A stretch of 64,000 nt of DNA from Candidatus Kerfeldbacteria bacterium. GTDB lineage: Bacteria > Patescibacteriota > Patescibacteriia > UBA9570 > XYC2-FULL-38-9. Made by a program: the position numbers and the translations under genes. Each line of letters starts with the position of its first letter. Positions within the stretch are counted from its first letter, which is position 1. Location of the stretch: contig JACPGJ010000003.1 of NCBI GenBank assembly GCA_016182555.1, forward strand, positions 10,920-74,919. Direction: 5' to 3'. Under the pieces are notes generated by a model, which was not told the origin of the DNA, did no database searches, and worked only from the letters and a program-made list of their open reading frames with translations. Below are positions 1-64,000 of this stretch, piece after piece.

Positions 1-29
1 ATCACGTTATAAAAAATAAAGATTGAGAT

Positions 30-1970
30 ATGAATCTTTCTTCAATCGAAATTTTATCCAAAATTTTCAAAAATCCCGAGGATGACCTCGCGCTTTTTAA
101 GAATTTGAATGTTTTGGAATTTTACGAGGACGAGAAAAACCGTGTGTACGTAAAAACACTCGAATACAATGGAAATGATAAAATTGTTCTTACAGAAAAA
201 AAGACAGCCCCCGAAGAAATCGTTCGGCAGTTATTCCTGTATGAACTTCTGCATGAATATCAATATCCAAAAGACAGGATAAAACTTGAGGTTGATGTAC
301 AGTTTGGTCGTGAAATTGGAAAAAAACGTGCGGACATTGTGGTTTATCGGGAAGACATGCAAACCCCATATTTGATGGTCGAAGTAAAAAAGCCTGATGT
401 AAAAGATGGGCTAGGACAATTAAAAAGTTATGCTAATGCAACAGGCGCACCAATCCTCATTCTCACTGATGGAAAACTACAAAATAACCTTTTAAGAACC
501 GATCCAAACTTATTTGAGGACTTGCCTGATCTTCCAAAGTTCAATGAAACGGTCGAAGATGTGCAAAAGAAAATTATTACTTTTGATAACCTTGAAGAGG
601 TTACAAATCTTAAACAGCTCATCCTTGATCTCGAAAATGCGGTATTGGCAAATGCTGGCGTTAATTCCTTTGAAGAAATTTTTAAACTCATTCAAACTAA
701 GCTTTATGATGAACTTGAAACTCCACGAAATCAAAATAGGCGTTTCCGTGTTATTGCAGGAGTAAGCAATAAAGAAAATTTGGATAATATCTCACGTCTT
801 TTTGCTGAATCTAAAAATCAATGGCGTGATGTTTTCAAAGATAAAGACGATATTGAAATACCAGCAAACGCTATCGTGCCAGCCGTATCGCTATTGCAAA
901 AATATCGACTTTTCGGGTCTAATCTTCAAATCATTGATGATGCTTTTGAGTACCTAATCAATCAAGATGCAAAAGGTGGGAAGGGGCAATATTTTACACC
1001 ACGCTTTGTGATTAACATGTGTGTAAAAATGCTTAATCCGAAAAAGAACGAAAATATTGTTGATACAGCTTCAGGAAGTTGCGGATTTTTGCTCCATGCA
1101 ATGCAACATGTTTGGCGAACTGAAATTACAAAAGAAAATTTCGGCAGCAGCTATGAAATGAAGCGCAAAGAATACGCGGATCAACATTTATTTGGTATCG
1201 ATTTTGACCCACGAAGCGTAAAAATCGGCAAAGCAATGATGCTTATTGCTGGCGACGGCAAAACCAATGTTACTTATGCAAATTCCTTAGACAGCGACCT
1301 TTGGGATGGAGAAGCAAAGGCAAGATTCAGTAAACTTTTACACCATTTCGACGATTTCGATTTAAACAGCAAAAATCGAGAAAAAATGACGGACTTTGAT
1401 TTTGACCTTATCATGACGAACCCGCCTTTTGCAGGTGAAGTAAAAGGGACATTGCTCAACAAATATGACCTTGGCTTTAAATTTGGTAAAGATTTTGAGC
1501 GCACAAATAAGCACCAAAACAAAATGACACGCGACATTCTGTTCATTGAGCGTAACCTAGGTTTTCTTCGCCCAGGTGGTCGCATGGCCATTGTTTTACC
1601 GCAAGGAGTATTCAACAATACCAATCAGGAGTACATCCGCCGCTATATTATGAAACAGGCACGGTTGTTGGCTGTCGTGGGTTTACATGGTAATAGTTTT
1701 AAGCCACACACAGGTACAAAAACGAGCGTACTATTTTTACAAAAATGGCGAACAGATAAAGAGCGGGAACAGGCTGGTAATTATCCAATTTTTATGGCTA
1801 CCAGCGAAAAGCCGGGAAAAAACAATAGCGGAGAATATGTATTCGCAATGGATGAAAATAATAACATCAGGAAAGATGAAAACGGGACGTATGTCTACGA
1901 TACAGATTTAGATGAAATAGCAGTCAAATTTATTGAGTTTGCAAAGAAATATAACTTTGATTTTGTTTGA
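30..1970 (+). CDS. hsdM: Type I restriction-modification N6-adenine DNA methyltransferase subunit (HsdM) with an N-terminal HsdR_N-type PD-(D/E)xK-like module
   Basis: 646-aa ORF with ATG at 30. The N-terminus carries a nuclease-fold-like stretch (KRADIVVYREDMQTPYLMVEVKKPD) typical of the HsdR_N module. The core has N6-adenine MTase motif IV NPPF (LIMTNPPFAGEV) and an AdoMet-binding-like segment (IVDTASGSCGFLLHA). Confidence 0.8.
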   Translation: MNLSSIEILSKIFKNPEDDLALFKNLNVLEFYEDEKNRVYVKTLEYNGNDKIVLTEKKTAPEEIVRQLFLYELLHEYQYPKDRIKLEVDVQFGREIGKKRADIVVYREDMQTPYLMVEVKKPDVKDGLGQLKSYANATGAPILILTDGKLQNNLLRTDPNLFEDLPDLPKFNETVEDVQKKIITFDNLEEVTNLKQLILDLENAVLANAGVNSFEEIFKLIQTKLYDELETPRNQNRRFRVIAGVSNKENLDNISRLFAESKNQWRDVFKDKDDIEIPANAIVPAVSLLQKYRLFGSNLQIIDDAFEYLINQDAKGGKGQYFTPRFVINMCVKMLNPKKNENIVDTASGSCGFLLHAMQHVWRTEITKENFGSSYEMKRKEYADQHLFGIDFDPRSVKIGKAMMLIAGDGKTNVTYANSLDSDLWDGEAKARFSKLLHHFDDFDLNSKNREKMTDFDFDLIMTNPPFAGEVKGTLLNKYDLGFKFGKDFERTNKHQNKMTRDILFIERNLGFLRPGGRMAIVLPQGVFNNTNQEYIRRYIMKQARLLAVVGLHGNSFKPHTGTKTSVLFLQKWRTDKEREQAGNYPIFMATSEKPGKNNSGEYVFAMDENNNIRKDENGTYVYDTDLDEIAVKFIEFAKKYNFDFV

Positions 1971-1971
1971 T

Positions 1972-3321
1972 ATGGCACAGATTTCTGAAATTACAGTTGA
2001 AGATTTATTGAAACATCAAAGAATTGATGCAGAATTTTTTCAACCTAAATTTTTAGATGCAGAAAGGAAAGTTGTTTCTTTTTCAAAAAAAATACAAATA
2101 AAAAAAGTCATCCACCCTAATGAGTTTAAGAGAGTATATCAAGAAAATGGGCTACAAATACTCCTTGCTCAGAATGTGAGAGATAATTGTTTAGATTTTA
2201 GCACTACTATGTTTGCAGATCCAGTGTTGAAAAATGACCTCAAACGAAACAAAGTAAATTACGATGATGTTCTCATGACAAGATCAGGTGCTAATTTTGG
2301 ACAAACGGCAGTATACAAATTTGAGAATGCTGAAATTTATGCTTGTGCGGATGTTCTCATTATTAGAAGCCAAGAAATAGCTGGTGGTTACCTTTCAACA
2401 TTTTTGAACTCTAAATATGGTAAAAGTTTAATAAACAGAGGCGTATATGGTGCAGCCCAACCACATATCGCACCATCATATTTATACTCTTTAGAAGTAC
2501 CTCAATTAAATAAAGAGTTTGAGATAAAAATAGATCAAATTACAAATGATGCTTTTTATAAACAAGAACAATCCACATCCCTCTACGCACAAGCGCAACA
2601 ACTCTTGCTTCAAGAACTTGGGCTGGATGATTTTACACCCGAATGGGTAACGGGGTACGAAATCGACCATGACAGTGTGCTTGGGGGCGCTCGTATGGAC
2701 GCGGAGTACTTTCAACCGAAGTATGAAATCGTAAAAAATAAAATTCGTGCAGTCGATCACGACACGCTAGGAAATTTAGTCAAACCGCTCAAAAAAGGTA
2801 TTGAAGTAGGTAGTGAGGCCTACGCAGAGGAAGGCATACCATTTTTACGTGTGTCAAATATTGAAAAATTCCGTATAGATAATTCAAGTGAACAATATAT
2901 TAGCAAAGAACTATACGAGGAATTGAAAGATAAGTTTTGCCCTCAAAAAAGTGAAATTTTGCTATCCAAAGACGGAACACCAGGCATTGCCTACTTTTTA
3001 ACAGAAGAAGTCAAAACGATAATTTCAGGTGGAATTGTTAGACTGAAATCGGTTGAAGTTGAACCGGAATATTTAACGCTTGTACTCAACTCTTTAATTG
3101 TTCAAACCCAAATAGAACAAGATGCAGGTGGTGCACTTATCAAACATTGGCGACCTGACCAGATCAAAACAACTCTCATTCCAATTTTGCCAAAAGAAGT
3201 GAGAGCAAAAATAGTGGCAATGGTTCAAGAAAGCTTTTCAGCACTTCACGAATCCCGCCAGCTTCTTAAACAGGCAAAGAGAGCGGTGGAGGAAATGATT
3301 GAAGCTAAAGCGTCATTTTGA
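1972..3321 (+). CDS. hsdS: Type I restriction-modification specificity subunit (HsdS)
   Basis: The ORF-track start at 1933 is a TTG. The first ATG (MAQISEI) lies 1 nt after the hsdM stop. There is an internal duplication of the conserved motif (RIDAEFFQPKFLD at the N-terminus and RMDAEYFQPKYEI mid-protein), i.e. two target-recognition halves. The size (about 450 aa) is typical of S subunits. Confidence 0.75.
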   Translation: MAQISEITVEDLLKHQRIDAEFFQPKFLDAERKVVSFSKKIQIKKVIHPNEFKRVYQENGLQILLAQNVRDNCLDFSTTMFADPVLKNDLKRNKVNYDDVLMTRSGANFGQTAVYKFENAEIYACADVLIIRSQEIAGGYLSTFLNSKYGKSLINRGVYGAAQPHIAPSYLYSLEVPQLNKEFEIKIDQITNDAFYKQEQSTSLYAQAQQLLLQELGLDDFTPEWVTGYEIDHDSVLGGARMDAEYFQPKYEIVKNKIRAVDHDTLGNLVKPLKKGIEVGSEAYAEEGIPFLRVSNIEKFRIDNSSEQYISKELYEELKDKFCPQKSEILLSKDGTPGIAYFLTEEVKTIISGGIVRLKSVEVEPEYLTLVLNSLIVQTQIEQDAGGALIKHWRPDQIKTTLIPILPKEVRAKIVAMVQESFSALHESRQLLKQAKRAVEEMIEAKASF

Positions 3322-3395
3322 AAGAATAAAGCGAAAAAATTTAGCTGCATTAAAAAAATTGCGTTTTACCGCATTATTCGGTACCATTTGCATAT

Positions 3396-3791
3396 ATGAA
3401 AATATACATTGGGCATGCTACATCGTTTGATTTTCACAATGAGCTATATACAATCATTCGTGACAGTGAAATACATCAGCAGCATGAAATTATTTTGCCT
3501 CACGAAAAAAGTAATGAACAATTTTCATCAAAAGTCTTATTTCAATCAGGATGCGATTTGATGATCGCTGAAGTGTCGTGGCCTTCAACGGGATTAGGAA
3601 TTGAGCTGGGTTGGGCAGATATGTACCGCATTCCCATTGTTTGTATTTATCGAAAAGGCTCAAAGGTATCTGGCGCATTAACAGCAGTCAGTCAATATTT
3701 TCTTGAGTACGAAAATCCATCAGATATTCCTCAGGTTGTATCCACGTATTTGGCAGAGCGTGCCCCCGTCTTTGGCGAGTTGTCTGACTAA
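3396..3791 (+). CDS. Nucleoside 2-deoxyribosyltransferase-like (NDT/LOG-fold) small protein
   Basis: 131 aa. Begins MKIYIGHA. The segment DLMIAEVSWPSTGLGIELGWADMYRIPIVCIY matches the NDT-family pattern, with an acidic residue followed by the G..E.G.A...P catalytic-Glu block. Confidence 0.5.
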   Translation: MKIYIGHATSFDFHNELYTIIRDSEIHQQHEIILPHEKSNEQFSSKVLFQSGCDLMIAEVSWPSTGLGIELGWADMYRIPIVCIYRKGSKVSGALTAVSQYFLEYENPSDIPQVVSTYLAERAPVFGELSD

Positions 3792-3917
3792 TGCAGATTT
3801 GCGTAATAACGATTGTTGATCCTTTGGATACAGTTTAAGTATTGCTGATTTTGAATAATTCCAGTAGTATGGATCTATTCAGAATGAGCAATAAATTTAA
3901 TTTTTTACCTCAACATT

Positions 3918-4361
3918 ATGGAGAGCAAAACCGTCCAAATAACACCTAAGCCAGGTGAGCAAAAATTTCAGTATGCTGGATTTTGGATAAGATTCTTAGC
4001 ATGTATTTTGGACTGGGTTGTTCTGGGAATTATAGGCTATATACTTTTTGGTAACGAAGTTACTCGTATAGAATCTGGTTCAATCAGTGTTCGTTATACT
4101 GGGTGGAAAAATATTATCCCTTTCTTATATGTACTATTATTTTGGCTATGGCTTTCCGCTACACCCGGTAAATTAATATGCCGTATTAAAATTATTGAAA
4201 TAGATGGAAGCAAGTTATCTTGGCAAAAAGCTTTGATACGAATGTTTTCATATATACCAAGTGCATTAGCGCTATTCATCGGTTTTATTTGGGCTGGATT
4301 TGATTCTAAAAAGCAAGCTTGGCATGATAAAATAGCGAAAACCTACGTGGTAAAAAAGTGA
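3918..4361 (+). CDS. RDD-family membrane protein
   Basis: 147 aa. N-terminal YAGFWIRFLACILDWVV followed by TM helices, and C-terminal WHDKIAKTYVV. These are the RDD-domain hallmarks. Confidence 0.6.
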   Translation: MESKTVQITPKPGEQKFQYAGFWIRFLACILDWVVLGIIGYILFGNEVTRIESGSISVRYTGWKNIIPFLYVLLFWLWLSATPGKLICRIKIIEIDGSKLSWQKALIRMFSYIPSALALFIGFIWAGFDSKKQAWHDKIAKTYVVKK

Positions 4362-4374
4362 TTTATCGGTAAAA

Positions 4375-4408
4375 GATGAGGAGGGGAATTGAGAGCTATT
4401 CAAAAGGT
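4375..4408. repeat. Partial (3'-half) copy of an intergenic structured repeat family (see 12312–12388 and 47072–47147)
   Basis: gatgaggaggggaattgagagctattcaaaaggt aligns with the 3' half of the 47-kb copy (atgaggtcgcgaggaattggctcaaaaggcc). It is located immediately 3' of the RDD gene. Confidence 0.4.
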
Positions 4409-4549
4409 AAAACCATTTTTTTCAGCGTTCTTTGAGTACTAGTGATTAGTACACACAGAAAGCTGGAGGTGGAGAGAGTACGCGATGTCGAAGCATGCGT
4501 CGTTTATATCGGCATGATCCCCGATTCTCTCCACCTCGTTGCTGTTGTC

Positions 4550-4831
4550 TCAGTTCTCTTCCTGCCGGAAGAGAACTGTCTCGCTCCTGTCGGGGTGGTA
4601 CGTGACCACCTCCAACATGGATAATTCCTCGCCCCCCCTGCTCTGGTCGAGCAGGGGGATGACGAGGTCACGGTGGTCGCCACACTTGTGGTACCACTCG
4701 TGCTCCTCAGGACCCTCCAACCAGACCGAGGTCACGGTCTGGTTGCTTTTCCAGGTCCGCACCTTGCCGGGGTGCAGAGACATGGTCTCGAAGCCCATGT
4801 CCCGCAGAGTAGAACTGAGAGAATTATTCAT
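4550..4831 (-). CDS. Hypothetical protein encoded inside a GC-rich island; the only protein-like frame in the island
   Basis: 93-aa ORF on the minus strand with a strong SD (GGAGG, 4-nt spacer, ATG). The residue composition is balanced, unlike the Ser/Trp/Arg-rich overlapping frames. I could not recognise a family. Confidence 0.35.
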   Translation of the reverse strand: MNNSLSSTLRDMGFETMSLHPGKVRTWKSNQTVTSVWLEGPEEHEWYHKCGDHRDLVIPLLDQSRGGEELSMLEVVTYHPDRSETVLFRQEEN

Positions 4832-5137
4832 GGCATCCTCCCTTTTTTATGCTAACTGGTATGCCATTACCCAGTCAGCGTTTTTGGATGTGCCGCATCC
4901 CACACTTGTGGAACACGGCGCGACGAGTAACGCAGCTGAGGCGCTTCTTTCATGAAAAAGTGAAAGTGAAATGCCCCGAATGCGTCACTCGTCAGGTATT
5001 TGTTTGAGACAACAGCTTTTCAATGTGCGTGTTCCGCTCAAACTACTTCTTTTCTACTGGTTCGGTTTTGCAGCGAACAGAACAAAATAGACTAGCATGG
5101 TTTTTACATTTTGTCAATACTTACTTCTGTCACGCCG

Positions 5138-5166
5138 TTGACTTTGTTCGGTATTCGTGATATAAA
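5138..5166 (+). promoter_or_regulatory. Sigma70-like promoter candidate upstream of the ABC ATPase gene
   Basis: TTGACT (5138–5143), 17-nt spacer, TATAAA (5161–5166), about 55 nt upstream of the ATG at 5222. Confidence 0.4.
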
Positions 5167-5221
5167 AAAAGTGAAAAAATGGAGCTAACTCCTCATTTTA
5201 ATATAAGCATTTTTGCATATC

Positions 5222-6463
5222 ATGCTCGAATCTGCAATACAGGTAAACAAGCTTTCTAAGGAATTTCGTATACCACATGAGCGCATTACCACCATGCGTG
5301 GTTTTTTTGTCAATATATTTAAGAAGAAACGGTATGAAGATTTTTTAGCGTTGGACAATGTTAGTTTTTCAGTACAAAAAGGAGAGTTCTTTGGAATTAT
5401 TGGAAAAAATGGTTCTGGGAAATCAACGTTATTAAAAATTTTAGCGGGTATTTATAGAGCAGATACCGGAAAGATAAAAATGAATGGTCGGATCTCTCCA
5501 TTTTTGGAATTAGGTATTGGTTTTAATCCAGAATTATCTGGCCGACAGAATATTTATTTAAATGGCGCAGTGTTAGGCATGACCAAGCAACAGATTGATA
5601 AAAAATTTGATGATATCGTCACGTTCTCTGAATTAGAAAGATTTATCGATCAGAAATTGAAAAATTATTCTTCGGGTATGCAAGTGCGATTAGCATTTTC
5701 CGTGGCTATCCATGCGAATCGAGATATTTTACTTATGGATGAAGTATTAGCGGTCGGGGACGCGAATTTTCAGCAAAAATGTTTAGGTGTATTTCGTCAC
5801 CTTCAACGACAAGGCAAAACGATTATTTTTGTTTCTCATGATATGGAAACCATGAAACAATTTGCCGACCGAGTATTAGTGCTACACCGCGGAAAGGTTG
5901 TGACCATCAGCGCTCCTGAACGTGCAGGATATGAATATAGTCAAATTTTAATGCGTGAACATAGCGCAATTCATCAAACAGCCATTGAGCGTGAAGCTCC
6001 TGATACCGTAGACCCTACACCACCAAAACAACAGAAGAAAAAAAATCGTATTGTTGGTATACAATTATTGAATCAACATGATACAGAAACGCAGGTCTTT
6101 GAGTATGGTGATGATATACGTATTCGTATAGAGTTCGATGTACAAGAACTCGTTCCAGAAATGTATGTCGGTCTTGGCATTATTGATAAGCAAACAGATG
6201 CATGGATTTGTGGAAATAATACCTATTTTGATCGATTTAATCACCACTGGAAAGTAGGGAAAAATACCGTGGTATTGAAGTTGCCAAATACCATATTTCA
6301 CAAAGGCGATTTTTATATATTGAGCAGTTTTTTTATTGGAGACCCAAAAGAGAATGCCATGATGGATTTTTATGACAGCCGTGAGCATAATTTTTATTTT
6401 CGTAGTTTTCCTCGAGATCGTCGCAATGGGTTGGTGTTAATGGATCATGAATGGAAACAATAA
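5222..6463 (+). CDS. Polysaccharide/teichoic-acid export ABC transporter ATP-binding protein (Wzt/TagH-like) with a C-terminal extension domain
   Basis: Walker A GIIGKNGSGKST, ABC signature YSSGMQVRLAF and Walker B ILLMDEVLAVGD are all present. A C-terminal extension of about 150 aa beyond the NBD resembles the Wzt substrate-binding extension. The ORF-track start 5213 is a TTG; ATG at 5222. Confidence 0.8.
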   Translation: MLESAIQVNKLSKEFRIPHERITTMRGFFVNIFKKKRYEDFLALDNVSFSVQKGEFFGIIGKNGSGKSTLLKILAGIYRADTGKIKMNGRISPFLELGIGFNPELSGRQNIYLNGAVLGMTKQQIDKKFDDIVTFSELERFIDQKLKNYSSGMQVRLAFSVAIHANRDILLMDEVLAVGDANFQQKCLGVFRHLQRQGKTIIFVSHDMETMKQFADRVLVLHRGKVVTISAPERAGYEYSQILMREHSAIHQTAIEREAPDTVDPTPPKQQKKKNRIVGIQLLNQHDTETQVFEYGDDIRIRIEFDVQELVPEMYVGLGIIDKQTDAWICGNNTYFDRFNHHWKVGKNTVVLKLPNTIFHKGDFYILSSFFIGDPKENAMMDFYDSREHNFYFRSFPRDRRNGLVLMDHEWKQ

Positions 6464-7854
6464 CGTCTATGCAAACATCTATTTTTTTAATCACTTTTTG
6501 TAATCAAGATTTGTACACTCCCGTAGAAACAAATTTGTTATTACTCGATATAGAGCGGGGAACGCAGCAGTGGATTATTACTGGTAATCAATCTGGTTTA
6601 ACGGGTGTTGGTGTACATGATGAATATGTATTCGTTTTGCATCAAGGCTCACGGCCGGGTATTTTAGTTCTTGCGAAAAAAAATTTCACGGTTATTGCCA
6701 AGACGTTCTTATCAGAGTTGGTGGACCCACATTCATTGGTGGTGCAGGGGAATACGCTCTTTGTCGTTTCTACAGGAACGGATAGTGTTTTAGAATATCA
6801 ATTTGACCCTATACAACGAACTATTCAATATGTACGCGTGCTCTGGAAACCCGAACAGTCGTTAGGAACACAAGATCAATACCATATCAATTCTATTGTC
6901 AAACACCAGAATGATTTATATATTTCCGCATTTGGTCCAAAAGCGGGTGAAACTTGGAAAACGGCATTGCATGGTTTTGTCTATAACGTGACTGCACAGG
7001 ACCCACTAGATGGCTATACAGATATTTATCATCCGCATTCGTTGGTAATGGATGGACAAGATCTCTATTTTTGTGAATCTACTGCACGTGAGGTAAGAAA
7101 AAATAATGAAACAGTAATCACTTTGCCGAATGGATATGTGCGTGGATTAACAGTTACGAATGATGTGATTTTGGTGGGAACGAGCCAAGGTCGCAAAGTG
7201 TCTAAGAGTACTGGGCAAGTGAATAATTTTTTTGAACAAGAAGGAGAGATTGATGCTGTATGCGGTGTGTCTGTTTTTGATAAAAAAACACTTGAGCAAA
7301 TTCATGAGTATAATTTTTTTCCATTACACCGTGAAATTTATGAAATTGTACCTATAGAATCAATACGAGAAACAGCGTCGCTGGTGTATTTCGGTGTGCA
7401 AAATGTGGTTGATGATGTTGTCCAATTTAAACACGCCATAGAACAGAAGCAGCATACTATTGAAGAGCGAGACGCATCGCTGAATACGTTGCGACATGCT
7501 CAAGAAAAAAACGAAATTGTATTAGCGGAACGTACGCAAGAATTGCATCAAGCCCATGCGAAGATTCAACAAAAAGATCAAGAGATGAATCAGCTACAGC
7601 AGATGGTCAATATTGCTCAGCAACACACGGAGCAATTACAGGAACGAGTTGAAGAACAGAAAGATGTCATCGTTGAACAGAAAGAGACAATCACTGAACA
7701 GAAACAGTTAGTGAATACACTCAAAGAAAATGTTCAACAAGCTTATGCAGTTATCCATGATAAAGATCGTGAATTATTGAGTATGCAGGAGTCGAAATTT
7801 TGGAAATTACGCGGAGCGTACATGCAATTTAAACAGTTTATTTTGAGAAAATAA
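6451..7854 (+). CDS. Hypothetical protein: N-terminal globular domain plus C-terminal Q/E/K-rich coiled coil of about 130 aa
   Basis: 467 aa. Overlaps the upstream gene by 13 nt. The C-terminal third is low-complexity heptad-like (QELHQAHAKIQQKDQEMNQLQQMVNIAQQHTEQLQERVEEQKDVIVEQKETITEQKQLV). Confidence 0.55.
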   Translation: METITSMQTSIFLITFCNQDLYTPVETNLLLLDIERGTQQWIITGNQSGLTGVGVHDEYVFVLHQGSRPGILVLAKKNFTVIAKTFLSELVDPHSLVVQGNTLFVVSTGTDSVLEYQFDPIQRTIQYVRVLWKPEQSLGTQDQYHINSIVKHQNDLYISAFGPKAGETWKTALHGFVYNVTAQDPLDGYTDIYHPHSLVMDGQDLYFCESTAREVRKNNETVITLPNGYVRGLTVTNDVILVGTSQGRKVSKSTGQVNNFFEQEGEIDAVCGVSVFDKKTLEQIHEYNFFPLHREIYEIVPIESIRETASLVYFGVQNVVDDVVQFKHAIEQKQHTIEERDASLNTLRHAQEKNEIVLAERTQELHQAHAKIQQKDQEMNQLQQMVNIAQQHTEQLQERVEEQKDVIVEQKETITEQKQLVNTLKENVQQAYAVIHDKDRELLSMQESKFWKLRGAYMQFKQFILRK

Positions 7855-7864
7855 ACCGAGTGGT

Positions 7865-9214
7865 ATGAACAAAACCGTCTCTATTGTTACACTCAATTAT
7901 AATGGCAAACAGTATTTGCAACCACTGTTTGAAAGCTTGCAAAAACAAACATACCAACCTTGTGAAATAGTCATGGTAGATAATGCTTCAGTTGATGGGT
8001 CTGTGGAGTTTGTTGAGCAACGGTTTCCGAATGTGCGTATTATTCGCAATAGCGAGAATGTTGGTTTTGCCGGTGGGAATAATAGCGCGCTGCGGCATTG
8101 TCGCGGTGAATATATTGCGCTCATAAACAATGACATGATTGCCGATGAACGCTACATTGAATGGTTAGTACGGTCGTTAGAAGAACAGCAAGCAGATGTT
8201 ACCGGCGGCAAAATTTTGTTTTATACACCGTTTGTGACATTGCGTGTAGAGGTGAAGACATTTGTGCCGAATGAACATAACGGTGGGGGAGATGTACGCG
8301 CGTTGGGCTGTATGATTGCTTCAGATATTGCTATTGATGATGTACCATATAAAAAGAACATATTTTTGGCCAATACGTTTGGCGAAGAAAAAGCTGGTGA
8401 ACTCGCATTTCATTGGTTGAGTAATGAGGCAGTGATTAAAATTCCAGTAGACTTGAAATTGTCGCGGCATCGGCTGCGTATGAAACTGGCGGTTAGCGAT
8501 ATGCAAAAAGAAGAGGAAGTCACTATGCGTTTGGGCGAGGAGGTTATTTTTCAAAAGCGTGTATCAAATCAGTTCAGCGAATGTACTGTGGATATTGATC
8601 CAGCGCTGATCAAAAAATATGTCTGCCATGTGGTGAATAATGCATCATCTGAATTCAATACGCATTCTGGTGGTGGCCGTGATGTTGGTATTTATGAAGA
8701 CGATAAGGGTCAGTATGATACGCCGCATACCGCGCAAGCTATTTGTGGAGGGAGTATGTTGATTCGTCGTGAGGTCATTGATCGTTATGGATTATTTGAT
8801 GATTATTTTTTTGCCTATTACGAAGATACCGATTTTTCTTGGCGTTTGAATCGTGCGGGCAAAAAATTATTTTTTGAGCCACGAGCGTTTGTCTATCATG
8901 TGCATACAGGAACTTCTAAAGAATGGTCTCCGTTTTTTCGATACCACGTAGAACGAAATCGTTTAGCCATGCTATTGAAAAATGCACGGTTATTCGATGC
9001 TGCACGTGAGTGGGGTGGTTTTTTTCTGAAAACAGCTCGTGATGCGTGGCGCATGGTTCGCCGTCGCGTGTTCAAACGTCAACCAAAAACTGAAGCAGAT
9101 AGTGTCGTGTGGATTCATTTGCGGGTTTGTGGTGATTTGCTGCTGCATATTCCGGCATTACTCTGGAAACGTCTCTATTTCGTTATTGCTCTTGAGCAAC
9201 ACGATTCAGTATGA
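7865..9214 (+). CDS. Glycosyltransferase family 2 (rhamnosyl/hexosyltransferase-like)
   Basis: N-terminal SIVTLNYNGKQYL...EIVMVDNASVDGS and the DxD region NNDMIAD give a GT-A fold. A long C-terminal extension follows. Confidence 0.8.
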   Translation: MNKTVSIVTLNYNGKQYLQPLFESLQKQTYQPCEIVMVDNASVDGSVEFVEQRFPNVRIIRNSENVGFAGGNNSALRHCRGEYIALINNDMIADERYIEWLVRSLEEQQADVTGGKILFYTPFVTLRVEVKTFVPNEHNGGGDVRALGCMIASDIAIDDVPYKKNIFLANTFGEEKAGELAFHWLSNEAVIKIPVDLKLSRHRLRMKLAVSDMQKEEEVTMRLGEEVIFQKRVSNQFSECTVDIDPALIKKYVCHVVNNASSEFNTHSGGGRDVGIYEDDKGQYDTPHTAQAICGGSMLIRREVIDRYGLFDDYFFAYYEDTDFSWRLNRAGKKLFFEPRAFVYHVHTGTSKEWSPFFRYHVERNRLAMLLKNARLFDAAREWGGFFLKTARDAWRMVRRRVFKRQPKTEADSVVWIHLRVCGDLLLHIPALLWKRLYFVIALEQHDSV

Positions 9215-10785
9215 AAATCTGTATTTATAATACCTATTTGAATACCATGGGCGGTGGGGAAAAGCACATGGGTGCTCTGGCTGAATATCTCACTCAGTTT
9301 TCCGATATAGAAGTAGATATTTTAACTCACGCACAGGCTAATCTGCTGGAGTTATCCAAAAAATTGCGTATAGATTTATCGCGATGTCGGTTAATTGTAC
9401 AACATGATATTCAGCAAGACATCGAAACTTATAGTGCGCAATACGATCTTTTTATTAATACAACACACTATAGTAAATTGAAACCACGGGCCAAGAAGAA
9501 TGCGTTATTGTTGTTTTTCCCTATACTGCCGGAACTCAGATTTTTAGCAACATCACAACGGTTTAATCGATTATTACACCGGTTCGATGCAACAGAATCG
9601 ATTCGTTTGCTCACTGGGTTTTACCATCAAGAAAAAATTGGTGCATATTTTTCACGACGGTTTGGCCAATGGACACAAAAAACATTTTCATTTCAATTAC
9701 GCGCATATCAAGTAGGGCGACAACAACAGATAAAGATCAATACATTACCACTGCGTTCAGGCCGATCGTTGAGCACCCTCATTGATCACATTCGTTGTCA
9801 TGGTGAGTTGGTACCATTTCGTATTCGCAAAAATACCATTTTGTTAACGTTGACACCATCAACTGCTGAATCCATTATTACAGTGAAGCTCCGTTCAGAC
9901 TTTCAACCATCGAGTAGCGATACTCGGCGTTTAGGTATTTTTATCACCAGTATCCGTTCCGTTTTTCCTTTCACCGCGCTGCGGCATTGGTCTATGCAAC
10001 AATTGGCACGAATTTTGAAACCGTTGCGATATTACAACTACCTTGATGCTTATGATTTCATTATGGTGAATTCAGAATATACTCAACGGTGGTTAAAAAA
10101 ATTATGGAATGCCGATTCATCTATTGTGTATCCGGTGATTGATACCGAAGTATTTTATGCTCCCTCGGCACCGAAAAAAAAGATGATTATTAGCGTTGGG
10201 CGTTTTTTTGAAGGAAGCCATAACAAAAAACATCTAGCGATGATTCGAACATTTAAAAAAATGTATTTAGCAGGTGACATTCCCGATTGGGAATATCATT
10301 TGTGTGGTGGTACTCACCCGGAGCCAGTGCACCAAGCCTATTTACGCCGTATCCAAAATGAAGCTATTGGGTATCCTATTTTTGTTCACCCAGACATTCC
10401 ATTTCAAGAATTGCGTAAACGGTATCCACAAGCGTTGATTTTTTGGCATGCGTCTGGTTTTGAAGAAAATGAGCAACGTCACCCAGACCGTTTTGAACAT
10501 TTTGGCATTACCACGGTTGAAGCCATGACTGCTGGTTGTATTCCTGTAGTCATTGGAAAAGCGGGGCAATTAGAAATTGTTACACACGGGAAGAATGGAT
10601 TTTTATGGCAAACCATGGATGAATGTATGCAGTATACCAAACGCGTGATGCAAATGCCTTCATCAGAACAGCAGCGTATGTCTGAGAGAGCTCGAGAACG
10701 TGGTACGCAATTTTCTCGAAAACATTGTGAGCAGCAACTCGCAACCGCGTTTGAACCCGTGTTGACTGAATTGCGAAAATCATGA
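9211..10785 (+). CDS. Glycosyltransferase family 4 (GT-B, retaining) with a long N-terminal domain
   Basis: The C-terminal EX7E motif region RFEHFGITTVEAMTAGCIPVV...GKNGFLW is typical of GT4. Overlaps neighbours by 4 nt. Confidence 0.75.
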   Translation: MKICIYNTYLNTMGGGEKHMGALAEYLTQFSDIEVDILTHAQANLLELSKKLRIDLSRCRLIVQHDIQQDIETYSAQYDLFINTTHYSKLKPRAKKNALLLFFPILPELRFLATSQRFNRLLHRFDATESIRLLTGFYHQEKIGAYFSRRFGQWTQKTFSFQLRAYQVGRQQQIKINTLPLRSGRSLSTLIDHIRCHGELVPFRIRKNTILLTLTPSTAESIITVKLRSDFQPSSSDTRRLGIFITSIRSVFPFTALRHWSMQQLARILKPLRYYNYLDAYDFIMVNSEYTQRWLKKLWNADSSIVYPVIDTEVFYAPSAPKKKMIISVGRFFEGSHNKKHLAMIRTFKKMYLAGDIPDWEYHLCGGTHPEPVHQAYLRRIQNEAIGYPIFVHPDIPFQELRKRYPQALIFWHASGFEENEQRHPDRFEHFGITTVEAMTAGCIPVVIGKAGQLEIVTHGKNGFLWQTMDECMQYTKRVMQMPSSEQQRMSERARERGTQFSRKHCEQQLATAFEPVLTELRKS

Positions 10786-12302
10786 ATGGGCTTTATCGAT
10801 TCTATCGAAATCATATTAAGCGCTATATTCCGCGTCGTGTATTGAATGTCATATTGAGTGTATTCGGTGTGCATGGTTTTGCCAACGAGCAGAAGCATAT
10901 CGATCAGTCATTTGTGGTACGACAGCCATATGCATCATGCTTACGGGTGCGGAAATTTTTTTCTACGCGTAGACTCGCTCGTCAATTGCTCACTCGCGTT
11001 ACACTGATGCCAAACATATTTGTATTGATTGATGATGGAAAATTGACGTATCAAGCATTGATGCAAAAAATGGAAAACATGCATTCGGATTATGTATTGC
11101 TGGTGAATCCGAGTGATCATTTTTTTTCTGATACATTGCTGCAATATACAGCGGCAGTGTGCGAGAATCCAGATGCAAAAATAGTCTATGGTGATTATGT
11201 GGTACGTTCTGCTGGGCGTATGACTGCCGTATATTTGCCACATTTTTCTCCGTATTATTTCCAGCAGATTCGGTATATTCCGCATACAGCCCTTATTCAT
11301 ATTTCGGTGATTCGCGCTTGTCAGCGCCTTCCTCAAGCGAATGAAGAGTTTATGACAGAAGCCATTGCCCAGTGCCAAACGAAAGACGTGCTACACATAC
11401 CCGCATTCCTCACGAGCATTTCCCCAGCAGCTTATCAGTTACTGAATGCCGTACGGCCTGTGGTATACACGCTACAGTCGAACGCATTAGTCTCTATTAT
11501 TATTCCAACCAAAGATCATCCAGAATTATTACGTGCCTGTATCGAAAGCATTGCACGTTACACCAAGCAACGATATGAAATACTGATTGTGAATAATCAA
11601 TCAGAGCGCCCGGAAATGTTGAAATATTTGGCTGAATTACGAACGCAGCATACAGTGATTGATTATTCGCAACCATTTGATTATGCAGCAATGAATAATC
11701 TGGCGGCGTCACAGGCGAATGGAGCATATCTATTGTTGCTCAATGATGATATTGTGGCAACAGATGATGGTTGGCTAGAGCAAATGGTGGCGCTTGGCTC
11801 GCAGTCGAAGGTTGGAGTGGTTGGCGCTAAATTAGTATATCCCAATGGCGCTATTCAACATGCCGGATTGTGTTTGACGAGTATCAATAATGGAGTGACG
11901 TATTACTGGCATAAATATTTACGCTCTCGCCGAAAGGATGGTTCGCTTGAACCAGGATATCTTTCTTCAGTAGTGGCCGTGCGTGAAGTTGCAGCGGTAA
12001 CAGGGGCTTGTTTATTGATAAAAAAGCAACTGTTTGATGAGTTGAATGGCTTTGATTCGGAGTTGCATATTGGCTATAATGATGTCGATTTGTGTTTACG
12101 AGCACGAGAACTTGGTTATAGTGTGTTATATACGCCCTATGCAGAATTGATTCACCATGAATCGATGACTCGGAAGGCGAGTGCTCAGGTATCCATGATG
12201 CAACACCCAGAAGACAGTGCACGGTTTATTCACAAATGGAGGCATGTTCTTGAAAAAGGAGATCCGTATGTTAATTCAAAACTGAGCATTAAACAATTCT
12301 AA
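10782..12302 (+). CDS. Glycosyltransferase family 2 (two-domain)
   Basis: The C-terminal half contains VSIIIPTKDHPELLRACIESI...ILIVNNQS...LLLNDDIV and GFDSELHIGYNDVDLCLRARELGYSV (GT2). The N-terminal half is a degenerate GT-like domain. Confidence 0.75.
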   Translation: MNGLYRFYRNHIKRYIPRRVLNVILSVFGVHGFANEQKHIDQSFVVRQPYASCLRVRKFFSTRRLARQLLTRVTLMPNIFVLIDDGKLTYQALMQKMENMHSDYVLLVNPSDHFFSDTLLQYTAAVCENPDAKIVYGDYVVRSAGRMTAVYLPHFSPYYFQQIRYIPHTALIHISVIRACQRLPQANEEFMTEAIAQCQTKDVLHIPAFLTSISPAAYQLLNAVRPVVYTLQSNALVSIIIPTKDHPELLRACIESIARYTKQRYEILIVNNQSERPEMLKYLAELRTQHTVIDYSQPFDYAAMNNLAASQANGAYLLLLNDDIVATDDGWLEQMVALGSQSKVGVVGAKLVYPNGAIQHAGLCLTSINNGVTYYWHKYLRSRRKDGSLEPGYLSSVVAVREVAAVTGACLLIKKQLFDELNGFDSELHIGYNDVDLCLRARELGYSVLYTPYAELIHHESMTRKASAQVSMMQHPEDSARFIHKWRHVLEKGDPYVNSKLSIKQF

Positions 12303-12311
12303 ATCTCACTT

Positions 12312-12388
12312 GGCCGTAGCGGCAATTCTGGAGAGAGCACGTATTTGCGAAGCAAAACGAAGCTCTCGAAGAATTGGCGCGGGAGGCC
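12312..12388. repeat. Structured intergenic repeat (REP/terminator-like extended hairpin), copy A
   Basis: ggccgtagcggcaattctggagagagcac-gtatttgcgaagcaaaacga-agctctcgaagaattggcgcgggaggcc. Outer stem caattct/agaattg, inner stem gagagc/gctctc, conserved loop tttgcg.agcaaaa. Homologous to 47072–47147 with compensatory changes. Sits between convergent gene ends. Confidence 0.6.
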
Positions 12389-12392
12389 AAGT

Positions 12393-14531
12393 TTAATTTG
12401 TATATATCAATAGTGAATTGAGAACCACGCGGTCAGTGAATTCATGTGGTAGGAGTTGTAATTGCAAATTCAATTCGGTTACATTTTCTGGAATATCGAT
12501 AGCAATATTTTTCCATTCGAAAATATCTTGTAAATGAATATCTTTTGTATTCACCACAGTGCCATCCAGTAATGTCACTATCGCACGAACAATATCATTT
12601 TCCTGAACCCCTTGGCCTTGCAGCGCAATATGCAACTGATGTTGTTGTGATGTTGAAATATGGCTATAGGTAACCTGCCCACCGGTAATATTTGTAGAAG
12701 TGATTCCATCAAATGTTCGTCCGCCAATGCTGGATTGCTGTAGGACGTTATTTTTTTCAAGAGAAATCGAGGGATTCTGATATTCATAGCTTCCTAAATC
12801 ACTTGCATAGAGCAAAGTTGATTTCACCTCGCTTGTGTCTGGTTCAATCGCAACAATGATAGTTTTCTGTTCATCTGAATCATTGTTGGTATGTAATATT
12901 TCTACACGTGGTTGTTGGGAAATTTGTTCCAGCATTTTTCCCCCATTATTAGGCAATGCATCGGCATGCAGAACGACATGGGTAATACCGAGTAGTTCAA
13001 GATAATCAATGCTGGTATTATCAGGAAAATTGGAAATAACCGATTCAGAGAAATGATAATCTGGCGGAAGATATCCGCTATATCCATTGAATATCGGCTT
13101 CCAATGGCACCGAGAATTAAAAATATAGTGCACGGTTTCAAATGGATCAGCATAAAATGGGAGTTCGACTAGTGATTGTATATCTGGGTTTGTTCGTACT
13201 GCGTCATAGATAGCAGGGCATTCAACATGACTCACCACCTGGTTTGCCATATTGGTGTCATACGCATCAAAGAGAATAGAAAATGGTAGAAGCAGTGCCA
13301 CGATATATCGTACAACCGGACGTTTGATATGAATGGAGCGAATCGTATAGGCAACGACAATGGAAAGGCAGAGCAATACGATAATAGCCATGCGGCTCGG
13401 TGCACGAATAAATTGAAACGCTGGTATAGATTGAATAGCGAAAAATGGAAGAGGAATTTTTAATGTTTGATCAAATAGATGGAGCGCTGGGCCCATTGAA
13501 AGAATAATAAACAGGATAACGCCCACGCCGTAGATGGAAAATATTCTACTTTCTTTTTGTAATTTTTTTCGCTGATAGATTGCATAGATGAACAATAGTA
13601 ATGGAGCAAATCCAAGGAAGTTGATGTTTTCGAGCCAACGTTCTTTATGCAGCCCAACCCATGATACGAGATATTGGGGGTAGCTATAAGGAGAAGGGAT
13701 GAGATATCCACCAAGATCGGCGGAATAACCAATAACCTCATGAATAGAGAATGCTGAATGTTCTTGATGATTGAATTGCATGTACGCATAGGCAAATGGA
13801 CCAATCAACAGGAGAAACAGTGTGCCGGCAATGGCGATATCTATGAAGAGTGATTTACAGTGTGTTTGCAGTCGTGTTCGAATAGTTTTCATATTCGCAG
13901 CAAGTAGATAGAGTGTCAGAAATCCGAGAAACGCTCCATTATACCAGCTGGCCAGTGCTTGCGCAGCAAACAGTAAGGTAAAAATGATAAGCATTGAACG
14001 TTTCCACTGTTCTATATATTTTTGCAAACAGAGCACCGCAAAGGGAATAAAGATAATGGATAGATTTTGAAAATGATGAAAACTAATAATGCGATAGGTG
14101 GAAAATCCAAAAATAAGCCCCGCAATGAATGCCGCATATCGGTGGTGAGTATAATGAAGCGCTAAAAGGTATGCACCATATGCCGCAAGGATATAAAAAA
14201 GAAAGATGAGTATATTGTAAGTGGCAATGGTATTATGAGTGATCGCATAGATGGGGAGAGCCATGATGCTCTGCGTCAGTAATAAATCACTGTACAGAAG
14301 CACTTGGTGGTGTGGATAGAAAATATTGGCGTTGAGTAATTGTAATGGGTGAGTAGTGAGTGCGTGCATGTTCCAGCTGATGATCCAGTTGAGCAGGAGA
14401 TTATCTCTATTTAAGATACGAGAGCCAACATGAGATAATAGTGGATAACAAAAAAAAGTTGCTACAAGGCTATAAAGGAAAATCACAACCAAATGATGAC
14501 CATGTCGGAATTTTCCTTTGAGATGATGCAT
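12393..14531 (-). CDS. Large polytopic membrane protein, GT-C-like (ArnT/PMT/YfhO-type) putative lipid-linked-sugar glycosyltransferase with a C-terminal extracytoplasmic domain
   Basis: 712 aa. The N-terminal roughly 450 aa have many predicted TM helices and the C-terminal about 250 aa are soluble. It is the last gene of the operon UXS, GT2, this gene; its ATG abuts the stop of the GT2 gene. Confidence 0.5.
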   Translation of the reverse strand: MHHLKGKFRHGHHLVVIFLYSLVATFFCYPLLSHVGSRILNRDNLLLNWIISWNMHALTTHPLQLLNANIFYPHHQVLLYSDLLLTQSIMALPIYAITHNTIATYNILIFLFYILAAYGAYLLALHYTHHRYAAFIAGLIFGFSTYRIISFHHFQNLSIIFIPFAVLCLQKYIEQWKRSMLIIFTLLFAAQALASWYNGAFLGFLTLYLLAANMKTIRTRLQTHCKSLFIDIAIAGTLFLLLIGPFAYAYMQFNHQEHSAFSIHEVIGYSADLGGYLIPSPYSYPQYLVSWVGLHKERWLENINFLGFAPLLLFIYAIYQRKKLQKESRIFSIYGVGVILFIILSMGPALHLFDQTLKIPLPFFAIQSIPAFQFIRAPSRMAIIVLLCLSIVVAYTIRSIHIKRPVVRYIVALLLPFSILFDAYDTNMANQVVSHVECPAIYDAVRTNPDIQSLVELPFYADPFETVHYIFNSRCHWKPIFNGYSGYLPPDYHFSESVISNFPDNTSIDYLELLGITHVVLHADALPNNGGKMLEQISQQPRVEILHTNNDSDEQKTIIVAIEPDTSEVKSTLLYASDLGSYEYQNPSISLEKNNVLQQSSIGGRTFDGITSTNITGGQVTYSHISTSQQHQLHIALQGQGVQENDIVRAIVTLLDGTVVNTKDIHLQDIFEWKNIAIDIPENVTELNLQLQLLPHEFTDRVVLNSLLIYTN

Positions 14532-15272
14532 TTATTTATCAAGAAAGTTATATTTCACAATACACCACATGGCTTCAACACCATCTTTCCAGCCGATTTT
14601 TTTACCTTCGTCATAGGTGCGGCCATTATAAGAAATGGCTATTTCATAAATGCGGCATTTTCCAGCTTTCGACAGTTTTGCGAGGCGTGCAGTCATTTCT
14701 GGCTCAAAACCGAACCGCTTGGATTGCAGTTTTGGCAGAATTTCTTTCAGCATTTCTTTGGTGAACACTTTGTAACAGGTCTCCATATCGGTCAGGTTCA
14801 AGTTGGTACACATGTTGGAAAACATGGTAAGCACTTTATTGCCAACCGAATGCCAAAAATAGAGCACGCGGTGTGGGCGACCACTCAAAAAGCGTGAACC
14901 AAATACGGCATCGGCTTTCCCTTCAATGATTGGTCGAAGTAAATCAGGGTATTCATTTGGGTCATATTCCAAATCTGCGTCTTGCACAATCACAATATCG
15001 CCAGCGACATGTTCAAAACCCGTTTTCAACGCCGCGCCTTTCCCTTGATTCACCTCATGATGAACCACGGTATATTTGTCTTTGTATTTTTCTAAAATTT
15101 CGCGCGATTTGTCGCGGCTACAATCATTCACAAAAATGAGCTGTTTTTTTAAGCCCAAGGTATCAGTCGCTTCGACGCGCTCAATAATATGCTCTAATGT
15201 TCGCTCTTCGTTATAGACCGGAATAACAATGCTCACGGTAGAAAAATGTTTGGCGGAAGACATGGGAGGCAA
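14532..15272 (-). CDS. GT2 polyprenol-phosphate glycosyltransferase, DPM1-like catalytic domain without a membrane anchor
   Basis: VSIVIPVYNEERTLEHII...IFVNDCSRDKSREIL...IVIVQDADLEYDP (DPM1/GtrB-type GT-A). 246 aa. Confidence 0.75.
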   Translation of the reverse strand: MPPMSSAKHFSTVSIVIPVYNEERTLEHIIERVEATDTLGLKKQLIFVNDCSRDKSREILEKYKDKYTVVHHEVNQGKGAALKTGFEHVAGDIVIVQDADLEYDPNEYPDLLRPIIEGKADAVFGSRFLSGRPHRVLYFWHSVGNKVLTMFSNMCTNLNLTDMETCYKVFTKEMLKEILPKLQSKRFGFEPEMTARLAKLSKAGKCRIYEIAISYNGRTYDEGKKIGWKDGVEAMWCIVKYNFLDK

Positions 15273-15292
15273 TTAATAATACCAGAGCCATC

Positions 15293-16222
15293 TTACACAA
15301 TATGGCGGAAATATTCAATAGTTTTGCCTAATCCTTCTTCTAAAGCGATTTTGGGTTCCCAACCAAGCTCTTTTTTGGCAATGCTGATTTCTGGCTGCCG
15401 TTGTTTGGGGTCATCTTGAGGAAGTGGTTCGTAGACAATCTTGCTGGTGCTTTCCGGAATCATGCTGAGCACCTTTTCTGCGAGTTGCTTAATGGTAAAT
15501 TCACCTGGGTTGCCTAAGTTCACCGGGCCAATGATATGTTCTGTATTCATCATACGCACCATCCCTTCCACGACATCATCGACATATTGAAAACTGCGGG
15601 TTTGCGAACCATCGCCGTAGATGGTGATATCTTTGTTTTGCAGAGCTTGCACAATAAAATTGGAAACCACGCGGCCGTCATTTGGGTGCATATTCGGGCC
15701 GTAGGTATTGAAAATACGCACCACGCGAATATCCACTTGATGTTGGCGGTAATAATCGAAAAACAGGGTTTCGGCGCAGCGTTTGCCTTCATCATAGCAG
15801 GAACGAATGCCAATGGGATTGACGCGGCCCCAATAGGATTCGGGTTGTGGGTGCACTTCAGGGTCGCCGTATACTTCAGAAGTCGAGGCTTGGAGAATGC
15901 GGGCGCGGGTACGTTTTGCCAGACCCAACATATTAATGGCGCCGTGAACCGATGTTTTGGTTGTTTGCACTGGGTCAAACTGGTAGTGCACAGGTGAGGC
16001 TGGGCAAGCGAGGTTATAAATTTGATTGACTTCTACATAGAGCGGAAATGTGACATCATGGCGCATCACTTCGAAATGTTTGTTCTCCATGAGGTCCAGA
16101 ATATTACTTTTGTTGCCAGTAAAAAAATTATCAACACAGAGCACTTCATGCCCTTCTGAAAGTAACCGTCTGCATAAATGTGAGCCAATAAAACCAGCTC
16201 CTCCAGTGATTAATATTTTCAT
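15293..16222 (-). CDS. uxs: UDP-glucuronate decarboxylase (UDP-xylose synthase, UXS/ArnA-decarboxylase-like extended SDR)
   Basis: [41 protein letters not shown] is the UXS-type N-terminus. YxxxK is present (YDEGKRCAE). 309 aa. Confidence 0.8.
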
Positions 16223-16295
16223 ATATATCTTTTAACCAAAAAACCATACCATCCTTTTCTGAAAATGTAAATAATAGTATACTGATGCCTGGCCT

Positions 16296-16724
16296 ATGAA
16301 ACACCTATTTTTTCAAATGATGCGGTTCGGAGTGGTAGGGGTAGGGAACATGCTCCTCGACTTGTTGATTTACACGTTGCTCACGCGTACAAGTGATTTT
16401 TTCCAGCACTATTATCTTCTTGCTGCTTTTGTTGCGTTTATTATTTCGGCATCAAATAGCTATATTTGGAATAAGCGTTGGACATTCAAAGACAAGGTGC
16501 AATTCACCCATACACAGTTGATCAAATTTTATATTGCCTCGGCGATTGCGTTATCTATAAATGAAACAGTATTATGGATCCTTGTTCGTCATCTGGGCAT
16601 ATTTGATATTGTGGCAAAATTAATGGCTTCCATCTCTGCGGGTGGAATGAATTTCGTTTTACAGAAATTTTGGATTTTTCGCCTGCGCGCTATCAAACCG
16701 GAAACGCCAATGCAGGAACAATAA
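16296..16724 (+). CDS. GtrA-family membrane protein (polysaccharide biosynthesis/lipid-linked sugar translocation)
   Basis: 142 aa with 4 TM helices. N-terminal MMRFGVVGVGNMLLDLLIYTLL and C-terminal LQKFWIFR are typical of GtrA. Confidence 0.7.
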   Translation: MKHLFFQMMRFGVVGVGNMLLDLLIYTLLTRTSDFFQHYYLLAAFVAFIISASNSYIWNKRWTFKDKVQFTHTQLIKFYIASAIALSINETVLWILVRHLGIFDIVAKLMASISAGGMNFVLQKFWIFRLRAIKPETPMQEQ

Positions 16725-16727
16725 TCT

Positions 16728-17417
16728 TTACGCTTTTTTTCGCATCACCAATAATTGGTGTAAAGCGTATATTTTTTTGTACTTCAAAATTTCAAATTCA
16801 TCTCCAAATAAACGGTACAAATCTTCTTTAGAAAAATCGTTGACATGCCATTCAGAAAATTCTTTTTCAATACCCTTCATTAAAAAATCGAATATTTTTA
16901 AGCGATTTAATATTATTTTAATATTATTTTTTGTTTTTTCATACGGAACGGTAATAATGACATACTGTTCTGGAGTCGCAATTTTTTTCAGATTGGCAAC
17001 TGCGGCATTGATATCAGGAATATGTTCCAATGTTTCAGAACAGACAATAAAATTCAAGTTCGGAATATGTAATTCCATCTGTTCACTCGCCAAATCTGAT
17101 TGTTCTAATACAACTCCGTCACCTAAATTTTTTCTTGCTTCATCTAATGCGACAGTAGAAATATCTTGTCCGTAAAATTTTGCACGCGGAAAAAAAGAGC
17201 GCAAAATAGATAACAAACGACCGGCTTCACAACCAATTTCCAATAATGAAAATTGATCATTACTTTTCCGTTCACGAATTTCTTTCGCAATGGCTTCGGC
17301 TCGTTTTTTTTCTACACGACCGGCAAGGCCTGTGTAGGGTGTAGGGTGCTTCAAGAACATTTCATTATTCCACTCTGCAAGATTTTCTGCTGGTGGTTGG
17401 CTAGGAGATTTGGACAT
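16728..17417 (-). CDS. Class I SAM-dependent methyltransferase
   Basis: Motif I LLEIGCEAGRLL and motif II/post-I FIVCSETLEHI. 229 aa. Confidence 0.7.
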   Translation of the reverse strand: MSKSPSQPPAENLAEWNNEMFLKHPTPYTGLAGRVEKKRAEAIAKEIRERKSNDQFSLLEIGCEAGRLLSILRSFFPRAKFYGQDISTVALDEARKNLGDGVVLEQSDLASEQMELHIPNLNFIVCSETLEHIPDINAAVANLKKIATPEQYVIITVPYEKTKNNIKIILNRLKIFDFLMKGIEKEFSEWHVNDFSKEDLYRLFGDEFEILKYKKIYALHQLLVMRKKA

Positions 17418-17579
17418 GATGGTTCATGAGTCAATTAATGATGTGCACAATAGGAGTAGTATAGCAATATAATTTCTTCCGTCAACGGTTGGGAAGTAGA
17501 TGCAGTATTTTCTATACCTTGTCAATATGCCACATTTTGCTACACTAGGCCTAGTATAAAAGATAATACGGATGAAGCC

Positions 17580-18530
17580 ATGACGAACAACTCATTTCGC
17601 CTTTCAGTCATTTTACCCATATTTAATGAAGCTGGCAGCATTCCAGAACTCGTGAAACGTTGTCGTGCAGCATTGAGTGTGTATGAGCAGTATGAATTAA
17701 TTTTTGTTGATGATCGGAGCAGCGATGATTCGTTTCAGTTATTGTCTCAGCTGGCAAAAGAAGACCCGACACACATTAAAGTGATTCGCTTTTCGCGAAA
17801 TTTTGGTCACCAAATAGCGATTACTGCTGGTTTGGATATTGCGTCCGGTGACGCGGTAGTGATTATGGATAGTGATTTGCAAGATCCCCCAGAATTGATT
17901 CCAGAGATGTTAGTGAAGTGGCAAGAAGGATATGAGGTAGTGTATGCACGTCGTCGTTCACGCCGTGATACTCCGTTTAAAAAAGCGACGGCATTTTTGT
18001 TCTATCGTATTCTACGCAAACTCGCCAATGTGGATATTCCAACTGATACCGGCGATTTTCGTTTAATGGATAAAAAGGTGGTGCAAGCGTTGCGTGGTAT
18101 GCGTGAACACTCTCGGTTTATGCGCGGGCTCACGTCGTGGACCGGTTTTCGTCAAACCCACATTTTTTTCGACCGCGATGATCGGAAACATGGAGAAACG
18201 CATTATCCGCTCGTGAAAATGGTTAAATTTGCGCTCGATGGTATTACCTCGTTCTCCCATATTCCTCTGCGTATGGCGACCTATGTGGGTTTCTTAAGTG
18301 CCTGTGTTGGGCTGACCGGTGGGTTGTACGCGTTTTATTGGCGTTTTTTCTTACCAGAGGAAACGGTTCCTGGGTGGACCACTATTGTCGTATCCGTTTT
18401 TTTCATCGGTGGGATTCAATTGATTATTTTAGGAGTCATTGGAGAATATATCGGGCGTATTTATACTGAATTGCAAGCTCGTCCGTTGTATATTGTGGAT
18501 AAAAAAATGAATCTTGACGGCGATGAATAA
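17580..18530 (+). CDS. GT2 polyprenyl-phosphate glycosyltransferase (ArnC/GtrB-like) with C-terminal TM helices
   Basis: LSVILPIFNEAGSIPELV...FVDDRSSDDS...VVIMDSDLQDPPELIP is the ArnC/GtrB pattern. Two C-terminal TM helices (GFLSACVGLTGGLYAF..., IVVSVFFIGGIQLIILGVIGEYIG). Confidence 0.8.
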   Translation: MTNNSFRLSVILPIFNEAGSIPELVKRCRAALSVYEQYELIFVDDRSSDDSFQLLSQLAKEDPTHIKVIRFSRNFGHQIAITAGLDIASGDAVVIMDSDLQDPPELIPEMLVKWQEGYEVVYARRRSRRDTPFKKATAFLFYRILRKLANVDIPTDTGDFRLMDKKVVQALRGMREHSRFMRGLTSWTGFRQTHIFFDRDDRKHGETHYPLVKMVKFALDGITSFSHIPLRMATYVGFLSACVGLTGGLYAFYWRFFLPEETVPGWTTIVVSVFFIGGIQLIILGVIGEYIGRIYTELQARPLYIVDKKMNLDGDE

Positions 18531-18927
18531 TGTGTTCGCGCTATTTCGCCAGTATCGGCAAATGATTATCTATATCATTATTGGGTGCACCGGAGCAACC
18601 TTGGATTTTATTATCTTCAGCTTGCTCATTCATTTTGATATTTTGCATTACGTGGTCGCGAATATCGTGAGCGTTTCTCTGGCGATTACGAATAATTTTT
18701 TGTTGAATGCATTTTTTAATTTCAAAATGCGTGATCAGTTTTGGAAACGGTTTTTTTCTTTTTATGCGATTGGGGTTTTGGGGCTCATTGTCACTTCTGC
18801 GTGTTTATATCTGTTTGTTGCGGTATTTCATTTTGAAGTGCATCTATCCAAGTTTTTGATCATCTTTGTGGCATTCTTGTTGCAGTATAACTTAAATAAA
18901 CGCTACAGCTTTAAACAATTTGCATAA
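18514..18927 (+). CDS. GtrA-family membrane protein
   Basis: 137 aa with 4 TM helices. IIIGCTGATLDFIIFSLLI and the LLQYNLNKRYSF tail. Overlaps the upstream gene by 17 nt. Confidence 0.7.
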   Translation: MTAMNNVFALFRQYRQMIIYIIIGCTGATLDFIIFSLLIHFDILHYVVANIVSVSLAITNNFLLNAFFNFKMRDQFWKRFFSFYAIGVLGLIVTSACLYLFVAVFHFEVHLSKFLIIFVAFLLQYNLNKRYSFKQFA

Positions 18928-18930
18928 CCT

Positions 18931-20250
18931 ATGAATAAGAAACATATCGGCATTATTGGGGGCGGATTAACAGGGATGACCGCGGCATTGGAACTGTTAA
19001 AAGATGGCCATGACATTACGATTATTGAAGGTGGATCGCAAACCGGCGGGCTTGCAGCCGGGTTTACATTTGAAGGTGCCAGCTTAGAACATGCTTACCA
19101 CCATGCCTTCAAAACCGATTATGATATTTTGGATTTGATTCAAGAATTAGAATTGAAGGACCAATTGAATTGGTTTGATAGCTCGATGGGTGTGTATTAC
19201 AACGGCCAATTATATCCCTTCCGCACTCCGATCGATTTACTGAAATTTCCGCCATTACGTTTTTGGAGTAAATTTCGTTTAGGCCTAACCGTATTGTATT
19301 TACAACACACAAAAAATTGGAAACGTTTTGAACACGTCACGGCAGCCGAATGGATGCGCAAGCATTGTGGTAAGCAAGCGTATGAAGTTATTTGGAAGCC
19401 GTTATTGCATGGCAAATTTCACCAATATGCTGACCAGGTATCTATGGCTTGGTTATGGGCCCGTATTCACATTCGCGCTAATTCAAAAGAAAAAGGGGAT
19501 TCGCGCGAGAAATTGGGGTATATGACGGGTGGGTTTCATACACTCATTCATGCATTGGAAGAGCGCTTACGCAAAGAAGGCGTGCAGATTCATTTGAATG
19601 AAAAAGTGCGCGGCGTGCGTACCGCAGAACAGGGCACGGTACAGGTAGAAACAGAACAGAAAACGTACACATTTGATGAAGTCATTTCGACGGTTTCTAC
19701 TCATCTTTTTTCACAAATGCTTGATTCAAAAGACACGACGTTAGCGAACTATAAAAAACAATTGGCGAGCGTGCAGTATTTAGGCGCAGCATTAGTCATT
19801 TTTTCTTCGGAACAATCGTTGAGCCCGTATTATTGGGTGAATGTGAATGATTCGGCTTCACCATTCTTAGCGTTCATTCAACATACGAATTTAGCACCGA
19901 CGAGTTGGTACAATAATCGGCAGGTGTATTATCTGGCGACATACGTTCCCCATGGTCATCGTTTTTTTACCACCGACGAAGCTGCACTGAAAGAAGAATT
20001 TTTTACCTATCTCAAAAAAATATTTCCTCAATTTTCCCCAGAACAAATACACAACACTCAGGTGATGCGTTTGCGGTATGCGCAACATATCGTGGATACG
20101 AACTACGCAGAAAAAATGCCGGCGCATGTTACGCCGATTCCGCACGTGTACCTTGCTAATTTTTCCCAAATTTTTCCAGAAGATCGCGGCATGAGTTATG
20201 CGATTCGCGAAGGTCGCAAGCAGGCGCAATTATTACGTGAACGATTATGA
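18931..20250 (+). CDS. FAD/NAD(P)-binding oxidoreductase (amine-oxidase / Glf-like Rossmann flavoenzyme family)
   Basis: N-terminal dinucleotide-binding GxGxxG (IGIIGGGLTGMTAALELL) followed by a conserved acidic residue (IIEGG). 439 aa. Sits in an operon between GtrA and GT-C genes. Confidence 0.6.
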   Translation: MNKKHIGIIGGGLTGMTAALELLKDGHDITIIEGGSQTGGLAAGFTFEGASLEHAYHHAFKTDYDILDLIQELELKDQLNWFDSSMGVYYNGQLYPFRTPIDLLKFPPLRFWSKFRLGLTVLYLQHTKNWKRFEHVTAAEWMRKHCGKQAYEVIWKPLLHGKFHQYADQVSMAWLWARIHIRANSKEKGDSREKLGYMTGGFHTLIHALEERLRKEGVQIHLNEKVRGVRTAEQGTVQVETEQKTYTFDEVISTVSTHLFSQMLDSKDTTLANYKKQLASVQYLGAALVIFSSEQSLSPYYWVNVNDSASPFLAFIQHTNLAPTSWYNNRQVYYLATYVPHGHRFFTTDEAALKEEFFTYLKKIFPQFSPEQIHNTQVMRLRYAQHIVDTNYAEKMPAHVTPIPHVYLANFSQIFPEDRGMSYAIREGRKQAQLLRERL

Positions 20251-21887
20251 ATTTTCGTAAGCGATTACAACAACAATCTGTTTATTGGTATGGAGCGATG
20301 GCAGTGATGGTGCTATTTGCCGTTTTTCAATTGGCCACTATCAATCAGTACGGAGTGAGTTGGGACGAAAAAGATGAGCATCTGCTCGCAAACGCGTTGA
20401 TGCAATATATAGAAACGGGGAATGTGAGTGAAATTACGTTAACCGGATATCCTGATTTACGACATTATGGTTCCTCAACGCCATTTTTGATGATGTTGTG
20501 TTCTGTGGTTTCGCGTCAATTTCTCGGGTTGAATGTGGCGAGTGCGAATCATCTGTATATTGTGTTGTTGGGTGTCGTGACTCTCGTGGCAACATATTTG
20601 TGGAGCCGGCGTGTATTTGGAAAAAGAGTCGCATTATGGAGTATTCTTTTTTTGGCGTTATTTCCGCAATTTATTGCTCATGCTCAGTATAACCCTAAAG
20701 ATATTCCCCAAACAGCATATATTGCACTGACGTATTATTTTTTCTATCGGTGCTACCATGATCGAAAATTCATTTTTGCACTACTGGCTGGCGTGGTTTA
20801 TGGTATTGCCTTGTCTACCGTGGTTTCAGTCTTGATTGCGCTACCTATATTTTTTGGCAGCTACGTGCTTTTTATTCTTTTTCAAGACCCCGTTTATCGT
20901 CGTGCTGATTGGAAGCAGTACCTTGGAAAAGACGCCGTATTATTTTTGGTATTTGCTGCCACTGCAGCGCTTACGATGTATGCCACCTGGCCACTCATGT
21001 GGACAGAACCGACTATTTTTATGGACGCCGTGCGCCTGTTTCAACACCATGATTGGAATGGCACGGTGTTGTACTTAGGGACTGTCTCTTATGCCGCTGA
21101 GTTGCCCTGGCATTATGCGCCGTTGTATCTCTTTATTGTTACGCCGCTGTCTACAATCATTTTTTTTGTGTTTGGGCTAGTGTATGCCGGCAAGCAGGTC
21201 TTCAAGCGGGTGCATCTTTCTGCAGCTCACCAAGAAATGACGGGCACAGTGACTGTTCATTTAACCGCGGTATTTCGCTATGGGTCTTTACTATTGTGGG
21301 CGTTGATACCATTGGCGGTGTTTATGTTACCTGGTGCAGTGAATTATGATGGCATTCGACATTTTTTTATGGCTATTCCACCACTCATGATTCTTGCTGG
21401 TATTGGATTACATGCGGTTATTGAGCGTCTCGCCAGTTTGTCTGTGCCGTACAAACGCGTGCTACCTATTGCCATTATTTGCGTGTTTTTATTTTCAATT
21501 GGTGCACAAATTGTACAAATTCATCCGTATGAAGGATCGTATATGAATGAAATTGTTCGTACCGTGATCCCTAAGCACGTTGAAGATTTTTTTGAAGTAG
21601 AGTATTGGGGACCATCCTACCGCGAAGGAGTTAAGTGGCTGAATGCCAATGCTTCACAGAAATCTCGTGTTTGCATCCCGTTTGCGCCACATCTTATTGA
21701 TGCCTACCATACACGCAAAGATCTGTCTTTTGGTTGTGACCAGCCATATAGTTATGTGATGTATTTTACGCGTGGAGGAAAGCGTAATACGCCACAGGAA
21801 TTAACAGATCATGTTGATCAAGCACGACTCGTGTATACCATTTCACGCCAAGGTGCAGATTATTTATATATTTATGAAACGAAGTAA
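20247..21887 (+). CDS. GT-C-fold membrane glycosyltransferase (ArnT/PMT-like), paralog 1
   Basis: 546 aa, polytopic. First periplasmic loop carries the Asp-Glu motif (VSWDEKDE). About half the residues are identical to the downstream gene over FPQFIAHAQYNPKDIPQ...NGTVLYLG. Confidence 0.65.
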   Translation: MNFRKRLQQQSVYWYGAMAVMVLFAVFQLATINQYGVSWDEKDEHLLANALMQYIETGNVSEITLTGYPDLRHYGSSTPFLMMLCSVVSRQFLGLNVASANHLYIVLLGVVTLVATYLWSRRVFGKRVALWSILFLALFPQFIAHAQYNPKDIPQTAYIALTYYFFYRCYHDRKFIFALLAGVVYGIALSTVVSVLIALPIFFGSYVLFILFQDPVYRRADWKQYLGKDAVLFLVFAATAALTMYATWPLMWTEPTIFMDAVRLFQHHDWNGTVLYLGTVSYAAELPWHYAPLYLFIVTPLSTIIFFVFGLVYAGKQVFKRVHLSAAHQEMTGTVTVHLTAVFRYGSLLLWALIPLAVFMLPGAVNYDGIRHFFMAIPPLMILAGIGLHAVIERLASLSVPYKRVLPIAIICVFLFSIGAQIVQIHPYEGSYMNEIVRTVIPKHVEDFFEVEYWGPSYREGVKWLNANASQKSRVCIPFAPHLIDAYHTRKDLSFGCDQPYSYVMYFTRGGKRNTPQELTDHVDQARLVYTISRQGADYLYIYETK

Positions 21888-23457
21888 GTTGTTGAATTTT
21901 TCCACAGCTGCTTATTTGCTGATTGTACTTTTTTTTATCGTGAATGTGGTGACGTTGAAGCAGTATGGCATGACATACGATGAACGGAATTATGCCATGA
22001 TCGGCCAGATGAATGTGGAATATTTTCATACGCTGGATCGTTCACAAATTCACCCGTTAGATGATCTGATGATTTATTATGGACCAGCGTATCACATTGT
22101 TCAACAAGTGTTTGGTTTATTTGCGCAGGCGGTGTTTCATTTAGGGTATATTGATGCCACACATCTTTTTTTGGTATGTACTTCTACCGCCATGTTATTG
22201 GTGGTTTTTTTCTTTGCTCGGTCATTATTCCGCCCATCGGTTGGTTTGTGTACGGTTGTCTTGCTCATGCTGTTTCCACACTTTATTGCCCACGCCCATT
22301 ATAACCCGAAAGATTTACCCGAAGCCGAGATGGTGACCATTAGTTTGTATCTTTTTTATCGGCTCTATAGCACAAAGCGATATGTGTACGCTATTTTAGC
22401 CGGTGCGGTTTACGGTTTTGGTTTAGCCACAGTCGTGAGCATTCTTTTAGCCGTGCCAATATTTGTTGCGAGTTATCTATCTTTTTTGGTTTTTCAAGAA
22501 CGAATATATCAACGCAAAGATTGGAGGGTATATTTATTAAAAGATGTATTATTATTTTTTGTATTTGCTATCGTGCTCATGTTCACAATGGTTTTGAGTT
22601 GGCCACTGTTATGGAGCGATCCACACATATTTGTAGAATCTATTCGCTTGTTTCGTCACCATAGTTGGAATGGGCAGGTTTTATATTTTGGCCAAACCTA
22701 TCTTGGTTCTGAAATTCCGTGGCATTATGTGCTGCTATCTCTATTTATGGCTACTCCACTGTTACCATTTTGCTTTTTTATTGTTGGTCTGGTTCGGTCT
22801 GGAAAACAGATACTCCATCGGAAGGAAATGTTTCCATATGCGTTCATACTGTGTTGGGCCGCTCTGCCATTGATCATATTTATGTTGCCTGGTGCTGTGA
22901 ATTATGATGGAATACGACATTTTTTTATGGCTATTCCACCATTGATGATTCTCGCTGGTGTGGGGATGGATGCGGTGATACGCGGGTTAAAAAATATATT
23001 ACACACTCGACCCGTGCTTCTTCCAACTATTTTTTGTATAATCGTCGTCGGTTGGTTGGTTAATGAATCACGCCAAGTACACCCGTATGAAGGTGCCTAT
23101 TTTAATGAATTGGTGCGTCTCATCATTCCTGCACATATCGAAACTGTGTTTGAAGTGGAATATTGGGGCGCATCTTACCGAGAAGGTGTTGACTGGTTGA
23201 ATACACATGCCGCACCAAATGCGGTGGTCTGTGTGCCTGATGGTATGCATATGGTTGAAATGTATCCACGCCGTCTAGATATTCTCTTGCATTGTGGTGA
23301 TGACTCTACGTATGTCATGTATTATACGCGTGGTGGTCCAAGAAAAATTCCTGCGCCTATGTTATTGAACCAACAATCAACGCAGCGTGTCTACACTATC
23401 AGCCGGCAACATTCGGATTATCTGTATATTGTTTCTATTTCATCAGTATCGCAGTAA
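21874..23457 (+). CDS. GT-C-fold membrane glycosyltransferase (ArnT/PMT-like), tandem paralog 2
   Basis: The start MKRSKLLNF at 21874 overlaps the upstream stop by 14 nt; the ORF-track 5' extension from 21811 is rejected. FPHFIAHAHYNPKDLPE...NGQVLYFG is collinear with paralog 1. The loop has a DE motif (MTYDERN). Confidence 0.65.
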   Translation: MKRSKLLNFSTAAYLLIVLFFIVNVVTLKQYGMTYDERNYAMIGQMNVEYFHTLDRSQIHPLDDLMIYYGPAYHIVQQVFGLFAQAVFHLGYIDATHLFLVCTSTAMLLVVFFFARSLFRPSVGLCTVVLLMLFPHFIAHAHYNPKDLPEAEMVTISLYLFYRLYSTKRYVYAILAGAVYGFGLATVVSILLAVPIFVASYLSFLVFQERIYQRKDWRVYLLKDVLLFFVFAIVLMFTMVLSWPLLWSDPHIFVESIRLFRHHSWNGQVLYFGQTYLGSEIPWHYVLLSLFMATPLLPFCFFIVGLVRSGKQILHRKEMFPYAFILCWAALPLIIFMLPGAVNYDGIRHFFMAIPPLMILAGVGMDAVIRGLKNILHTRPVLLPTIFCIIVVGWLVNESRQVHPYEGAYFNELVRLIIPAHIETVFEVEYWGASYREGVDWLNTHAAPNAVVCVPDGMHMVEMYPRRLDILLHCGDDSTYVMYYTRGGPRKIPAPMLLNQQSTQRVYTISRQHSDYLYIVSISSVSQ

Positions 23458-23458
23458 C

Positions 23459-25402
23459 ATGTTTCAACGTATCTATCATTGGTTCAAGATATATTGGAAG
23501 GATATTGTCGTTATATGCATTATCTATAGCCTGATATTATTTCTTTCCTCGTTTGCACCGATCAGATTTGCGGATGCGTATAACGCCGTCACTGCAGAAA
23601 ATGTGGCCCATTCAGGAAAATATATATCACCATTAGGTGATGAATTCGATGTGTTTCTTTCTACTGGGCCTGCCGTTATTCTTCCGATTGCTTTTTCATT
23701 TGTATTGTTTGGTTCATCCGTGCTGGCAATTCGAGCAGTGATGGTTGCCTACACCGTTGCGTTTTTTGTTCTGTGGTTTTTGTTGATGGGTCAGTGGTTT
23801 CCCGCATGGGGAAAAATAAAAAAATACCTTGTGTTGATTTTTTCCGGATTCCTTCTTTTGAAAGTGAATATTCTTGGAGGAGATATTTTTTATAATGTTC
23901 TTGGTCAAATGCCTGGATTTTTTTATCTTTTTTTAGCGTTCTATCTTCTCACAAAATACCAACGCCGCCCATCATTGCTTTTAGTGATCTTTGCCGCTAT
24001 TTCAATTGGGTTGGCTATACAATCAAAATTATTTTTTGTGTTGGCGGTTCCCTCACTGTTCTATTTATTATTTGTTCGTGCGAATGGAAAGTGGCAATCG
24101 TGGAAGAAATGGATAGGGCACAGTAGTATAGCCATTATTTTTGCATTATTACCAACAATTCTTTTTCTTGTATGGCAGTGGTGTGCGCTGGGAACAGATC
24201 AATTTTTACGCACACAGTATGCGCTATATAAAACCATGAAATATGTGCCAGATTCTTTAATTCAAATTTCTGCGGTGAACCTTATGAAACAACATGTACA
24301 TACACTGGAGCAGATGTTACATGTTGATTGGTATATTTTTATTATTTTTCTTTTATCGGTTTTTGTTGGCGTGTATTATGCGTGGAGAAAAAATGTATAT
24401 ACCATTGTTGCATTGTCAATATTTTTATTTCTCTATAGTGGTTGGTGGTTTTTTCGTGATACCGGAAATCGAGACCGGCATACACTCTATTTGCTTTTGC
24501 CATTTGTTGTATTATGCGTCTGGCAATGGTGTTCAAGAGGTATGTGGCGAGTTGGTCGTACCCTTGCTTTGCTATCTATTACTATTATCCTTATTCGCGG
24601 TGTGCATCTTCATTCCGTGTTGGTGGAAGAACCAATAGCGACTCTTTATGCACAACAACAGCTTGTTGATTATTGGAATAACACGATGTCGCAACAGAAT
24701 ATTTCCGTGGTGTATGCGGGATTAGATGTCCCCGCAGATATTGCTTTTTTAGTGCATCGTCCGACATGGAATAGTGTACGTGATATGGACATGGTTGAGC
24801 GTGAATCTGGCAATATCCATTATCATATGTTAACACCGATTGGTCATGATTATGATCCGTTTGTTTATCATTATACACTAGATAATCACTGTATTCAGCC
24901 ATTGCTGTATAACGCTGGCAACTATAGTATTTGTACAGCATATAATAATTCGTATTCAGAAGAAGAATATCAGTATATGCTCCAAAGAAAAGAGACGATT
25001 TGTGAGGAATTGAAACAAGGATATCTTGGATCGTGTGCAAAACAAATCGGCGATGGGTTTATTATTACACTTTCTGATTTTCTCACTTTAGGAAAAGATT
25101 TTGCAGCATGGATAAAAATGAAACCAGGTGCTCATACACTCATTCTTGATGGTAAGATGCTGCATGGTATTCCCCATCAGAATATGCATATATTTATTAA
25201 TGATCAACTCGTATCGGAATATGCTGGAGACGAAGAGGAGTATTTTCGTATATCGATTGATCTAGATACCTATCAGCAAGGCGAATTAATTAAAGTGCGT
25301 ATAGTGAATGATGAAGTATTTTCTCCAATTTATTCATGGCAATTTTTTAATGTGCATTATGATCAACGAAGCATAGAACTATATAATATTGTTCAAGAAT
25401 AG
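23459..25402 (+). CDS. Large polytopic membrane protein, probable third GT-C-like transferase with a C-terminal soluble domain
   Basis: The start MFQRIYHWF at 23459 is directly after the upstream stop. About 12 predicted TM helices, then a C-terminal domain of about 230 aa. Early loop with GDEFDV. Confidence 0.5.
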   Translation: MFQRIYHWFKIYWKDIVVICIIYSLILFLSSFAPIRFADAYNAVTAENVAHSGKYISPLGDEFDVFLSTGPAVILPIAFSFVLFGSSVLAIRAVMVAYTVAFFVLWFLLMGQWFPAWGKIKKYLVLIFSGFLLLKVNILGGDIFYNVLGQMPGFFYLFLAFYLLTKYQRRPSLLLVIFAAISIGLAIQSKLFFVLAVPSLFYLLFVRANGKWQSWKKWIGHSSIAIIFALLPTILFLVWQWCALGTDQFLRTQYALYKTMKYVPDSLIQISAVNLMKQHVHTLEQMLHVDWYIFIIFLLSVFVGVYYAWRKNVYTIVALSIFLFLYSGWWFFRDTGNRDRHTLYLLLPFVVLCVWQWCSRGMWRVGRTLALLSITIILIRGVHLHSVLVEEPIATLYAQQQLVDYWNNTMSQQNISVVYAGLDVPADIAFLVHRPTWNSVRDMDMVERESGNIHYHMLTPIGHDYDPFVYHYTLDNHCIQPLLYNAGNYSICTAYNNSYSEEEYQYMLQRKETICEELKQGYLGSCAKQIGDGFIITLSDFLTLGKDFAAWIKMKPGAHTLILDGKMLHGIPHQNMHIFINDQLVSEYAGDEEEYFRISIDLDTYQQGELIKVRIVNDEVFSPIYSWQFFNVHYDQRSIELYNIVQE

Positions 25403-25483
25403 GTTAAATAGCTTATCGTTTTTCTTGCATCTATTGAAGGTTTCCGATAGTATATCTGTATTCAATAATAGATGAATATTCAT

Positions 25484-26422
25484 ATGAAAATACTTGTCAC
25501 TGGCGGCGCAGGGTTTATTGGGTCGCATATCGTGGATGCGTTGGTTCAAGCTGGGCACCAGGTAAGTGTGCTGGATAATTTTAGTACCGGCAAACGGGAA
25601 TGGGTGAATGATGCTGCCGTGGTGCATGAAGCCGATATTACAGATGCAGCGCGGGTGAAAGAGGTTATTGCCGTGGCATGCCCAGAAATTATTTACCATT
25701 TTGCCGCACAGATTGATGTACGGAAATCGGTCTCTGATCCGGTGGTGGATGCACAGCAGAATATTATTGGTACACTAAATGTTTGTGAAGCGGCGCGTAC
25801 GGCGCTTCCAGTTGGCACGCCGCGAAAAATTATTTTTGCGGCAACGGGTGGTATGATGTATGGTGATACCGATATTCGTCCGACACCAGAACAGGTGGAA
25901 CCACGTCCGATTTCACCATATGCTATTTCAAAGTTATCGGTAGAAAAATATTTGTATTATTACAAAATGGTATACGGTATTGATTATGTTTCTTTGCGAT
26001 TTGCGAATGTCTATGGTCCGCGTCAGAATCCGCATGGAGAAGCGGGTGTGGTGGCCATATTTATTAACAAAATGATGCGTGGTGAACAACCGATTATTAA
26101 CGGCGATGGTACGCAAACACGTGATTACGTATTTGTGCATGATGCGGTAGATGCAGCAATGCGTGCGATGAACACTCAGACTCTATCCGGATATTATAAT
26201 GTGAGTACCGGTATCGAAACCGATGTGAATAGTATTTTTGATCTGATCAATGCCGCGTTTGATAAAAAATTTACTGCGCAGCATGGTGAAGCCAAAGCTG
26301 GCGAACAACGAACGAGTGCACTCGATTATTCAAAAATTTCACAAGAAACTGGTTGGAAACCACGAGCCGTGCTTGCAGAAGGGGTGATCCAAACGGTGAA
26401 GTGGTTTTGTGAACAAATATAG
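25484..26422 (+). CDS. NAD-dependent nucleotide-sugar 4-epimerase (GalE-like; possibly UDP-xylose or UDP-glucose 4-epimerase)
   Basis: [36 protein letters not shown]; YxxxK present (YAISKLSVE). 313 aa. Confidence 0.75.
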   Translation: MKILVTGGAGFIGSHIVDALVQAGHQVSVLDNFSTGKREWVNDAAVVHEADITDAARVKEVIAVACPEIIYHFAAQIDVRKSVSDPVVDAQQNIIGTLNVCEAARTALPVGTPRKIIFAATGGMMYGDTDIRPTPEQVEPRPISPYAISKLSVEKYLYYYKMVYGIDYVSLRFANVYGPRQNPHGEAGVVAIFINKMMRGEQPIINGDGTQTRDYVFVHDAVDAAMRAMNTQTLSGYYNVSTGIETDVNSIFDLINAAFDKKFTAQHGEAKAGEQRTSALDYSKISQETGWKPRAVLAEGVIQTVKWFCEQI

Positions 26423-26497
26423 TTTTTCATCTCAATGGGTTGATCATGCATAATGTATGTGGCGTTTTATCTGTCAACGCGAATTCCGTTAGGTGAG

Positions 26498-27916
26498 TTA
26501 TTTCAGAGGCACAAGTTTGCCATTGGGTTGTAATTGAAAAATGTAATGGAGGCTATTTTTTTCAATTGTCGATACATGTGCTATGTCAATTGGAATTGCC
26601 TTAACAGTTGGGTTGTTATAGGCAATTCGTAATATTGATCCACCATTAAATATAAATAGTTCTGTAGGAAAATCTGCTGGGAACACAAAATAGAATGTTG
26701 TATTGTCACTTATATGAGGAACAAACGCTTGTACTTGTTGAGTCACCCGATCTAAACGTTCTGTAAAGTTACCATGATTTTTTGCTACCACAGTGAATTG
26801 ATTATATGTGGTATAAGCAAAAAAAAGTAACCAGAAACTGAGAAGAGTATATGGAATATATATTCTCTTTTTACATAAGGAAGTTAGATAATCAATACAG
26901 ACTGCAAATACAATATACAGCCCGATAATAGGCAACATGAGGTAATAACTATAGATATGGAATGGGAGAATAAGGACTGGTAAAAGTGTGCCACCTGCCC
27001 AACCAGCTCCAAACAGCATTACTTTTCTTCTATCAGCATTTGCAAAAAATGCTACTATTATTGGAATGAATAAGCTAACGGCTACAATAAAAAGATTTGA
27101 TTTAACCAACAATATTCCATCTATTGCCCATGCTATATATGTACGAATATGTTCGCTCAGAAAAGAACCAAATTCAAGAGAATATGCACCTTCATTTGGA
27201 TAGATCAAAAATTGTGATCTGAGAAGAAAAAATAGGATTGTCACAATAACAAATGGACCAAATTTGCGCAGTATTTCTTTTATAGAGTGATGACGTTCTA
27301 CAGTTAAATGCAGAAGGAGTAAAACTCCAGGTAAGGTGATAGCCATCTCTTTTGACAGTAGAGCCAAGATAAAAGAGAATATTGATAAAAAATACTTCGT
27401 GGAAAGAGTTCTATACCCAGAATACATATAGAATAAGAGAGAAGATAAAAAGAATAGTATACTCAATAACTCTTGACATACAGATATCCAGCGTTGAGAA
27501 TCAAAGCTAATTGGATTCATAATATACAACAATGCAGCAGCGGCGCTAATATATTTTTTTAATCCAAATTTTGCTAAAATGAGATATAGCAGCACACCAT
27601 TGATTGCTAAAAGAATAGTATTGGAGATGTGAAAATAAATAGGATGCGGCCCAAACATCAGCTGGAGAGTACCGAAATACACATTTGTTGATATTGGTCT
27701 ATAAAATATCGTATTTTGACTGGTGGAAAATAGATTCAGCAAATCAGCAAATGATCCTATAGTAGATCGTTCCACGAAAATATAATCATCCAGAAAAAAG
27801 GATTGATCAAAGGTATGGTGATAAAAGAGTAGAGTAACAATAAGGAATATAGGAATAATACATATCAGCCATCGTATATTTGCTGTATATCGCTTCAACA
27901 GAGTAGAAACTGTCAT
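26498..27916 (-). CDS. Polytopic membrane protein, GT-C-like; last gene of the UbiA/HAD/SDR operon
   Basis: 472 aa, more than 10 TM helices. Acidic first loop (FFLDDYIFVERST). Lies directly downstream of the SDR gene on the minus strand. Confidence 0.5.
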   Translation of the reverse strand: MTVSTLLKRYTANIRWLICIIPIFLIVTLLFYHHTFDQSFFLDDYIFVERSTIGSFADLLNLFSTSQNTIFYRPISTNVYFGTLQLMFGPHPIYFHISNTILLAINGVLLYLILAKFGLKKYISAAAALLYIMNPISFDSQRWISVCQELLSILFFLSSLLFYMYSGYRTLSTKYFLSIFSFILALLSKEMAITLPGVLLLLHLTVERHHSIKEILRKFGPFVIVTILFFLLRSQFLIYPNEGAYSLEFGSFLSEHIRTYIAWAIDGILLVKSNLFIVAVSLFIPIIVAFFANADRRKVMLFGAGWAGGTLLPVLILPFHIYSYYLMLPIIGLYIVFAVCIDYLTSLCKKRIYIPYTLLSFWLLFFAYTTYNQFTVVAKNHGNFTERLDRVTQQVQAFVPHISDNTTFYFVFPADFPTELFIFNGGSILRIAYNNPTVKAIPIDIAHVSTIEKNSLHYIFQLQPNGKLVPLK

Positions 27917-27953
27917 ATTATAGAACTTCCGTATTTAGCTAAATGATCACAAA

Positions 27954-28997
27954 TTAGAAGAATTTTTTGGCTAGGCCAAGAATACCTTGTTTCCATGGCA
28001 CACGGTGGGAAACGCCAGATTTTCCTTCAAATTCTTTTTGATGGTCAATGTACCATTGCAAATTTCGAAGGAGCGCATCTTTGTTTGAATATTTTGGTAC
28101 GTACCCCAGAATGCGTTCTGCTTTTTCAATAGAAACAAACGAATCTTCACAAGCAGTTTCATACACCCATTTATATAATGGAGAGAGGTGAAAAAATTCC
28201 AGTACTCGTAAAGCCCAAATCATGGGTGCCGCAGGAAAGCCAATAATTTTTTTTCCAAACCCAGCTTTGTCTAACACGACTTGATAATCTTCTTTCATGG
28301 TAGTGAATTCCTTTGCACCAATATTGAATGTATCGTTCACTATGCTGGTTTCTTTTGTCGCACATAAGTAAATCGCATCACATAAATCTTCCACCGCAAG
28401 TAATTGATAGCGATTATGACCACTCCCGATCATGGGAAAATTTCGGCCATCCAACGCCCAATCATACAACAACGCAAAGACGCCTAAACGCTCCGGCCCA
28501 ATAAAAGATTTTGGACGAATAATGGGTACAACCATGCCATCTTTACGTGCCTGAACACAAGCTTCTTCAGCAAGAATTTTTGCTTCTCCATACGGGCCAA
28601 CGCCAACAAGCTTATCGGTTTCAAATAACGGATGATGATCTGGGATACCGTACACTGCCGTAGATGAAATATGCACGACCCGTTTTACACCGTGTTTTTT
28701 TGCCGATTCCAAAATAATGCGTGTACCCTCTACGTCAGTAGAATAAATTTCTTCTTTGGAATACAATGGGAGTGCAGCGGCGCAATGAACAACAATATCC
28801 ACTCCTTCCATTATTTTGTCTACCGTGTCTTTATGGCGAATATCACCAATGACCGACTGGATACGATCTTTTTCCGGATAATCAAATTCGAGCAAATCAA
28901 GAGAGCGAACGGTGTGCCCGTTTTCCAAAAGAAAGCGAATCAGATTAATCCCTAGAAATCCTGATCCGCCGGTAATGAGGTAGGTCTGTGATGCCAT
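27954..28997 (-). CDS. NAD-dependent epimerase/dehydratase (extended SDR, 3-beta-HSD-like)
   Basis: YLITGGSGFLGINLIRFLLENGHTV (Rossmann). Catalytic YGEAKILAE (YxxxK). 347 aa. Confidence 0.7.
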   Translation of the reverse strand: MASQTYLITGGSGFLGINLIRFLLENGHTVRSLDLLEFDYPEKDRIQSVIGDIRHKDTVDKIMEGVDIVVHCAAALPLYSKEEIYSTDVEGTRIILESAKKHGVKRVVHISSTAVYGIPDHHPLFETDKLVGVGPYGEAKILAEEACVQARKDGMVVPIIRPKSFIGPERLGVFALLYDWALDGRNFPMIGSGHNRYQLLAVEDLCDAIYLCATKETSIVNDTFNIGAKEFTTMKEDYQVVLDKAGFGKKIIGFPAAPMIWALRVLEFFHLSPLYKWVYETACEDSFVSIEKAERILGYVPKYSNKDALLRNLQWYIDHQKEFEGKSGVSHRVPWKQGILGLAKKFF

Positions 28998-29005
28998 AGA
29001 AAAAA

Positions 29006-29362
29006 TTATGATTTAGGTAATGAAATAAGAATAATGCCCGATAATAATAGCAATATTCCGCTGAGCTGTACACCGCTCAGTGTCTCTTTGAGATAGAATG
29101 TGGAAAAGAGAGTAATAATCAAAAAACCCCCACCGACCATCAGCGGATATGCGAGGGAGAGTGGTAATTTGGAGAGCGCTACGGAATAAAAAATCACATT
29201 CAGGGCGAAGAGTATCAGCCCAAGGATAAGTACGTAATTTTTCATCACGGCTTCGATCATTCCGACTTCTTTAAAATAATGCAAATTTTTAGAACCAACC
29301 TTGAGTGAAATGTTTGCGACGGCGTTGAGCGTGAGTGCAGTCACAAGATAAGCATATCCCAT
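29006..29362 (-). CDS. Small 4-TM DMT/SMR-family protein, ArnE/ArnF-like putative lipid-linked-sugar flippase subunit
   Basis: 118 aa with four hydrophobic helices. The size and topology match ArnE/ArnF/EamA-like small transporters. Located between the HAD and SDR genes. Confidence 0.5.
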   Translation of the reverse strand: MGYAYLVTALTLNAVANISLKVGSKNLHYFKEVGMIEAVMKNYVLILGLILFALNVIFYSVALSKLPLSLAYPLMVGGGFLIITLFSTFYLKETLSGVQLSGILLLLSGIILISLPKS

Positions 29363-29367
29363 AATAT

Positions 29368-29844
29368 TTATAGATAATGATTGAATAGTCTGAACATAAC
29401 ATCATCAACCGCATTGATTATTTTAATAATCGGGCGATCTTTTCCATGCTTCCTTTTCACTCGAATAAATTGGGCGCCTATACGCTTTGCAAATAGGGCA
29501 TCGGTCAAAAATTTATCGCCAATAACGGTGACCGGCTGTTGCGAAAACTCGGTGGGAAGGCATTGCAGCACACGACGACTGGGTTTTTTACAATCTGGGT
29601 TGATGATTGATGTTTTTGTAATCCGTTCTATTTCTTTGCAGCGAGGTCGATTCCGTGAATTTGTACATAAATAGACAGTATTATGTTCTTTCAGTTCTTC
29701 CAATTTTTTTAATGCGGGCAGTGTGACCAATACCGCATTGTCTGGAACCAATGTTCCGTCAATATCCAACAAAATAACTGAATCACGCAATGACTGCACA
29801 TTCAGCTCTTCAAAATAGTATTCAGCCATAGAGGTAAAATACAC
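29368..29844 (-). CDS. HAD-IIIA-type phosphatase (YqeG-like)
   Basis: Motif I ILLDIDGTLVPD (DxDGT), motif II VYLCTNS, motif IV VIGDKFLTDALFAKRIG (GDxxxTD). 158 aa. Overlaps the UbiA gene by 23 nt. Confidence 0.6.
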   Translation of the reverse strand: MYFTSMAEYYFEELNVQSLRDSVILLDIDGTLVPDNAVLVTLPALKKLEELKEHNTVYLCTNSRNRPRCKEIERITKTSIINPDCKKPSRRVLQCLPTEFSQQPVTVIGDKFLTDALFAKRIGAQFIRVKRKHGKDRPIIKIINAVDDVMFRLFNHYL

Positions 29845-30724
29845 CAGTCATCCACACCATCCAGGTGAGCACCGTACAGAGCAACCACCGATCATGAAAT
29901 AACATTTTTTCTGGTGCTTCCCCCTGTTCAAACTGATGAATAATATACAAATATCGAAACATGCCAAAAAAGACAAAAAATGAGGAGTAGATCATATACG
30001 GTTTATCTACCTCTACTGTGTATAAACTGTAACTGAGAATAACGCCGGTAATAACGACCGTGAGAATATGATCCAAGAATGAATCAGTATATTTGTTGAG
30101 AACAACGCGTGTCTGGTGTTCACTGCCAGCAACTGCTTTAAATTCAGCGCGTCGTTTCCCAATAATGAGAAATAATGCCAGAAAAAAAGTGACCAAAATG
30201 AGCCACGGAGAGATATAAATATTTAGCAGTTCTCCACCGGCTTTGACACGCAGTAAATACATAAATGCGACAAAGAAAATTTCAATGACTGGAATGTGTT
30301 TTAGAAAGAAGGAATAACTGATATTCATGCAGAAATACAGAAAGAGAATAATATCCACTCGTGCATTTAATTGGGTAGCGAGTGCAATAACAATGAGTAA
30401 CAACAAGAACGCAATCCACTGACCTTGGCGAATACTTATTTGCCCGGCAGCAATGGGACGAAACTTTTTTTTCGGATGATGTCGGTCTTTTTCATAATCC
30501 GCAATATCGTTAATGATATAAATACTGCTGGCCAAAAATGAAAATGCAAAAAATAATAGTGCCGTGTGATAGACATTCTGCACACTAAAAAATTCAACGG
30601 CAAAAAATAATGGTGCAAAGATTAACAGATTTTTAATCCAATGATTGGCACGCATTTCTTTTACGATAGCGTGCGTGGTTGATTGACGTGGTTGCATAGG
30701 TGATAAATGTCTCGAAGGTATCAT
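29822..30724 (-). CDS. UbiA-family prenyl-phosphate transferase with the decaprenyl-phosphate 5-phosphoribosyltransferase (DPPR synthase, Rv3806c-type) signature
   Basis: WIKNLLIFAPLFFA ... YIINDIADYEKDRHHPKKKFRPIAAGQIS. This is the NDxxDxxxD motif plus the K(K/R)FRPIA(A/S)G block characteristic of DPPR synthases. 8–9 TM helices. Confidence 0.65.
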   Translation of the reverse strand: MIPSRHLSPMQPRQSTTHAIVKEMRANHWIKNLLIFAPLFFAVEFFSVQNVYHTALLFFAFSFLASSIYIINDIADYEKDRHHPKKKFRPIAAGQISIRQGQWIAFLLLLIVIALATQLNARVDIILFLYFCMNISYSFFLKHIPVIEIFFVAFMYLLRVKAGGELLNIYISPWLILVTFFLALFLIIGKRRAEFKAVAGSEHQTRVVLNKYTDSFLDHILTVVITGVILSYSLYTVEVDKPYMIYSSFFVFFGMFRYLYIIHQFEQGEAPEKMLFHDRWLLCTVLTWMVWMTGVFYLYG

Positions 30725-30741
30725 AACTGTGTGTCCGGGTA

Positions 30742-31887
30742 TTAGTCAAGCATACGTTGGTACATTTTTTTATATTCGTCAGCTGCTTGTTGCCAAGAAT
30801 ACAAAAGGCTTTTTATACGGCTTGCGCTCGCGTATGTTTGCCGTAGTTTTGCGTCACGTAATAATTGGGTGAGTGCAGCGGTGAGTTGCGTTTGATTATT
30901 TTTTTCAATAATGATGCCGTTTCCGCTGGCGAGTGCTTCCGCGTCGCCAGTATTCGTGATAATCAATGGCAATCCAGATGCCATCGCTTCCAATACCGTG
31001 TTCGACATACCTTCATTATGAGACGGTAGAACAAAAATATCCGCCTGGCGATAGATTTCTGGTAATTCGCTGCGTTCCATATTGCCGTGAAAGTGTACAC
31101 GTTTGCTCAACTGTAACGCTTGTGTCAGTGCCTCAAGTTCCACTCTAATATTTCCATCACCAACTATTTCTAATTCCGTTTGTGGAAATGAAGATTGTAT
31201 TTCAGCGAATGATTTTATCAGTATATCAATTCCCTTTCTTTCTATTAGACGTGAAACACACAGAATGCGTACTTTTTTTTTATTTTCTTCGGCCGTAGAG
31301 GCCGAAAATGGATAGAATATTTCCGTGTCTACACCATTGGGAATAACGGGTATTTCTAATGATGCCATCGACTTATGCGCTAAATCAGCTAAACTTTGGC
31401 TATTGGCCACAACATCTGTTGCCTTTTTCCAAATATCGACAAACAATGGCTTCGCAATAGTATAAATAAATTGAAACCGTTTATTATATCCGGGCACATC
31501 GGAGCCGCGTAGAGAGATAATATATGGTAACTGACGGCGGAAACTATACGCAATAATTCCTGCTGGTACGGTAAAAAAGGCATGAACGAAATCGTATGTA
31601 TTTTTTCGCACCAGGCTGCGTGCCATTAAATACCCCTGCAACAGATAACGGAATAAGTTTAATTGTGACTGATAATGCAACGAATCACGTTTATCTCCAA
31701 TCGGTACACGGTACAGGGTCACATTCGGAAATGGTTGCTCTGTTGAATATCGATTGTCGATTGCTGCGGTGATGCAATCAATTGTTATGCGTTCTTCATT
31801 GCGGAATTGGCGGAATAATTCTTGTGTTGCGTATCCAGCGCCACCACCCAACGGTGGGTATTCTGAATTGAGAAAGAGAACACGCAT
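30742..31887 (-). CDS. Glycosyltransferase family 4
   Basis: MRVLFLNSEYPPLGGGAGYA at the N-terminus. EX7E region SHNEGMSNTVLEAMASGLPLIITNTGD. Confidence 0.75.
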   Translation of the reverse strand: MRVLFLNSEYPPLGGGAGYATQELFRQFRNEERITIDCITAAIDNRYSTEQPFPNVTLYRVPIGDKRDSLHYQSQLNLFRYLLQGYLMARSLVRKNTYDFVHAFFTVPAGIIAYSFRRQLPYIISLRGSDVPGYNKRFQFIYTIAKPLFVDIWKKATDVVANSQSLADLAHKSMASLEIPVIPNGVDTEIFYPFSASTAEENKKKVRILCVSRLIERKGIDILIKSFAEIQSSFPQTELEIVGDGNIRVELEALTQALQLSKRVHFHGNMERSELPEIYRQADIFVLPSHNEGMSNTVLEAMASGLPLIITNTGDAEALASGNGIIIEKNNQTQLTAALTQLLRDAKLRQTYASASRIKSLLYSWQQAADEYKKMYQRMLD

Positions 31888-31888
31888 G

Positions 31889-32821
31889 TTATTTTTTTAT
31901 GGTGAGAATTTCTTTGATCGCGTAGGGTTTGCGTGGGCCGTCATAGTAAATACGAATCAGAATATCGGCCAACAATCCAAAGATAAAAAATTGAACACCG
32001 AGTATGGTGAGTAATACGGCCAAGAGGGGGATATTTGAATCTGCTAAGCCGTGATGAAAAATAAATTTTTTGATAAACAAAGCAATAAAAAGAAGAATAG
32101 CTCCAACAATCAACCCCAACCCAAGCCCTCCAAACAAGTGCAGCGGTCGGCGGGCATATTTTCGCCAAAACCAAATCGCCAGCATATCGATAAATCCTTT
32201 GTACACGCGCTTCCAGTTATATTTTGTCTTTCCGTGCAAGCGTGGACGGTGCGCAATCGGTGCCTCTGCAATGCTGAATCCGCTCCAGGCCAGTACGGCC
32301 GGGATAAAACGGTGCATCTCACCAAATAAATCCACTTCGTTAAAACATTCTTTTTTGTAGACTTTGAGTGAACATCCTGAATCATGGATATGATCTTTCA
32401 CAAAAATACTCCGCAGGCCATAGGCACCCCGCGATACAAACCGTTTCATGAATGGGTCATGCCGTTCTTGCCGCCAACCGGAGACCACATCTACGCGCTT
32501 CTCTTCCATGACGGTGAGCAATTTTGGAATTTCACTGGGTGGATTTTGCCCGTCACCATCGAGTGTAATAATTATTTCACCGCTCGCATGTTTAATTCCA
32601 GCATCCAGTGCGGCGGTTTGTCCAAAGTTTTTTCGTAAACGAATAACGGTCAGCGGGGATAAGGTATTCAACACGCCTGCTGTTCCGTCAACGCTACCGT
32701 CATCCACGACAATCACTTCATAGGGTTGACCAAGATTGTTCATGACGGTGATCACTTCTGCATGCAGCGCAGGAATATTTTTTTCTTCATTAAATACCGG
32801 AATAATAACGGAGTATTTCAT
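31889..32821 (-). CDS. GT2 polyprenyl-phosphate glycosyltransferase (ArnC/GtrB/DPM1-like) with a C-terminal TM anchor
   Basis: YSVIIPVFNEEKNIPALHAEV...VVDDGSVDGT...IITLDGDGQNPPSEIP. C-terminal TM helices (LFGGLGLGLIVGAILLFIALFI..., LLAVLLTILGVQFFIFGLLADI). Confidence 0.8.
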   Translation of the reverse strand: MKYSVIIPVFNEEKNIPALHAEVITVMNNLGQPYEVIVVDDGSVDGTAGVLNTLSPLTVIRLRKNFGQTAALDAGIKHASGEIIITLDGDGQNPPSEIPKLLTVMEEKRVDVVSGWRQERHDPFMKRFVSRGAYGLRSIFVKDHIHDSGCSLKVYKKECFNEVDLFGEMHRFIPAVLAWSGFSIAEAPIAHRPRLHGKTKYNWKRVYKGFIDMLAIWFWRKYARRPLHLFGGLGLGLIVGAILLFIALFIKKFIFHHGLADSNIPLLAVLLTILGVQFFIFGLLADILIRIYYDGPRKPYAIKEILTIKK

Positions 32822-32826
32822 ATTGT

Positions 32827-33798
32827 TTACTTACCATGAAATCGCTCTTCTGTAAACCAGTGCACAAATTTTTTCAAACCCGTTTCAATATCGGTTTTCG
32901 GCCTCCAATTGAGCAAGCGGCTAGCTTTTGAAATATCTGCGTATGTTTTATTCATGTCGCCAGCCGCCGCAGGTAAGTACTCAATTTTGGCTTCTTTGCC
33001 AGTGACACGTTCCAACACCGCAATATATTCTCGCATCGTTAAAGGGTGGGAATTTCCTAGGTTAATAATTTCATATTCTAATTTTTTTCCCACACACGCC
33101 ATCACGCCATCGACAATGTCATCTATATACGTGAAGTCGCGCTCTGCAGAACCATCGCCATACAGTTGAATGGGCTTTCCATAAAGCAAGCTTTCCGTAA
33201 ATTTATACGGAGACATATCTGGTCGGCCACGTTCACCATAGACCGTAAAAAACCGTAATCCAATACAATTCATTTGGTAGAGGTGATGATAGGTGTACGC
33301 AATCAATTCACAGGCACGTTTACTCGCGGCATACGGAGAGATAGGATGATCGACATTCGCTTCTTCTGAAAACGGTGTTTTGTTTTGGTTGCCGTACACG
33401 GAAGAAGACGAAGCAAAAATAATATCGTGTACGCCGAATTCGCGGGCGAGTTCAAATAACAAGTATGTGCCTTCCACATTCACACGTTGTGTCAGAAGCG
33501 GCTGTTCAATGGAAATACGCACACCGGCTTGCGCTGCGAGGTGAATAATTAGGTCAATCGAGTGTTGCTCAAACACCGCACGCATCGCTGCGGCATCTGT
33601 AATATCAGCGCGTACTAACTGATAGACTGCTGTTTCCGCATGTGCCTCAATGTTCGATTCTTTATATTGTGGATTATAATACGCCGAAAAATTGTCTACC
33701 GCAATCACCGTGTGTCCTTCGGCAATTAAGCGATCGGCAACGTGTGAACCAATGAACCCTGCGGCTCCAGTTAAAAGGATATTCATGACCCTCACCAT
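32827..33798 (-). CDS. NAD-dependent nucleotide-sugar epimerase (UDP-glucuronate 4-epimerase-like)
   Basis: ILLTGAAGFIGSHVADRLIAEGHTVIAVDNFSAYYNPQYKESNI is the Cap1J/LpsL-type N-terminus. YxxxK present (YAASKRACE). The ORF-track 5' extension to 33939 is rejected; the start is likely MVRV/MNIL near 33786–33798. Confidence 0.7.
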   Translation of the reverse strand: MVRVMNILLTGAAGFIGSHVADRLIAEGHTVIAVDNFSAYYNPQYKESNIEAHAETAVYQLVRADITDAAAMRAVFEQHSIDLIIHLAAQAGVRISIEQPLLTQRVNVEGTYLLFELAREFGVHDIIFASSSSVYGNQNKTPFSEEANVDHPISPYAASKRACELIAYTYHHLYQMNCIGLRFFTVYGERGRPDMSPYKFTESLLYGKPIQLYGDGSAERDFTYIDDIVDGVMACVGKKLEYEIINLGNSHPLTMREYIAVLERVTGKEAKIEYLPAAAGDMNKTYADISKASRLLNWRPKTDIETGLKKFVHWFTEERFHGK

Positions 33799-33852
33799 AC
33801 AATTTTTTGGCCTACTGGTCAACGAGAGAGTTTTTTCGTATACTGCTTGGGT

Positions 33853-35349
33853 ATGAAGATACGTGTCAACACTATAAAACTCGCCAAAGGAATTATTTTT
33901 TTCATTCCCATCGTGATCAGTGTCTGGATGGCAGTTCAATATTTTGCTGTTTCCGGCAATTTATCTATTGGTACCAATTTTTCCAGTGCATCTCCATTTA
34001 TTTCGGAGTGGTACCCACAAAACCGCGCTGGCGACCGCGAACAAAATTTACGAACAGGCGATACATATCAGCAACTTGTTGGTGAGCCAGATTATATTGA
34101 TGTTGCCGTTCCGCGTTCATACGATAGTGTGGACGTGACAGTTGACTACAACAACGACGAACAACCGTTGATTGAATTTGGTCTCATTACGAACCCCGAA
34201 CCATGGAGTGTGAATTTGCAAGCATTTGAAAGTACCGTCATTGATGAAGCATTGAAAACGTGGGATCGTATCGACACCGACGGCGTGACGCTTTTACAAC
34301 GCACAAAACAATTCAATTCACTAGACGAATTTCGAAATGCCATGCCGTCCGACAAAGGTGTTGGCACCTATCGTTATCAATTGTATCCAACATTTATTGA
34401 TCCGACGTATACACCGAGTGATGCGAGTCTCGATATTGACCGGTACTTTCGTGGTGCTCACGAATTTGTGGCGTATGTCAAAAATGAAACACTTCACATC
34501 ACCTTTGACTTCGCCGATATGAACCGTGAATTTAATGCCGATCCTGTTAAAATAGAAGTGTACGATAAGGGGCAGCTGATTGATGAAAAATTATTATCAG
34601 ATGATGGTGATGTAACGGCGTCAGGCGTGAACACGGCTGTGCGTTCACTCACTGTTGATATTCCAAATCTTGCTGAAGGTGCTTATACGTTGAAAGTGGT
34701 GGTGGATAACGATATGGTCACCACCCATATTCACAGTGATCAAGAAAAATTTGTTGCGCACAATCAGGTCTACATTATCAATAATGAAGAATATCGCATT
34801 CCATTTCCAGAAATGAACCTGGACGGCACGACAGTTGCGACCAATGCAACAGAATTTATTGCGAAAACCGATCATAATACGGGCGTGCAAACGATGACGA
34901 TTGATGATGAGCCGCTCGATATCAATACCGTGCATGAATTTGCTTCTTGGCAAGCAGAAAACGCAACAGCGAATACCAATACTGTTCGTACGGTGGTGAT
35001 GCCGAAAAATGACCTCCTCTTTATTACCCACGGCTACATGGCGTTCACTCAGGATAGTTTTTTTGACCCAGATTATTTGATTCAATCGGTTGATGAAATG
35101 AGCACACTAGACCAGCTCGATCATATTGTTTTTCAAGATTACCATTCGCCAGAAGTGCTTCGCAGAGACAAAACACAAACCGTGCATTTGGATTTAGCAG
35201 GTGTGGCGGGTGACAGAAAAAAACTCACGTTTATTTTATCCGCACCTGGCTTGGATCGAGAACGATATATGATACAAATTAATCATATCCAATTCGATTT
35301 TCAACGCGAGCCGTTATGGCAACGACTCCGCCAACGTTTCCACTTATGA
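33853..35349 (+). CDS. Hypothetical exported/anchored protein
   Basis: The N-terminus is hydrophobic (KGIIFFIPIVISVWMAVQYFAV), followed by a large soluble domain. 499 aa. Divergent from the glycosylation operon. ATG at 33853; the track start 33847 is a TTG. Confidence 0.5.
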   Translation: MKIRVNTIKLAKGIIFFIPIVISVWMAVQYFAVSGNLSIGTNFSSASPFISEWYPQNRAGDREQNLRTGDTYQQLVGEPDYIDVAVPRSYDSVDVTVDYNNDEQPLIEFGLITNPEPWSVNLQAFESTVIDEALKTWDRIDTDGVTLLQRTKQFNSLDEFRNAMPSDKGVGTYRYQLYPTFIDPTYTPSDASLDIDRYFRGAHEFVAYVKNETLHITFDFADMNREFNADPVKIEVYDKGQLIDEKLLSDDGDVTASGVNTAVRSLTVDIPNLAEGAYTLKVVVDNDMVTTHIHSDQEKFVAHNQVYIINNEEYRIPFPEMNLDGTTVATNATEFIAKTDHNTGVQTMTIDDEPLDINTVHEFASWQAENATANTNTVRTVVMPKNDLLFITHGYMAFTQDSFFDPDYLIQSVDEMSTLDQLDHIVFQDYHSPEVLRRDKTQTVHLDLAGVAGDRKKLTFILSAPGLDRERYMIQINHIQFDFQREPLWQRLRQRFHL

Positions 35350-35546
35350 GTTCCACCAACACACTACAATGGATTCGTACACTTGTTCCGTTTACTTTCC
35401 GTGTTTTGCTTTTTTGGTATCTGGTAGCAATTTTGGTTGAATATATTTTCCCTGGTTTTGTGAGCAACCAGCTCAACCTTGATCTATTTCTCTGGCTTGT
35501 TATACTGACCGCGCTTTTTTCTTTTGTTATTGAGCGGAAGAGATAA
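35346..35546 (+). CDS. Small membrane protein (hypothetical)
   Basis: ATGA overlap with the upstream stop. Two hydrophobic helices. No family recognised. Confidence 0.35.
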   Translation: MSSTNTLQWIRTLVPFTFRVLLFWYLVAILVEYIFPGFVSNQLNLDLFLWLVILTALFSFVIERKR

Positions 35547-35548
35547 TT

Positions 35549-36502
35549 ATGCGCATCATTGTATACGGCTCGATCGCGTTTGATCGAGTGATGATATTTC
35601 CTGGAACATTTCAAGAACATATTTTACCGAACCAGATTCACAATTTGAATGTATCCTTTTTTATCGAACGTTTAGAGCAGCGGCGTGGTGGCTGCGCCGG
35701 CAATATTGCCTATAGCTTACATTTGTTGGGTGAACAACCACAACTGGTTGGCAGTATTGGTGGTGATGCCGATTCGTATATGCAATATTGGCAGCAGATG
35801 GGTTTGTCTACAGATCATGTTGCGGTATACTCAAGTGAAACAACAGGCGGCGCGTACATGATGACCGATTTGAAAAATAATCAAATTTCTGGTTTTCACC
35901 CTGGCGCAGATAGCTGCGATACTGTACTCCAACTTGAAGATTACGACCCGAAGGAGACGCTGATGATTTTTTCTCCGCGTAATAACCACGACGAAATTCT
36001 CCGTTATGTGCAGCAATGTCAGCAGTTAGGTATTCGTTATATTTTTGACCTTGGTCAAACGATTCCAACATTTTCTGGCGAAGAGTTACGCATGATGATG
36101 AATGGTGCCTATATTATTATTGTGAATGATTATGAATTCAATCTCATTCTGCACCGTGCACAGGTAACGAAAGAAGAGGTGCTCGGTTTCACAGAACAGT
36201 TGATTACGACGTTGGGTGACCACGGTTCAGTGATTGAATCGGCAACAGACCGTATAGAAATTCCCATTTGTCGTGTAGAAGAAGTGAAGGACCCCACTGG
36301 AGCAGGGGATGCGTATCGAGCTGGTTTATTGAAAGGTTTGAGCGCTGGTTGTTCATGGGAACAAGCCGGAAAATTAGGCGCTGTTGCCGCGGCGTATGCC
36401 ATTGAACATTACGGCACTCAAGAACACCGCTATACATTTGCTGAATTTGCTCAACGGTATCAAGAAAATTTTAATAAACCATTTCCATTAACCGTTAATT
36501 AA
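35549..36502 (+). CDS. PfkB-family carbohydrate/nucleoside kinase (adenosine-kinase/ribokinase-like)
   Basis: PfkB signature 2 DPTGAGDAYRAGLL. The GG motif (GGCAGN) is near the N-terminus. 317 aa. Confidence 0.75.
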   Translation: MRIIVYGSIAFDRVMIFPGTFQEHILPNQIHNLNVSFFIERLEQRRGGCAGNIAYSLHLLGEQPQLVGSIGGDADSYMQYWQQMGLSTDHVAVYSSETTGGAYMMTDLKNNQISGFHPGADSCDTVLQLEDYDPKETLMIFSPRNNHDEILRYVQQCQQLGIRYIFDLGQTIPTFSGEELRMMMNGAYIIIVNDYEFNLILHRAQVTKEEVLGFTEQLITTLGDHGSVIESATDRIEIPICRVEEVKDPTGAGDAYRAGLLKGLSAGCSWEQAGKLGAVAAAYAIEHYGTQEHRYTFAEFAQRYQENFNKPFPLTVN

Positions 36503-37768
<1,266 letters not shown>

Positions 37769-37786
37769 TATGATACCATTTCGCAT

Positions 37787-38863
37787 ATGAAAGCCTTAAT
37801 TGCTGCGGGTGGTCGAGGGACTCGTTTACGCCCCATTACCTATTCCATGAATAAGCACTTGATTCCAGTGGCCAATATTCCACTCATTGTTTGGGCTATT
37901 CAAAAAGTGGTTGAGGCTGGCATTACGGATATTGCGATCAATATTAACGAAGGAGATACGGAATTACCGAAAGCGATTGGTGATGGTTCTACTTGGAATG
38001 TGAAGATTACCTATATTGAACAAGTCGGTGGGGCATTGGGCGTCGCTCATGTGATTAAAAATGCAAAAAATTGGTTGGGGAAAGATTCGTTTGTGTTTTA
38101 TTTAGGCGATAATATTGTGCTCGGTTCTATCAACCCCTTTGTGGCCGCATTTCAAGAGCAGCACGCCAATGCATTTTTAGCACTCACTGTTGTTCCAGAT
38201 CCAGAACGATTTGGTGTTCCGCAAATAAATAGCGCAGGTGAAATTGAGCGTGTGATTGAAAAACCAAGCAATCCACCCAGCCAGTTTGCGGTAACGGGTA
38301 TTTACTGTTTTGATCAGACGGTGCATGACGCTATTGATACACTGCATGCAAGTAACCGTGGAGAGTTAGAAATTTCTGATACGATTACTGCCGTAATTGC
38401 CCAAGGTGGAAAGGTGAAATATCAAATAGTCGAAGGTTGGTGGAAAGATACGGGCAAACCTTATGATCTATTGGAAGGGAATAGGTTGTTGTTGGAAAGC
38501 ATGAGCGATGACCGCGCGCAGGCAAAAATGATTGAAGATGGAGTGGATATTCAAGGAAAAGTACAGTTAGGGAATGGTGCGCAATTGCTGGGAAAAACCA
38601 TTATTCGTGGTCCAGTCAGCATTGGAAAAAATGCTATTATTGCCGATAGCTATATTGGGCCATATACTTCCATTGGCCATGGTACAGAAATTGATGGTGG
38701 AGAAATTGAAAATTCTATTATCATGGATGATACGGATATTCAATGTTCCACTCGTATTGTTGATAGTATTATTGGTCATAACGTGACTATTCAAAATGCG
38801 CACATGACTAAACCATCCGGTCATAAATTAATGATTGGAGAAAATTCATCTATTGAATTATGA
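37787..38863 (+). CDS. rmlA: Glucose-1-phosphate thymidylyltransferase, long form (N-terminal nucleotidyltransferase plus C-terminal left-handed beta-helix)
   Basis: MKALIAAGGRGTRLRPITYSMNKHLIPV (G-x-G-T-R-L signature). C-terminal hexapeptide repeats. First gene of rmlA-C-B-D. Confidence 0.8.
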   Translation: MKALIAAGGRGTRLRPITYSMNKHLIPVANIPLIVWAIQKVVEAGITDIAININEGDTELPKAIGDGSTWNVKITYIEQVGGALGVAHVIKNAKNWLGKDSFVFYLGDNIVLGSINPFVAAFQEQHANAFLALTVVPDPERFGVPQINSAGEIERVIEKPSNPPSQFAVTGIYCFDQTVHDAIDTLHASNRGELEISDTITAVIAQGGKVKYQIVEGWWKDTGKPYDLLEGNRLLLESMSDDRAQAKMIEDGVDIQGKVQLGNGAQLLGKTIIRGPVSIGKNAIIADSYIGPYTSIGHGTEIDGGEIENSIIMDDTDIQCSTRIVDSIIGHNVTIQNAHMTKPSGHKLMIGENSSIEL

Positions 38864-39423
38864 GTACACAGCAACCACTGCGGGCGGAAGATATTGCACC
38901 AGAATTCCGTCAACAAATTTTCAAACAAGATTATAGTAAAAAACCAACCATTGATGGCGTCCGCATTGTGGATTTGCCAAGTTTTTCTGATGATGGTGGA
39001 TATTTTTTAGAGCTTACTCGTTTTGTTACTGGGCATCCAACGGCATTTCCAGATTTTGAACTCAAACAAATGAATTATTCTGAAATGGATCCTGGTGTGG
39101 TGAAAGCAGCGCATTTGCATTTTCAGCAAGAAGATATTTGGTTTGTTCCACCCACTCAAAAATTACTCATTGGGTTAATGGATTGTCGTGATACATCACC
39201 AACAAAAGGAATGAAGATGCGATTTGTCATGGGAGCAAAAAAAGCAAAATTGCTCTACATTCCTCGCGGTGTTGCGCATGGCGCAGCAAATTTGTGGCAA
39301 CGACCTGCAGCAATTATCTATTTCGTTAATAATGTATTTGATGCTGATCCAGAAAAAACAGATGAACATCGTTTACCGTGGGATGTGTTTGGTGCGGATT
39401 TTTGGGAAATTCAAAAAGGATAA
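38860..39423 (+). CDS. rmlC: dTDP-4-dehydrorhamnose 3,5-epimerase
   Basis: Cupin with DDGGYFLEL, AHLHFQQEDIWFVPPTQKL and PRGVAHG blocks. 187 aa. Confidence 0.85.
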   Translation: MSTQQPLRAEDIAPEFRQQIFKQDYSKKPTIDGVRIVDLPSFSDDGGYFLELTRFVTGHPTAFPDFELKQMNYSEMDPGVVKAAHLHFQQEDIWFVPPTQKLLIGLMDCRDTSPTKGMKMRFVMGAKKAKLLYIPRGVAHGAANLWQRPAAIIYFVNNVFDADPEKTDEHRLPWDVFGADFWEIQKG

Positions 39424-39435
39424 TATCATAGAGCG

Positions 39436-40413
39436 ATGAAATTACTTATTACTGGAGGTGCAGGATTTATTGGGTCAAATTTTATTCACTATTGGTTGGC
39501 CAATCATACACAAGATGAAGTGGTGAATTTTGATGCACTCACCTACGCGGGTCATTTGGAAAATGTGAAAGATATTGAACATCATCCTCGGTATTCTTTT
39601 ATTCATGGCGATATTACCAATCCCGCACAGGTGGATAACGCTATGCAGGGTATAGATGTGGTTGTGCATTTTGCTGCCGAATCACATGTGGATCGTTCTA
39701 TTTTAGCACCTGCAGCGTTTGTCAAAACGAATGTTGTTGGAACGCAAGTGTTACTGGACTCTGCGTTGAAACACCAGGTGAAGCGATTCCATCATATATC
39801 AACAGATGAAGTTTTTGGTACGCTTGATCTTGCGACAAACGAAAAATTTACCATCAATTCTCCGTACGCACCACGCAGCCCGTATGCAGCAAGTAAAGCC
39901 GCTTCAGATCATTTGGTGCGTGCATATTACACGACATATGGACTACCGATTACCATTACGAATTGTTCTAATAATTTCGGGCCATACCATTTTCCTGAAA
40001 AACTCATTCCACTGGCGATTACGAATATCTTAGAGGGGAAAAAAATTCCAATCTATGGTGATGGATTACAAGTGCGTGATTGGTTGTATGTAGAAGATCA
40101 CTGTCGAGCGATTGATCTTGTATTACAACAGGGCAAAATAGGGGAAACATATTTGGTTGGTGGCATGCATGATTTGCTTCCCAATATTGAAATTGCCAAA
40201 CATATTTTAGCGTTATTGGGTGCAGATGAAAGTCAAATTGAATTTGTAAAAGACCGCCCAGGGCATGATCAAAAATATGATATCGATTGGTCAAAAATTC
40301 ATCATGAATTGGGGTGGCAACCACAATATACGTTTGATGAATGGTTGTTTAAAACTGTTGAATGGTACAAAACGCATGAAACATGGTGGAAGCCCTTAAA
40401 GCACACTGTATGA
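39436..40413 (+). CDS. rmlB: dTDP-glucose 4,6-dehydratase
   Basis: [20 protein letters not shown], catalytic YAASKAASD, and ISTDEVFG. 325 aa. Confidence 0.9.
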   Translation: MKLLITGGAGFIGSNFIHYWLANHTQDEVVNFDALTYAGHLENVKDIEHHPRYSFIHGDITNPAQVDNAMQGIDVVVHFAAESHVDRSILAPAAFVKTNVVGTQVLLDSALKHQVKRFHHISTDEVFGTLDLATNEKFTINSPYAPRSPYAASKAASDHLVRAYYTTYGLPITITNCSNNFGPYHFPEKLIPLAITNILEGKKIPIYGDGLQVRDWLYVEDHCRAIDLVLQQGKIGETYLVGGMHDLLPNIEIAKHILALLGADESQIEFVKDRPGHDQKYDIDWSKIHHELGWQPQYTFDEWLFKTVEWYKTHETWWKPLKHTV

Positions 40414-41255
40414 TTCAATCTCCCATTATTATTCTTGGCGGCAAAGGAATGCTTGGGCAGTATCTGGTTGATCTATTTTCAGATAGGCACACGCTTGTTT
40501 GGGATAAGGAAGAATTAGATATTACCGACCTGTCTGCGGTGAAAGAACAATTGGCATCTGTTGCGCCAAAGATAGTAATCAATGCGGCGGCATATAATGC
40601 GGTTGATCAAGCGGAAACTGATGAAGGTTTTGCTATTGCCGAGCAGGTGAATGCGCAGGGGCCAAAAAATCTTGCAGAAGTGTGTGCACAGCTGGGCGCC
40701 GTGTTTGTGCACTACAGCACCGATTATGTATTTGATGGAACAAAAAAAGAAGGATATACAGAAACAGACGCACCGAATCCGAAGAGTCGATATGCGTTGT
40801 CCAAATTTCATGGAGAACAAGCTGTTGTAGCGGCTGGCGGCTATGTTATACGCACCTGTAAATTATTTGGTCATCCAGGGAGTAGTGATGGGTCAAAAAA
40901 AAGTTTTGTCGACCTGATGCTTACTCTTGCGGAAACAAAAACCGAATTGAATGTGGTGAATGAAGAATATGCATCACCAACATACGTTCGCGATCTTGCT
41001 CAGCAAACCCGCCTAATATTGGAGCAAGAATATGCGCCAGGGATATATCATGTCACCAATACTGGCGCCTGTACCTGGTACGAATTTGCCCAGGAAATTT
41101 TCCACCAAAAAGGAATCACTATTACGCTCAACCCGGTTCCTGCTTCTCGCTTTCCGCGCCCGGCTCTGCGTCCAGCATATTCGGTTCTGCTCAACACAAA
41201 ATTACCGCCAATGCGGTCATGGCAAGAGGCATTAGCAGATTATTTGCAACAATAA
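40383..41255 (+). CDS. rmlD: dTDP-4-dehydrorhamnose reductase
   Basis: IIILGGKGMLGQYLVDLF, STDYVFDG and YALSKFHGE, typical of RmlD. Overlaps rmlB by 31 nt. Confidence 0.85.
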   Translation: MVEALKAHCMIQSPIIILGGKGMLGQYLVDLFSDRHTLVWDKEELDITDLSAVKEQLASVAPKIVINAAAYNAVDQAETDEGFAIAEQVNAQGPKNLAEVCAQLGAVFVHYSTDYVFDGTKKEGYTETDAPNPKSRYALSKFHGEQAVVAAGGYVIRTCKLFGHPGSSDGSKKSFVDLMLTLAETKTELNVVNEEYASPTYVRDLAQQTRLILEQEYAPGIYHVTNTGACTWYEFAQEIFHQKGITITLNPVPASRFPRPALRPAYSVLLNTKLPPMRSWQEALADYLQQ

Positions 41256-41280
41256 TAATCAATACAGTTCGTGGCTTGTG

Positions 41281-42210
41281 TTAATCGTTATATAAACTTA
41301 TGCTTTTTGTTTTGTCGTTGCTGGTGAATAATAATTGTGCACCAGTTTTTGTGACACGCAAATTGCTGGCCGACGAAGCATCTGCCAATTTCCATGTTTG
41401 GCGGTGGTCCTTGTTGTCTATTTCTATTGCGTATATTCCATCTTGAGCACTAAAGAAGACATATTGCCCAGCGGGGTGAATGACCGCATCGAGCATGGGT
41501 TCTCCATGGCGTGTGAGTAGTGTATGTGTGTCATCGTGCGAATTGTATAGCCAAAGATCACTTTGGCTGGTATACACCAACAGGTGTTCATTCCAATCCG
41601 TATGCTCCATTTCCCGTTCCACCGCATCGGTGTCAATAAATGTTTTTAAAGACGGGACAATATAAGAAACGTGTGTTTGTGGGTCGACCAATATATCACG
41701 TGGACCTTCTACGGATTTTAAGGCTTCCGGATGCGCAAAACCTTCTTTTGCATAACTGGCGAGCAAATCTTGCGGTAGGGAAGAGAGCTCTTCCCGTGAA
41801 ACCGTTTCAGGCATTGCTTGTGCATCAATTGGTGTTGTTGTGGTGTGGTCTAAAAATAACATCACATCATTAAACAGCATCGATTTCCCTTGTTCAATAG
41901 TAAGATGTTTTTTCCAAGGTTGGTAACCGCTTTTGCGGATAGTAATAGTGTACGTACCAGGTAAAATATCCGTGTAAATATATGGCGTGAGCGGTTCTTG
42001 TTTTTTCCCATTGAAGAATACGGTTGCTTCTGCGGGAGTCGTTTTAATACTCAGGAGTGATGTCGCAATAATGGTACCCGTTTGCCGGTCAAATTTATAC
42101 CCAGCCGCATAGCTCAGAATAAGAACCGTTAAGGGGCCGGCCACAAGAATAAATATCCAAAAAATAATGGATCTTTTTCGTCGCGGCTTCAATTGACGCA
42201 GAGGTGTCAT
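41281..42210 (-). CDS. Membrane-anchored PEGA-domain protein with a C-terminal beta-rich domain
   Basis: N-terminal TM helix (IIFWIFILVAGPLTVLILSYAAGY). PEGA-like segment ATVFFNGKKQEPLTPYIYTDILPGTYTITIRKSGYQPW. 309 aa. Confidence 0.5.
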   Translation of the reverse strand: MTPLRQLKPRRKRSIIFWIFILVAGPLTVLILSYAAGYKFDRQTGTIIATSLLSIKTTPAEATVFFNGKKQEPLTPYIYTDILPGTYTITIRKSGYQPWKKHLTIEQGKSMLFNDVMLFLDHTTTTPIDAQAMPETVSREELSSLPQDLLASYAKEGFAHPEALKSVEGPRDILVDPQTHVSYIVPSLKTFIDTDAVEREMEHTDWNEHLLVYTSQSDLWLYNSHDDTHTLLTRHGEPMLDAVIHPAGQYVFFSAQDGIYAIEIDNKDHRQTWKLADASSASNLRVTKTGAQLLFTSNDKTKSISLYND

Positions 42211-42229
42211 TAGCGTATACTAGCCTAAT

Positions 42230-43495
42230 ATGGAAAAGTTTATTATCGAAGGTGGACATGCGTTATCTGGCCACATTGCCGTAAACGGTGCAAAGAATCA
42301 TGTCTTAAAAATGATTCCGGCATGTTTTCTTGCAAGCGAGCCAACAACCATCACCAATGTGCCAGCATTAGAAGATGTGGCACGAATGCTTGATATTGTA
42401 GAAAATATTGGCGGTACCGTCAACCGTATCAGTACACGCGAGATACAAATTATTCCACCGCAGAAATTTTCCGGTCAAATGCCTCGGGAACTCGTGAAAA
42501 AAATGCGTGCTTCTATTGTATTTGCCGGTCCATTGCTCGCTCGCTATGGCCAAGTGAGCATTGCGCATCCGGGAGGTGATAATATTGGTAAACGACCAAT
42601 CGATTTTTTTATAGAAGGGTTTGCTCTGTTTGGTGCCACCGTAGAAAAAGAAGGGGATACCTATCATTTTTCTGCACCAAATGGTTTAGTGGGTGCAACT
42701 TGCTTGTTCCCAACCATGAGTGTCATGGGAACAGAAACATTAATGATGACTGCAGTATTGGCGAAGGGGCGCACGGTATTAAAAAATGCTGCGTGTGAAC
42801 CGGAGATTGTTGCATTAGCAGAATATCTCAACTCTGTTGGTGCACAGATTACTGGTGCCGGCACGCACACAATAAACATCCAAGGAGTGGCTGAGTTGCG
42901 TGGTGGGACAGCGCATATTATCCCTGACCGCATTGAAGCTGGTTCATTCATTATTCTTGCCGCAGCAACAAATAGCGATGTCACGATTGATGGTTGTCAC
43001 CCCGAGCATCTTGAAATTCCATTACATATTCTTGCAGATATGGGCGTGCCATTAACTATTCATTCAAACGCTGTGGAAGTTCATCAGCGAAAACAGAAAC
43101 TGAAACCGTTTCATTTAATTACGCATGAATATCCTGGCTTTGCTACCGATTTACAGCCACCCATGACCGTACTGCTGACCCAAGCGGAAGGGGAAAGTAG
43201 TGTGCGTGAAACTATTTATGAAGGTCGTTTATTTTATACAGAAGTGTTGAACACCATGGGAGCGCAGATTTCATTGCTGGATCTTTATCGTGTAACGGTG
43301 AATGGGCCGACACCATTTATTGGTAAAGAAGTCACGAGCCCCGATATTCGCGCAGGCATTGCCATGGTGATTGCTGGACTCCTTGCCAAAGGAGAGACAA
43401 CAGTGAATAATATTTATCATATAGACAGAGGTTATGAACGAATTGAAGAACGATTACAACACATCGGTGCCCATATCCAACGAATTACCGAATAA
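42230..43495 (+). CDS. murA: UDP-N-acetylglucosamine 1-carboxyvinyltransferase
   Basis: MEKFIIEGGHALSGHIAVNGAKN at the N-terminus; the active-site loop region is conserved. 421 aa. Confidence 0.9.
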   Translation: MEKFIIEGGHALSGHIAVNGAKNHVLKMIPACFLASEPTTITNVPALEDVARMLDIVENIGGTVNRISTREIQIIPPQKFSGQMPRELVKKMRASIVFAGPLLARYGQVSIAHPGGDNIGKRPIDFFIEGFALFGATVEKEGDTYHFSAPNGLVGATCLFPTMSVMGTETLMMTAVLAKGRTVLKNAACEPEIVALAEYLNSVGAQITGAGTHTINIQGVAELRGGTAHIIPDRIEAGSFIILAAATNSDVTIDGCHPEHLEIPLHILADMGVPLTIHSNAVEVHQRKQKLKPFHLITHEYPGFATDLQPPMTVLLTQAEGESSVRETIYEGRLFYTEVLNTMGAQISLLDLYRVTVNGPTPFIGKEVTSPDIRAGIAMVIAGLLAKGETTVNNIYHIDRGYERIEERLQHIGAHIQRITE

Positions 43496-44807
43496 TCCCA
43501 GCGTCACACGTTCATCTCGTCGTTTGTTTTTGTGTACCGCGACAGTTATTATATTTTTATTTGGCATCAGCGTTGGGTTTGTACTTAATAATTCCCCGAA
43601 GTTTGCAACTAATCATTATATTCGAACAATTCAAGCTTCTTTTCATGCACCAGTAACGAATTCATCTTTTGAACATCAAGCAAATTTAGATCTCTTTTGG
43701 AAAGTGTGGGATGAAATTCATACCCAATATGTGGATCAACCAGTCGATGATTCGACATTGATCTATAGTGCCATTTCCGGTATGGTCGCGGGAGTTGGTG
43801 ATCAATATTCGGTTTTTTTCAATCCGGAACAATCGAAAGCGTTTTTAAGTGAGGTATACGGTAGCTTTGAAGGTATTGGCGCAGAGATTGGTATAAAAGA
43901 TGATCATCTCACTATTATTGCACCGCTTCCGGGTTCTCCCGCTTCACAGGCTGGGTTGCTTGCTGGAGATACTGTACTGGCTATTAATGGCACCAATGCG
44001 TCGAGTTTTTCATTGAACGATGCTGTAGAAACTATTCGAGGTGAAAAAGGAACCACGGTGACGCTCACCATTCAACGTGTTGATACGCCTGAACCGTTTG
44101 ATGTTATCGTGACACGTGATACGATTCATGTTGAAAGCGTGAAATGGGAAATGGTGAATGAAGGTGATCATCGTATTGCGCATATCACCATTACGAATTT
44201 TGCGGAAGATACGGCAACAAAATTTCAAGAAGCGATTAATAATATGTTGATTCAACAACCGGATGCGTTGATCTTGGATTTACGAAATAATCCGGGTGGA
44301 TTTTTAGACGGTGCAGTGAATATTGCCTCCAAATTTATTCCAGAAGGACAAGCGGTGGTGTATGAACAGTTTGGGAATGGTGCTACACAAGCCTATAAGG
44401 CAAGTGGATTATCTCCGTTACAGAATCTGCCGACGATTATTCTCCAAAATGAAGGATCAGCATCAGCATCAGAAATTCTTGCCGGCGCCTTAGAAGACTA
44501 TGGCAAGGCAAAAATTATTGGGGTGACATCGTTTGGTAAAGGTACGGTGCAAGATTTAGAAACATTCGATGATGATTCATCATTAAAGTTGACAATCGCT
44601 CGTTGGTTGACTCCAACGCAGCATTTGATCAATAACATTGGTATTTACCCAGATTATTGGGTAGAACGGACTGCCGATGATGTCGCAGCTGAGCGAGACC
44701 CGCAGTTAGATGCTGCTCTGCTCTATATTAAAGATCAAGCCGCGTTTACTGCACAATATCAGCCTTATGTGCCACCAGCGCAAGAAGAATTAACGAAGCA
44801 GAAATAA
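43434..44807 (+). CDS. ctpA: Carboxyl-terminal processing protease (S41 family, PDZ-containing)
   Basis: PDZ region (GDTVLAINGTNAS). S41 catalytic block LDLRNNPGGFLDGAVNIASKF. The TM start is uncertain; the ATG at 43434 overlaps murA by 62 nt, and an in-frame TTG downstream is an alternative. Confidence 0.8.
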   Translation: MNELKNDYNTSVPISNELPNNPSVTRSSRRLFLCTATVIIFLFGISVGFVLNNSPKFATNHYIRTIQASFHAPVTNSSFEHQANLDLFWKVWDEIHTQYVDQPVDDSTLIYSAISGMVAGVGDQYSVFFNPEQSKAFLSEVYGSFEGIGAEIGIKDDHLTIIAPLPGSPASQAGLLAGDTVLAINGTNASSFSLNDAVETIRGEKGTTVTLTIQRVDTPEPFDVIVTRDTIHVESVKWEMVNEGDHRIAHITITNFAEDTATKFQEAINNMLIQQPDALILDLRNNPGGFLDGAVNIASKFIPEGQAVVYEQFGNGATQAYKASGLSPLQNLPTIILQNEGSASASEILAGALEDYGKAKIIGVTSFGKGTVQDLETFDDDSSLKLTIARWLTPTQHLINNIGIYPDYWVERTADDVAAERDPQLDAALLYIKDQAAFTAQYQPYVPPAQEELTKQK

Positions 44808-44825
44808 TTTTTATTACACATTTTT

Positions 44826-45245
44826 ATGAAAGTGATTATCAAAAAAACAGGCGAAGTAAAGAATGTTTCTGATGGATATGCGCGTAATTTTCTTTTTCCC
44901 CATGGTTTAGCTGTTGCCGCAACAGCTAAAGAGATCGCCAACGCTCAGAAACAGCAGCAACAGAAAAAAATGTCTTTGCAACAGCAGCAAGTGATTTGGC
45001 AAGAATTAGCGAAAACATTACCGGCCACAACGATCACTATTCATGCCCGTGCCAACACGGACGGAACGCTCTTTGGCAGTTTACAAAAATCTGTTATACT
45101 CAAAGCCATAGTGGCAGCCGGTATTTCCATGGAAGAATCATGGTTACTTTTGCCTGAACCCATCAAAAAAACTGGGAAGCAAACTATCGCCGTTCACTTC
45201 CCGAACGGAGCAGAGGCCTCATTTATTCTTGACGTCATATCATAA
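44826..45245 (+). CDS. rplI: 50S ribosomal protein L9
   Basis: [43 protein letters not shown] matches the L9 N-domain. 139 aa. Confidence 0.75.
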
Positions 45246-45255
45246 CCTTTTCATT

Positions 45256-46905
45256 ATGAAACATCCAAAGTATATTTTTGTTGTTGGTGGAGTCATGTCT
45301 TCTGTCGGCAAAGGCGTGGTAACTTCTTCGCTGGGAATGATTTTGCAATCACGAGGCTTTCATGTGACGGCAATGAAATTTGATCCGTACATCAATGTGG
45401 ATGCCGGAACCATGAATCCGACGGAACATGGAGAAGTGTTTGTGACTGAAGATGGAGATGAAACAGACCAAGACATTGGCAATTATGAACGTTTTTTGGA
45501 TGAAGATATTTATTCAGTCAATTACATGACCAACGGTCGTATTTGGTTGGAAGTGATTAATAAAGAGCGAAATTTAGAGTATAAAGGAAAGTGTGTTGAA
45601 GTCGGGTATCATATTCCGCAGGAAATTATCCGTCGTATCAAGTTGGCGCAACAAAAAAGTAGATCAGATATTATGGTGATTGAGGTAGGGGGAACCATTG
45701 GGGAATATCAAAATATTCTTTTTTTAGAAGCAGCACGAATGATGAAGTTAGAGAATCCGGGCGATGTCTTATTTGTATTAGTGAGTTACCTGCCTATTCC
45801 GTCAAAAGTGGGTGAAATGAAAACGAAGCCGACGCAACATGCGGTTCGCCAGATGAATGAAGTTGGTTTACAGCCAAATGTTATTATTGGCCGTGCAGAA
45901 AAACCACTGGATACGGTTCGCAAAAAGAAATTGGCACAATTTTGTAATATTGACGATGCGCATATTATTTCTGCACCGGATGTTGAACATATTTATGCTG
46001 TGCCGCTCATGTTTGAGCAACAGGAGTTGAGTACAAAAATATTGAAAGAATTGCATTTGCGCCCACGCACGGCTTCTGCGCAGAGTCCGCGTATGATTCA
46101 GTGGAAAAAACTTGTAAAAAATATTCAACAATCAACAGAGCCGGTACGCATTGCGGTGGTCGGCAAGTATTTTCATACGGGTGAATATGTCTTAGCGGAT
46201 TCCTATATTTCTGTGATTGAAGCATTGAAACATGCCGCTTGGCAGTGTAAACGGAAAGCAGAGTTAGTGTGGTTAGACCCGGAAGAATATGAACAAGATC
46301 CGAAACGGGTGAAGGAATTAGCCGATTTTGATGGCGTCCTTATTCCCGGCGGATTTGGTTCGCGCGGGGTAGAAGGGAAAATTCAAGCCATTCAATATGT
46401 TCGGGAACACCACATTCCGTATTTTGGTTTATGTTATGGCATGCAGTTGGCGGCAATAGAAGTAGCGCGGCATGTGGTTGGGTTGCGTGGTGCCCATACG
46501 GTAGAAATTGATGAAGCACCAGAGCATCCAATTATTGTTGTGAACCCGCACCAACAGAAAAATATTTTGCAAAAGCACTATGGCGGCACCATGCGTTTAG
46601 GAAGCTACGATTGTGAAGTGATGAGTGGCACCAAAGCCGCCGTTGCTTATAAACAACCGATGGTGAAGGAACGCCATCGTCACCGTTATGAGTTTAATAA
46701 TGACTATGTTCAACGTTTGCATGATGCTGGCTTGATCGTTTCCGGCCGTAATCCACAGCAAGATTTGGTGGAAATTATGGAATTAAAAGGACACCCATGG
46801 TTCTTGGGTACACAATTCCATCCAGAATTTCTCTCTCGTCCTCTTCATCCACACCCCTTATTCCTCGGTTTTATTAAAGCTGCTATTGCCCGTAATAAAA
46901 AATAG
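45256..46905 (+). CDS. pyrG: CTP synthase
   Basis: MKHPKYIFVVGGVMSSVGKGVVTSSLG at the N-terminus. C-terminal glutamine amidotransferase with GLCYGMQ. The start is at the MKHPKY ATG (track start 45229 rejected). Confidence 0.9.
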   Translation: MKHPKYIFVVGGVMSSVGKGVVTSSLGMILQSRGFHVTAMKFDPYINVDAGTMNPTEHGEVFVTEDGDETDQDIGNYERFLDEDIYSVNYMTNGRIWLEVINKERNLEYKGKCVEVGYHIPQEIIRRIKLAQQKSRSDIMVIEVGGTIGEYQNILFLEAARMMKLENPGDVLFVLVSYLPIPSKVGEMKTKPTQHAVRQMNEVGLQPNVIIGRAEKPLDTVRKKKLAQFCNIDDAHIISAPDVEHIYAVPLMFEQQELSTKILKELHLRPRTASAQSPRMIQWKKLVKNIQQSTEPVRIAVVGKYFHTGEYVLADSYISVIEALKHAAWQCKRKAELVWLDPEEYEQDPKRVKELADFDGVLIPGGFGSRGVEGKIQAIQYVREHHIPYFGLCYGMQLAAIEVARHVVGLRGAHTVEIDEAPEHPIIVVNPHQQKNILQKHYGGTMRLGSYDCEVMSGTKAAVAYKQPMVKERHRHRYEFNNDYVQRLHDAGLIVSGRNPQQDLVEIMELKGHPWFLGTQFHPEFLSRPLHPHPLFLGFIKAAIARNKK

Positions 46906-47186
46906 AATTGCCTTGCCAGACTGCCTAACAATGACCGTCGATCGCGACTCCTGCGGTCGCTCTCTCCTCATTCCTCGGCTCGCTCCTCGAATCGCAAGCG
47001 ATTCTCGACCAAGCTCGCTGCCAGCTCCGTCACTGTACGGCAGCTGGCAATGGCAAAGAAAATTCAAAAAAGGCCGTAGAGGCAATTCCACAGCGACCAT
47101 CTTTTTGCGTAGCAAAATGAGGTCGCGAGGAATTGGCTCAAAAGGCCTTCGAGGAATTGTCGCTTAAGGGTTTTTTGTAATCAGAA
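46906..47186. repeat. Composite GC-rich intergenic repeat cluster: extended-hairpin element copy B (core 47072–47147), inverted degenerate copies and a 12-bp-stem hairpin (47019–47049)
   Basis: Core ggccgtagaggcaattccacagcgacc-atctttttgcgtagcaaaatga-ggtcgcgaggaattggctcaaaaggcc is homologous to 12312–12388. The upstream segment ...ctcctcattcctcggctcgctcctcgaatcgc is an inverted degenerate copy. The hairpin is tgccagctccgt-cactgt-acggcagctggca. The cluster lies between the convergent 3' ends of pyrG and rpmA. Confidence 0.6.
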
Positions 47187-47468
47187 TTATTTTCCGGAGA
47201 CGACAGAGACAATTTTTGCTTTTTCGAGTTTGCCGGTAAAGCGTTTTATTTTGCGTTCAGTGAATTGTACAACGCCATCGACTAATGCAAAAATAGTGTT
47301 ATCTTTGCCCATTTTTGTTCCATCACCTGGGCGGAATTTTGTACCACGTTGACGAATAAGAATGTTTCCGACAGTGACCTTCTCTCCGCCAAATTTTTTT
47401 ACGCCCAGTCGTTTCGATTGTGAGTCTCGTCCATACGCGGTGGACCCACCAGCTTTGGTATGTGCCAT
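47187..47468 (-). CDS. rpmA: 50S ribosomal protein L27
   Basis: [31 protein letters not shown]...[10 protein letters not shown]. 93 aa. Confidence 0.9.
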
Positions 47469-47681
47469 ACAATAATAGTAATAGTATAAGAAATGATAAA
47501 AATCTTCTAGACTTTTTCGTAGAAATAGTATATATTCTCCTTAAATTATTGTCAATACTTACATTAGCAAGTAATGATATGACCAGAAACATGTTGTACA
47601 TTTTTCTGTAGATGAGGTATCTTATATCATAAGAACGTTCGGGAGGAGTTTTTGCTGTTCCTGAACACGGTAATTATTAAC

Positions 47682-48749
47682 ATGAATCGTATGAACAAAC
47701 GATCGTTGTTCACCACAATTAGCGCAGGACTGTTGACCTTTGCGCTGCTGGTGCTTCCACACAACAGTTTTGCTTTGACCGCAGAACTGGTCAGCATTAC
47801 TCCGGAACCACAACAGGACATTTCTGACATGATGACTGGTGCGCCAGATGGAGTTTCGGTATTTGCATGGCTAACAGAAACAGATACGGAATACACAGCC
47901 GTTTTTTCTGTTGATGAAGAGCCGGCAGTGATCATTACTCCCGGCGGAGATATTGCTCCGGATAATCGCTGGAGCTATGATGAAGAGGGCGGAACAGTGA
48001 CCGTACCGTTTACAGCAACAGGATTAAAACAAACGAGTGATGGACCAGACAACGCCGCTATTGTTGCGCTTGTTGCAGCTGTTGAACCAGGAGAAGATGG
48101 CCCTCCGGAAGAAATGACCGGCTGTTGGTTGTCGACCAATGTGCAGGATTGGGAATTAATTCCTCCGTCAGAAGATAATGTTGCGTTTGGGTTTTCATTA
48201 ACTGGCCCGGAAGGGGAAACCGGTTTTTTCCACATGTTTATGCCTGATTCAATGGTGGATTTCATGAGTGAAATGAGCGGGGAAGAGTTAACCGTAGAAG
48301 ATTTAGCGGTGTTTAATGGAGACAATCAGTCTTCCATGAGCATTACTCCAGTAGACGGCGGCGCCATGATTGATATTAATGTGAAATTTCTTTCCACAGC
48401 AATCAGTGCAACATCAGAAGATGACGATGGCAGCATCACAAAAGAGATTACGGTTCGCGAGCAGCTGCCTATTAGTTTGGCGGCCAATAAAACAGAGTTG
48501 AAAAACGGCAAACAGGCTCAACTCTTTGGTTGGCTTAAAAACGGGAAGAAGAATAAGCGTGTTGAAATTTGGCGAAAAAAAGATGGAGAATCAGCATTTA
48601 CCAAATGGAAAAACGTTAGAACAAAAAAGAACGGAAAATTTACTCATACATTCATTCCGAGAAACACCGCCATCTATAAAGTGAAATATCGTTCTGATGG
48701 TTCCACGATGACGAGCGAAAATCAGACCATCACTGTGGAGAATGCATAA
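47682..48749 (+). CDS. Hypothetical secreted protein (signal peptide)
   Basis: MNRMNKRSLFTTISAGLLTFALLVLPHNSFA is signal-peptide-like. The mature protein is acidic and Thr/Glu-rich. The start among the 47652/47682/47691 ATGs is uncertain. Confidence 0.5.
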   Translation: MNRMNKRSLFTTISAGLLTFALLVLPHNSFALTAELVSITPEPQQDISDMMTGAPDGVSVFAWLTETDTEYTAVFSVDEEPAVIITPGGDIAPDNRWSYDEEGGTVTVPFTATGLKQTSDGPDNAAIVALVAAVEPGEDGPPEEMTGCWLSTNVQDWELIPPSEDNVAFGFSLTGPEGETGFFHMFMPDSMVDFMSEMSGEELTVEDLAVFNGDNQSSMSITPVDGGAMIDINVKFLSTAISATSEDDDGSITKEITVREQLPISLAANKTELKNGKQAQLFGWLKNGKKNKRVEIWRKKDGESAFTKWKNVRTKKNGKFTHTFIPRNTAIYKVKYRSDGSTMTSENQTITVENA

Positions 48750-48787
48750 CTCAATCCCAGAGGGAGTACGCCGCCGAGATTGAGTTA
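48747..48787. terminator. Bidirectional terminator-like hairpin between convergent genes
   Basis: taactcaatc-(21-nt loop)-gattgagtta gives a 10-bp perfect stem starting at the stop codon of the upstream gene. There is no clear U-tract. Confidence 0.4.
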
Positions 48788-48808
48788 TAGAATTATCGTA
48801 TATTGCAG

Positions 48809-49135
48809 TCAATCGATATCGTTGCGCAATGGATTTATTGGTGGGTTCGTACGAATTTTTTTCCCGGTATCTATTTTTTCTTGATGAAATTTCACAACAG
48901 ATTCATATTCGCTGAATAGAATATTTGAACTGGAGCTCGTGGTTTGTGTGGCGAGTGTATTCCGTTCATGTTGGGCAATAATTGGTAAGTAGAAATACCA
49001 GTAGAAAAATAGCATAAAAAGAGAAAAAAGCAGAACCGCAAATATTTCAAACACCAACAATAAACGTAGAGTGAAAAATCGTTTAACTATAGTGATGAAT
49101 GGAGGGTGGGGTGTTTTTATCATAATTGTTCCCAA
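48809..49135 (-). CDS. Small membrane protein at the distal end of the pilMNO operon (PilP-position; hypothetical)
   Basis: 108 aa. One strong TM segment (LLLVFEIFAVLLFSLFMLFFYWYFYL). Overlaps the PilO-like gene by 16 nt. Confidence 0.4.
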   Translation of the reverse strand: MGTIMIKTPHPPFITIVKRFFTLRLLLVFEIFAVLLFSLFMLFFYWYFYLPIIAQHERNTLATQTTSSSSNILFSEYESVVKFHQEKIDTGKKIRTNPPINPLRNDID

Positions 49136-49668
49136 TAGGTGAGGGTATCAATAGTCATCTGCGTGGTGTGTGTAATGGAATCTTCTGAAATATTAATAGA
49201 GCGTGGGTTAATATAAAAATCAAACTCTTCTATACGGCCAAAGAAACGCATAAGGTTTTCCCATGAACCACGTGCTGTAATGGTTGCGGGAATGATCACG
49301 ATGCCGTTTTTGATTGATTGTTTATCATGGAATAACTCCATTTGTTCGGTGACCGTATATGCTGTTGCTGTATTTTCCAATGATTCAATAAATTCGATAA
49401 TATGGTCTTGTGTTACGAGGCTATGAGAAAGCATAGAGGTATCATCAATCTGCGCATATTCTGCTTGTTGTTGCTGAGCTCCTTCTTGAACTTGTTCTGC
49501 CATATATTCTCGTTGTTGATGAGTACGGAGTTCTTGGTTATCGAGTACAAGCTGCTGAGCGAGTGGAATACCCAGAAGCAAAATAATAGCCATACACAAC
49601 ACCAAGGGCAGAGCCATGTCGATGTGGTAACGATGGTATAATGTGGCAATATTATTCATAGGCTTCAT
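49120..49668 (-). CDS. pilO: Type IV pilus assembly protein PilO-like
   Basis: 182 aa. N-terminal TM (ALPLVLCMAIILLLGIPLA), then coiled-coil and soluble domain. Gene order is pilM-pilN-this gene. Confidence 0.55.
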   Translation of the reverse strand: MKPMNNIATLYHRYHIDMALPLVLCMAIILLLGIPLAQQLVLDNQELRTHQQREYMAEQVQEGAQQQQAEYAQIDDTSMLSHSLVTQDHIIEFIESLENTATAYTVTEQMELFHDKQSIKNGIVIIPATITARGSWENLMRFFGRIEEFDFYINPRSINISEDSITHTTQMTIDTLTYWEQL

Positions 49669-50212
49669 AATGAAATGCGGCTGGTATAAATGTCATCGCT
49701 ATGGTAAACGGAATATCTTTTGGTGCCGTTAATGCGTCGAAGGGAAATTGAGTAATAACAAATCGATTATCTTGTTCAATTTTTTGCTGCATGGCTTGTA
49801 GGTCTGTGCGCTCTGCAGCAATACCATCAATGATGAGTGTTGTTTTTTCTGCGTCAATATCTATGGAATGAATGGACACTCCTTCCGGAAGCAACGTAGA
49901 AATTTCTTGCAGTAATCCAAGATAGTTTGAGTGGTCTTTTTGAATAAGTCGTAATTGTTGGATCCGCGTATTGATATATTGAATATCAAGTCCATCATTT
50001 TGCGTAGAGGTGGTGTTTGCATGTGTCATTAATGCTGGGGCGGCAGATGCAGAAAGCACTTGTTGCAAGGAAAAATGCAATACGGCGAGTGTGCCACAAA
50101 TAGAGATGAGTACAATATTCACTAATACCATACCAACGATAAGCTGCTGCTTCATTACCCATTGGCGAGTGCTTTTTTGTTTCTCTTTTGGAAGTAAATT
50201 AAAATCGTACAT
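49652..50212 (-). CDS. pilN: Type IV pilus assembly protein PilN
   Basis: The N-terminal MYDFNLLPKEKQ contains the PilN INLLP-type motif, followed by a single TM helix. 186 aa. Confidence 0.7.
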   Translation of the reverse strand: MYDFNLLPKEKQKSTRQWVMKQQLIVGMVLVNIVLISICGTLAVLHFSLQQVLSASAAPALMTHANTTSTQNDGLDIQYINTRIQQLRLIQKDHSNYLGLLQEISTLLPEGVSIHSIDIDAEKTTLIIDGIAAERTDLQAMQQKIEQDNRFVITQFPFDALTAPKDIPFTIAMTFIPAAFHYEAYE

Positions 50213-50217
50213 AGTCG

Positions 50218-51213
50218 TTAGAAAAGAGTAGTGGTGCGTATTGCCAGCCCAATGGCGGTACCATACGATAATAGTTCTGATTGTAGCGTATCAGGAATGA
50301 CTATAGGTTCGGCCATTTTTGCTTGTTGAACAGGATAGTGAATATATTCTTCCAGGTATTGTCGAATATGGTCAATTTTTGAACCACCGCCGATGAGATA
50401 GACAACATATTGGGGTGCTTCTTGTTCAGCGGTGTGTTCTTGATGAAAGTGAATCACTCGTTTTAATTCATTGCTTAATAATGTGGTGTGTTCTTGAATA
50501 ACCGCGTGAATTCGTGTATCTTCTTGCTTCGTCATTTTCATTTTTTCTGCTTCAGCTTCAGACACGTTCAACGTTTTTGCTATTGCTTCTGTGAGCATTT
50601 TACCAGAAATAAATTTGGATGTGTGCGTAAAATCTATTCGACCATGAGTCACCACAAGGATTGTGGTATGATTTCGTCCAATATCTGCTAATACAATGGT
50701 TTCTGGTATTTTCTCTCGGGGAATAAATAATCGTGCGATGGCTTGAGATTCAATTTCCAGCGCGCCTACATGAAGGCCAGCAGCTTCCACGGATTCAGCA
50801 TAGGACATGGCAATATCCGTTTTTACGGCAGCAAAACTGAGCGTGTGGTCGTCACGTACCGTATCAATAGTGACTTCTGTTTCCGGAAAGGGAAGATGTT
50901 TTTGAATTTCTTTTTCAATGGGCTCATCTTGCAGGTGAATAGTTTTTATAAATCCATGATATTCCGGTAAGCTGACAACGGCTATTGTGCGATGACGACG
51001 GATATGCGTGGTCGAAAGGAGATTGGTAATCGTTTTTATAACGGCATCTTGGTTATGAATAATGCCATTCACCATCATGCCATCTGGCAGCAACTGTTGT
51101 CCAAAATGTGTTACCCGTTTTTTCTTTCCCTGTTGTTGCACGCCAACAATACGAATAACATGATCGCTCATATCCACACCAACACTGTTCAGTTTTTGAT
51201 TACCGATGAACAT
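50218..51213 (-). CDS. pilM: Type IV pilus assembly protein PilM (actin/FtsA-like ATPase fold)
   Basis: 331 aa. N-terminal VGVDMSDHVIRIVGV. C-terminal YVVYLIGGGSKI (adenosine-binding Gly motif). Located upstream of pilN. Confidence 0.7.
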   Translation of the reverse strand: MFIGNQKLNSVGVDMSDHVIRIVGVQQQGKKKRVTHFGQQLLPDGMMVNGIIHNQDAVIKTITNLLSTTHIRRHRTIAVVSLPEYHGFIKTIHLQDEPIEKEIQKHLPFPETEVTIDTVRDDHTLSFAAVKTDIAMSYAESVEAAGLHVGALEIESQAIARLFIPREKIPETIVLADIGRNHTTILVVTHGRIDFTHTSKFISGKMLTEAIAKTLNVSEAEAEKMKMTKQEDTRIHAVIQEHTTLLSNELKRVIHFHQEHTAEQEAPQYVVYLIGGGSKIDHIRQYLEEYIHYPVQQAKMAEPIVIPDTLQSELLSYGTAIGLAIRTTTLF

Positions 51214-51216
51214 AAT

Positions 51217-52629
51217 TTATTCTTGATTGCGTTCTAATTCTTCCCAGGAAATGAAGGAGTATTCATTTTCTGTGGGAAAATAGGGTGGTGGATTATAGGT
51301 TAAATTTGGGTCATATTTCGTATCGGTGTAGTTGTATCCACTCGTTACTGGTCCGGTGTCTGAAGAAACCCAGCTCCATGTCCAAAAACCATTAGAAATA
51401 ATGGAACCATAGATTTTTATTGTATCACGAAGGGCATAGGTTTTGTAGGGATCTTTTTTGGATTGGGAATAATAGTATCGCATCACGTGTCCATTGATAG
51501 CAAGTATTGCGCCATTTAAATCTAACGTATCATCAGAACGTAGCGGAATGAGCACATCGTCTTGGGCGATCACACCTAGTTCATCTGCACCATCATGGCC
51601 AGTGTAGTTGAGTGAATTTGGAATATAGATATCTGCCCATGGGTAAGAACCATCTGGTAACCGTGCAGCGACCACCGTTGCATGGCCGGTGACTACGCCG
51701 GATACCCACGTGTCATCTTCTAAGAAAATTAACCCATTTGATGGAAGGGGAATGTTCGTATATCCAGATAATGCGGTCCATGTTTTTTTATCGTTGGCCA
51801 CGGTGATCCAACTCGTTCCATCATAGGCATTGACCGCTGGGTAGACCGTTGTGACACTGGAAATGGTTAGCGTACCTTTATTATGGAATTCAAGAAAATA
51901 TCCATAGCTTCCCGAGTCACCTAAATAGATGCCGCCCGCTATTGCTTCATTTTTGAGATTTTCTAAATCAACCGAAAAAGAATGAAAATCAACGGTTTGT
52001 ACAGGATATTTCCAGAATTTTGGATTTTCCCCACTGCCCCACACACCAGGTTTTACTTCATTTGTACAGCCCTGTTCCGGCCCACAAATATAACTCTCTA
52101 CGGCAGATGTGACTAGCGAATCGCTGATTCCATCCATGCGAATACCACCATTGGAATGGATTTTCCCTTTAATTTTTTCTGTACTACCGAACCACACATT
52201 GCTATTTGTGAGAAAAGCGTATTCGGTGAGTGATTGTTTTCCATAGCGAACACGTATGCGACTTTCCACATTTGGTGATTCTTGAGGCGAACCTGCAGAG
52301 GTGATGACCGCAGTCGTTTGCCCGCTGGTTGGTGCTTCTACAGTTAATGTATACGTGCCAAATACGCCACCGTATGGGTCGGTATAATGATGTGTTCCCG
52401 TATCTGTCGTGAAATCTTCGGGGTCATGCGCTAAATGCCAACGGTAATAATTCGTTCCGGCTTCTGCAATACTTGTTCCTTGGGCGCGATAGACTTCATA
52501 CGCTACGGCTTTGTGTTGCACCATAATAAAGCTCAGTGTTGCACCGAACATGATTAAAAAGAGTGAAGAAAAGAAGAGTGTCATGAGCAAGGCGGAGCCA
52601 GAGGGGGAATGGGTGGGTCGTTTGCGCAT
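51217..52629 (-). CDS. Large minor-pilin-like protein with a degenerate PilX_N-type N-terminus
   Basis: N-terminal GSALLMTLFFSSLFLIMFGATLSFIMV resembles the PilX N-terminal hydrophobic segment. 470 aa, Thr/Gly-rich beta domain. Confidence 0.45.
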   Translation of the reverse strand: MRKRPTHSPSGSALLMTLFFSSLFLIMFGATLSFIMVQHKAVAYEVYRAQGTSIAEAGTNYYRWHLAHDPEDFTTDTGTHHYTDPYGGVFGTYTLTVEAPTSGQTTAVITSAGSPQESPNVESRIRVRYGKQSLTEYAFLTNSNVWFGSTEKIKGKIHSNGGIRMDGISDSLVTSAVESYICGPEQGCTNEVKPGVWGSGENPKFWKYPVQTVDFHSFSVDLENLKNEAIAGGIYLGDSGSYGYFLEFHNKGTLTISSVTTVYPAVNAYDGTSWITVANDKKTWTALSGYTNIPLPSNGLIFLEDDTWVSGVVTGHATVVAARLPDGSYPWADIYIPNSLNYTGHDGADELGVIAQDDVLIPLRSDDTLDLNGAILAINGHVMRYYYSQSKKDPYKTYALRDTIKIYGSIISNGFWTWSWVSSDTGPVTSGYNYTDTKYDPNLTYNPPPYFPTENEYSFISWEELERNQE

Positions 52630-52633
52630 ATCG

Positions 52634-53239
52634 TTAGAAATTTTCTTTCAAATTACGAAGCATCACCATGGCTTCTAATTCGCGAGTGTCAGGAACGCGA
52701 TTGGGGTCCACGTTGGTGAGTACACGAATTTCCACTAAACGAATTTCTGATATATTCGTTGGTTCAGCCAACGGGTTGGTGGATGTATCTGCCGGATAAT
52801 TTTGATTATAATAGGTAAACACCGGATCAGATCCATTTTGAATGTAGTGTGAAATCGTTGTGACGGTTTCGTTCTCGGGCAAATATTCCAGCGGGTCACC
52901 GCTTGGCTCGATGATTCCGCGTTGAATATTCGTTCCTTCTAAGAAGTACCGTACCCGTTCAGTTTCATTATCTTTGTCTACATCGCTGTAAAAAATAATT
53001 TCTTGTTCCGTCGCATCTTCGATAGGATATGCACCGGTGTCCGCGGGCACGGTTTCACGTAATTCACTCACCATGGTTTTTAATGCTTTACGGGATTCGG
53101 CAATGGCATCATTTTGTTCGCTGACAAAGCGTTGAATATTTAAACCGGTCACCAAGAAATGTGCCGCCATGACAGAAAGCATCGCTATAATAGCGGTCAC
53201 CACCATCATTTCTATAATAGTAAATCCGTCCTTGTTCAT
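52634..53239 (-). CDS. Type IV pilin (prepilin with class III signal peptide)
   Basis: MNKDG/FTIIEMMVVTAIIAMLSVMA. Gly at -1, Phe at +1, Glu at +5, and a hydrophobic alpha1 helix. 201 aa. Confidence 0.75.
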   Translation of the reverse strand: MNKDGFTIIEMMVVTAIIAMLSVMAAHFLVTGLNIQRFVSEQNDAIAESRKALKTMVSELRETVPADTGAYPIEDATEQEIIFYSDVDKDNETERVRYFLEGTNIQRGIIEPSGDPLEYLPENETVTTISHYIQNGSDPVFTYYNQNYPADTSTNPLAEPTNISEIRLVEIRVLTNVDPNRVPDTRELEAMVMLRNLKENF

Positions 53240-54558
53240 GGGGTGAGGGTGATAAGTAATGTGGCATCTCCACTGATATCAATACTGTCGCTAAAACTCA
53301 TAAATCCGTCTGCGCTTACATCGATTGTGAATGTACCCGAGATGAGGGGAGTGAAAAATGTTTGACCAGAGTCATTGGTTGTTTGAGTGAGATCAATGCT
53401 TCCATCTGCGTTCCAGAGGTGCGCCGTTGCACCCGCTAAAGGAATAGTATTACTGTCTTCGATCGTGAGGAGGAGTGTGTCTGAGGCATCGGGTGCGGTA
53501 AGAATAGTCATTGTTACCGTAGAGTCTGGCGGCAACACATACGGAAGATGCGGCGTGCTACCGGCAAAATCATACGTGCCATCAGAGAGTGTTGCGGTGT
53601 ATGTATCAAACTCAATATCACTGTATACGATGTCGCCCGTGCCATTTGTGGTGTTCGTACGGTCAAATTTGGAAATATTATTGCCATCTAAATCTGTACC
53701 AATTCGTTTGTTTCCGGTGGTTCGGATTGAGGCATTGGTATTTGCTTGGTGAGAAATATAATCTTCAACATGCAAAGAGAGATCACTCACTGCATCAATC
53801 GTAAAGGTAGCGGTGGTCACCTCTGATTCAACTACCGTGAGATGAGCTGGGTCGGGGTGGGGATTGGTTTCTGCGTCGACACCATAGGTTTGCGCTGAAG
53901 AATAGCCTGTTTTTGAAATGGTTATTTGATAGGCTTGTACGGAAGGATCAGCGCCAGGAAGGAGAAATTGGCCATTACTATCTGTAGCGGAAGTAAAAGA
54001 AATAGCCGGGTCGACTTCAGTATTCACCACCTGAACTGTGGCATTCGGAATCGGTTCTGCATTTGCGTTATAGACCTCTACCCACATTGTTCCGCCGCCG
54101 GTATCTGTTTCAACTCCTTCCGGAGCAATATTGGTAATGAGAATCACCGGTTTTTGAACGACTTGTTTATTCCAACGCACCTCCACCCGAATTTTTTTAT
54201 AATCGGTATTTACGGTATCAGTCGGCGCAACATCATCAAATGCATCATCGATATAACGAATATCGGTTTCCACGGTAAAGGTGTTATTATTGCGAATAGT
54301 CGTCGTGGTTTGTTCAATCGCTCCTTCCGGAATGCCGCCCACCACTCCGATATCTTCATAGGGCAAGTTTTTAATCGTTTCTAGTTGTGCCTGCGCAATA
54401 CTCACCGCATCTAACCGAGCGGAATCATCACGCAATACGCGAATACCAAGTTGAATCAATGTATAGAGTGCGCTGGTTACTAAAGCAAAAATGGCAATCG
54501 CGATGATGGTTTCCAACAACGTATTACCCGCTGATTTGTTTTGTTGTTTTTTTATCAT
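53236..54558 (-). CDS. Large pseudopilin/minor pilin with a prepilin-type N-terminus
   Basis: SAG/NTLLETIIAIAIFALVTSALYTL (Glu at +5). C-terminal beta-rich domain of about 400 aa. Confidence 0.6.
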   Translation of the reverse strand: MIKKQQNKSAGNTLLETIIAIAIFALVTSALYTLIQLGIRVLRDDSARLDAVSIAQAQLETIKNLPYEDIGVVGGIPEGAIEQTTTTIRNNNTFTVETDIRYIDDAFDDVAPTDTVNTDYKKIRVEVRWNKQVVQKPVILITNIAPEGVETDTGGGTMWVEVYNANAEPIPNATVQVVNTEVDPAISFTSATDSNGQFLLPGADPSVQAYQITISKTGYSSAQTYGVDAETNPHPDPAHLTVVESEVTTATFTIDAVSDLSLHVEDYISHQANTNASIRTTGNKRIGTDLDGNNISKFDRTNTTNGTGDIVYSDIEFDTYTATLSDGTYDFAGSTPHLPYVLPPDSTVTMTILTAPDASDTLLLTIEDSNTIPLAGATAHLWNADGSIDLTQTTNDSGQTFFTPLISGTFTIDVSADGFMSFSDSIDISGDATLLITLTP

Positions 54559-54581
54559 TGGCTCGTCATGATGAAGGCCCT

Positions 54582-55715
54582 TTATATCACATTCACTAAA
54601 TTATACATGGGCCAGAGCACCGCGACCGCGATTAACCCAACAGCCACACCAAGAGAGAGCATCAACAATGGTTCAATCAGCACAGAAAGCCCATCCATAG
54701 CTGTGGATACTTCTTCTTCAAAATGTTCGGCAATTTCTTTTGTCATTTCTTCTAATGAACCGCTAGCTTCTGCAACGATAATCATTTCAACAACGGTAGC
54801 AGGGAAGAGTTGTGGATTTTGCCCAATGGCTGCTCCAATTGACACGCCGCGTTCTAATTGAGGGATGATGGTGCGCAAGAATTCTTGGTACGCACGGTTG
54901 CCAAGCGTTTTAGTAATAATCGTGAATGTTTCAATAATGGGGATATCGGTACTAATCAAGGAATGAAAAACCCGGCTAAATCGTGCGACGTTAAATTCAC
55001 GAATGAGTGTTCCGACAACGGGCATGCGCAGCAATAGCCGGTGCACTGCCAGTTGAATCGCCGCTTGTTTATAGAGCAGAATGATCAGCGTAATGAATGC
55101 GATCAACACACCTGCGGTGAGGATGCCGTGCCCAATAATAAAATCGCTTAGGGTAATCACTATTCGAGTGATGAGTGGCAATTGATAGGAGGCGTCAGCG
55201 TAGAGGGCAACAATTTTGGGAATGACAAAAATCATCATGCCCGTGCCAATGAAGAGCATGGCGATGAGAATAATTGTCGGATAGGCGAGAGCATTACGCA
55301 CTTTCAAGAAGAGAGAGTGTGATTTTTTCATTTGAATAGCCAATTCATTCAGGGTGAGTTCCAATTTTCCACTTAATTCACCGGCTTCAATCATATTAAT
55401 AAAGAGTGGGTCAAACACTTTTTCATATCGTCGTAAAGCAGTAGCAAACGAAACACCGGATTGCACATCCAGTGCGAGATGATCGACTACTTCTTTCAAG
55501 CGTTTGTTGGTCGTTTGTTTAGCAACCGTGATTAAGCCATTTGATAATGAAAAACCAGCTTTGACTAAAACGGCTAAGTTTTGTACGAAAAAAATTTTTT
55601 CCACAGCAGAAATATGAGCCAAGGTAAAGCGTGAATGTTTTTTTGGCACAGGGTTTTTTTTCTTTTGGGGTGTTGTTTTTTTTCCCACCACTTCTTTTGT
55701 TTCCTCCGCAGGCAT
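54582..55715 (-). CDS. pilC: Type IV pilus platform protein PilC (GspF family)
   Basis: Two T2SSF repeats (…FTLAHISAVEKIFFVQNLAVLVKAGFSL… and …RFSRVFHSLISTDIPIIETF…). 377 aa, 3 TM helices. Confidence 0.85.
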   Translation of the reverse strand: MPAEETKEVVGKKTTPQKKKNPVPKKHSRFTLAHISAVEKIFFVQNLAVLVKAGFSLSNGLITVAKQTTNKRLKEVVDHLALDVQSGVSFATALRRYEKVFDPLFINMIEAGELSGKLELTLNELAIQMKKSHSLFLKVRNALAYPTIILIAMLFIGTGMMIFVIPKIVALYADASYQLPLITRIVITLSDFIIGHGILTAGVLIAFITLIILLYKQAAIQLAVHRLLLRMPVVGTLIREFNVARFSRVFHSLISTDIPIIETFTIITKTLGNRAYQEFLRTIIPQLERGVSIGAAIGQNPQLFPATVVEMIIVAEASGSLEEMTKEIAEHFEEEVSTAMDGLSVLIEPLLMLSLGVAVGLIAVAVLWPMYNLVNVI

Positions 55716-55724
55716 AGTTGTTGA

Positions 55725-57479
55725 TTATTCTTTAGTCACACGTAAAATTTCTTCAATAGTGGTGAGCCCTTGCTTCGCTTTCAGAAATCCATCTTGCGCC
55801 ATAGTCATCATTCCTTGTTGCATGGCAATATTCAACAGTTCTTTCGGTGTGGCTTGGTCCAGAATACCTTTGCGTATTTCATCCGTAATTTCAAGAATTT
55901 CATAAATACCAATACGTCCAGCATATCCTCGGTTTCCGCATTCTGCGCATCCTTTTCCTTTATAAAAATTCATCTCTTCCATTTCCGTTTCACCTTCCAC
56001 GTGTTCAACAGATGTGACTGTTTCCAGAATATTTTTCAGTTGTAGTTGTTCTTCCATTTCTTTTACCAGCGAGCGTGTCATGGTGACGGTGAAGCGACAG
56101 TATTCACAAATTTTTCGAACGAGTCGTTGAGCGATAATGAGATTCGTGGTCGAGGCTACTAAATATCGGGGGACGCCCATTTCGGTTAAGCGCGGAATCG
56201 CACCGATCGCATCATTGGTATGTAGCGTGGATAACACTAAATGCCCGGTCATGGCGGCATGCGCAGCAATTTCGGCGGTTTCTCCATCGCGAATTTCACC
56301 CACCATAATAATATTGGGGTCTTGGCGCAACAGTGCGCGCAAGCCCGCTGCAAACGAAAATCCAATTTTTGGTGATATTTGCGCTTGGTTTACTCGCGGA
56401 ATGCGGTATTCAATCGGGTCTTCGACTGTGGAAATATTTACACTTGGCGTATTTAATATATTCAGCACGGAATAAAGCGTTGTTGTTTTCCCAGAACCCG
56501 TCGGGCCAGTGACCAGAAGAATGCCATGTGGTTTTCGAATATTGGCGGTGACAATAGCAATGCGTTCTTTTTGAATGCCGAGTTGTTCAAAAGTGAGTAC
56601 TTTGGCGGATTCATCGAGTAAACGCAATACCACTTTTTCTCCATCGTATACGGGGAAAATAGAAACACGAAACGCAATACGTTTATCGTCGACGGTTATT
56701 TTAAAACGTCCATCTTGTGGTAACCGATGTTCATCAATTTTTAAATTTGCCAATACTTTAATACGAGCAATTAGCGCTTGGTGAAGAATGCGTGGGAATT
56801 TCATGACATCCATCAGAATGCCATCAATACGATAGCGAATGATGACGTGGTTTTCCGTTGGTTCAATATGGATATCTGATGCGCCTTGATAGAGCGCATA
56901 ATTCAGTAATACATCAACGACTTTTACAATCGGAACATCCCGAGCAATACGATTTAATTCCGTTATTCCAGTAAAACTATCCAGCGCCAGGGGCGCGGCA
57001 GTTACCGATTGGAGTTCTTCTTCGAGTGTTTTGTGATATTGTCCAACGATATGTGCAATACTGGCTGAGTCCGTATAATAGACTTGTAATTCCATTCCTG
57101 TTCGTTTTTGAATGAAATCGAGTGTTTGAATATCATCCGGATCACGTGTGGCAACGATGAGCATTTGTTTATTTGCATCGCGCTCTACAATAACAATGTG
57201 GTGCGTTTGTACAATGGTTTCGGGCAATAAATCAATCAGTGATTTGTCAATTGTTTTGCTATTCAAATTGATATAGGGGACACCGAATCCTTCCGCAACG
57301 GTTTGATAGATTTGTTCAGGCTTTACTCCTTTTTTTCCAGCAATTTCTTCTTCAAGGTCGATGTGTTTGTGTTTGGCATCCAGCAGCATTTGTGCGACAT
57401 CATCGCTAGGAGTAAGTATTTTTTCGTGCGTGAGTATTTCTGTTATTTTTTCTGCGTGTTCCATGTCGATAGTATACAA
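55725..57479 (-). CDS. pilB: Type IV pilus assembly ATPase PilB (GspE family)
   Basis: Walker A LVTGPTGSGKTT, Asp box IIMVGEIRD, His box LVLSTLHTND, and a tetracysteine motif (CEYCRF…CAECGNRGY). 584 aa. Confidence 0.9.
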   Translation of the reverse strand: MYTIDMEHAEKITEILTHEKILTPSDDVAQMLLDAKHKHIDLEEEIAGKKGVKPEQIYQTVAEGFGVPYINLNSKTIDKSLIDLLPETIVQTHHIVIVERDANKQMLIVATRDPDDIQTLDFIQKRTGMELQVYYTDSASIAHIVGQYHKTLEEELQSVTAAPLALDSFTGITELNRIARDVPIVKVVDVLLNYALYQGASDIHIEPTENHVIIRYRIDGILMDVMKFPRILHQALIARIKVLANLKIDEHRLPQDGRFKITVDDKRIAFRVSIFPVYDGEKVVLRLLDESAKVLTFEQLGIQKERIAIVTANIRKPHGILLVTGPTGSGKTTTLYSVLNILNTPSVNISTVEDPIEYRIPRVNQAQISPKIGFSFAAGLRALLRQDPNIIMVGEIRDGETAEIAAHAAMTGHLVLSTLHTNDAIGAIPRLTEMGVPRYLVASTTNLIIAQRLVRKICEYCRFTVTMTRSLVKEMEEQLQLKNILETVTSVEHVEGETEMEEMNFYKGKGCAECGNRGYAGRIGIYEILEITDEIRKGILDQATPKELLNIAMQQGMMTMAQDGFLKAKQGLTTIEEILRVTKE

Positions 57480-57551
57480 TATTTATGAGTATCCTGCACA
57501 TTGCTTCAGGCTTTTTTCTATGCTACACTACAGCAGAGTCTATTCCTAATT

Positions 57552-57986
57552 ATGAGCATAAACACTTCCCCTGCAGAAGCGACAACAGTATCGGCAACAC
57601 AGCAAGTACCCGAGGCCGGTCAACCGCAAACAATGGTGCCACACAAGCCAGATCGGTTATTGTTTCTTTTTCTATTGGTTTCTATCCTGTTGTCTGCCGC
57701 GTCGTTTGGTTTGATATTGTGGAAAATTCCACCAACAGAAAATACTGTTTTTTTACATTACAACGTGTATTTCGGTGTCGATAGAACAGGAAATTGGAGA
57801 GATATATTTTGGCTTCCGGGTTCTGGTGCGGCAATGGTAGTGGTCAATGCGGCCTTGGTCTTATGGAGTAAACGAATGGATGCATTTATTCGTCGGTTAG
57901 TCCTTGCCTGTACCATGTTATTGCAGATCGTCGTATTCGTTGCTGCTGTGCTTTTGGTGTTATTAAATCATGCCTATGGATATTGA
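57552..57986 (+). CDS. Hypothetical membrane protein
   Basis: The start MSINTSPAEA at 57552 is preferred over the track start. Three TM helices. Overlaps mraY by 17 nt. Confidence 0.4.
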   Translation: MSINTSPAEATTVSATQQVPEAGQPQTMVPHKPDRLLFLFLLVSILLSAASFGLILWKIPPTENTVFLHYNVYFGVDRTGNWRDIFWLPGSGAAMVVVNAALVLWSKRMDAFIRRLVLACTMLLQIVVFVAAVLLVLLNHAYGY

Positions 57987-59037
57987 ATCAATTCCAGTCG
58001 TAAAAATTCTTTTTTTATTTGCACTTTCCTTTGTGGTGACCATCTTGGTTACTCCGGTACTTACTCATTTTTTATATAAATATAAACTAGGAAAGAGCAT
58101 TCGTAGCAATGCCAAGGCGCCCATTTTTTCGAAATTTCATCAAGCGAAAAGTGGCACGCCGACAATGGGAGGCATCTTGATATGGGGAACTACACTCCTT
58201 CTCGCGCTTTCATTTTATTATCTTTCTCGCTGGTTGCCGGTGTTGGTACCGCCGAGTTTTAATTTTTTGACGCGTTCAGAAACATTATTGCCCCTCGGTG
58301 CGCTCATCGCCTCTGCCGTGGTCGGCCTTGTCGATGATATTTTTAATATTCGCCAAGTTGGTGCAGATGGTGGCGGGTTGCATCTGCGCCACCGATTACT
58401 TATTTATACCATCATCGCGCTTGTTGGCGCACTCTGGTTTTATTTCAAACTCGATTGGACCATTATTCATATACCTTTTTATGGTACGGTAGAAATTGAT
58501 TCGTGGGTGATTCCCATATTTATTTTTGTCATTGTGGCTACATCTTTTTCTGTAAATGAAACGGATGGATTGGATGGCCTTGCTGGTGGGGTTTGTTTGG
58601 CGGCTTTTGCAACGTATGTGGCGATTGCATTTATTGAAGGCAAATATGATTTAGCCACATTTTGCGCAGTCATTGCGGGTGCGTTGCTCGCATTTCTCTG
58701 GTTTAATATTCATCCTGCTCGTTTTATCATGGGCGATACAGGCGCCATGCCGCTCGGTGTGACTCTTGGCATTGTTGCGATGCTTACCGATACGGTTTGG
58801 CTGTTGCCGTTTATTGGGTTTATTCTGGTGATCGAATCTGGTTCAGTGATTATTCAAACAGCGTCAAAAATGTTGCGCCAAGGCAAAAAAATATTCCTAT
58901 CATCACCCATTCACCATCATTTTGAAGGCATTGGTTGGCCGGAACCCAAAATTGTGATGCGGTTTTGGATTATCTCTGCGGTGATGGCGGTCATGGGACT
59001 AGTTTTTTTCTTAATCGACCGCGCTATTGTGCGTTAA
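57970..59037 (+). CDS. mraY: Phospho-N-acetylmuramoyl-pentapeptide transferase
   Basis: KSGTPTMGGILIW (PTMGG motif) and SVNETDGLDGLAGG (N..DG.DGL motif). 10 TM helices. 355 aa. Confidence 0.8.
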   Translation: MPMDIESIPVVKILFLFALSFVVTILVTPVLTHFLYKYKLGKSIRSNAKAPIFSKFHQAKSGTPTMGGILIWGTTLLLALSFYYLSRWLPVLVPPSFNFLTRSETLLPLGALIASAVVGLVDDIFNIRQVGADGGGLHLRHRLLIYTIIALVGALWFYFKLDWTIIHIPFYGTVEIDSWVIPIFIFVIVATSFSVNETDGLDGLAGGVCLAAFATYVAIAFIEGKYDLATFCAVIAGALLAFLWFNIHPARFIMGDTGAMPLGVTLGIVAMLTDTVWLLPFIGFILVIESGSVIIQTASKMLRQGKKIFLSSPIHHHFEGIGWPEPKIVMRFWIISAVMAVMGLVFFLIDRAIVR

Positions 59038-59140
59038 AAAATGGTAACGCTGTAAATAATAGCATAGCAATGATGGCAATAATGCTAATGAAAATCCATG
59101 CTTTCTCTTGCCATCGTTTTTTCTTCTTTTTTGACATAGT

Positions 59141-59731
59141 ATGTTCACACATTTAATTAATAAATATATTCATATTGACGAAGCGGTGATCCAGGTCATT
59201 CGCCCGTCGTTATTTTCCTATCGCGGTAAAATTTTTTTCTGTCTCTTGTTGCTACTTGGCGATTGTTTTTTCTTTTATCCGCTGCATACTTTAGGCGTGT
59301 GGGGCGATCGAATTTTTTTGTTTCTCTTGCTTGTGGCACTTTTCTGTTTTGCACGCATCGTCATTCTTTGGCTACTCAATGTGGCATTGCTCACCAATAA
59401 ACGCATTATTGATATGAATCAGCCACGGCTATTTGAACGCCATGTATCGGAGTGTCCGCTCGCGCACATTCAGGAAATTCGATACAATACTCAAGGATTG
59501 TGGCGAACGTTGTGTGCCGTAGGAACGGTGGTGATAGATGCTGGGAGTAGTCGTGGTCGCATTGAGTTGGTCGATATTCCCAAACCACAAGCCGTTAAAG
59601 AGCTCATCATGAATGCACAATACCAGCATACCAAAACAGCCAGAAGATCACAAGATACTGAATCGGCCACGATAGACAAGGGCACTGCGGGTGTTGGAAA
59701 CTTATTTGATGAAGAAGGAGAAGAATTATGA
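59141..59731 (+). CDS. Hypothetical membrane protein (two N-terminal TM helices plus a bacterial PH-like domain)
   Basis: 196 aa. FFCLLLLLGDCFFFYPL and IFLFLLLVALFCFARIVILWLL helices are followed by a soluble domain ending in an acidic tail. Confidence 0.4.
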   Translation: MFTHLINKYIHIDEAVIQVIRPSLFSYRGKIFFCLLLLLGDCFFFYPLHTLGVWGDRIFLFLLLVALFCFARIVILWLLNVALLTNKRIIDMNQPRLFERHVSECPLAHIQEIRYNTQGLWRTLCAVGTVVIDAGSSRGRIELVDIPKPQAVKELIMNAQYQHTKTARRSQDTESATIDKGTAGVGNLFDEEGEEL

Positions 59732-60165
59732 GGAAAGGGGAGGCATTGCACAATCGATATCAGCAAATATGGCAGTCACGCGCATTTGTGGTGGTGTTAT
59801 TTGTGGTACTTTTTTTTATGTTGAGTTCAGTCACCAAAGAGTTTGCTCGCCGGTATGAAACACGGCATGACATTGCAAAATTGGAAGCGGATGTGGCGCG
59901 ATTATCGCAGCGTAATAGCCAAATGCATGATTTGATTGCTCTCTTGAACACCAGCACGGCCCAAGACAAGGAAGCCCGGGTGAAACTGGGGCTGCAAGCT
60001 CCGGGTGAGCAGATGGTGATTTTGCCCAACGCCCCTGTGCGTGGAGAAATTGTACTTCCTGATAGTGATACGATAGAATATATTCCTGTGCAAACCACGA
60101 GTCCATCTCCGAAACGTTGGTTTGAATATTTTAAGCAAAAATTTTACCATTCACAAACGTTATGA
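59728..60165 (+). CDS. ftsB: Septum formation initiator FtsB/DivIC-like
   Basis: TM helix ([13 protein letters not shown]), coiled coil ([25 protein letters not shown]), then the conserved [18 protein letters not shown] block. Confidence 0.6.
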
Positions 60166-61235
60166 CGAACACGCATTCCTCTGAACACGATACACATGAC
60201 CACCGCACGAGCACGGAAAAAAAACCACATGCTGCTGTTTCTGATGAACCATTGAAGACAGCTCATGAAACACCACCCCCAACCGCGACAGAGACGACCG
60301 TAAAACGAAAATCACGCAAACGAATGGTGTATATTGTTATTCTCACAGTCGTTGTGGTATTGGCACTAGTGTTTGGTGGAATGTATTGGATGGTGTATGA
60401 ATCAACAGGACAGAATAGTGTAAAAACGGTGGTGGAAGACACGTTGCCGTGGCCAGTAGCGATTGTGGGCCGCCAGACTGTTCCGCTCGCAGATTACAAT
60501 GCGCGTGTTACATCGACATTATATTTTCTTGATAAGCAAGATGATTTGGGTGTGAATGTCAGTTCTATCCCTTCGGAAGCGACTATTCGTTCTGGTGAAT
60601 TGGACCGGTTGATTGATTTGCACATTATGGAAATGATTGCCAAAGAACGTGGTGTTTCTGTCAGTGCAGACGAAGTAGACAATTATTTTGATAATCAGAT
60701 TCTTCCACAAGCCAGCGGTGGTATGGACGAAATTACCAAAACACTTTCCGATTTGTATAACTGGAATGTAGATCAATTTAAACAATATGTGGTATATGAA
60801 GTGGTGTTACGCCAGAAATTAAGTGAAGCGCTTGTCAGCGACCCGCTACTGGATGCAGAAGCCAAGGCGGAAGCTGATCGTTTGTATGTAGAAATAACCG
60901 CCACTCCAGAAGAGACAAAACCATTTTCAGATTACGCTACAGAATTTAGTGATGACCCGGGAAGTGCACCAGATGGCGGTATGCTTGGTTTTTTTGGAAA
61001 AGGGGAAATGGTACCAGAATTTGAAGCCGCGGCATTTTCTTTGAATGTTGGTGATGTTTCGGCGCCGGTGAAAACTCAATTTGGTTATCATATTATCAAG
61101 GTGACGGATAAAGATGATACAGCTGGCACGGTGCAAGCCCGACATATTTTAATTGCGCCAAAATCGGTGGATGATTTGGTAAAAGAAAAGAAAGCACAAT
61201 TACGTATCATGAAATTCATGCCCAAGTACGAATAG
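60162..61235 (+). CDS. Parvulin-type peptidyl-prolyl isomerase (PrsA/SurA-like foldase) with an N-terminal TM anchor
   Basis: The parvulin core [10 protein letters not shown]…[21 protein letters not shown]…FGYHIIKV sits at the C-terminus, preceded by a SurA_N-like region. 357 aa. Confidence 0.75.
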
Positions 61236-61265
61236 GTTTTTGCGTGCGAATTGATCGTTTTCGTG

Positions 61266-61338
61266 AGCCGACGTCGAGAATCGAACTCGAGACCTGCGCG
61301 TTACGAGTGCGCTGCTCTACCGGCTGAGCTACGTCGGC
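61266..61338 (-). tRNA. tRNA-Thr (anticodon CGT)
   Basis: Reverse complement GCCGACG-TA-GCTC-AGCCGGTA-GAGC-A-GCGCA-CTCGTAA-CGCGC-AGGTC-TCGAG-TTCGATT-CTCGA-CGTCGGC-T. All four stems pair, with A31·C39 as the only mismatch. T-loop TTCGATT, U33, anticodon CGU. The 3' CCA is not encoded. Confidence 0.85.
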
Positions 61339-61432
61339 ATATTTTGTATGATTGATGATATAGAATAATGACCGAGCAGTCAATCGGTACCCGGTAGTTC
61401 AAGTCGTCAGACAAGTCGTCAGTCAGTTTGAC

Positions 61433-62320
61433 ATGATTGCTCATGTATTGTATTCTACACGGTACATGATGTTGAATTTTGCACCGCAGTGGCAACACGT
61501 GCGGCACAATCGACACCGTTTTTCCGGAATTCTATTACTGCTGATGGCAGTTTTTCTGTTTTTTACGCGCATTACACCGGTGGACGCAGCAAAAAAAACA
61601 ACGCATAAAGATACGGAAGCCAAAACACCAACGTATAAATATGTTTCTGTTCCTAATGTAGAAGAAGTAAATATCAATTTCGACCGCGCAACTATTCAAA
61701 AAGGATATAGCATTCAAGGACCGAGTCAAGAAGTAACACTCGGCGTACCGGGTGGTTCGCTCACGGAATATGACACCGTGCATATCAATATTCGCGCACT
61801 CAAGAAAAAGTTTTTGCCGCTCGATAACGAACAATCATTAAGCCGAGTGTATGCATACAGCATTACTGAACCGCACGGAGAAAAAGTAGATGTGAGCCAA
61901 CCATTGTGGTTAAGTCTGCTGGCAAAAAAAGAAAGTAAAAAGGGCTATACAATAAAATTGTGGAATGCTAAAATAGGCGAGTGGGAGACGATTCCAACAA
62001 CGTTTAACGAATCGGCGAATCGTTTCAATACTACTCTAAGCAAACGCCATGCGATTGTTGGTGTCTTTGCAAAGCCGTATGTTGAATTTTCGGGCAAAGC
62101 GAGTTGGTATGATTGGTATGGTGCCGCGATGAACGATTTACCAATTGGTACGCGCATTCTGGTGATCAACCCAAATAATGGAAAGCAGGCAACGACAACG
62201 GTTGTGTCTACCGGGCCCTATGTTGCAAACAGAATCATTGATCTTCCGCGTGACATTTTTTCACAACTTGGTGAATTATCATCCGGTGTGATGGATGTCG
62301 TCGTTCGCAAAATTGATTAA
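61433..62320 (+). CDS. Secreted RlpA-like double-psi beta-barrel (DPBB) domain protein
   Basis: The C-terminal GKASWYDWYG…TRILVINPNNGKQATTTV is the ASWYG-type RlpA/3D DPBB signature. N-terminal signal-like LLLLMAVFLFF. The start is ambiguous (61433 or the MML at 61466). Confidence 0.6.
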   Translation: MIAHVLYSTRYMMLNFAPQWQHVRHNRHRFSGILLLLMAVFLFFTRITPVDAAKKTTHKDTEAKTPTYKYVSVPNVEEVNINFDRATIQKGYSIQGPSQEVTLGVPGGSLTEYDTVHINIRALKKKFLPLDNEQSLSRVYAYSITEPHGEKVDVSQPLWLSLLAKKESKKGYTIKLWNAKIGEWETIPTTFNESANRFNTTLSKRHAIVGVFAKPYVEFSGKASWYDWYGAAMNDLPIGTRILVINPNNGKQATTTVVSTGPYVANRIIDLPRDIFSQLGELSSGVMDVVVRKID

Positions 62321-62326
62321 TCTTCG

Positions 62327-63013
62327 TTGTTCATGATCACGTTTGAACACGTCTCAAAATTGTATGAAGACGGCACCGTCGCTGCGGCGGATTTGAATTT
62401 TACGATTGAACCCGGCGAATTTATTTCGATTGTTGGTCATTCGGGAGCAGGGAAGACCACCATCGCCCGTATGATTATTGCGGAAGAAAAACCATCTGAA
62501 GGTCGTATTATTATTGGTGGTTGGGATATTTCTGCGATTAAACGGAGTGAAATACCAGTGTTGCGCCGGCAAATTGGTGTAGTTTTTCAAGATTTTAAAT
62601 TACTGAAGAAAAAAACTGTTGAAGAAAATATTGCATTTGCGTTAGAAGTGTGTGGAGCGAAGCGAAAAAAAATTCGCAAAATCGTTCCGCAGTTGTTGCG
62701 TATTGTCGGCTTGGAAGAGAAAGCGGATAAGTTCCCGAATCAGTTGTCTGGTGGTGAACAGCAGCGAGTGGTCATTGCACGTGCATTGGTGCACCGCCCA
62801 AAAATTTTAGTGGCAGATGAACCAACCGGAAACTTGGACACCATTACCGCTCATGAAATTACTGATTTGTTGCTCAAAATCAATCAACTCGGCACAACCG
62901 TGGTGCTCGTGACCCATAACCCGGAAATTGTGAACCGTTTGCGTAAGCGGGTGATTACGGTGGACCATGGCGCTGTTTCTTCTAATAAAAAAACTGGTAA
63001 ATATACACTCTAA
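62327..63013 (+). CDS. ftsE: Cell division ATP-binding protein FtsE
   Basis: Walker [10 protein letters not shown], signature LSGGEQQRV, Walker [13 protein letters not shown]. 228 aa. Paired with ftsX. Confidence 0.85.
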
Positions 63014-63924
63014 TGTTTGTTGGAATTATTCGCACTATTCGATTCGCCGTTCAAAATTTTTCCCGCAATTTGTGGTTGTCGGTGATTACCGTGTTTTTGC
63101 TTGTGCTCACTACCATGAGCATGACCCTTGTTGGCACGTTAAATATTATTGGGCAACAGGTCATTCATACCATTCAAGATAAAGTGAGTATTGATTTGTA
63201 TTTTTATGATTCGGTTTCAGAAAAAGATATTATTGATACGCAGAATTTTCTGCAATCGTTGAGTGGAGTGGCAGACTTGGTGTATGTATCCAAAGATCAA
63301 GCATTGGAACAATTCAAGGAAAAACATGCAGATGACCCAGAAATTTTATCATCGCTGAGTGAAATGGAAGAAAATGTGTTGCCCGCAAGTCTCACGGTGC
63401 GTGCAAGGTCCATCGATGACTACCCGCACATTATTCGTGCGTTTCAAGCATCGCCGTATAGCGAATTTATTGATCGCACCGATTACAGCGACAACCGTGC
63501 CATTATTAACCGTGTAACGACACTTACGCATAAAGCGTACGATATTGGTTTAGGAGTAAGCTTGATATTTATTATCATTTCTATTGTGGTGATTTTTAAT
63601 ACCATTCGTATTACTATTTATAGCCACCGTGAAGAAGTGGGCATTATGAAATTAGTGGGTGCAACGAATTGGTTTGTCCGTGCGCCGTTTGTGTTGGAAA
63701 GTGTATTACTTGCGGTGATTGCCTCTGTTATTACCTTGTCATTGTTTTATGTGTTATTATATGGTTCAGATCCAACCATTACCGCTTTTTTTGAAGGACA
63801 ATTTTCTATTTTACATTATTGTACCGAGCATATATGGCGAATTGTAGCAATTGAGTTTGGTGGCGCGATTTTATTGAGTGTAGCGTCGAGTATGATTGCT
63901 ATAACAAGATATTTAAAAAAATAA
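63013..63924 (+). CDS. ftsX: Cell division permease FtsX
   Basis: N-terminal TM, large extracytoplasmic loop, then the FtsX C-terminal MKLVGATNWFVRAPFVLE block. 303 aa. ATGA overlap with ftsE. Confidence 0.8.
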   Translation: MFVGIIRTIRFAVQNFSRNLWLSVITVFLLVLTTMSMTLVGTLNIIGQQVIHTIQDKVSIDLYFYDSVSEKDIIDTQNFLQSLSGVADLVYVSKDQALEQFKEKHADDPEILSSLSEMEENVLPASLTVRARSIDDYPHIIRAFQASPYSEFIDRTDYSDNRAIINRVTTLTHKAYDIGLGVSLIFIIISIVVIFNTIRITIYSHREEVGIMKLVGATNWFVRAPFVLESVLLAVIASVITLSLFYVLLYGSDPTITAFFEGQFSILHYCTEHIWRIVAIEFGGAILLSVASSMIAITRYLKK

Positions 63925-63942
63925 TATATCATTTATGAAACA

Positions 63943-64000
63943 TGCCAACATATTGGTTCGTTTCTCGCCATTCGTTGCTGTGCTCCTTGTTGCATTAGTG
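63943..64000 (+). CDS. 5' end of an unidentified gene (partial, runs off the window)
   Basis: ATG at 63943 (MKHANILVRFSPFVAVLLVALV). Only 19 codons are visible. Confidence 0.3.

Follow-up and report, generated by a model that had tools for sequence, protein, structure and literature searches.

A probable transmembrane glycosylation module with a predicted UDP-xylose synthase in Candidatus Kerfeldbacteria

An uncultured Candidatus Kerfeldbacteria (CPR) bacterium encodes, inside an ABC-transporter-type (Wzt) cell-surface glycan island, a UDP-xylose synthase (UXS), a family 2 glycosyltransferase (GT2), a GT-C membrane protein and a GtrA-like protein that very probably form a GtrA/GtrB/GT-C-type multi-component transmembrane glycosylation module. 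This confidence covers the mechanism at the level of the module; the sugar is a separate matter, and here we tentatively name xylose, supplied by the co-transcribed UXS, as the single most likely candidate. The island, in the 64-kb stretch of DNA that was analysed (the window), also carries a Wzt gene with a Wzt_C domain, Leloir glycosyltransferase genes and RmlABCD-like (rhamnose-pathway) genes. The module and its surroundings comprise the following features:

12393-14531, minus strand: ORF of the 712-aa GT-C protein, ATG start
12396..12818, minus strand: C-terminal beta-sandwich of that protein, aa 572-712 (all-beta from 572 by DSSP)
14403..14405, minus strand: codon of Asp43, putative catalytic residue, in the motif R-D-N-L-L after TM1 (first extracytoplasmic loop)
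14532-15272, minus strand: GT2 ORF, 246 aa from a TTG, or 243 aa from the ATG at 15263
15293-16222, minus strand: UXS ORF, 309 aa
16223..16295: 73 bp separating the divergent UXS and GtrA-like genes, putative promoter region
16296..16724, plus strand (divergent): GtrA-like small membrane protein, 142 aa, ~4 TM (PF04138 GtrA_DPMS_TM)
16728..17417, minus strand: class I SAM methyltransferase, 229 aa (Methyltransf_23/12/31 matches)

Gene layout and conservation

The three minus-strand genes and their exact abutment, described in the initial annotation, were confirmed in the sequence: the TAA of GT2 (14532-14534) meets the ATG at 14531 (the junction reads GAT AAA TAA ATG CAT CAT), and 20-29 bp separate UXS from GT2. 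For GT2, the ATG start (14532..15263) agrees with homologues, as against the TTG. No terminator-like site was found on the minus strand within the unit, and the interpretation of UXS, GT2 and GT-C as one transcription unit, a real three-gene operon, is supported. Orthologues occur in up to ten other loci, at 72–84% identity for UXS and GT2 and 36–52% for GT-C, and by this measure of sequence conservation all three ORFs are confirmed as real genes rather than chance ORFs. The 73-bp region holds two weak minus-strand sigma-70-like matches (16300-16271 and 16271-16243), in counts no higher than those of shuffled controls. The methyltransferase is a possible accessory gene whose membership in the module is uncertain; a methyltransferase gene adjoins the GtrA orthologue in related locus L007, and in L008 one stands between GT2 and GT-C.

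In all loci whose upstream side can be seen, the GT2 orthologue immediately precedes a GT-C gene or is separated from it by one gene (the window, L001, L004, L005, L008, L012, L014, L022-L024 and L026-L030). The GtrA-like gene completes the system of GtrA, GtrB and GT-C types; its orthologue (54% identity) is retained in L007, and in L029 a GtrA gene lies between UXS and a GT-C-like gene.

Predicted functions of the encoded proteins

The sequence of the 309-aa protein identifies it as a predicted genuine UDP-glucuronate decarboxylase/UDP-xylose synthase (EC 4.1.1.35, extended SDR), as initially annotated. In phmmer searches of the PDB it matched human UXS1 (4gll/2b69) with 59.5% identity over 306 aa (E 8e-123, 413 bits), as compared to ~135 bits for GalE-like proteins, ~92-106 for dTDP-glucose dehydratases and 79 for ArnA, scores that rule out an ArnA C-domain or RmlB; it also falls far under the cut-offs of the NCBIfam ArnA and U4kpxs models. 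The NAD-binding GxxGxxG motif is present (GGAGFIGSH, residues 7-15), and the catalytic residues S113-T-S-E116 (in STSEVYG, 113-119), Y143-DEG-K147 and R209 (in GSQTRSF) are identical to those of the human enzyme in the HMMER alignment. Unlike human UXS1, the protein has no N-terminal membrane anchor, and its gene is part of an operon for lipid-linked glycosylation. The 64-kb window encodes no UDP-glucose 6-dehydrogenase, a point against the proposed pathway.

GT2 is, on sequence and modelled fold, a soluble polyisoprenyl-phosphate glycosyltransferase of predicted GT-A fold resembling DPM1, ArnC and GtrB, in agreement with its earlier description as DPM1-like. It matches PF00535 (118 bits) and carries a DxD motif (D95-A-D97). 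The top seven hits of a profile search of the PDB were all DPMS, ArnC or GtrB (4e-24, 1.5e-21 and 8e-19, respectively), the next being chondroitin synthase at 2e-15, and the top 25 Foldseek matches of its AF2 model (pLDDT 81) were exclusively ArnC, GtrB and DPMS (query-normalised TM-score 0.60-0.78), ArnC being the best (0.76-0.78). No hydrophobic or TM segment, such as a C-terminal anchor, was found in its 243 aa, and it is presumably anchored in trans by the GtrA-like protein. The divergent gene for that protein was overlooked in the initial annotation; the product scores 99 bits against PF04138 (cut-off 26), has ~4 hydrophobic segments, and may act as membrane partner of the soluble GT2, as flippase of the lipid-linked sugar, or as both. 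Some GT2 orthologues (P0143, P0147, P0161) carry a fused GtrA domain at their C-terminus.

The 712-aa protein belongs to a large uncharacterised family, and its sequence had no match in Pfam, NCBIfam (E<=0.01) or the PDB, the last even with a 50-sequence profile; membership of ArnT/GT83 or PMT_2 was rejected, as no sequence match to those models was found. Its AF2 model (pLDDT 94.3, pTM 0.92) nevertheless predicts a GT-C fold glycosyltransferase, consistent with the earlier assignment: Foldseek matches in the PDB were STT3, PglB, DPY19, EmbB, ArnT, ALG12 and AftA (E 4e-7 to 5e-4, TM 0.4-0.5), and the modelled layout comprises ~11 TM helices (aa 1-424), an outer alpha/beta domain (aa 425-571) and the C-terminal beta-sandwich. 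Because the N-terminus (MHHLKGKFRHGHH) is basic, it is predicted to be cytoplasmic, with loop 1 on the outer side of the membrane. Asp43, in this loop, is invariant in 50 homologues, as are P73, G307, R376, R380 and P458. The public model HYV32_00770 (658 aa) starts at Met55 and loses both TM1 and Asp43, and the 712-aa reading is the better one. A precomputed PF19830 (DUF6311) match is on record for the 658-aa model and for some homologues, whereas the full length has none; among the 50 aligned homologues, five match PTPS_related (PF10131) and two match YfhO (PF09586).

The beta-sandwich tail, absent from the initial account, resembles CBM6 (1gmm), the Xyn30D CBM and the Eph ligand-binding jelly roll in Foldseek, and the model suggests a putative carbohydrate-binding module for an acceptor glycan. 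F5/8 type C domains occupy the same position in some homologues, and shorter relatives (~555 aa) have no such tail.

Together, these predictions outline a four-step mechanism: firstly, UXS, placed by homology, would convert UDP-glucuronate to UDP-xylose in the cytoplasm; secondly, the GtrA-like protein would hold the anchorless GT2 at the membrane, as in the GacI/GacJ and PpgS/Rv3632 pairs, and GT2, whose class is given by sequence and fold, would move one sugar from its presumed nucleotide-sugar donor to polyprenyl monophosphate; thirdly, the lipid-linked sugar would be flipped by the GtrA-like protein or another flippase; and fourthly, the GT-C protein, through Asp43 in its first outer loop, would attach the sugar to the likely acceptor, a surface polymer gripped by the CBM-like domain.

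The lipid-linked sugar and its acceptor

Six distinct, diverged loci hold UXS (78–84% identity) in a tight operon with GT2, in three arrangements, which favours xylose:

UXS-GT2-GT-C: the window, L001 and L030
UXS-GT2-PMT_2-GT-C: L023 (L028 has UXS-GT2-PMT_2 up to the contig end)
UXS-GtrA-GT-C-like (534 aa)-GT2: L029

A live though somewhat doubtful alternative is that GT2, in the same module, charges polyprenyl phosphate with one of the common sugars (Glc, GlcNAc, Gal or Man) and that UXS is merely co-transcribed, its UDP-xylose going to the island's Leloir glycosyltransferases in the cytoplasm (such as the GT2, GT4 and GT2 at 7865-12302). The persistence of the UXS-GT2 pair across the three arrangements argues against this, as do the UXS neighbours in L029, which are GtrA and the GT-C-like gene with no Leloir glycosyltransferase. 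L007, moreover, has a complete seven-gene operon made up of lipid-linked-sugar machinery only, and an informal look at 13 kb of this locus brought to notice no counterpart of the window's five Leloir-type enzymes (GT2_449, GT4_524, GT2_506, and a 381-aa GT4 and 310-aa GT2 at 30742-32821).

The GT2 family itself points the other way. It is very large and conserved at 60–70% identity across CPR, Planctomycetota and Verrucomicrobiota, which suggests one common donor, and orthologues that are 61–69% identical occur with no UXS within 10-20 kb (L004, L005, L008, L012, L026 and L027). The pentose claim is weakened by these UXS-free enzymes, since they retain every catalytic motif (PxYNEE, QDADLEYDP, GSRF, DMETCYK, FGFEPE and GRTYxEGKKIG); a 6-versus-6 alignment yielded a single discriminating column, position 70, with E/D/P in UXS-linked and K/Q in UXS-free proteins. 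In a planctomycete with no nearby UXS, Wzm and Wzt flank a pair of GT2 and PMT_2. Heptose-linked loci have a GT9 heptosyltransferase of their own next to GT2, in the form of a GT2::GT9 protein, indicating that neighbouring nucleotide-sugar genes need not feed GT2. In L022, L030 and L004, synteny with the unit extends to the convergent genes for GT4_524, GT2_449 and Wzt, which favours the alternative, as does the use of Glc, Gal, GlcNAc, GalNAc and the like by every such system that has been characterised (PMC8035078).

Xylose remains our preferred reading. A broader proposal, which we advance with more reserve, is that GT2 is a UDP-xylose:polyprenyl-phosphate xylosyltransferase and the 712-aa protein the founder of a new family of GT-C enzymes that transfer xylose on the extracytoplasmic side, in a Leloir-derived lipid-linked xylopyranose pathway conserved in CPR (at least six loci, three arrangements). 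In the literature consulted, we found no report that bacteria make polyprenyl-phosphate xylose from UDP-Xyl; the form described is PRPP-derived Und-P-Xylf (PMC11127046); if the sugar is xylose, its lipid-linked form by the UDP-Xyl route would be new for bacteria.

The GalE-like gene (25472-26422), to which conversion of UDP-Xyl to UDP-L-Ara for this unit had been attributed, closes a different operon, a plus-strand run of seven genes (17580-26422) with a resemblance to the streptococcal Pgf system. In the related loci examined, UXS-GT2 has no GalE-like orthologue at its side, and the GalE query gave only weak SDR cross-matches there (22–32% identity). The initial picture of an Arn-like pentose pathway is supported for the identities of UXS, GT2 and GT-C and for the single unit, plausible for the pentose itself, and not supported for the role of the GalE-like gene.

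The window also contains a PRPP/UbiA-type lipid-pentose module at 26498-30724, overlooked in the initial annotation; such a module directly adjoins the UXS unit in L030. As a route to a lipid-linked pentose it is firmer than the UXS/GT2 unit.

A protein acceptor in place of a polysaccharide is unlikely; it would have parallels in PgfS/PgfM1 or GtrB/PgtC2 of streptococci and TfpW of Pseudomonas, and candidates would be the type IV pilins encoded at 52634-54558 or stretches rich in Ser/Thr in membrane or S-layer proteins. The window does contain a pilus cluster with N-methyl pilins, and the few homologues of the 712-aa protein that match YfhO and PTPS_related recall the streptococcal YfhO-type GT-Cs that glycosylate proteins (PMC11092751). 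The GT-C jelly roll, by contrast, resembles CBMs, matching the glycan-binding CBM of the GT136 enzyme ORF12 (PMC11127046), and the unit is convergent and syntenic with Wzt and Leloir glycosyltransferase genes of a polysaccharide pathway.

True Arn-type modification of lipid A by an ArnA-like decarboxylase, ArnC and ArnT is effectively refuted: the gene order is similar (decarboxylase, polyisoprenyl-phosphate glycosyltransferase, GT-C) and ArnC is the top structural match of GT2, but the SDR is UXS and not ArnA, no ArnA formyltransferase, ArnB aminotransferase, ArnD deformylase or ArnE/F was found among window ORFs of at least 120 aa, the GT-C sequence resembles neither ArnT nor PMT_2, and the host is a CPR bacterium. 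To our knowledge, CPR bacteria have neither lipid A nor an outer membrane.

Comparison with known systems

With the Arn system (ArnA/ArnC/ArnE-F/ArnT) the proposed pathway would share the sequence of UDP-GlcA decarboxylation, formation of a polyprenyl-phosphate pentose-type sugar, flipping and GT-C transfer. It differs in having no amino-transfer, formylation or deformylation, in that UXS would reduce the 4-keto intermediate to xylose, and in a GT-C protein unrelated in sequence to ArnT; lipid A cannot be the acceptor in a CPR bacterium.

The Gram-positive multi-component transmembrane glycosylation systems CsbB/GtcA/YfhO, GtlA/GtcA/GtlB and L. lactis CsdAB/CflA (PMC8035078) are similar in design: they too combine a GT-A enzyme that makes the polyprenyl-phosphate sugar, a small GtrA-type membrane protein and a GT-C with many membrane spans, which decorates a surface polymer on the outer side of the membrane; their GT-A and GT-C genes are adjacent, and some of their GT-Cs have extracellular carbohydrate-binding domains. 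In the window, however, the GT-A protein has no TM anchor, the UXS gene is co-transcribed, and the full-length GT-C protein itself reaches no Pfam model and is not recognisably YfhO or PMT_2; in the known systems the sugar is Glc, Gal or GlcNAc.

In M. tuberculosis, PpgS, Rv3632 and Rv3779 place GalN on arabinogalactan (see also NCBIfam NF058614). GacI, GacJ and GacL of S. pyogenes add GlcNAc side chains to rhamnan (PMC8035078; bioRxiv 10.1101/180810). In both, as proposed here, a short GT2 and a separate small membrane protein make a C55-P or C50-P sugar that a GT-C moves to a rhamnose- or arabinose-based wall polymer, and the window has RmlABCD-like genes and an ABC exporter ATPase. The donors of these two systems are HexNAc, in contrast to the sugar favoured here, and GacL is a PMT_2-type GT-C; sequence similarity is low, GT2 scoring 56 bits against a PpgS model with a cut-off of 370.

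Pentofuranose three-component systems, in which Und-P-Xylf is a documented donor, include Citrobacter youngae ORF15 PPPRS/ORF14 MATE/ORF12 GT136 and mycobacterial DPPRS-DprE1/E2-Emb/Aft (PMC11127046). The likeness would lie in a pentose donor carried on a lipid and in a side-chain sugar added, after export of the polymer, by a GT-C that bears a CBM at its C-terminus; their donor, however, is a furanose derived from PRPP via a UbiA-type enzyme, whereas the route in the window would run from UDP-Xyl, a pyranose, via GT2.

Gene models and enzyme classes of the UXS unit

The initial annotation described three abutting minus-strand genes for lipid-linked sugar synthesis and transfer (the UXS unit), and ORF coordinates bear it out:

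15293–16222, minus strand: UDP-xylose synthase (UXS), 309 aa
14532–15272, minus strand: GT2 glycosyltransferase, 246 aa with a TTG start or 243 aa with the ATG at 15263
12393–14531, minus strand: GT-C glycosyltransferase, 712 aa

The ATG at 15263, giving the 243-aa form, fits the GT2 homologues. UXS and GT2 are separated by 20–29 bp, while the junction sequence GAT AAA TAA ATG CAT CAT places the GT2 stop directly against the GT-C start codon at 14531. Scanning revealed no terminator-like site on the minus strand inside the unit; promoter and terminator scans gave counts not above those of shuffled controls.

When PDB sequences were searched with the 309-aa protein (phmmer), human UDP-glucuronate decarboxylase UXS1 came first, with a score of 413 bits (E 8e-123) and 59.5% identity along 306 residues; GalE-like enzymes (~135 bits), dTDP-glucose dehydratases (~92–106 bits) and ArnA (79 bits) followed. 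The protein retains the NAD motif, S-T-S-E116, Y143-x3-K147 and R209, and falls far under the cut-offs of both the NCBIfam ArnA and the bifunctional 4-keto-pentose/xylose synthase models. By homology it is a UXS, as first proposed, and neither an ArnA-type decarboxylase nor a 4,6-dehydratase, the latter being the identification that would have refuted the initial reading.

The GT2 carries PF00535 and a D95-A-D97 motif, and no hydrophobic segment was found in it. A 30-sequence GT2 profile placed DPMS (4e-24), ArnC (1.5e-21) and GtrB (8e-19) ahead of all other GT2s in the PDB, and the top 25 Foldseek matches of its AF2 model (pLDDT 81) were all ArnC, GtrB or DPMS, with query-normalised TM scores of 0.60–0.78. 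The DPM1-like assignment is thus upheld: this is a polyisoprenyl-phosphate glycosyltransferase without an anchor of its own. Some orthologues, namely P0143, P0147 and P0161 (related locus L027, 8001–9116), have a GtrA/DPMS-TM domain fused at their C-terminus; in L027 the gene after the fusion encodes a 547-aa DUF8201 membrane protein, possibly another GT-C family. The GT2 family comprises at least 8,000 scored matches, the best 120 of which are 60–97% identical.

Sequence searches with the 712-aa protein against Pfam, NCBIfam and the PDB gave no match, and a 50-homologue profile returned only noise from PDB sequences; hhalign of this profile against the 472-, 671- and 546-aa multi-TM proteins of the window also gave nothing, these single-sequence templates being too weak. 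Structure prediction was more informative: the AF2 model built with the 50 homologues (pLDDT 94.3, pTM 0.92) matched STT3, PglB, DPY19, EmbB, ArnT, ALG12 and AftA in Foldseek, confirming the proposed GT-C fold. The protein shows a number of features: firstly, ~11 TM helices with a basic cytoplasmic N-terminus; secondly, an invariant Asp43 in the first outer loop; thirdly, an outer alpha/beta domain followed by a C-terminal beta-sandwich (aa 572–712) resembling CBM6 and related jelly rolls (Foldseek), a position occupied by F5/8 type C domains in other homologues. The family numbers 17,522 cluster representatives (50% identity) at E<=1e-30, and we came across no member that has been characterised or structurally solved. 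In the closest database entry, a MAG of Candidatus Kerfeldbacteria (CPR), the public model HYV32_00770 is 658 aa long; it begins at Met55 and lacks TM1 and Asp43 (window 14369–14531). Since alignment to the homologues starts near residue 13 and all of 50 sequences share Asp43, the 712-aa reading is right and the public model truncated; the correction restores the putative catalytic loop.

The sugar loaded by the GT2

To weigh which sugar the GT2 loads, we compared the window with related loci (labelled L001 and so on). Our tentative reading, to which we give nearly even chances, is that the lipid-linked sugar is xylose. A UXS orthologue (78–84% identical) and a GT2 orthologue (71–76% in alignment, 72–78% by tblastn) share a tight operon in six distinct loci with three arrangements:

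Gene orders of UXS-linked GT2 loci
UXS, GT2, GT-C: window, L001, L030
UXS, GT2, PMT_2, GT-C: L023
UXS, GT2, PMT_2, then contig end: L028
UXS, GtrA, 534-aa GT-C-like protein, GT2, 136 aa, 507 aa: L029

Moreover, the operon of L007 consists of lipid-linked-sugar machinery only. By contrast, GT2 orthologues (61–69%) have no UXS within 10–20 kb in L004, L005, L008, L012, L026 and L027, one of them (planctomycete locus L026) lying between Wzm and Wzt, and these UXS-free enzymes keep every motif. No UDP-glucose dehydrogenase gene was found within the 64-kb window, which we also count against xylose. The alternative is that the GT2 uses a common hexose or HexNAc while UXS feeds Leloir glycosyltransferases, an explanation we hold to be plausible but somewhat improbable. 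A specificity signature was sought and rejected: 11 conservative columns separated three UXS-linked from three heptose-linked GT2s, but only position 70 differed between six UXS-linked and six UXS-free sequences. The genome and metagenome scans yielded 5 and 10 loci, too few for a statistical co-occurrence test.

In L005 and L008 the GT2 is preceded by ADP-heptose genes, which in L012 lie ~4 kb away, and a GT2::GT9 heptosyltransferase fusion sits next door in L008 and L012. The presence of this fusion beside a heptose-linked GT2 indicates that adjacent sugar-nucleotide genes are no reliable guide to the GT2 donor, a further point against xylose, and we dropped the L005/L008 heptose genes as a parallel module of sugar supply, GT2 and GT-C. 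In these Moranbacteria-like relatives (L005 5080–9662; L008 460–6176; L012 2364–11653) the GT2–GT-C pair is a short form without the CBM tail, preceded by SIS_2, PfkB, HAD and cytidylyltransferase-like ADP-heptose genes; the fusions themselves are notable for bacteria without LPS.

In the literature consulted, the only bacterial polyprenyl-phosphate xylose reported is PRPP-derived Und-P-Xylf (PMC11127046), and we found none made from UDP-Xyl. Were xylose the sugar, polyprenyl-phosphate xylopyranose from UDP-Xyl would be a new donor type in bacterial extracytoplasmic glycosylation, and the GT-C and GT2 families, both very large and uncharacterised, would gain a function.

A surface-glycan island with further modules

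The window is a surface-glycan island encoding a Wzt ATPase with Wzt_C, five Leloir-type glycosyltransferases, RmlABCD-like genes and two further lipid-linked-sugar modules. The Wzt-type ABC ATPase with its glycan-binding Wzt_C (5213–6463 region) has no adjoining ABC-2 (Wzm) permease gene and is followed by a DUF4915 protein; in L030, Wzt and Wzm are adjacent.

17580–26422, plus strand: module 2, a seven-gene operon
Gene 1, plus: PgfS/ArnC-like GT2, 316 aa, two TM segments
Gene 2, plus: GtrA, 137 aa
Gene 3, plus: FAD oxidoreductase, PRK07233 family (498 bits)
Genes 4–5, plus: two PMT_2 GT-Cs
Gene 6, plus: 671-aa multi-TM protein
Gene 7, plus: GalE-like epimerase
26498–30724, minus strand: module 3, four genes
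UbiA protein, minus: 224 bits against a curated decaprenyl-phosphate phosphoribosyltransferase cut-off of 207
HAD-IIIA phosphatase, minus: 158 aa
HpnA-like SDR, minus: 347 aa
Multi-TM protein, minus: 472 aa, about nine hydrophobic segments, FFLDDY after TM1

Module 2 is reminiscent of the Pgf cluster of streptococci, which comprises PgfS, the PgfE epimerase and PgfM GT-Cs (PMC11092751). The GalE-like gene thus belongs to module 2 and not to the UXS unit, and its suggested role as the 4-epimerase of that unit is not supported. The FAD oxidoreductase was considered as a UDP-sugar mutase and rejected, having no UGM match and only protoporphyrinogen- or phytoene-oxidase-like ones; the GT2–GtrA–FAD oxidoreductase triple is kept in L001 and L028.

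Module 3 matches PRPP-derived lipid-linked pentofuranose systems, which make Und-P-Ribf, -Xylf or -Araf (PMC11127046), and homologues of its 472-aa protein carry PMT_2, in some cases together with TPR. As a route to a lipid-linked pentose in the window, module 3 stands on firmer ground than the UXS unit. In L030 its counterpart sits in divergent orientation beside UXS–GT2–GT-C and includes an extra small membrane protein of the SMR type.

Even if xylose is not the sugar, a CPR bacterium with a ~1-Mb genome spends 20 kb, with three separate modules for lipid-linked sugars and some five GT-C-like proteins, on decorating its surface, through which its episymbiotic lifestyle is conducted. The type IV pilus cluster at 49120–57479 encodes PilM/N/O-like proteins, PilC, the PilB ATPase and two N-methyl pilin-like proteins, one with CarboxypepD_reg/SpaA-like domains; the pilin-like proteins are possible protein acceptors for the nearby GT-Cs. 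The left edge of the island (30–3321) carries restriction-modification genes of a type I/IIG-like kind, one for an N6_Mtase that includes an HSDR_N domain and one for a specificity subunit. A ~500-bp patch (4440–4960), with an RDD-family gene on one side and the Wzt ATPase on the other, has a GC content of 49–62% in sliding 200-bp windows against ~35% in its flanks, and could be foreign DNA or an RNA of unknown type. Within the patch, neither a tRNA nor any Rfam match at E<=1 was seen, and its sole ORF (4550–4831, minus, 93 aa, GGGAGGA upstream) has no Pfam match; the one hit of the Rfam scan overall was tRNA-Thr.

Relation to known transmembrane glycosylation systems

The Arn-like architecture initially proposed survives as a loose likeness in how the unit works. 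Membership of the Arn pathway is excluded: the SDR belongs to the UXS class, the window lacks the amino-sugar enzymes, the GT-C is unlike ArnT in sequence and, to our knowledge, CPR bacteria have no lipid A. A GtrA-family gene overlooked initially (16296–16724; PF04138, 99 bits) lies divergently, 73 bp from UXS, and L007 keeps its orthologue together with a methyltransferase. When the GtrA portion of a GT2::GtrA fusion was compared by BLASTP with both GtrA proteins encoded in the window, neither stood out as the partner of the GT2. The unit is distinguished by its split, anchorless GT2, by a CBM-tailed GT-C whose family is uncharacterised, and by its conserved link to UXS. In our analysis, the unit and its neighbouring GtrA gene match multi-component transmembrane glycosylation systems (PMC8035078), working like GtrA/GtrB/GT-C systems; the best fit is the GacI/GacJ variant, where the C55-P sugar is made jointly by a GT-A enzyme and a small membrane protein encoded separately.

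What the first reader, a model, noticed from the sequence alone, without database searches (positions are those of the whole stretch)
17580..26422. Plus-strand operon: ArnC-like GT2, GtrA, Rossmann flavoenzyme, three consecutive GT-C-like membrane proteins (two are a tandem duplication) and a terminal 4-epimerase
The genes overlap or abut (17580–18530, 18514–18927, 18931–20250, 20247–21887, 21874–23457, 23459–25402, 25484–26422).

The two GT-C genes 20247–21887 and 21874–23457 are clearly paralogous. They share long collinear identical stretches (for example FP.FIAHA.YNPKD.P and LF.HH.WNG.VLY.G) and both carry an Asp-Glu motif in loop 1. This points to a recent tandem duplication with divergence, as seen for Emb/Aft arabinosyltransferase expansions.

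A Rossmann-type FAD/NAD(P) oxidoreductase sits between the flippase-like GtrA and the GT-Cs, which is unusual. It could be a Glf-like pyranose/furanose mutase or an oxidase acting on a lipid-linked sugar (DprE1-like function in a different fold).

With 12393–14531 and 26498–27916, the window has five GT-C-like proteins within about 15 kb, an exceptional density.
Basis: partly seen in the sequence, partly recalled or inferred. Interest (0 to 1): 0.7.

Follow-up and report, generated by a model that had tools for sequence, protein, structure and literature searches.

The report
Flavoenzyme-equipped lipid-linked sugar glycosylation operon
A candidate-phylum (Kerfeldbacteria) bacterium carries a seven-gene operon that most likely loads a sugar onto a membrane lipid carrier, flips it outward and lets three membrane glycosyltransferases attach it to surface molecules. 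Its unusual part is an uncharacterised flavoenzyme that is genetically tied, and in some bacteria physically fused, to the flippase-like protein.

Summary
The seven plus-strand genes exist as described, and they overlap or abut. By domain content they form an extracytoplasmic glycosylation system of the GtrB/GtrA/GT-C type: a GT2 polyprenyl-phosphate glycosyltransferase, GtrA, three GT-C enzymes and a GalE-like SDR.

The two GT-C genes are true paralogues (44% identity, E=4e-164), but the duplication is old, not recent. Synonymous sites are saturated, and copy A groups with a protein from another metagenome rather than with B.

The third membrane protein has no Pfam hit. Transitive homology, profile comparison and predicted fold (ArnT is the best match) show it is a GT-C enzyme.

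The flavoenzyme is not HemY, PDS, CrtI or classical Glf. It belongs to the conserved, uncharacterised family NF005560/PRK07233, found in at least 566 species genomes across many phyla.

- It typically sits directly after an orthologous GT2 and/or GtrA.
- It is fused in frame to GtrA in two lineages.
- Elsewhere it neighbours MprF-type flippase-like proteins.
- Its fold is equally close to phytoene desaturase, PPO and UGM.

I infer that it modifies the lipid-linked sugar intermediate at the cytoplasmic membrane face. The chemistry is unresolved. An adjacent cluster encodes a polyprenyl-phosphoribose (pentofuranose) system. Verdict: a new variant of a known kind.

The parts
17580..18530 (+). GT2 polyprenyl-phosphate glycosyltransferase (GtrB/ArnC/PgfS-like), 316 aa, with a C-terminal hydrophobic anchor
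   Evidence: PF00535 E=9.5e-33. Full-length NCBIfam matches to PgfS (277 bits) and ArnC (204 bits), both below the equivalog cutoffs. TM at 269-287. Orthologues scoring 270-455 bits lie directly upstream of the flavoenzyme in 26 of 67 loci.
18514..18927 (+). GtrA-family small membrane protein (putative lipid-linked-sugar flippase), 137 aa
   Evidence: PF04138 E=1.2e-19. Hydrophobic segments consistent with about 4 TM. Adjacent to the flavoenzyme in 25 of 67 loci. Fused to it in L044 and L057.
18931..20250 (+). FAD flavoenzyme of the uncharacterised family NF005560/PRK07233 (PDS/PPO/UGM-like fold), 439 aa, soluble or monotopic
20247..21887 (+). GT-C glycosyltransferase, paralogue A (PMT_2 / 'GT39'-annotated), 546 aa
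   Evidence: PF13231 40.2 bits. Loop-1 W-D40-E41, with D40 invariant in the family alignment A3. About 12 hydrophobic segments.
21874..23457 (+). GT-C glycosyltransferase, paralogue B, 527 aa
   Evidence: PF13231 26.5 bits against a cutoff of 26.1. 44% identical to A, E=4e-164, and retains the YDE, YNPKD and DGIRHFF motifs. Lies outside the clade A+P0122.
23459..25402 (+). Divergent GT-C glycosyltransferase (ArnT-like membrane core) with a C-terminal beta-sandwich, probably a carbohydrate-binding domain, 647 aa
   Evidence: No Pfam hit. 20 of 40 homologues hit PMT_2 and others hit GT87, PMT, TMEM260 or GT22. hhalign against the A/B family gives probability 97.9%, E=3e-13, aligning FDxAYN with WDE. 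AF2 pLDDT 85. Foldseek top hits are ArnT, STT3, DPY19, Emb and ALG12; the C-terminal part hits BcsB and EclA sugar-binding domains.
25484..26422 (+). Extended-SDR NAD-dependent sugar epimerase (GalE-like), 312 aa
   Evidence: PF01370 E=2.9e-61. GalE TIGR01179 170 bits (cutoff 262) and RmlB 177 bits (cutoff 365). The GxxGxxG and YxxxK motifs are present, and there is no dehydratase TDE motif (read from the sequence).
12393..16724 (.). Associated second module: large membrane protein (12393-14531, -), soluble GT2 (14532-15272, -), UXS/ArnA-like SDR (15293-16222, -) and a second GtrA (16296-16724, +)
   Evidence: Pfam and NCBIfam. In the relatives L087 and L006 the orthologous SDR, GT2 and membrane protein follow the flavoenzyme directly on the same strand, so this block is part of the ancestral module and has been inverted here.

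Best explanation
The operon encodes a multi-component extracytoplasmic glycosylation system in a Candidatus Kerfeldbacteria (Patescibacteria) genome.

Proposed steps (all inferred from families, none shown biochemically):
1. The GalE-like SDR supplies or adjusts the sugar.
2. The membrane-anchored GT2 transfers a sugar from a nucleotide donor to polyprenyl phosphate at the cytoplasmic face.
3. The PRK07233-family flavoenzyme, a cytoplasmic, membrane-associated FAD protein working next to GtrA, converts this lipid-linked intermediate into the final donor. My preferred chemistry is a change to the sugar moiety: oxidation or epimerisation at a ring carbon, functionally like DprE1(/DprE2) but in a PDS/PPO-type fold, or a flavin-mediated redox-neutral isomerisation.
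4. GtrA moves the donor to the outer face.
5. Three GT-C enzymes transfer the sugar to different surface acceptors (glycan or Ser/Thr-rich protein). Two are anciently duplicated PMT_2 paralogues that may work as a heterodimer like Pmt1-Pmt2 or EmbA-EmbB. The third is ArnT-like with a carbohydrate-binding-like C-terminal domain.

Likelihoods:
- Overall system type: about 0.9.
- Flavoenzyme acts on the lipid-linked intermediate: about 0.6.
- Sugar-moiety oxidation or epimerisation specifically: about 0.3.
For: System type:
- GT2, GtrA, PMT_2 x2 and Epimerase domains.
- Full-length similarity of the GT2 to ArnC and PgfS.
- The third protein is GT-C by transitive Pfam hits, hhalign at 97.9% and fold, with ArnT as top hit.
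- Loop-1 acidic residues are invariant.
- The genes overlap or abut.

Flavoenzyme coupling:
- It passes only NF005560 (498 bits against a cutoff of 252).
- The family is strongly conserved and occurs in at least 566 species genomes from Patescibacteria, Verrucomicrobiota, Cyanobacteria, Actinomycetota, Chloroflexota and Proteobacteria.
- Among the 67 of the 80 best-matching loci with enough upstream flank, an orthologous GT2 is directly upstream in 26, GtrA is adjacent in 25, and either is present in 36.
- GtrA::flavoenzyme in-frame fusions occur in a Paceibacterota locus and a Saccharibacteria locus.
- In Chloroflexota and Nibricoccus the immediate neighbour is an LPG_synthase_TM (MprF flippase-like) protein.
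- It has no TM or signal sequence.
- Its fold is closest to the monotopic membrane flavoenzymes PDS and PPO.
- The most conserved motifs (WEPLLxGKF, MAWLWARI, with invariant Arg and Lys) lie in the helical region that is the membrane-binding, substrate-entry domain in PPO and PDS (the mapping to that domain is inference).
- The GT-C genes next to the module vary between lineages (PMT_2, DUF2298, unknown families). This fits a conserved donor used by varied transferases.

Precedents:
- A GalE-like SDR can epimerise a lipid-linked sugar: ORF13 in C. youngae (PMC11127046).
- The mycobacterial locus has the same logic: GtrA (Rv3789), DprE1, DprE2, AftA, EmbCAB (own knowledge of that locus; pathway summarised in PMC11194591).
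Against: - There is no biochemical datum for any member of the family, and no paper was found.
- Enzymes of the PDS/PPO/MAO fold are not known to oxidise sugar hydroxyls.
- By sequence profile, the only full-length PDB match is phytoene desaturase, an isoprenoid-chain enzyme. That favours the lipid-tail rival.
- Patescibacteria generally lack quinones and respiratory chains (own knowledge), so a net oxidase would need an unknown acceptor.
- About 31 of 67 loci show neither GT2 nor GtrA beside the flavoenzyme at my detection threshold. Examples are Shapirobacteria, where it sits next to EF-G and rml genes.
- An SDR lies within 3 kb in only 15 of 80 loci.
- Acceptors, sugar identity and the flippase activity of GtrA are all untested.
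Confidence: 0.55

Rival explanations
1. The flavoenzyme is a UGM-like, redox-neutral pyranose-to-furanose mutase acting on the nucleotide sugar. For example, the GalE-like SDR would make UDP-Galp, and the mutase would make UDP-Galf. Its disfavoured product would be captured at once by the adjacent GT2 to give polyprenyl-P-furanose for the GT-C enzymes.
For: - A redox-neutral reaction fits a family shared by anaerobes and aerobes.
- Mutase and GT2 adjacency recalls glf-glfT2 in mycobacteria (own knowledge).
- A GalE-like gene ends the operon.
- The neighbouring cluster makes pentofuranose donors, so furanoses are used by this organism.
Against: - No PF03275 (GLF) hit.
- The profile search aligns bacterial UGMs only over the N-terminal FAD motif (E about 2e-9, residues 6-96), whereas PDS aligns full-length.
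- Fusion to GtrA and adjacency to flippase-like proteins point to a membrane lipid substrate rather than a soluble nucleotide sugar.
- The GalE-like gene is not a conserved neighbour.
Confidence: 0.15
2. The flavoenzyme modifies the polyprenyl tail of the carrier lipid by saturation, isomerisation or desaturation, as PDS, CRTISO and RetSat-type enzymes do on isoprenoids. This would create a dedicated carrier pool for this GT2/GtrA pathway.
For: - The best and only full-length sequence-profile match in the PDB is rice phytoene desaturase (E=4.6e-18, residues 4-408).
- There is partial HpnE similarity (93 bits).
- Membrane-lipid coupling fits equally well.
Against: - Scores against PDS, CrtI and HpnE family models are far below cutoffs (42/569, 36/238, 93/283).
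- The many invariant polar and aromatic residues (His, Arg, Lys, Trp, Tyr) suggest a polar sugar-phosphate ligand rather than a pure hydrocarbon tunnel (inference).
- A general lipid-tail enzyme would not be expected to track one GT2 orthogroup so closely.
- No modified bacterial carrier lipid of this kind is known (own knowledge).
Confidence: 0.2
3. The flavoenzyme is the missing DprE1-type oxidase of the neighbouring UbiA/phosphoribose pathway (26498-30724). It would work with that cluster's SDR to convert polyprenyl-P-ribose to polyprenyl-P-arabinose.
For: - The adjacent cluster has a DPPR-synthase-class UbiA (224 bits against a cutoff of 207), a HAD phosphatase, an SMR and an SDR, but no FAD_binding_4 DprE1 homologue.
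- Gene-order analogy with Rv3789-Rv3795.
Against: - Across 80 loci a UbiA homologue is nearby in only 2, while the GT2/GtrA pair is the recurrent partner.
- The closest relatives (L086, L087, L006) have GT2-flavoenzyme without UbiA.
- A single GalE-like SDR suffices for pentofuranose epimerisation in C. youngae (PMC11127046).
Confidence: 0.07
4. Ordinary reading: the flavoenzyme is a housekeeping protoporphyrinogen oxidase or phytoene desaturase, and/or the membrane proteins are not glycosyltransferases (O-antigen ligase or polymerase, or transporters).
For: JGI annotates many homologues as 'protoporphyrinogen oxidase'. Three of the five membrane proteins have no Pfam hit.
Against: - PPO TIGR00562 scores 49.5 against a cutoff of 97.85, and PDS and CrtI are far below cutoff.
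- The PPO match covers the N-terminal FAD domain only.
- Conserved glycosylation synteny and GtrA fusions.
- PMT_2 hits for A and B, and GT-C homology and fold for the third protein.
- No Wzy_C or transporter hits.
Confidence: 0.03

Closest known systems
GtrABC-type three-component extracytoplasmic glycosylation systems (GtrB GT2, GtrA, GtrC GT-C; also CsbB/GtcA/YfhO in Firmicutes)
   Same: A GT2 with a C-terminal membrane anchor, a GtrA-family protein and GT-C transferase(s) with a loop-1 acidic motif, encoded together. The logic is summarised in PMC11194591 and PMC8035078.
   Different: It has three GT-C genes instead of one. It adds a conserved FAD flavoenzyme between GtrA and the GT-Cs, plus an SDR epimerase. 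The flavoenzyme component is not part of any described Gtr system.
Streptococcus mutans Pgf protein O-glycosylation operon (PgfS GT-A, PgfE epimerase, PgfM1/PgfM2 GT-C; PMC12041528)
   Same: This is the best named match for the GT2 (PgfS model, 277 bits over the full length). The content is the same: one GT2, a 4-epimerase-like SDR and more than one GT-C.
   Different: The score is below the PgfS equivalog cutoff of 500. Pgf GT-Cs belong to the YfhO family, whereas these are PMT_2/ArnT-like. Pgf has no GtrA or flavoenzyme in the operon.
Mycobacterial arabinan locus Rv3789-Rv3795 (GtrA-like Rv3789, DprE1 flavoenzyme, DprE2 SDR, AftA, EmbC/A/B)
   Same: The gene-order logic is the same: GtrA, flavoenzyme, SDR and several GT-C enzymes including tandem paralogues. 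Modification of a lipid-linked sugar before extracytoplasmic transfer is the model proposed here.
   Different: DprE1 has the VAO/FAD_binding_4 fold, whereas this enzyme has a PDS/PPO/UGM-type fold, so they are not homologous. The lipid-linked sugar here comes from a GT2 (nucleotide-sugar donor), not from PRPP via UbiA. The GT-Cs are PMT_2-like, not Emb/Aft families. The shared function is inferred, not shown.
Arn pathway (ArnA/ArnC/ArnD/ArnE-F/ArnT)
   Same: The GT2 matches ArnC over its full length (204 bits). The third GT-C's best structural match is ArnT. The Arn pathway sets a precedent for modifying the sugar while it is lipid-linked (ArnD deformylase).
   Different: There is no ArnA/ArnB/ArnD in the operon. 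The flippase is GtrA, not the SMR pair. The on-lipid modifying enzyme would be a flavoprotein.
Phytoene desaturase (PDS), protoporphyrinogen oxidase (HemY) and eukaryotic-type UDP-galactopyranose mutase
   Different: Identity is only 15-20%. All family-model scores are far below cutoffs. The genomic context is glycan, not pigment or haem, biosynthesis.

Membership tests
GtrB/GtrA/GT-C multi-component extracytoplasmic glycosylation system | GT2 (GT-A) enzyme of the polyprenyl-phosphate glycosyltransferase type with a C-terminal membrane anchor | tested here: met
   PF00535 E=9.5e-33. End-to-end alignment to the ArnC and PgfS models. TM at 269-287.
GtrB/GtrA/GT-C multi-component extracytoplasmic glycosylation system | GtrA-family small polytopic membrane protein encoded alongside | tested here: met
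   PF04138 71 bits against a cutoff of 26.1. Overlaps the GT2 gene by 17 nt.
GtrB/GtrA/GT-C multi-component extracytoplasmic glycosylation system | GT-C fold transferase with conserved acidic residue(s) in the first extracytoplasmic loop | tested here: met
   PMT_2 hits for A and B. D40 is invariant and E41 at least 90% conserved. In the third protein D38 is nearly invariant (>=90% of sequences), and its fold matches ArnT, STT3 and Emb.
GtrB/GtrA/GT-C multi-component extracytoplasmic glycosylation system | Transfer of a single sugar from a polyprenyl-monophosphate donor to an acceptor outside the membrane | not testable with these tools
   Needs lipid-linked sugar analysis and glycan or glycoprotein structures.
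GT-C superfamily, applied to 26498-27916 and 12393-14531 | Detectable homology to GT-C profiles | tested here: inconclusive
   26498-27916: hhalign probability 95.5%, E=1.4e-8 over 136 columns, which is supportive. 12393-14531: 88% against A2 but 8% against A3. Neither has a Pfam hit.
NCBIfam NF005560 (PRK07233) flavoprotein family, function unknown | Whole-protein score above the curated cutoff, full-length alignment | tested here: met
   498 bits against a cutoff of 252, residues 5-437 aligned to model positions 2-430 of 435.
Protoporphyrinogen oxidase HemY (TIGR00562) | Score above the curated cutoff, full-length match | tested here: not met
   49.5 bits against 97.85. Only residues 3-173 align.
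Phytoene desaturase PDS / CrtI family (TIGR02731, TIGR02734) and HpnE (TIGR03467) | Score above the curated cutoffs | tested here: not met
   42.2 against 569.4, 36.5 against 238.1, and 93.4 against 283. The fold is shared.
UDP-galactopyranose mutase Glf (PF03275) | GLF domain match. Conserved UDP-binding Arg and Tyr residues. | tested here: not met
DprE1 (decaprenylphosphoryl-ribose 2'-oxidase) | VAO-type FAD_binding_4 fold. Oxidation of a lipid-linked sugar. | tested here: not met
   Homology is excluded, because the fold is Amino_oxidase/PDS-like. An analogous function is not testable with these tools.
UDP-glucose 4-epimerase GalE (TIGR01179), applied to 25484-26422 | Score above the equivalog cutoff. 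Extended-SDR motifs. | tested here: inconclusive
   170 bits against a cutoff of 262. The GxxGxxG and YxxxK motifs are present and no TDE dehydratase motif is seen (sequence). It is an extended-SDR epimerase-like protein, but its substrate is unknown.
   A+P0122 form a clade excluding B in 99/100 NJ bootstraps. pS=0.69, dS about 1.9 (saturated), dN=0.53.
Polyprenyl-phosphoribose (pentofuranose) three-component system of Kelly et al. 2024, applied to the neighbouring cluster 26498-30724 | UbiA-type polyprenyl-phosphate phosphoribosyltransferase, HAD phosphoribose phosphatase, flippase, GT-C, optional SDR epimerase | tested here: inconclusive
   UbiA passes NF008978 (224 bits against 207). A HAD-IIIA phosphatase is present but as a separate gene. 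The flippase candidate is SMR (ArnE/F-like), not MATE. An SDR is present. The GT-C candidate is supported at 95.5%. GT136 membership was not tested.

The most novel reading that the evidence does not exclude
The NF005560/PRK07233 flavoproteins are a previously unrecognised fourth component of GtrB/GtrA/GT-C glycosylation systems. They would be a widespread class (at least 566 species, many phyla) of membrane-face flavoenzymes that remodel a polyprenyl-phosphate-linked sugar before it is flipped. The reaction would be either a non-homologous functional analogue of DprE1 or a lipid-linked pyranose/furanose or epimer isomerase. In some lineages the enzyme is physically fused to GtrA. This would define a new route to surface sugars that have no nucleotide-sugar precursor, prominent in Patescibacteria.
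Probability: 0.35. Interest if true: 0.8.

Novelty: new variant of a known kind. Interest (0 to 1): 0.55.

Why it matters
Lipid-linked, extracytoplasmic glycosylation shapes bacterial surfaces, phage and host recognition, and drug targets; DprE1 is a leading tuberculosis target.

A conserved, uncharacterised flavoenzyme is genetically locked to the GT2/GtrA pair in hundreds of species and fused to GtrA in some. This suggests an unrecognised enzymatic step on lipid-linked sugars.

Culturable carriers exist (Saccharopolyspora, Thermomonospora, Geodermatophilus, Nibricoccus, Cyanothece), so the question can be tested directly.

For Patescibacteria, whose epibiotic lifestyle depends on their surface, the window shows at least three, possibly four, parallel lipid-linked sugar systems packed into about 22 kb.

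Tried and rejected
- The Foldseek afdb50 library was unavailable, so no UniProt-named structural neighbours could be obtained.
- The word-indexed homologue search for the third membrane protein returned only itself. The exhaustive HMMER search was needed.
- Pfam at E<=10 gave nothing for the three unannotated membrane proteins.
- Promoter and terminator scans were not above shuffled expectation: 37 against 35.3 and 12 against 10.4. They give no transcript boundaries.
- dN/dS for the paralogues is uninformative beyond showing saturation.
- Literature searches for PRK07233, GtrA with FAD oxidoreductase, DprE1 analogues and polyprenol reductase/PDS found no description of this family. The Actinoplanes gsf GtrA cluster paper was irrelevant.
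- The ORF at 33847-35349 was tested as a possible sixth GT-C and rejected.
- I considered the flavoenzyme as DprE1 analogue for the adjacent UbiA pathway and largely rejected it on co-occurrence (2 of 80 loci).
- Naive ORF calling in high-GC actinobacterial loci gave spurious antisense ORFs, so those neighbourhoods were judged only by phmmer hits.

Full report
**Observation**

The region 17580-26422 contains seven co-directional ORFs exactly as listed. Neighbours overlap or abut:
- GT2/GtrA: 17-nt overlap.
- GtrA/flavoenzyme: 3-nt gap.
- Flavoenzyme/GT-C A: 4-nt overlap.
- A/B: 14-nt overlap.
- B/third membrane protein: 1-nt gap.
- About 80 nt before the last gene.

A 162-bp divergent intergenic region lies upstream, and a 75-bp convergent gap lies downstream. 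Promoter and terminator pattern scans were at background level and add nothing.

The window is 100% identical at protein level to a Candidatus Kerfeldbacteria (Patescibacteria) MAG contig of 86 kb.

**Gene identities**

Pfam and NCBIfam give:
- A GT2 enzyme (PF00535) aligned end to end to the PgfS (277 bits) and ArnC (204 bits) models, below their equivalog cutoffs, with a C-terminal TM.
- A GtrA-family protein (PF04138).
- An Amino_oxidase-type flavoprotein.
- Two PMT_2 (GT-C) proteins.
- A 647-aa membrane protein without any Pfam hit, even at E<=10.
- An extended-SDR epimerase. It scores 170 bits on GalE (cutoff 262), and it has the GxxGxxG and YxxxK motifs and lacks the dehydratase TDE motif.

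**The paralogues**

Across 30 family members D40 is invariant and E41 is at least 90% conserved, as are the NPKD and DGxRHFF motifs, which both copies keep. Both are therefore probably active.

The duplication is not recent:
- Nucleotide identity is 55%, pS is 0.69 (saturated) and dN is 0.53.
- In an NJ tree, A groups with P0122 from another metagenome in 99/100 bootstraps, with B outside.
- This subfamily is rare: 62 word-sharing hits in 5.8 billion proteins.
- It is single-copy in the four other contexts examined, and none of those is next to the flavoenzyme.

The tandem pair is therefore an old duplicate retained here, or B was acquired separately. Retention of translationally coupled, catalytically intact paralogues is compatible with a heterodimer, as in Pmt1-Pmt2 or EmbA-EmbB. 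That is inference.

**The third membrane protein is a GT-C enzyme**

- An exhaustive HMMER search found 220 relatives.
- Of 40 aligned, 20 hit PMT_2 and others hit GT87, PMT, TMEM260-like or Glyco_transf_22, which are all GT-C families.
- Profile-profile comparison with the A/B family gives probability 97.9% (E=3e-13) and aligns its nearly invariant loop-1 FD(x)AYN with WDE.
- The AF2 model (pLDDT 85) hits only GT-C structures at the top: ArnT first, then STT3, DPY19, Emb, ALG12/9, Pmt4 and AftB.
- Its C-terminal beta-sandwich resembles carbohydrate-binding domains of BcsB and EclA. This recalls the CBM on the C. youngae GT-C ORF12 (PMC11127046).

12393-14531 is inconclusive (88% and 8%). The ORF at 33847-35349 is not GT-C-like.

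**The flavoenzyme**

It passes only NF005560/PRK07233 'hypothetical protein' (498 bits against a cutoff of 252). It is far below the PPO, PDS, CrtI and HpnE cutoffs, so the 'housekeeping HemY/PDS' refutation fails.

**Comparative genomics gives the key evidence**

The family is strongly conserved (62% mean column identity among 22 sequences). It occurs in at least 566 GTDB species genomes spanning Patescibacteria, Verrucomicrobiota, Cyanobacteria, Actinomycetota, Chloroflexota and Proteobacteria.

- Of the 67 of the 80 best-matching loci with enough upstream sequence, 26 have an orthologous GT2 (at least 200 bits) directly upstream, 25 have GtrA adjacent, and 36 have either. A UbiA homologue is nearby in only 2 of 80.
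- The same GT2-(GtrA)-flavoenzyme core appears in metagenomic contexts.
- In a Paceibacterota locus and a Saccharibacteria locus, GtrA and the flavoenzyme are one reading frame joined by a linker of roughly 20-25 residues.
- In Chloroflexota and Nibricoccus the immediate neighbour is instead an LPG_synthase_TM (MprF flippase-like) protein.
- The accompanying large membrane proteins differ between lineages: PMT_2-like, DUF2298, or unknown families.
- In the closest relatives the module reads: third-GT-C-like, GT2, GtrA, flavoenzyme, SDR, GT2, large membrane protein (L087, L006). The window's minus-strand block 12393-16222 is the same set, inverted. The A/B pair and the terminal epimerase are lineage-specific insertions.

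**Mechanism**

- Shown: domain identities, GT-C fold, conserved synteny and fusions.
- Inferred:
  1. The GT2 loads a sugar onto polyprenyl phosphate.
  2. The flavoenzyme has no TM or signal sequence, and in the fusions it follows GtrA, whose C-terminus is presumed cytoplasmic. It acts on this lipid-linked intermediate at the inner face.
  3. GtrA flips the product.
  4. The GT-Cs transfer it to surface acceptors.

I favour a change to the sugar moiety: DprE1-like oxidation or epimerisation, possibly completed by an SDR, or a redox-neutral isomerisation. The alternatives are polyprenyl-tail modification (supported by the PDS affinity) or a UGM-like nucleotide-sugar mutase (supported by fold, redox neutrality and the glf-glfT-like adjacency). 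None is established.

The lack of known quinones in Patescibacteria argues for a redox-neutral or internally balanced reaction. That rests on my own knowledge.

**Comparison with known systems**

- The operon is a member, by architecture, of the GtrB/GtrA/GT-C multi-component systems (PMC11194591, PMC8035078).
- In gene content it is closest to the streptococcal Pgf operon: GT-A, epimerase and two GT-Cs (PMC12041528).
- In logic it is closest to the mycobacterial Rv3789-Rv3795 locus: GtrA, flavoenzyme, SDR and multiple GT-Cs. However, its flavoenzyme is not homologous to DprE1, and its lipid-linked sugar comes from a GT2 rather than from PRPP.

No paper describing this flavoprotein family or its association was found. 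A commentary notes FAD-dependent oxidoreductases in elaborate Bacillus pentofuranose systems without analysis (PMC11194591).

**Surroundings**

- Immediately downstream on the minus strand lies a polyprenyl-phosphoribose-type system. It comprises a UbiA passing the decaprenyl-phosphate phosphoribosyltransferase model (224 bits against 207), a HAD-IIIA phosphatase, an SMR (ArnE/F-like), an extended SDR and a GT-C-like protein. This corresponds to the pentofuranose systems of Kelly et al. 2024.
- Further on are a GT4, another ArnC-like GT2 and a GalE-like SDR.
- Beyond those are rmlACBD, murA and pilM.
- Upstream is a Wzt-type ABC polysaccharide export set.

The window is thus a dense envelope-glycan island.

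**Verdict**

The system type is known. The duplication is old. The conserved flavoenzyme-GT2-GtrA coupling, including fusions, is the part that is new and testable. Novelty: new variant of a known kind. Interest: 0.55.

Noticed in passing
window 26498-30724 (- strand): A polyprenyl-phosphoribose (pentofuranose) glycosylation cluster. It contains a UbiA passing the NCBIfam decaprenyl-phosphate phosphoribosyltransferase model (224 bits against 207), a separate HAD-IIIA phosphatase, an SMR protein resembling ArnE/ArnF, an HpnA-like extended SDR and a GT-C-like membrane protein. It resembles the Kelly et al. 2024 systems, but with a split phosphatase and an SMR instead of a MATE flippase, and it has no DprE1 homologue.
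   Followed up: partly
L044:9545-11335 and L057:9512-11326: In-frame GtrA::flavoenzyme fusion genes in a Paceibacterota MAG and a Saccharibacteria MAG. Each has a GtrA domain, a linker of roughly 20-25 residues, then the full PRK07233-type flavoenzyme.
   Followed up: yes
window 12393-16724, compared with L087:6569-15159 and L006:6440-15141: The block of large membrane protein, soluble GT2, UXS/ArnA-like SDR and second GtrA is inverted here. In related Kerfeldbacteria-like genomes the SDR, GT2 and membrane protein directly follow the flavoenzyme on the same strand. L087 also has a UDP-glucose dehydrogenase nearby, which suggests a UDP-GlcA-derived pentose branch.
   Followed up: partly
L026:11320-12297, L075:8793-9953, L061:8997-9998: In Nibricoccus and Chloroflexota the flavoenzyme's immediate neighbour is an LPG_synthase_TM (MprF flippase-like, UPF0104) protein rather than GtrA. 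A DUF2298 membrane protein lies nearby in Nibricoccus and in a Dojkabacteria locus (L005).
   Followed up: partly
window 23459-25402, residues about 548-646 of the protein: The third GT-C carries a C-terminal beta-sandwich domain. Its structural matches are carbohydrate-binding modules (BcsB, EclA C-terminal domain), like the CBM on the C. youngae GT-C ORF12.
   Followed up: partly
window 30742-33939 (- strand): A GT4 glycosyltransferase, another ArnC/PgfS-like GT2 with full-length match (162 bits to ArnC) and a GalE-like SDR (199 bits). This may be a fourth polyprenyl-phosphate sugar synthase set. The overlapping + strand ORF 33847-35349 is not GT-C-like.
   Followed up: partly
window 5213-12302 (+ strand): A Wzt-type ABC transporter ATPase with a Wzt_C glycan-binding domain, a DUF4915 protein, and GT2, GT4 and GT2 glycosyltransferases. 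This is an ABC-transporter-dependent polysaccharide pathway next to the lipid-linked sugar systems.
   Followed up: no
window 37787-41255 and 42230-43495: dTDP-rhamnose genes in the order rmlA, rmlC, rmlB, rmlD, followed by a PEGA-domain protein and MurA. In Shapirobacteria loci (L049) the flavoenzyme sits next to rmlC and rmlD genes.
   Followed up: no
window 50218-51213 (- strand) and flanking - strand ORFs 49120-57479: A PilM-type type IV pilus assembly gene within a run of minus-strand ORFs. Pilins are known GT-C acceptors elsewhere (TfpW with D-Araf in P. aeruginosa), so they are candidate acceptors. Only PilM was checked.
   Followed up: no
window 30-3321 (+ strand): A fused restriction-modification enzyme (HSDR_N_2, N6_Mtase and Eco57I-type methylase domains) followed by a specificity-subunit-like ORF, at the window start.
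   Followed up: no
L090:1-198 and 6317-11635: A relative of GT-C A/B is preceded by two sulfatase/phosphodiesterase-family membrane proteins. Another Amino_oxidase-family gene lies at the contig edge about 10 kb away. Whether it is a PRK07233-type enzyme was not checked.
   Followed up: no

Follow-up and report, generated by a model that had tools for sequence, protein, structure and literature searches.

The closest described system is that of Citrobacter youngae O1/O2, in which Kelly et al. (PNAS 2024, PMC11127046) demonstrated a fused HAD(PRP)-UbiA synthase (ORF15, PRP-PPPRS), an EmrE/ArnE-like flippase (ORF14), a single SDR epimerase (ORF13) and a GT-C glycosyltransferase (ORF12, GT136). 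Among SDRs of this type, ORF13 alone has been characterised, and its C3 epimerisation yields xylofuranose (PMC11127046). DprE1/E2 homologs were present in all arabinofuranose systems found by these authors, and the supplementary information describes a phage with a split PRP, examples from Gram-positives and loci in which several epimerases or GT-Cs occur together (PMC11127046). As summarised in the same paper, pilin D-arabinofuranosylation in Pseudomonas aeruginosa of the PA7 type involves TfpW together with a DPPR-synthase and DprE1/E2 homologs.

We analysed a 64,000-nucleotide stretch of DNA (the window) from an uncultivated Candidatus Kerfeldbacteria bacterium (Patescibacteria/CPR), identical to a MAG deposited in GenBank. 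It contains an eight-gene minus-strand operon with intergenic gaps of 5, 1, 17, -23, 5, 8 and 37 nt between successive genes, located within a ~23-kb island of similar polyprenyl-phosphate-sugar/GT-C units. Further GT-C and GtrA genes are visible in the adjacent island. We consider it likely that the core of the operon (26498–30724) is a three-component extracytoplasmic pentofuranosylation system of the Citrobacter youngae kind, equipped with an auxiliary epimerase; experimental precedent exists for each of the steps proposed below (PMC11127046). All eight open reading frames listed in a first-pass annotation were present where it had placed them, and their family assignments hold, that of the GT-C protein by its fold. 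The upstream limit that it gave, 33939, belongs instead to a longer TTG-started reading frame, as the SDR domain of the first gene starts directly after the ATG at 33798.

The UbiA-family protein (29822–30724, minus strand) was assigned as a polyprenyl-phosphate 5-phosphoribosyltransferase (PPPRS/DPPR-synthase type). Its score against the NCBI DPPR-synthase model NF008978 was 224.2 bits (cutoff 207), compared with at most 40 bits for other UbiA-family models, and the two features singled out in the first-pass annotation, the N72-D73-x-x-D76-x-x-x-D80 motif and the HPKKKFRPIAAG block, were both confirmed. The protein matches the Rv3806c structure 8j8j at 4e-44. Ten of the 12 residues that bind PRPP in Rv3806c are identical here (R22, K28, Y70, N73, D77, K87, R90, Y138, K143 and Y157), the changes being Q135 to N and K208 to V, the latter beside an invariant R206. 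Among the kept residues are the 5'-phosphate binders K28, Y70 and Y157, which according to the Rv3806c structure paper are not found in prenyl-transferring UbiA enzymes. These scores and phosphoribose-specific residues, together with a dedicated HAD family repeatedly fused to this type of UbiA, make it highly improbable that the protein is an ordinary prenyltransferase (for quinones, ether lipids or similar) within a hexose-type GT2/flippase/GT-C cluster, even though an ArnC-like GT2, the SMR-like flippase and the GT-C together make up a full hexose-type set in the operon and some relatives of this UbiA adjoin mevalonate-pathway-like kinases. The GenBank record already names the gene decaprenyl-phosphate phosphoribosyltransferase. 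A DPPR-synthase homolog outside Actinobacteria had been regarded as noteworthy but is commonplace: a genome scan confirmed at least 595 stretches with such homologs across most phyla. Those of Anaerolineae and Clostridia occur in unrelated gene contexts, so the DPPR-synthase-like family may be functionally non-uniform.

Next in the operon is a putative phosphatase of the HAD-IIIA class (YqeG/PGP-phosphatase-like; 29368–29829, minus strand) with intact catalytic motifs, DIDGT (27) and GDKFLTD (109). Judging from its homologs, which align from query residue 6 onward, translation more likely starts at ATG 29829 than at GTG 29844, where the longest reading frame begins. The 23-nt overlap with UbiA claimed previously thus holds for the longest reading frame, whereas the likelier start gives an overlap of 8 nt. 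The HAD family is small, with 349 representatives at E ≤ 0.001 among 1.84 billion. In 19 of the top 150 representatives the HAD is fused N-terminally to a DPPR-synthase-type UbiA, while in another 11 of these 150 the fusion partner is different, and in seven of those cases it is a membrane domain. It is also fused to or adjoins UbiA in six related loci (L003, L008, L009, L011, L022 and L049), and in L001 it is fused to a GtrA-family domain nearby. These gene fusions suggest that the HAD removes the ribose 5-phosphate. The enzyme nevertheless falls outside the published PRP subfamily, because it is of type IIIA, whereas the proteobacterial fusion carries PF12710 and the HAD-IB type is found in the genes of the phage and of Lactococcus.

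The following gene (29006–29362, minus strand) encodes a 118-aa four-helix protein of the SMR family (EmrE/ArnE/ArnF-like), which scores 34.7 bits against PF00893 (cutoff 23.7) and weakly matches ArnF, ArnE and MdtJ. Orthologs with 41–58% identity lie directly after UbiA or HAD in L001, L003, L008, L011, L012 and L090, consistent with a role as flippase for the lipid-linked pentose, probably as a homodimer. For the 472-aa membrane protein at the end of the operon (26498–27916, minus strand), the family search gave no match, but the predicted structure is confidently of the GT-C fold, with a membrane domain of about 11–12 helices, in which TM1 is followed by a DD motif, and a small alpha/beta domain at the C-terminus. 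BLAST detected no sequence orthologs in related loci, where the large membrane partners are unrelated; adjacency alone therefore assigns this putative glycosyltransferase to the pentose donor rather than to the GT2 donor. It may transfer the pentose to an extracytoplasmic acceptor.

Relatives share only the unit UbiA-HAD-SMR-SDR, accompanied by a large membrane protein that varies, so that the conserved core comprises five genes. The exact order is found in a Peregrinibacteria locus (L008), and with variations in other SDR-positive CPR loci. A phage-labelled contig also shows the order of the window, with a 565-aa membrane protein after the SDR, while two CPR loci (L003 and L011) carry a minimal cassette without the SDR. 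The proposal that all eight genes form one pathway consequently stands for the recurring core, but not for the first three genes, which are not conserved with it. Of these three, the extended SDR of gene 1 (32827–33798, minus strand) is UDP-hexuronate/hexose 4-epimerase-like, matching Pfam Epimerase (2e-62), GalE TIGR01179 (200 bits, under cutoff) and the Bacillus cereus UDP-GlcA 4-epimerase 6zl6 (7e-55); we placed it in an accessory nucleotide-sugar branch, and it is not conserved beside UbiA in relatives. The second encodes a GT2 polyprenyl-phosphate glycosyltransferase of the ArnC/GtrB/DPMS type (31889–32821, minus strand), with two C-terminal hydrophobic segments and matches to PF00535 (1e-32), NF007986 ArnC (2e-47) and PgfS (4e-41), the last two under cutoff, and to the structures of ArnC (9hwj, 3e-44), GtrB (5ekp) and DPMS (5mlz); its product would be a further lipid-linked donor carrying a hexose or uronate. 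The third, a cytoplasmic GT4 Leloir glycosyltransferase (30742–31887, minus strand; PF00534 at 2e-39, and PF13439), may build an acceptor glycan or glycolipid and lies near UbiA in three of 87 loci, with weak identity. The trio thus looks like a separate polyprenyl-phosphate-hexose/uronate plus Leloir branch.

The extended SDR of the core (27954–28997, minus strand) has intact epimerase motifs (TGGSGFLG and YGEAK) and belongs to a UbiA-linked family that is highly conserved and uncharacterised, with more than 120 clusters at 72–79% identity, Roseiflexus included. Orthologs with 62–78% identity adjoin UbiA in nine of 80 genome loci as well as in L001 and L002, from CPR lineages, a Spirochaete and an unclassified bacterium, and orthologs with 42–52% identity do so in haloarchaea, Streptomyces and Nonomuraea. 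The UbiA-linked SDRs of the phage contig, NGR234, a haloarchaeon and Streptomyces all score best against the core SDR rather than against the other two SDRs of the window, as does the Roseiflexus ortholog. The fold is of the GalE type (TM about 0.74). A plain polyprenyl-phosphate-ribofuranose donor, with the SDR serving a nucleotide-sugar step of the GT2/GT4 branch or modifying the acceptor, would fit the fold neighbours, which are all nucleotide-sugar enzymes, the SDR-less CPR cassettes, which imply that a ribose donor is functional by itself, and Roseiflexus, where no UbiA lies within 8 kb of the conserved SDR and LCP and MurJ genes adjoin it instead. We regard this as quite unlikely, given that the SDR tracks UbiA, not GT2/GT4, in CPR, the Spirochaete, haloarchaea and actinomycetes, that it scores only 65 bits against the GalE model versus 170–200 bits for the other two SDRs, and that its best family matches are the lipid-substrate SDRs HpnA, OleD and 3-beta-HSD. 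These observations favour a cytoplasmic epimerase (or oxidoreductase) acting on polyprenyl-phosphate-ribofuranose.

The first-pass annotation had proposed 2'-epimerisation to arabinofuranose. In such a mycobacterial-style DPA pathway, one SDR would generate polyprenyl-phosphate-D-arabinofuranose and the GT-C would be an arabinofuranosyltransferase. This is unlikely and is not indicated by the published precedents: ORF13 makes xylofuranose, and every arabinofuranose system found in that study carries DprE1/E2 homologs (PMC11127046), whereas profile matches revealed neither a DprE1-type (vanillyl-alcohol-oxidase family) gene nor a DprE2-type classical SDR in the operon. The GT-C is also structurally nearer to Pmt and ALG12 than to Aft and Emb.

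In the pathway that we favour, with an epimerase auxiliary to the pentofuranosylation system, UbiA would move 5-phosphoribose from PRPP onto polyprenyl phosphate, a first committed step with strong sequence support that gives polyprenyl-phosphate-ribofuranose-5-phosphate. The HAD would then take off the 5-phosphate, as its gene fusions suggest, and the core SDR with bound NAD could turn the lipid-linked ribose into another pentofuranose, most likely the C3 epimer xylofuranose by published precedent, with the C2 epimer arabinofuranose possible. After flipping by an SMR-like dimer, the candidate GT-C would place the sugar on a surface glycan, glycolipid or protein. The co-transcribed but evolutionarily separable upstream trio would provide both a second polyprenyl-phosphate-linked sugar and glycosylation in the cytoplasm, with the same surface polymer as the probable target. 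The overall logic of synthesis from PRPP and polyprenyl phosphate, dephosphorylation, possible modification by the SDR, flipping and GT-C transfer, already put forward in the first-pass annotation, is backed by residues, fusions, gene order and predicted fold.

Genes 1 and 2, the small flippase and the GT-C follow the same scheme as ArnC/ArnE-F/ArnT, GtrB/GtrA/GtrC and S. mutans Pgf (PgfS/PgfE/PgfM), but reach no equivalog cutoff, and the operon's only flippase and only GT-C would have two potential donors to serve. With the mycobacterial DPA pathway it shares the first enzyme, by curated-model membership and conserved PRPP site, and the route of a cytoplasmic lipid-linked pentofuranose used by a GT-C outside the membrane. 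It differs in having a HAD in place of the PAP2 phosphatase Rv3807c, a single extended SDR in place of the DprE1/DprE2 pair, an SMR-type rather than GtrA-type (Rv3789) flippase candidate, and a GT-C outside the Emb and Aft families; the HAD, SDR and small-flippase substitutions, once presented as new, are already in PMC11127046. The PA7-type P. aeruginosa system likewise combines a non-actinobacterial DPPR-synthase homolog with a GT-C, but it uses DprE1/E2 homologs and is encoded in linkage with the pilin gene. The window does contain a type IV pilus cluster, which had prompted the suggestion of pilin as acceptor; it lies ~21 kb from the operon, and its presence is the sole support for that link, no pilus linkage being seen in related loci.

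With C. youngae, the operon shares both parts list and logic: a UbiA PRPP:polyprenyl-phosphate phosphoribosyltransferase, a HAD, a four-helix EmrE/ArnE-like transporter, a GT-C and one cytoplasmic SDR that bears TGxxGxxG and YxxxK. The split between O2 and O1, with and without the SDR, is also seen among the operon's relatives. Here, however, the HAD is a separate IIIA gene rather than a fused PF12710/IB-like domain, and the GT-C is shorter, has no Ig-like CBM and most closely resembles PMT-type enzymes. Unlike Citrobacter, the CPR host is presumably a single-membrane cell devoid of LPS, which excludes O antigen as the acceptor. As such a system was experimentally shown in Citrobacter in 2024, the Kerfeldbacteria operon adds an example but no new mechanism; the only fresh lead comes from the core SDR family, at 72–79% identity between CPR lineages and Roseiflexus and at 42–52% beside UbiA in haloarchaea and actinomycetes.

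All eight minus-strand open reading frames (ORFs) proposed by the first-pass annotation were recovered at the positions given there: a UDP-GlcA 4-epimerase-like SDR (32827-33798), a GT2 (31889-32821), a GT4 (30742-31887), a UbiA-family transferase (29822-30724), a HAD phosphatase (29368-29844), an SMR transporter (29006-29362), a second SDR (27954-28997) and a 472-aa GT-C-like membrane protein (26498-27916). The region had been drawn to 33939, which belongs to a longer TTG ORF; the first SDR itself starts at 33798, as annotated. Intergenic spacing along the operon is 5, 1, 17, -23, 5, 8 and 37 nt, and such spacing is compatible with a single transcription unit. Scans of the operon with consensus promoters and terminators yielded nothing usefully above shuffled expectation. 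The overlap involves the HAD and UbiA genes; since HAD homologs align only from residue 6 onwards, the HAD start is probably the ATG at 29829, which would shorten the overlap to 8 nt. The window UbiA is 100% identical to a GenBank protein named decaprenyl-phosphate phosphoribosyltransferase in a MAG of Candidatus Kerfeldbacteria, a lineage placed in the Parcubacteria group of Patescibacteria.

Using the NCBIfam equivalog model for DPPR synthase (NF008978), we found that UbiA scored 224.2 bits against a cutoff of 207, with models of quinone, haem O, chlorophyll and archaeal-lipid prenyltransferases reaching 40 bits at most. It also matches the structure of the mycobacterial DPPR synthase Rv3806c (8j8j, E = 4e-44) and keeps the NDxxDxxxD loop (N72, D73, D76 and D80). 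In Rv3806c, twelve residues bind PRPP (R22, K28, Y70, N73, D77, K87, R90, Q135, Y138, K143, Y157 and K208), and UbiA enzymes that transfer prenyl groups do not share those contacting the phosphoribose (PMC10994848). The window UbiA has ten of these twelve unchanged, including the 5'-phosphate binders K28, Y70 and Y157; the two changes are Q135 to N134 and K208 to V207, the latter adjoining the family-invariant R206. Had the protein grouped with quinone or lipid prenyltransferases and lacked the PRPP residues, the first-pass interpretation would have been refuted; the model scores and residue conservation instead led us to reject a quinone or ether-lipid prenyltransferase, and UbiA is predicted to be an Rv3806c-type DPPR synthase. 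A neighbour-joining tree groups the CPR UbiA proteins, the window copy among them, in a single clade. Separately, at two Anaerolineaceae loci (L004 and L005, from the set L001-L095 carrying a DPPR-synthase-like UbiA or a related SDR), the genes after UbiA are not glycosylation genes; they encode a GHMP kinase and a member of the amino-acid-kinase family, which recall kinases of the mevalonate pathway. In Chloroflexota, the name 'decaprenyl-phosphate phosphoribosyltransferase' may be over-propagated.

The HAD protein is of subfamily IIIA, resembling YqeG and PGP phosphatases, with motif I (DIDGT at residue 27) and motif IV (GDKFLTD at 109) both intact. An exhaustive search of 1.84 billion representatives returned 349 relatives at E ≤ 0.001. 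Among the best 150 of these 349, 120 are standalone proteins of ~150 aa each, 19 have the HAD fused N-terminally to a DPPR-synthase-type UbiA and 11 are fused otherwise (membrane domains with 3-10 predicted TM segments in seven cases, unidentified regions in three and a GT2 in one). These fusions link the HAD to the UbiA step, and the protein is a predicted phosphoribose 5-phosphatase component of the type of system described by Kelly et al. in 2024. In the Peregrinibacteria locus L001, the HAD domain shares a gene with a GtrA-family domain. In four representatives (P0406, P0414, P0429 and P0459), this HAD type is joined to proteins of 565-676 aa that have 7-10 hydrophobic segments; these may be HAD-GT-C or HAD-transporter fusions.

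The SMR protein scores above the cutoff for PF00893 and matches ArnF and ArnE weakly. In six related loci, an ortholog comes directly after UbiA or HAD, making this small transporter encoded with the synthase a candidate flippase. The neighbouring SDR (27954-28997) has a GalE-type fold, with TGGSGFLG at residue 9 (TGxxGxxG) and YGEAK at 136 (YxxxK). It is probably not membrane-spanning, as it has no hydrophobic segment, and would thus be a cytoplasmic extended SDR beside the synthase, like the ORF13-type epimerase of Citrobacter youngae. Its best family matches are SDRs acting on lipid substrates (HpnA, OleD and 3-beta-HSD), and it scores 65 bits with the GalE model, compared with 170-200 bits for the two other SDRs in the window.

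The 472-aa protein matched no family in Pfam or NCBIfam. PMT_2 and TPR domains occur in its remote homologs, and its alignment-based AlphaFold model is confident (pLDDT 90.3, pTM 0.91); a GT-C-fold protein is encoded with the synthase. In related loci, the module is almost always adjoined by at least one protein of 450-590 aa that has 6-11 hydrophobic segments. BLAST of the 472-aa protein against the four other large membrane proteins of the window and the partners elsewhere gave nothing significant, the sole match among large membrane proteins being that of two PMT_2 paralogs to each other, and Pfam assigned no family to eight large membrane partners. This fits a view of the partners as acceptor-specific, fast-evolving GT-Cs. 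With no detectable similarity among them, it is by adjacency that the GT-C is paired with the pentose donor, and it may instead use the GT2-derived donor. On a phage-labelled contig from human faeces (MT837543.1, L092), the partner is a 565-aa membrane protein (3722-5419) that matches DUF6044 over its full length (E = 2e-103), a family to which the 472-aa GT-C does not belong. Its place at the end of a UbiA-HAD-SMR-SDR cassette suggests a role for DUF6044 as a family of GT-C-like pentofuranosyltransferases. At the B. multivorans locus L091, taken to represent a system listed by Kelly et al., the large neighbouring ORFs comprised a sigma-54 activator and wrong-frame artefacts, with no comparable GT-C.

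The three genes at the head of the operon point elsewhere. The first SDR matches UDP-GlcA 4-epimerase (6zl6, 7e-55). The GT2 at 31889-32821 matches PF00535 (1e-32) and structures of ArnC (3e-44), GtrB (2e-30) and DPMS (4e-22), and has two C-terminal hydrophobic segments at 226-276, the profile of an ArnC/GtrB-type polyprenyl-phosphate GT2. As it falls below the ArnC and PgfS equivalog cutoffs, no sugar is assigned to it. Homologs of the SDR, GT2 and GT4 near UbiA elsewhere are sporadic and of low identity. We read these genes as a separate branch, co-transcribed with the pentose module, that is predicted to make a polyprenyl-P-hexose or -uronate donor and to carry out cytoplasmic glycosyl transfer.

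The eight genes had been put forward as one pathway, yet they do not recur together as a block; what recurs across genomes is narrower, namely UbiA-(HAD)-(SMR)-SDR and a large membrane protein. Loci were scanned with a 7-sequence UbiA alignment, a 19-sequence alignment being too diverse. The exact order UbiA-HAD-SMR-SDR occurs in Peregrinibacteria (L008), and the cassette of the phage-labelled contig, ending in its DUF6044 protein, likewise follows the order of the window; blastn of this cassette against E. coli genomes gave no match. In L022 and L049, the SDR comes after a fused HAD-UbiA gene; two minimal cassettes (L003 and L011) lack the SDR and combine a membrane protein with a HAD-UbiA fusion and an SMR gene. 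The occupant of the phosphatase position also varies: a 479-aa HAD(PF12710)-UbiA fusion in B. multivorans, a HAD-IB gene in Lactococcus, a 199-aa HAD with an FDFDGT motif on the phage contig (without BLAST similarity to the window HAD), a PHP-domain protein in the haloarchaeon Halostagnicola larsenii and an EEP-family protein in Streptomyces. Several unrelated families thus fill the phosphatase step.

The last two cases are module logic built from other parts. On the H. larsenii plasmid (L093), UbiA, the PHP-domain phosphatase and an LPG-synthase-TM protein share a strand, opposite to that of the SDR and a 'DolP-mannose mannosyltransferase'; on a plasmid of Streptomyces sp. SAT1 (L094), the EEP-family protein is found with an LPG-synthase-domain protein. 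In Thermotalea (L006), too, UbiA is followed by LPG-synthase-TM proteins, and such proteins may be alternative flippases. An elaborate relative lies next to nodS on the symbiosis plasmid pNGR234a of Sinorhizobium fredii NGR234 (L095), comprising a UbiA-family protein of HAD-fusion length (489 aa), two SDRs, an SMR transporter, a GMC oxidoreductase and a 658-aa hypothetical protein.

The operon sits inside a ~23-kb glycosylation island (12393-35349) that additionally holds two GT2s, two GtrA proteins, two PMT_2 GT-Cs, two large membrane proteins without a family, more SDRs, a methyltransferase and an FAD oxidoreductase. One plus-strand cluster (17580-25402) resembles a second three-component system, with a GT2, a GtrA, the FAD oxidoreductase, the two PMT_2 GT-C paralogs (44% mutual identity) and a family-less 671-aa membrane protein of 10 hydrophobic segments. 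The oxidoreductase (18931-20250, plus strand; amine-oxidase/DAO family) is the only flavoenzyme nearby, belongs to the neighbouring operon and may oxidize a lipid-linked sugar; homologs 32% identical to it directly adjoin UbiA in Peregrinibacteria L001 and L002 and Gracilibacteria L009. A third unit (12393-17417) encodes a 712-aa family-less membrane protein, a GT2, an SDR, a GtrA and a class I methyltransferase. A 500-aa plus-strand ORF (33847-35349) lies 48 nt from the start of the operon and diverges from it; with a single N-terminal hydrophobic segment and no family match, it may encode a surface protein that is secreted or anchored. Methyl-cycle genes accompany the module, with a PfkB kinase and AdoHcy hydrolase flanking the window operon (35549-37768) and MetK and AdoHcy hydrolase between the SMR and SDR genes of L001 (9324-11842). 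The type IV pilus cluster that had suggested pilin as the acceptor is real (49120-57479). It lies ~21 kb away, and related loci have no pilus linkage; pilin glycosylation, left without any linkage, was rejected.

The UbiA-linked SDR is unusually conserved. It shares 72-79% identity with over 120 sequence clusters, whose sources are Peregrini-, Gracili-, Nomura- and Magasanikbacteria and Roseiflexus (74% between a CPR bacterium and Roseiflexus), and an alignment of 22 family members has ~150 invariant columns. Among the 80 surveyed species-representative loci with a DPPR-synthase-like gene, nine (seven CPR, one Spirochaete and one unclassified bacterium) have an ortholog beside UbiA (62-78% identical), as do, outside this survey count, the Peregrinibacteria contigs L001 and L002; in these loci, UbiA itself is just 34-57% identical. 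More distant orthologs lie beside UbiA on haloarchaeal megaplasmids (48-52%) and in Streptomyces and Nonomuraea (42-44%). The UbiA-linked SDRs of the phage contig, NGR234, the haloarchaeon and Streptomyces, and the Roseiflexus ortholog, all match this SDR far better than its GalE-like paralogs; for the phage contig and NGR234, identities of 27-34% point to a shared broad family only. Roseiflexus breaks this pattern: no UbiA was found there within 8 kb of the SDR, whose neighbours are LCP and MurJ genes. High conservation of the family was noted for the window copy and for loci L088, L089, L093 and L094.

One reading of this family, which we hold to be unlikely, is that it is a widespread single-enzyme polyprenyl-phospho-ribofuranose epimerase that dispenses with DprE1/DprE2 and could produce D-arabinofuranose or a different non-ribose pentofuranose. 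Furanose decoration of the arabinan or xylan type would then be common and ancient in the envelopes of single-membrane bacteria and archaea, and CPR surface proteins, possibly pili or S-layers, would be decorated through PMT-like GT-C enzymes. Our literature search found nothing on a conserved UbiA-linked SDR family, and no solved structure scored above 74 bits against the window SDR. Without a characterized or structurally solved close relative, and present in the cultivable Roseiflexus, Halostagnicola and Streptomyces, the family is a practical lead.

CPR epibionts depend on surface contact with their hosts, and to our knowledge almost nothing is known of CPR/Patescibacteria cell-surface glycobiology. 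The locus predicts a PRPP-derived pentofuranose on an extracytoplasmic target in this Kerfeldbacteria lineage and in many Peregrini-, Gracili-, Pacei- and Zambryskibacteria.

Compared with mycobacterial DPA synthesis, the window has the Rv3806c-type DPPR synthase, with a HAD-IIIA protein in the position of the PAP2 phosphatase Rv3807c; no PAP2 protein was found among the scanned operon and island proteins. The pair formed by DprE1 (FAD, vanillyl-alcohol-oxidase fold) and DprE2 (a classical SDR) is absent, the operon SDRs being all extended. The first-pass annotation took three non-orthologous enzyme replacements (the HAD phosphatase, the single SDR and the SMR-like flippase) to be new; all three are already described for C. 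youngae O1/O2 (PMC11127046). There, a HAD(PRP)-UbiA fusion makes polyprenyl-P-ribofuranose from PRPP in vitro, a four-helix EmrE/ArnE-like transporter is included, the GT-C (ORF12, MH325883.1) is the founder of CAZy GT136 and, in O2, xylofuranose is formed from the ribose donor by one cytoplasmic SDR (ORF13, MH325884.1) (PMC11127046). The study gives m/z values of 435 for farnesyl-P-ribose and 513 for its 5-phosphate form. According to its authors, arabinofuranose systems carry DprE1/E2 homologs and xylofuranose systems an SDR; their supplementary candidates include Gram-positive bacteria, a phage whose PRP is separate, and loci that have more than one epimerase and GT-C (PMC11127046). We found no literature beyond the 2024 papers on this system in Patescibacteria/CPR, nor any follow-up on GT136 or PPPRS. 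The first-pass interpretation is partly supported: its mechanism is right in outline, and its scope, sugar identity and novelty were overstated. The window differs from C. youngae in its HAD, which is of type IIIA (the PF12710/IB type occurs in B. multivorans, the phage contig and Lactococcus), in its PMT-like GT-C without a carbohydrate-binding module and in a host presumed to be single-membrane, so that the acceptor cannot be LPS. The mechanism is not new, and the value of the locus lies mainly in annotation and in the SDR-family lead; the window probably adds one more example, from a new lineage, of the system published in 2024, which is thereby extended to CPR and, on plasmid evidence, to haloarchaea.

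Follow-up and report, generated by a model that had tools for sequence, protein, structure and literature searches.

Two long hairpins between convergent genes

The window, that is, the whole 64,000-nt stretch of a Candidatus Kerfeldbacteria contig analyzed here, carries two copies, A and B, of a long imperfect palindrome (Table 1). Copy B lies in the interval that had been flagged, 46906-47186. This interval is 281 nt long and makes up the whole spacer from the end of pyrG at 46905 (+ strand, CTP synthase) to rpmA, the − strand gene of ribosomal protein L27 at 47187-47468, which has its stop codon at 47187. Copy A lies 35 kb away in a 90-nt spacer between the gene of a family-2 glycosyltransferase (+ strand, stop codon at 12300-12302) and that of a 712-aa DUF6311 membrane protein (− strand, stop codon at 12393-12395). 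The gene calls at the 12-kb and 47-kb loci agree with the initial annotation that both full copies sit between convergent genes. The element is therefore extragenic and flanked by convergent ORFs, which is the location of REP sequences. In A, the hairpin with its flank pairing ACTT/AAGT (12308-12392) occupies all but 5 nt of the spacer, and only 5-9 nt on one side and 0-4 nt on the other separate it from the stop codons; in B, the hairpin with its flank pairing AA/TT spans 47070-47149. The two spacers differ from the rest of the window in composition and stability, with a GC content of 0.52-0.53 vs. 0.27-0.49 in the other spacers, the lowest minimum free energy per nucleotide of all window spacers, and folds that lie about 5 sd under the window mean in 90-nt sliding folds.

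Table 1. Coordinates of the element, of features next to it, and of the corresponding junctions in related loci (positions for L037 and L047 are those of the related locus).
Feature	Position	Strand	Length	Remarks
Copy A, core element, GGCC...GGCC	12312-12388	+	77 nt	covariance-model score 103.6 bits
Copy B, core element	47072-47147	+	76 nt	covariance-model score 95.5 bits
GTAG tag of A	12316-12319	+		GTA unpaired, outer GGCC clamp on one side and main stem on the other
GTAG tag of B	47076-47079	+		position and pairing state as in A
Apex GCGAAGC of A	12347-12353	+		d(GCGNAGC) motif, + strand only
Apex GCGTAGC of B	47107-47113	+		d(GCGNAGC) motif, N differs from A
T-rich tail TTTTTTGAATTTTCTTTGC	47053-47071	−		directly after the B hairpin on the rpmA transcript, intrinsic-terminator-like
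U-rich stretch GTTTAATTTG...	12393-12404	+		after the A hairpin, 5 T in 8, weaker terminator-like tail
Tandem partial duplicate of the B 3' arm	47150-47171	+		CGAGGAATTGtcgcttAAGGgt, compared with CGAGGAATTGgctcaaAAGGcc at 47126-47147
Separate GC-rich (~55%) multi-hairpin palindrome upstream of B	46908-47056	.		46908-46926 pairs with 47038-47056
pyrG/rpmA spacer in L037	11669-11711		43 nt	bidirectional terminator AAAAACACCGTG-gtca-TCACGGTGTTTTG, nothing else
pyrG/rpmA spacer in L047	3969-4077		109 nt	AAAAACTGTGC-cat-GCACAGTTTTT
pyrG/rpmA junction in L036				rpmA inverted
pyrG/rpmA junction in L048				three genes inserted between pyrG and rpmA

The alignment of the two copies that had been proposed was reproduced, with 58 of 77 columns identical and both copies on the + strand. 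The pattern GGCAATTC-N30-50-GAATTGGC occurs twice in the window vs. 0 expected. A covariance model built from the A and B pair only, and run over the 64 kb with filters off, scored 104 bits for A and 96 bits for B, against 11 bits for the match ranked third. The similarity between the loci is limited to the element itself, and A and B are of common origin.

The element had been described as a family of at least 2.5 copies. The two full copies stand, while in the approximately 67 kb of the source genome that were covered a third copy is unsupported. For the supposed 3'-half copy at 4375-4408, the covariance model returned nothing at E<10 and local alignment nothing significant; the inverted degenerate copies reported in 46906-47071 align no better than shuffled sequences. 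A hairpin at 47019-47049 is indeed present (−23.5 kcal/mol, z = −3.6); it is contained in the separate palindrome upstream of B, which is not a homolog of A and B, occurs only once in the window, and is without a match in Rfam, plasmids or phages. The sole additional fragment of the family is the 22-nt tandem duplicate of the B 3' arm, in which 16 of 22 positions match and CGAGGAATTG is exact (2-3 of 500 shuffles score equally); TTTTTT comes next, at 47171-47176. Exact-protein look-ups led to Logan contigs of SRR12113419 and SRR12113422, which extend the window by about 2.8 kb; these extensions hold no further copies, nor do the contig ends carry partial ones.

Copy A is spanned in the NCBI metagenome-assembled genome and copy B by a Logan contig of SRR12113419 (L001). 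In SRR12113422, two Logan contigs (L035 and L038) abut without overlap at the apex of A (12349|12350), a break that suggests a coverage or assembly effect of a very stable hairpin.

Several other features of the window deserve mention. The interval 4362-5221 is an 860-nt stretch without a gene in the Logan gene calls, the core of which (4500-4800) has 54-62% GC vs. 41% for the genome. No other 90-nt fold in the window is as stable as the one at 4631-4720 (−50.8 kcal/mol) in this core. The stretch also has an inverted repeat of 15 nt (4466-4480/4525-4538) and, on the − strand at 4550-4831, the 93-aa ORF HYV32_00740, which has a strong Shine-Dalgarno sequence and no Pfam match. Homologs of HYV32_00740 were not found among 5.8 billion proteins, and the interval has no Rfam match; it could represent either a small piece of inserted foreign DNA or a structured RNA not yet recognized as such. 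Two genes of PMT_2-family (dolichyl-phosphate-mannose-type) glycosyltransferases, 20247-21887 and 21811-23457, are adjacent tandem paralogs with 71-77% DNA identity (21273-21657/22831-23215), in blocks of about 150 nt that lie 1558 nt apart. At 30-3321, an N6-adenine methyltransferase/Eco57I-like gene is followed by a gene with a weak match to a type I specificity domain, and a LexA-like gene is located just upstream of the window (in L035); together these form a restriction-modification module beside the glycosylation locus.

Fold, compensatory changes and transcript ends

A and B form the same structure, a single long hairpin of 28 bp in five helices, in agreement with the common shape that had been described for them. 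From the outside inward, a GGCC/GGCC clamp leads into a 3 × 4 internal loop with GTA and a GNG/CNC helix. A conserved G-G mismatch, a CAATTCY/RGAATTG helix and a 3 × 2 internal loop make up the middle of the structure, and the inner part consists of a variable 6-bp helix and an apical TTTGC-GNA-GCAAA hairpin. The irregularities kept in A and B are the unpaired GTA, the G-G mismatch, and the C-G-closed GNA triloop. A reading of the GTA bulge as a K-turn was rejected on inspection, since the G-A/A-G positions are unconserved and the adjoining helix covaries as Watson-Crick.

The RNA minimum free energies of the + strand are −39.3 kcal/mol for A and −40.7 kcal/mol for B (z = −6.1 and −8.4, respectively), and none of 200 shuffles folds as well as either copy. 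With DNA parameters the + strand reaches −30.2 kcal/mol in A and −28.6 kcal/mol in B (z of about −8). The − strand also folds, about 5 kcal/mol more weakly in both copies with RNA or DNA parameters.

The compensatory changes that had been reported are confirmed, in that four base pairs are altered on both sides with pairing kept, and one pair is broken. Three of the compensated pairs are seen directly on the MAFFT alignment (9-68 C:G/A:T, 18-59 T:A/C:G, and 23-55 A:T/C:G), and the fourth (26-52 G:C/C:G) becomes visible once the single MAFFT gap in B is shifted by one column. Paired cells amount to 98%, compared to 31-46% when the partners are slid by 1-3 columns. An alignment-shuffle control gave 57/500; with two sequences and three pairs the value cannot fall lower, which makes this control uninformative, and a substitution simulation was used instead. 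When 19 random substitutions, equal to the number of differences between A and B, were placed on copy A in 200,000 trials, at least four compensated pairs arose in 0.2% of trials (p = 0.002) and at most one broken pair in 0.002% (2e-5), and both conditions together were obtained in 0 of 200,000. Pairing of the outer stem also runs on into flanks that are not homologous, as ACTT...AAGT in A and AA...TT in B. Taken together, the compensated pairs and the pairing into unrelated flanks indicate that the hairpin is maintained, and not the sequence alone. Complementary stem changes of this kind distinguish sub-families of REPs, and four such pairs separate A from B; covariation between two sequences fits selection at the RNA level or the DNA level alike.

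Both copies are placed at gene 3' ends. In transcripts of rpmA, UUUUUUGAAUUUUCUUU, a U-tract on the − strand (CTTTTTTGAA), comes immediately after the B hairpin, and on the glycosyltransferase transcript, A is followed on the + strand by GUUUAAUUUG, a weaker U-tract. The opposite strands (+ for B, − for A) lack a convincing U-tract. Other 3' ends in the window have ordinary short terminators of a hairpin and a T-tract, such as that at 59069-59118. The long hairpin would form on transcripts from either strand and could thus act as a terminator of the flanking genes or protect the 3' ends of their transcripts, with rpmA, where a T-tract comes after the B hairpin, as the clearest candidate for termination. 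Judged from these features, a role of the element in terminating or stabilizing transcripts is plausible.

Related genomes and sequence collections

The CTP synthase of the window is 100% identical to a protein encoded on an 86-kb NCBI contig of a Candidatus Kerfeldbacteria metagenome-assembled genome, and two other window genes have locus tags with the prefix HYV32. After this protein, the best CTP synthase homologs available reach 74-76% identity. The L9-pyrG-L27(-pil operon) neighborhood is kept in four related loci (L036, L037, L047 and L048). The spacers of L037 and L047 carry the textbook form of a bidirectional intrinsic terminator, with an A-tract, an 8-bp GC stem and a T-tract, which indicates that canonical terminators are in use in this Kerfeldbacteria-like lineage. 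At the other junction, the closest DUF6311 ortholog (52% identity; L049 and L050) has a 35-nt 3' spacer and then a convergent metK gene, without the element. A covariance-model search of about 150 kb of related loci gave no match. From spacer length, the element would be an insertion, a conclusion that has to be read with the distance of the compared relatives in mind (74-76% and 52% protein identity). It thus appears to be extra DNA relative to all available relatives, placed where these carry a plain terminator.

The surroundings of copy B have changed in other ways as well. Downstream of copy B, in the gap that separates rpmA from the genes for type IV pili, an ORF of 365 aa (47652-48749) has a hydrophobic segment at its N-terminus and matches no Pfam family; L036, L037 and L047 do not have it at the corresponding position. 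All relatives examined show a rearranged pyrG-rpmA-pil junction, which looks like a local insertion hotspot.

Wider collections gave the same picture. Rfam returned no match at gathering scores or at E<=10, the best hits having E>=1 and lying far under gathering. In GTDB representative genomes, the pattern GTAGNGGCAATTC-N30-50-GAATTGGC gave 29 single matches in unrelated phyla, with about 23 expected, and none of them has the apex or the fold. A stem-apex-stem pattern found two chance matches in JGI metagenomes, one coding and one overlapping a tmRNA-like 3' end. In IMG/VR, the 5' arm has eight matches, the best two of which are in homologous coding sequence, and the apex plus 3' arm has none; blastn with the whole spacer found no match in plasmids and phages. 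The search of related genomes that the initial annotation had proposed thus found no similar copies in the relatives, the GTDB representatives or the JGI metagenomes. Absence from the relatives and from the collections scanned points to a lineage-specific element.

A REP-like reading and its alternatives

A homologous 77-nt hairpin at two unlinked loci, which relatives lack, argues for a copying process at the DNA level. The reading preferred here, to which a probability of roughly 0.55 is assigned, is that A and B are members of a dispersed, REP-like family of GC-rich imperfect palindromes of about 77-85 nt that now supply a terminator or 3'-end hairpin. The element would have been copied as DNA into spacers between convergent genes, where relatives have a short terminator or almost no spacer, and would persist there because insertion is harmless. 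The REP branch is favored by the unpaired GTA 5' of the main stem, the complementary changes, the conserved mismatch, and the position between convergent ORFs. The earlier comparison to REP/BIME elements holds to this extent; the head-to-head or tail-to-tail pairs of BIMEs are absent, as both copies are single units.

Selection may instead have acted on an RNA, with A and B as two paralogous, non-mobile copies of a 3'-UTR binding or processing signal or of a small RNA gene. The compensated pairs would be expected of such an RNA, as would the single G-U wobble, which occurs only on the + strand of B, the conserved internal loops and triloop, the greater stability of the + strand, and the shared orientation of the copies. 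However, an RNA of this kind should have been conserved in the orthologous spacers and in the approximately 150 kb of syntenic relatives, from which the element is absent, and the few nucleotides between copy A and its neighboring stop codons leave no room for a promoter. Both observations speak against a vertically inherited RNA. Rfam has no match even at permissive thresholds, and it is as DNA, not as RNA, that the apex motif has notable stability. This explanation is considered unlikely.

A miniature inverted-repeat element (MITE) derived from a DDE-type insertion sequence would explain why the arms, GGCCGTAGNGGCAATTC/GAATTGGCNC....GGCC, are inverted repeats, why GGCC bounds both copies, why the element is GC-rich compared to host spacers, and why it is missing from the spacers of relatives. 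On this view the arms would serve as the terminal inverted repeats, and GGCC might be a target duplication of fixed sequence. GGCC is the only flanking repeat at A and B, and being palindromic, it may be a part of the element or a duplication; neither a non-palindromic direct duplication nor a parent insertion sequence is found in the window. MITEs need matching termini only, and 77 nt is at their extreme short end. The interior of the element, however, keeps its pairing as well as the termini do, with a compensated variable inner stem and pairing that enters the flanks, and it is this that makes derivation from a DDE-type element quite improbable.

It could also be supposed that A and B are ordinary intrinsic terminators of unusual length which owe their similarity to a single local duplication or gene conversion, without forming a family or being mobile. 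In favor of this, no more than two copies are known, both occupy expected terminator sites and have T-rich tails, and a terminator is also present at the pyrG/rpmA junction of relatives. The loci are nevertheless 35 kb apart with nothing in common outside the element, their 25% divergence with compensation implies long independent maintenance, and five-helix hairpins of 28 bp with conserved mismatches far exceed what termination needs. Little probability is therefore left to this account. Finally, A and B could be hairpin-forming sites of site-specific recombination, of the integron attC type or another. Such sites would also be imperfect hairpins 3' of ORFs with conserved extrahelical bases and with stems that vary in sequence at a conserved structure, but an attC-type site is to be excluded because the RYYYAAC...GTTRRRY core pair is absent at A and B, and the window contains neither an integrase nor a cassette array.

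If the REP-like reading is followed further, the element would spread as a single-stranded DNA hairpin, served in trans by a Y1/HUH (RAYT- or IS200-like) enzyme, as suggested by the presence of both the GTAG tag and the GCGNAGC apex on the + strand. GC skew is usually read as marking the G-rich strand as the lagging-strand template. The + strand is G-rich across the window, and by this reading it would be the lagging-strand template. Y1/HUH transposases act on the lagging-strand template (PMC6006769). GTAG is the hallmark of the GTAG-REP superfamily (PMC3733652), and the mini-hairpin formed by GCGNAGC is, whatever the base N, exceptionally stable as DNA and markedly less so as RNA (PMC13037366). 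With two copies and a motif that is not rare (GCGNAGC occurs 12 times on the + strand and 4 times on the − strand of the window vs. 7-10 expected), the tag, apex and strand features are hints only. The same orientation of A and B has a chance expectation of 50%, and GGCC is under-represented (104 vs. about 131-141 expected) only so mildly that no inference is drawn from its avoidance. No gene for a Y1/HUH, RAYT or other transposase was found in the window or its flanks (about 67 kb), and an unambiguous target-site duplication was found at neither A nor B.

The boldest form of the proposal is that these copies represent the first REP-type family of Patescibacteria (candidate phyla radiation), a long GTAG palindrome with a GCGNAGC apex that nucleates folding on the lagging template, which was mobilized by a Y1/HUH enzyme and displaced ancestral short bidirectional terminators; taken as a whole, this is speculative and rather unlikely. 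To our knowledge, dispersed structured repeats are hardly documented in Patescibacteria, the genomes of which are small and gene-dense. A limited literature search found no description of REP or MITE families in the group, and novelty is accordingly unproven. If a REP-like family is truly present, streamlined genomes tolerate or exploit selfish palindromic DNA, and the family would mark sites of genome plasticity such as the pyrG-rpmA junction and be an example from nature of a mobile hairpin that has assumed the role of a terminator. Such hairpins also break short-read assemblies and could serve as strain markers. With two copies in hand, the finding is modest and descriptive.

Among known systems, the element is a new repeat family of an already known REP/stem-loop type, REP membership proper not being established. 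GTAG-tagged REPs are extragenic and mostly located between convergent or unidirectional ORFs, and their sub-families differ by complementary stem changes, some having self-complementary "loops" (PMC3733652). Like these REPs (including SMAGs, with RAYT/TnpA-REP Y1 enzymes), the element is an extragenic imperfect palindrome downstream of ORFs, preferably convergent ones, is GC-rich compared to its surroundings, has a GTAG, some bases of which are unpaired, on the 5' side of its main stem, and combines complementary stem changes with conserved stem mismatches. It departs from them in size: REPs are 20-40 nt with stems of 6-13 bp, while the element, at 77 nt, 28 bp and five helices, is 2-3 times the length of classical REPs. 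Counted by itself, the main stem that follows the tag has 10 bp and the G-G mismatch, and the remainder can be read as a self-complementary "loop", such as some REP families have within. Its GTAG lies inside the outer GGCC (+2-4 bp) clamp and not terminally as in REPs, and the conservation of the tag in two copies may simply be inherited. REPs number tens to hundreds per genome, often as BIMEs, and typically flank a RAYT gene, compared to two single copies in the same orientation and no RAYT gene in about 67 kb of window and flanks. The host, too, belongs to Patescibacteria, a lineage for which the limited literature searched describes no REPs.

Other stem-loop families (Correia/NEMIS, RUP, ERIC, and TIR families adjacent to TIRYT genes) resemble the element in being dispersed, intergenic, and able to form long hairpins on transcripts; they overlap it in size and often supply terminators or processing sites. 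The element has no sequence similarity to any known family in Rfam or in the collection scans, and neither a target duplication nor a parent element was found for it. From MITE-like repeats it is set apart by pairing constraint on its interior, not on the termini alone. Its apex, with N being A or T, is shared with the d(GCGNAGC) mini-hairpins at single-strand initiation sites and N4 promoters; the known cases are origin and promoter signals of phage and plasmid single-stranded DNA, and elsewhere in the window the motif is found about as often as chance predicts. Canonical bidirectional terminators, finally, are also hairpins flanked by an A-tract and/or a T-tract, are also located between convergent genes, and in L037 and L047 occupy the very same pyrG/rpmA junction. 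They are nevertheless 7-12 bp long and non-homologous between loci, whereas the element has a T-tract on one side only and is a homologous 77-nt, five-helix hairpin at two loci.
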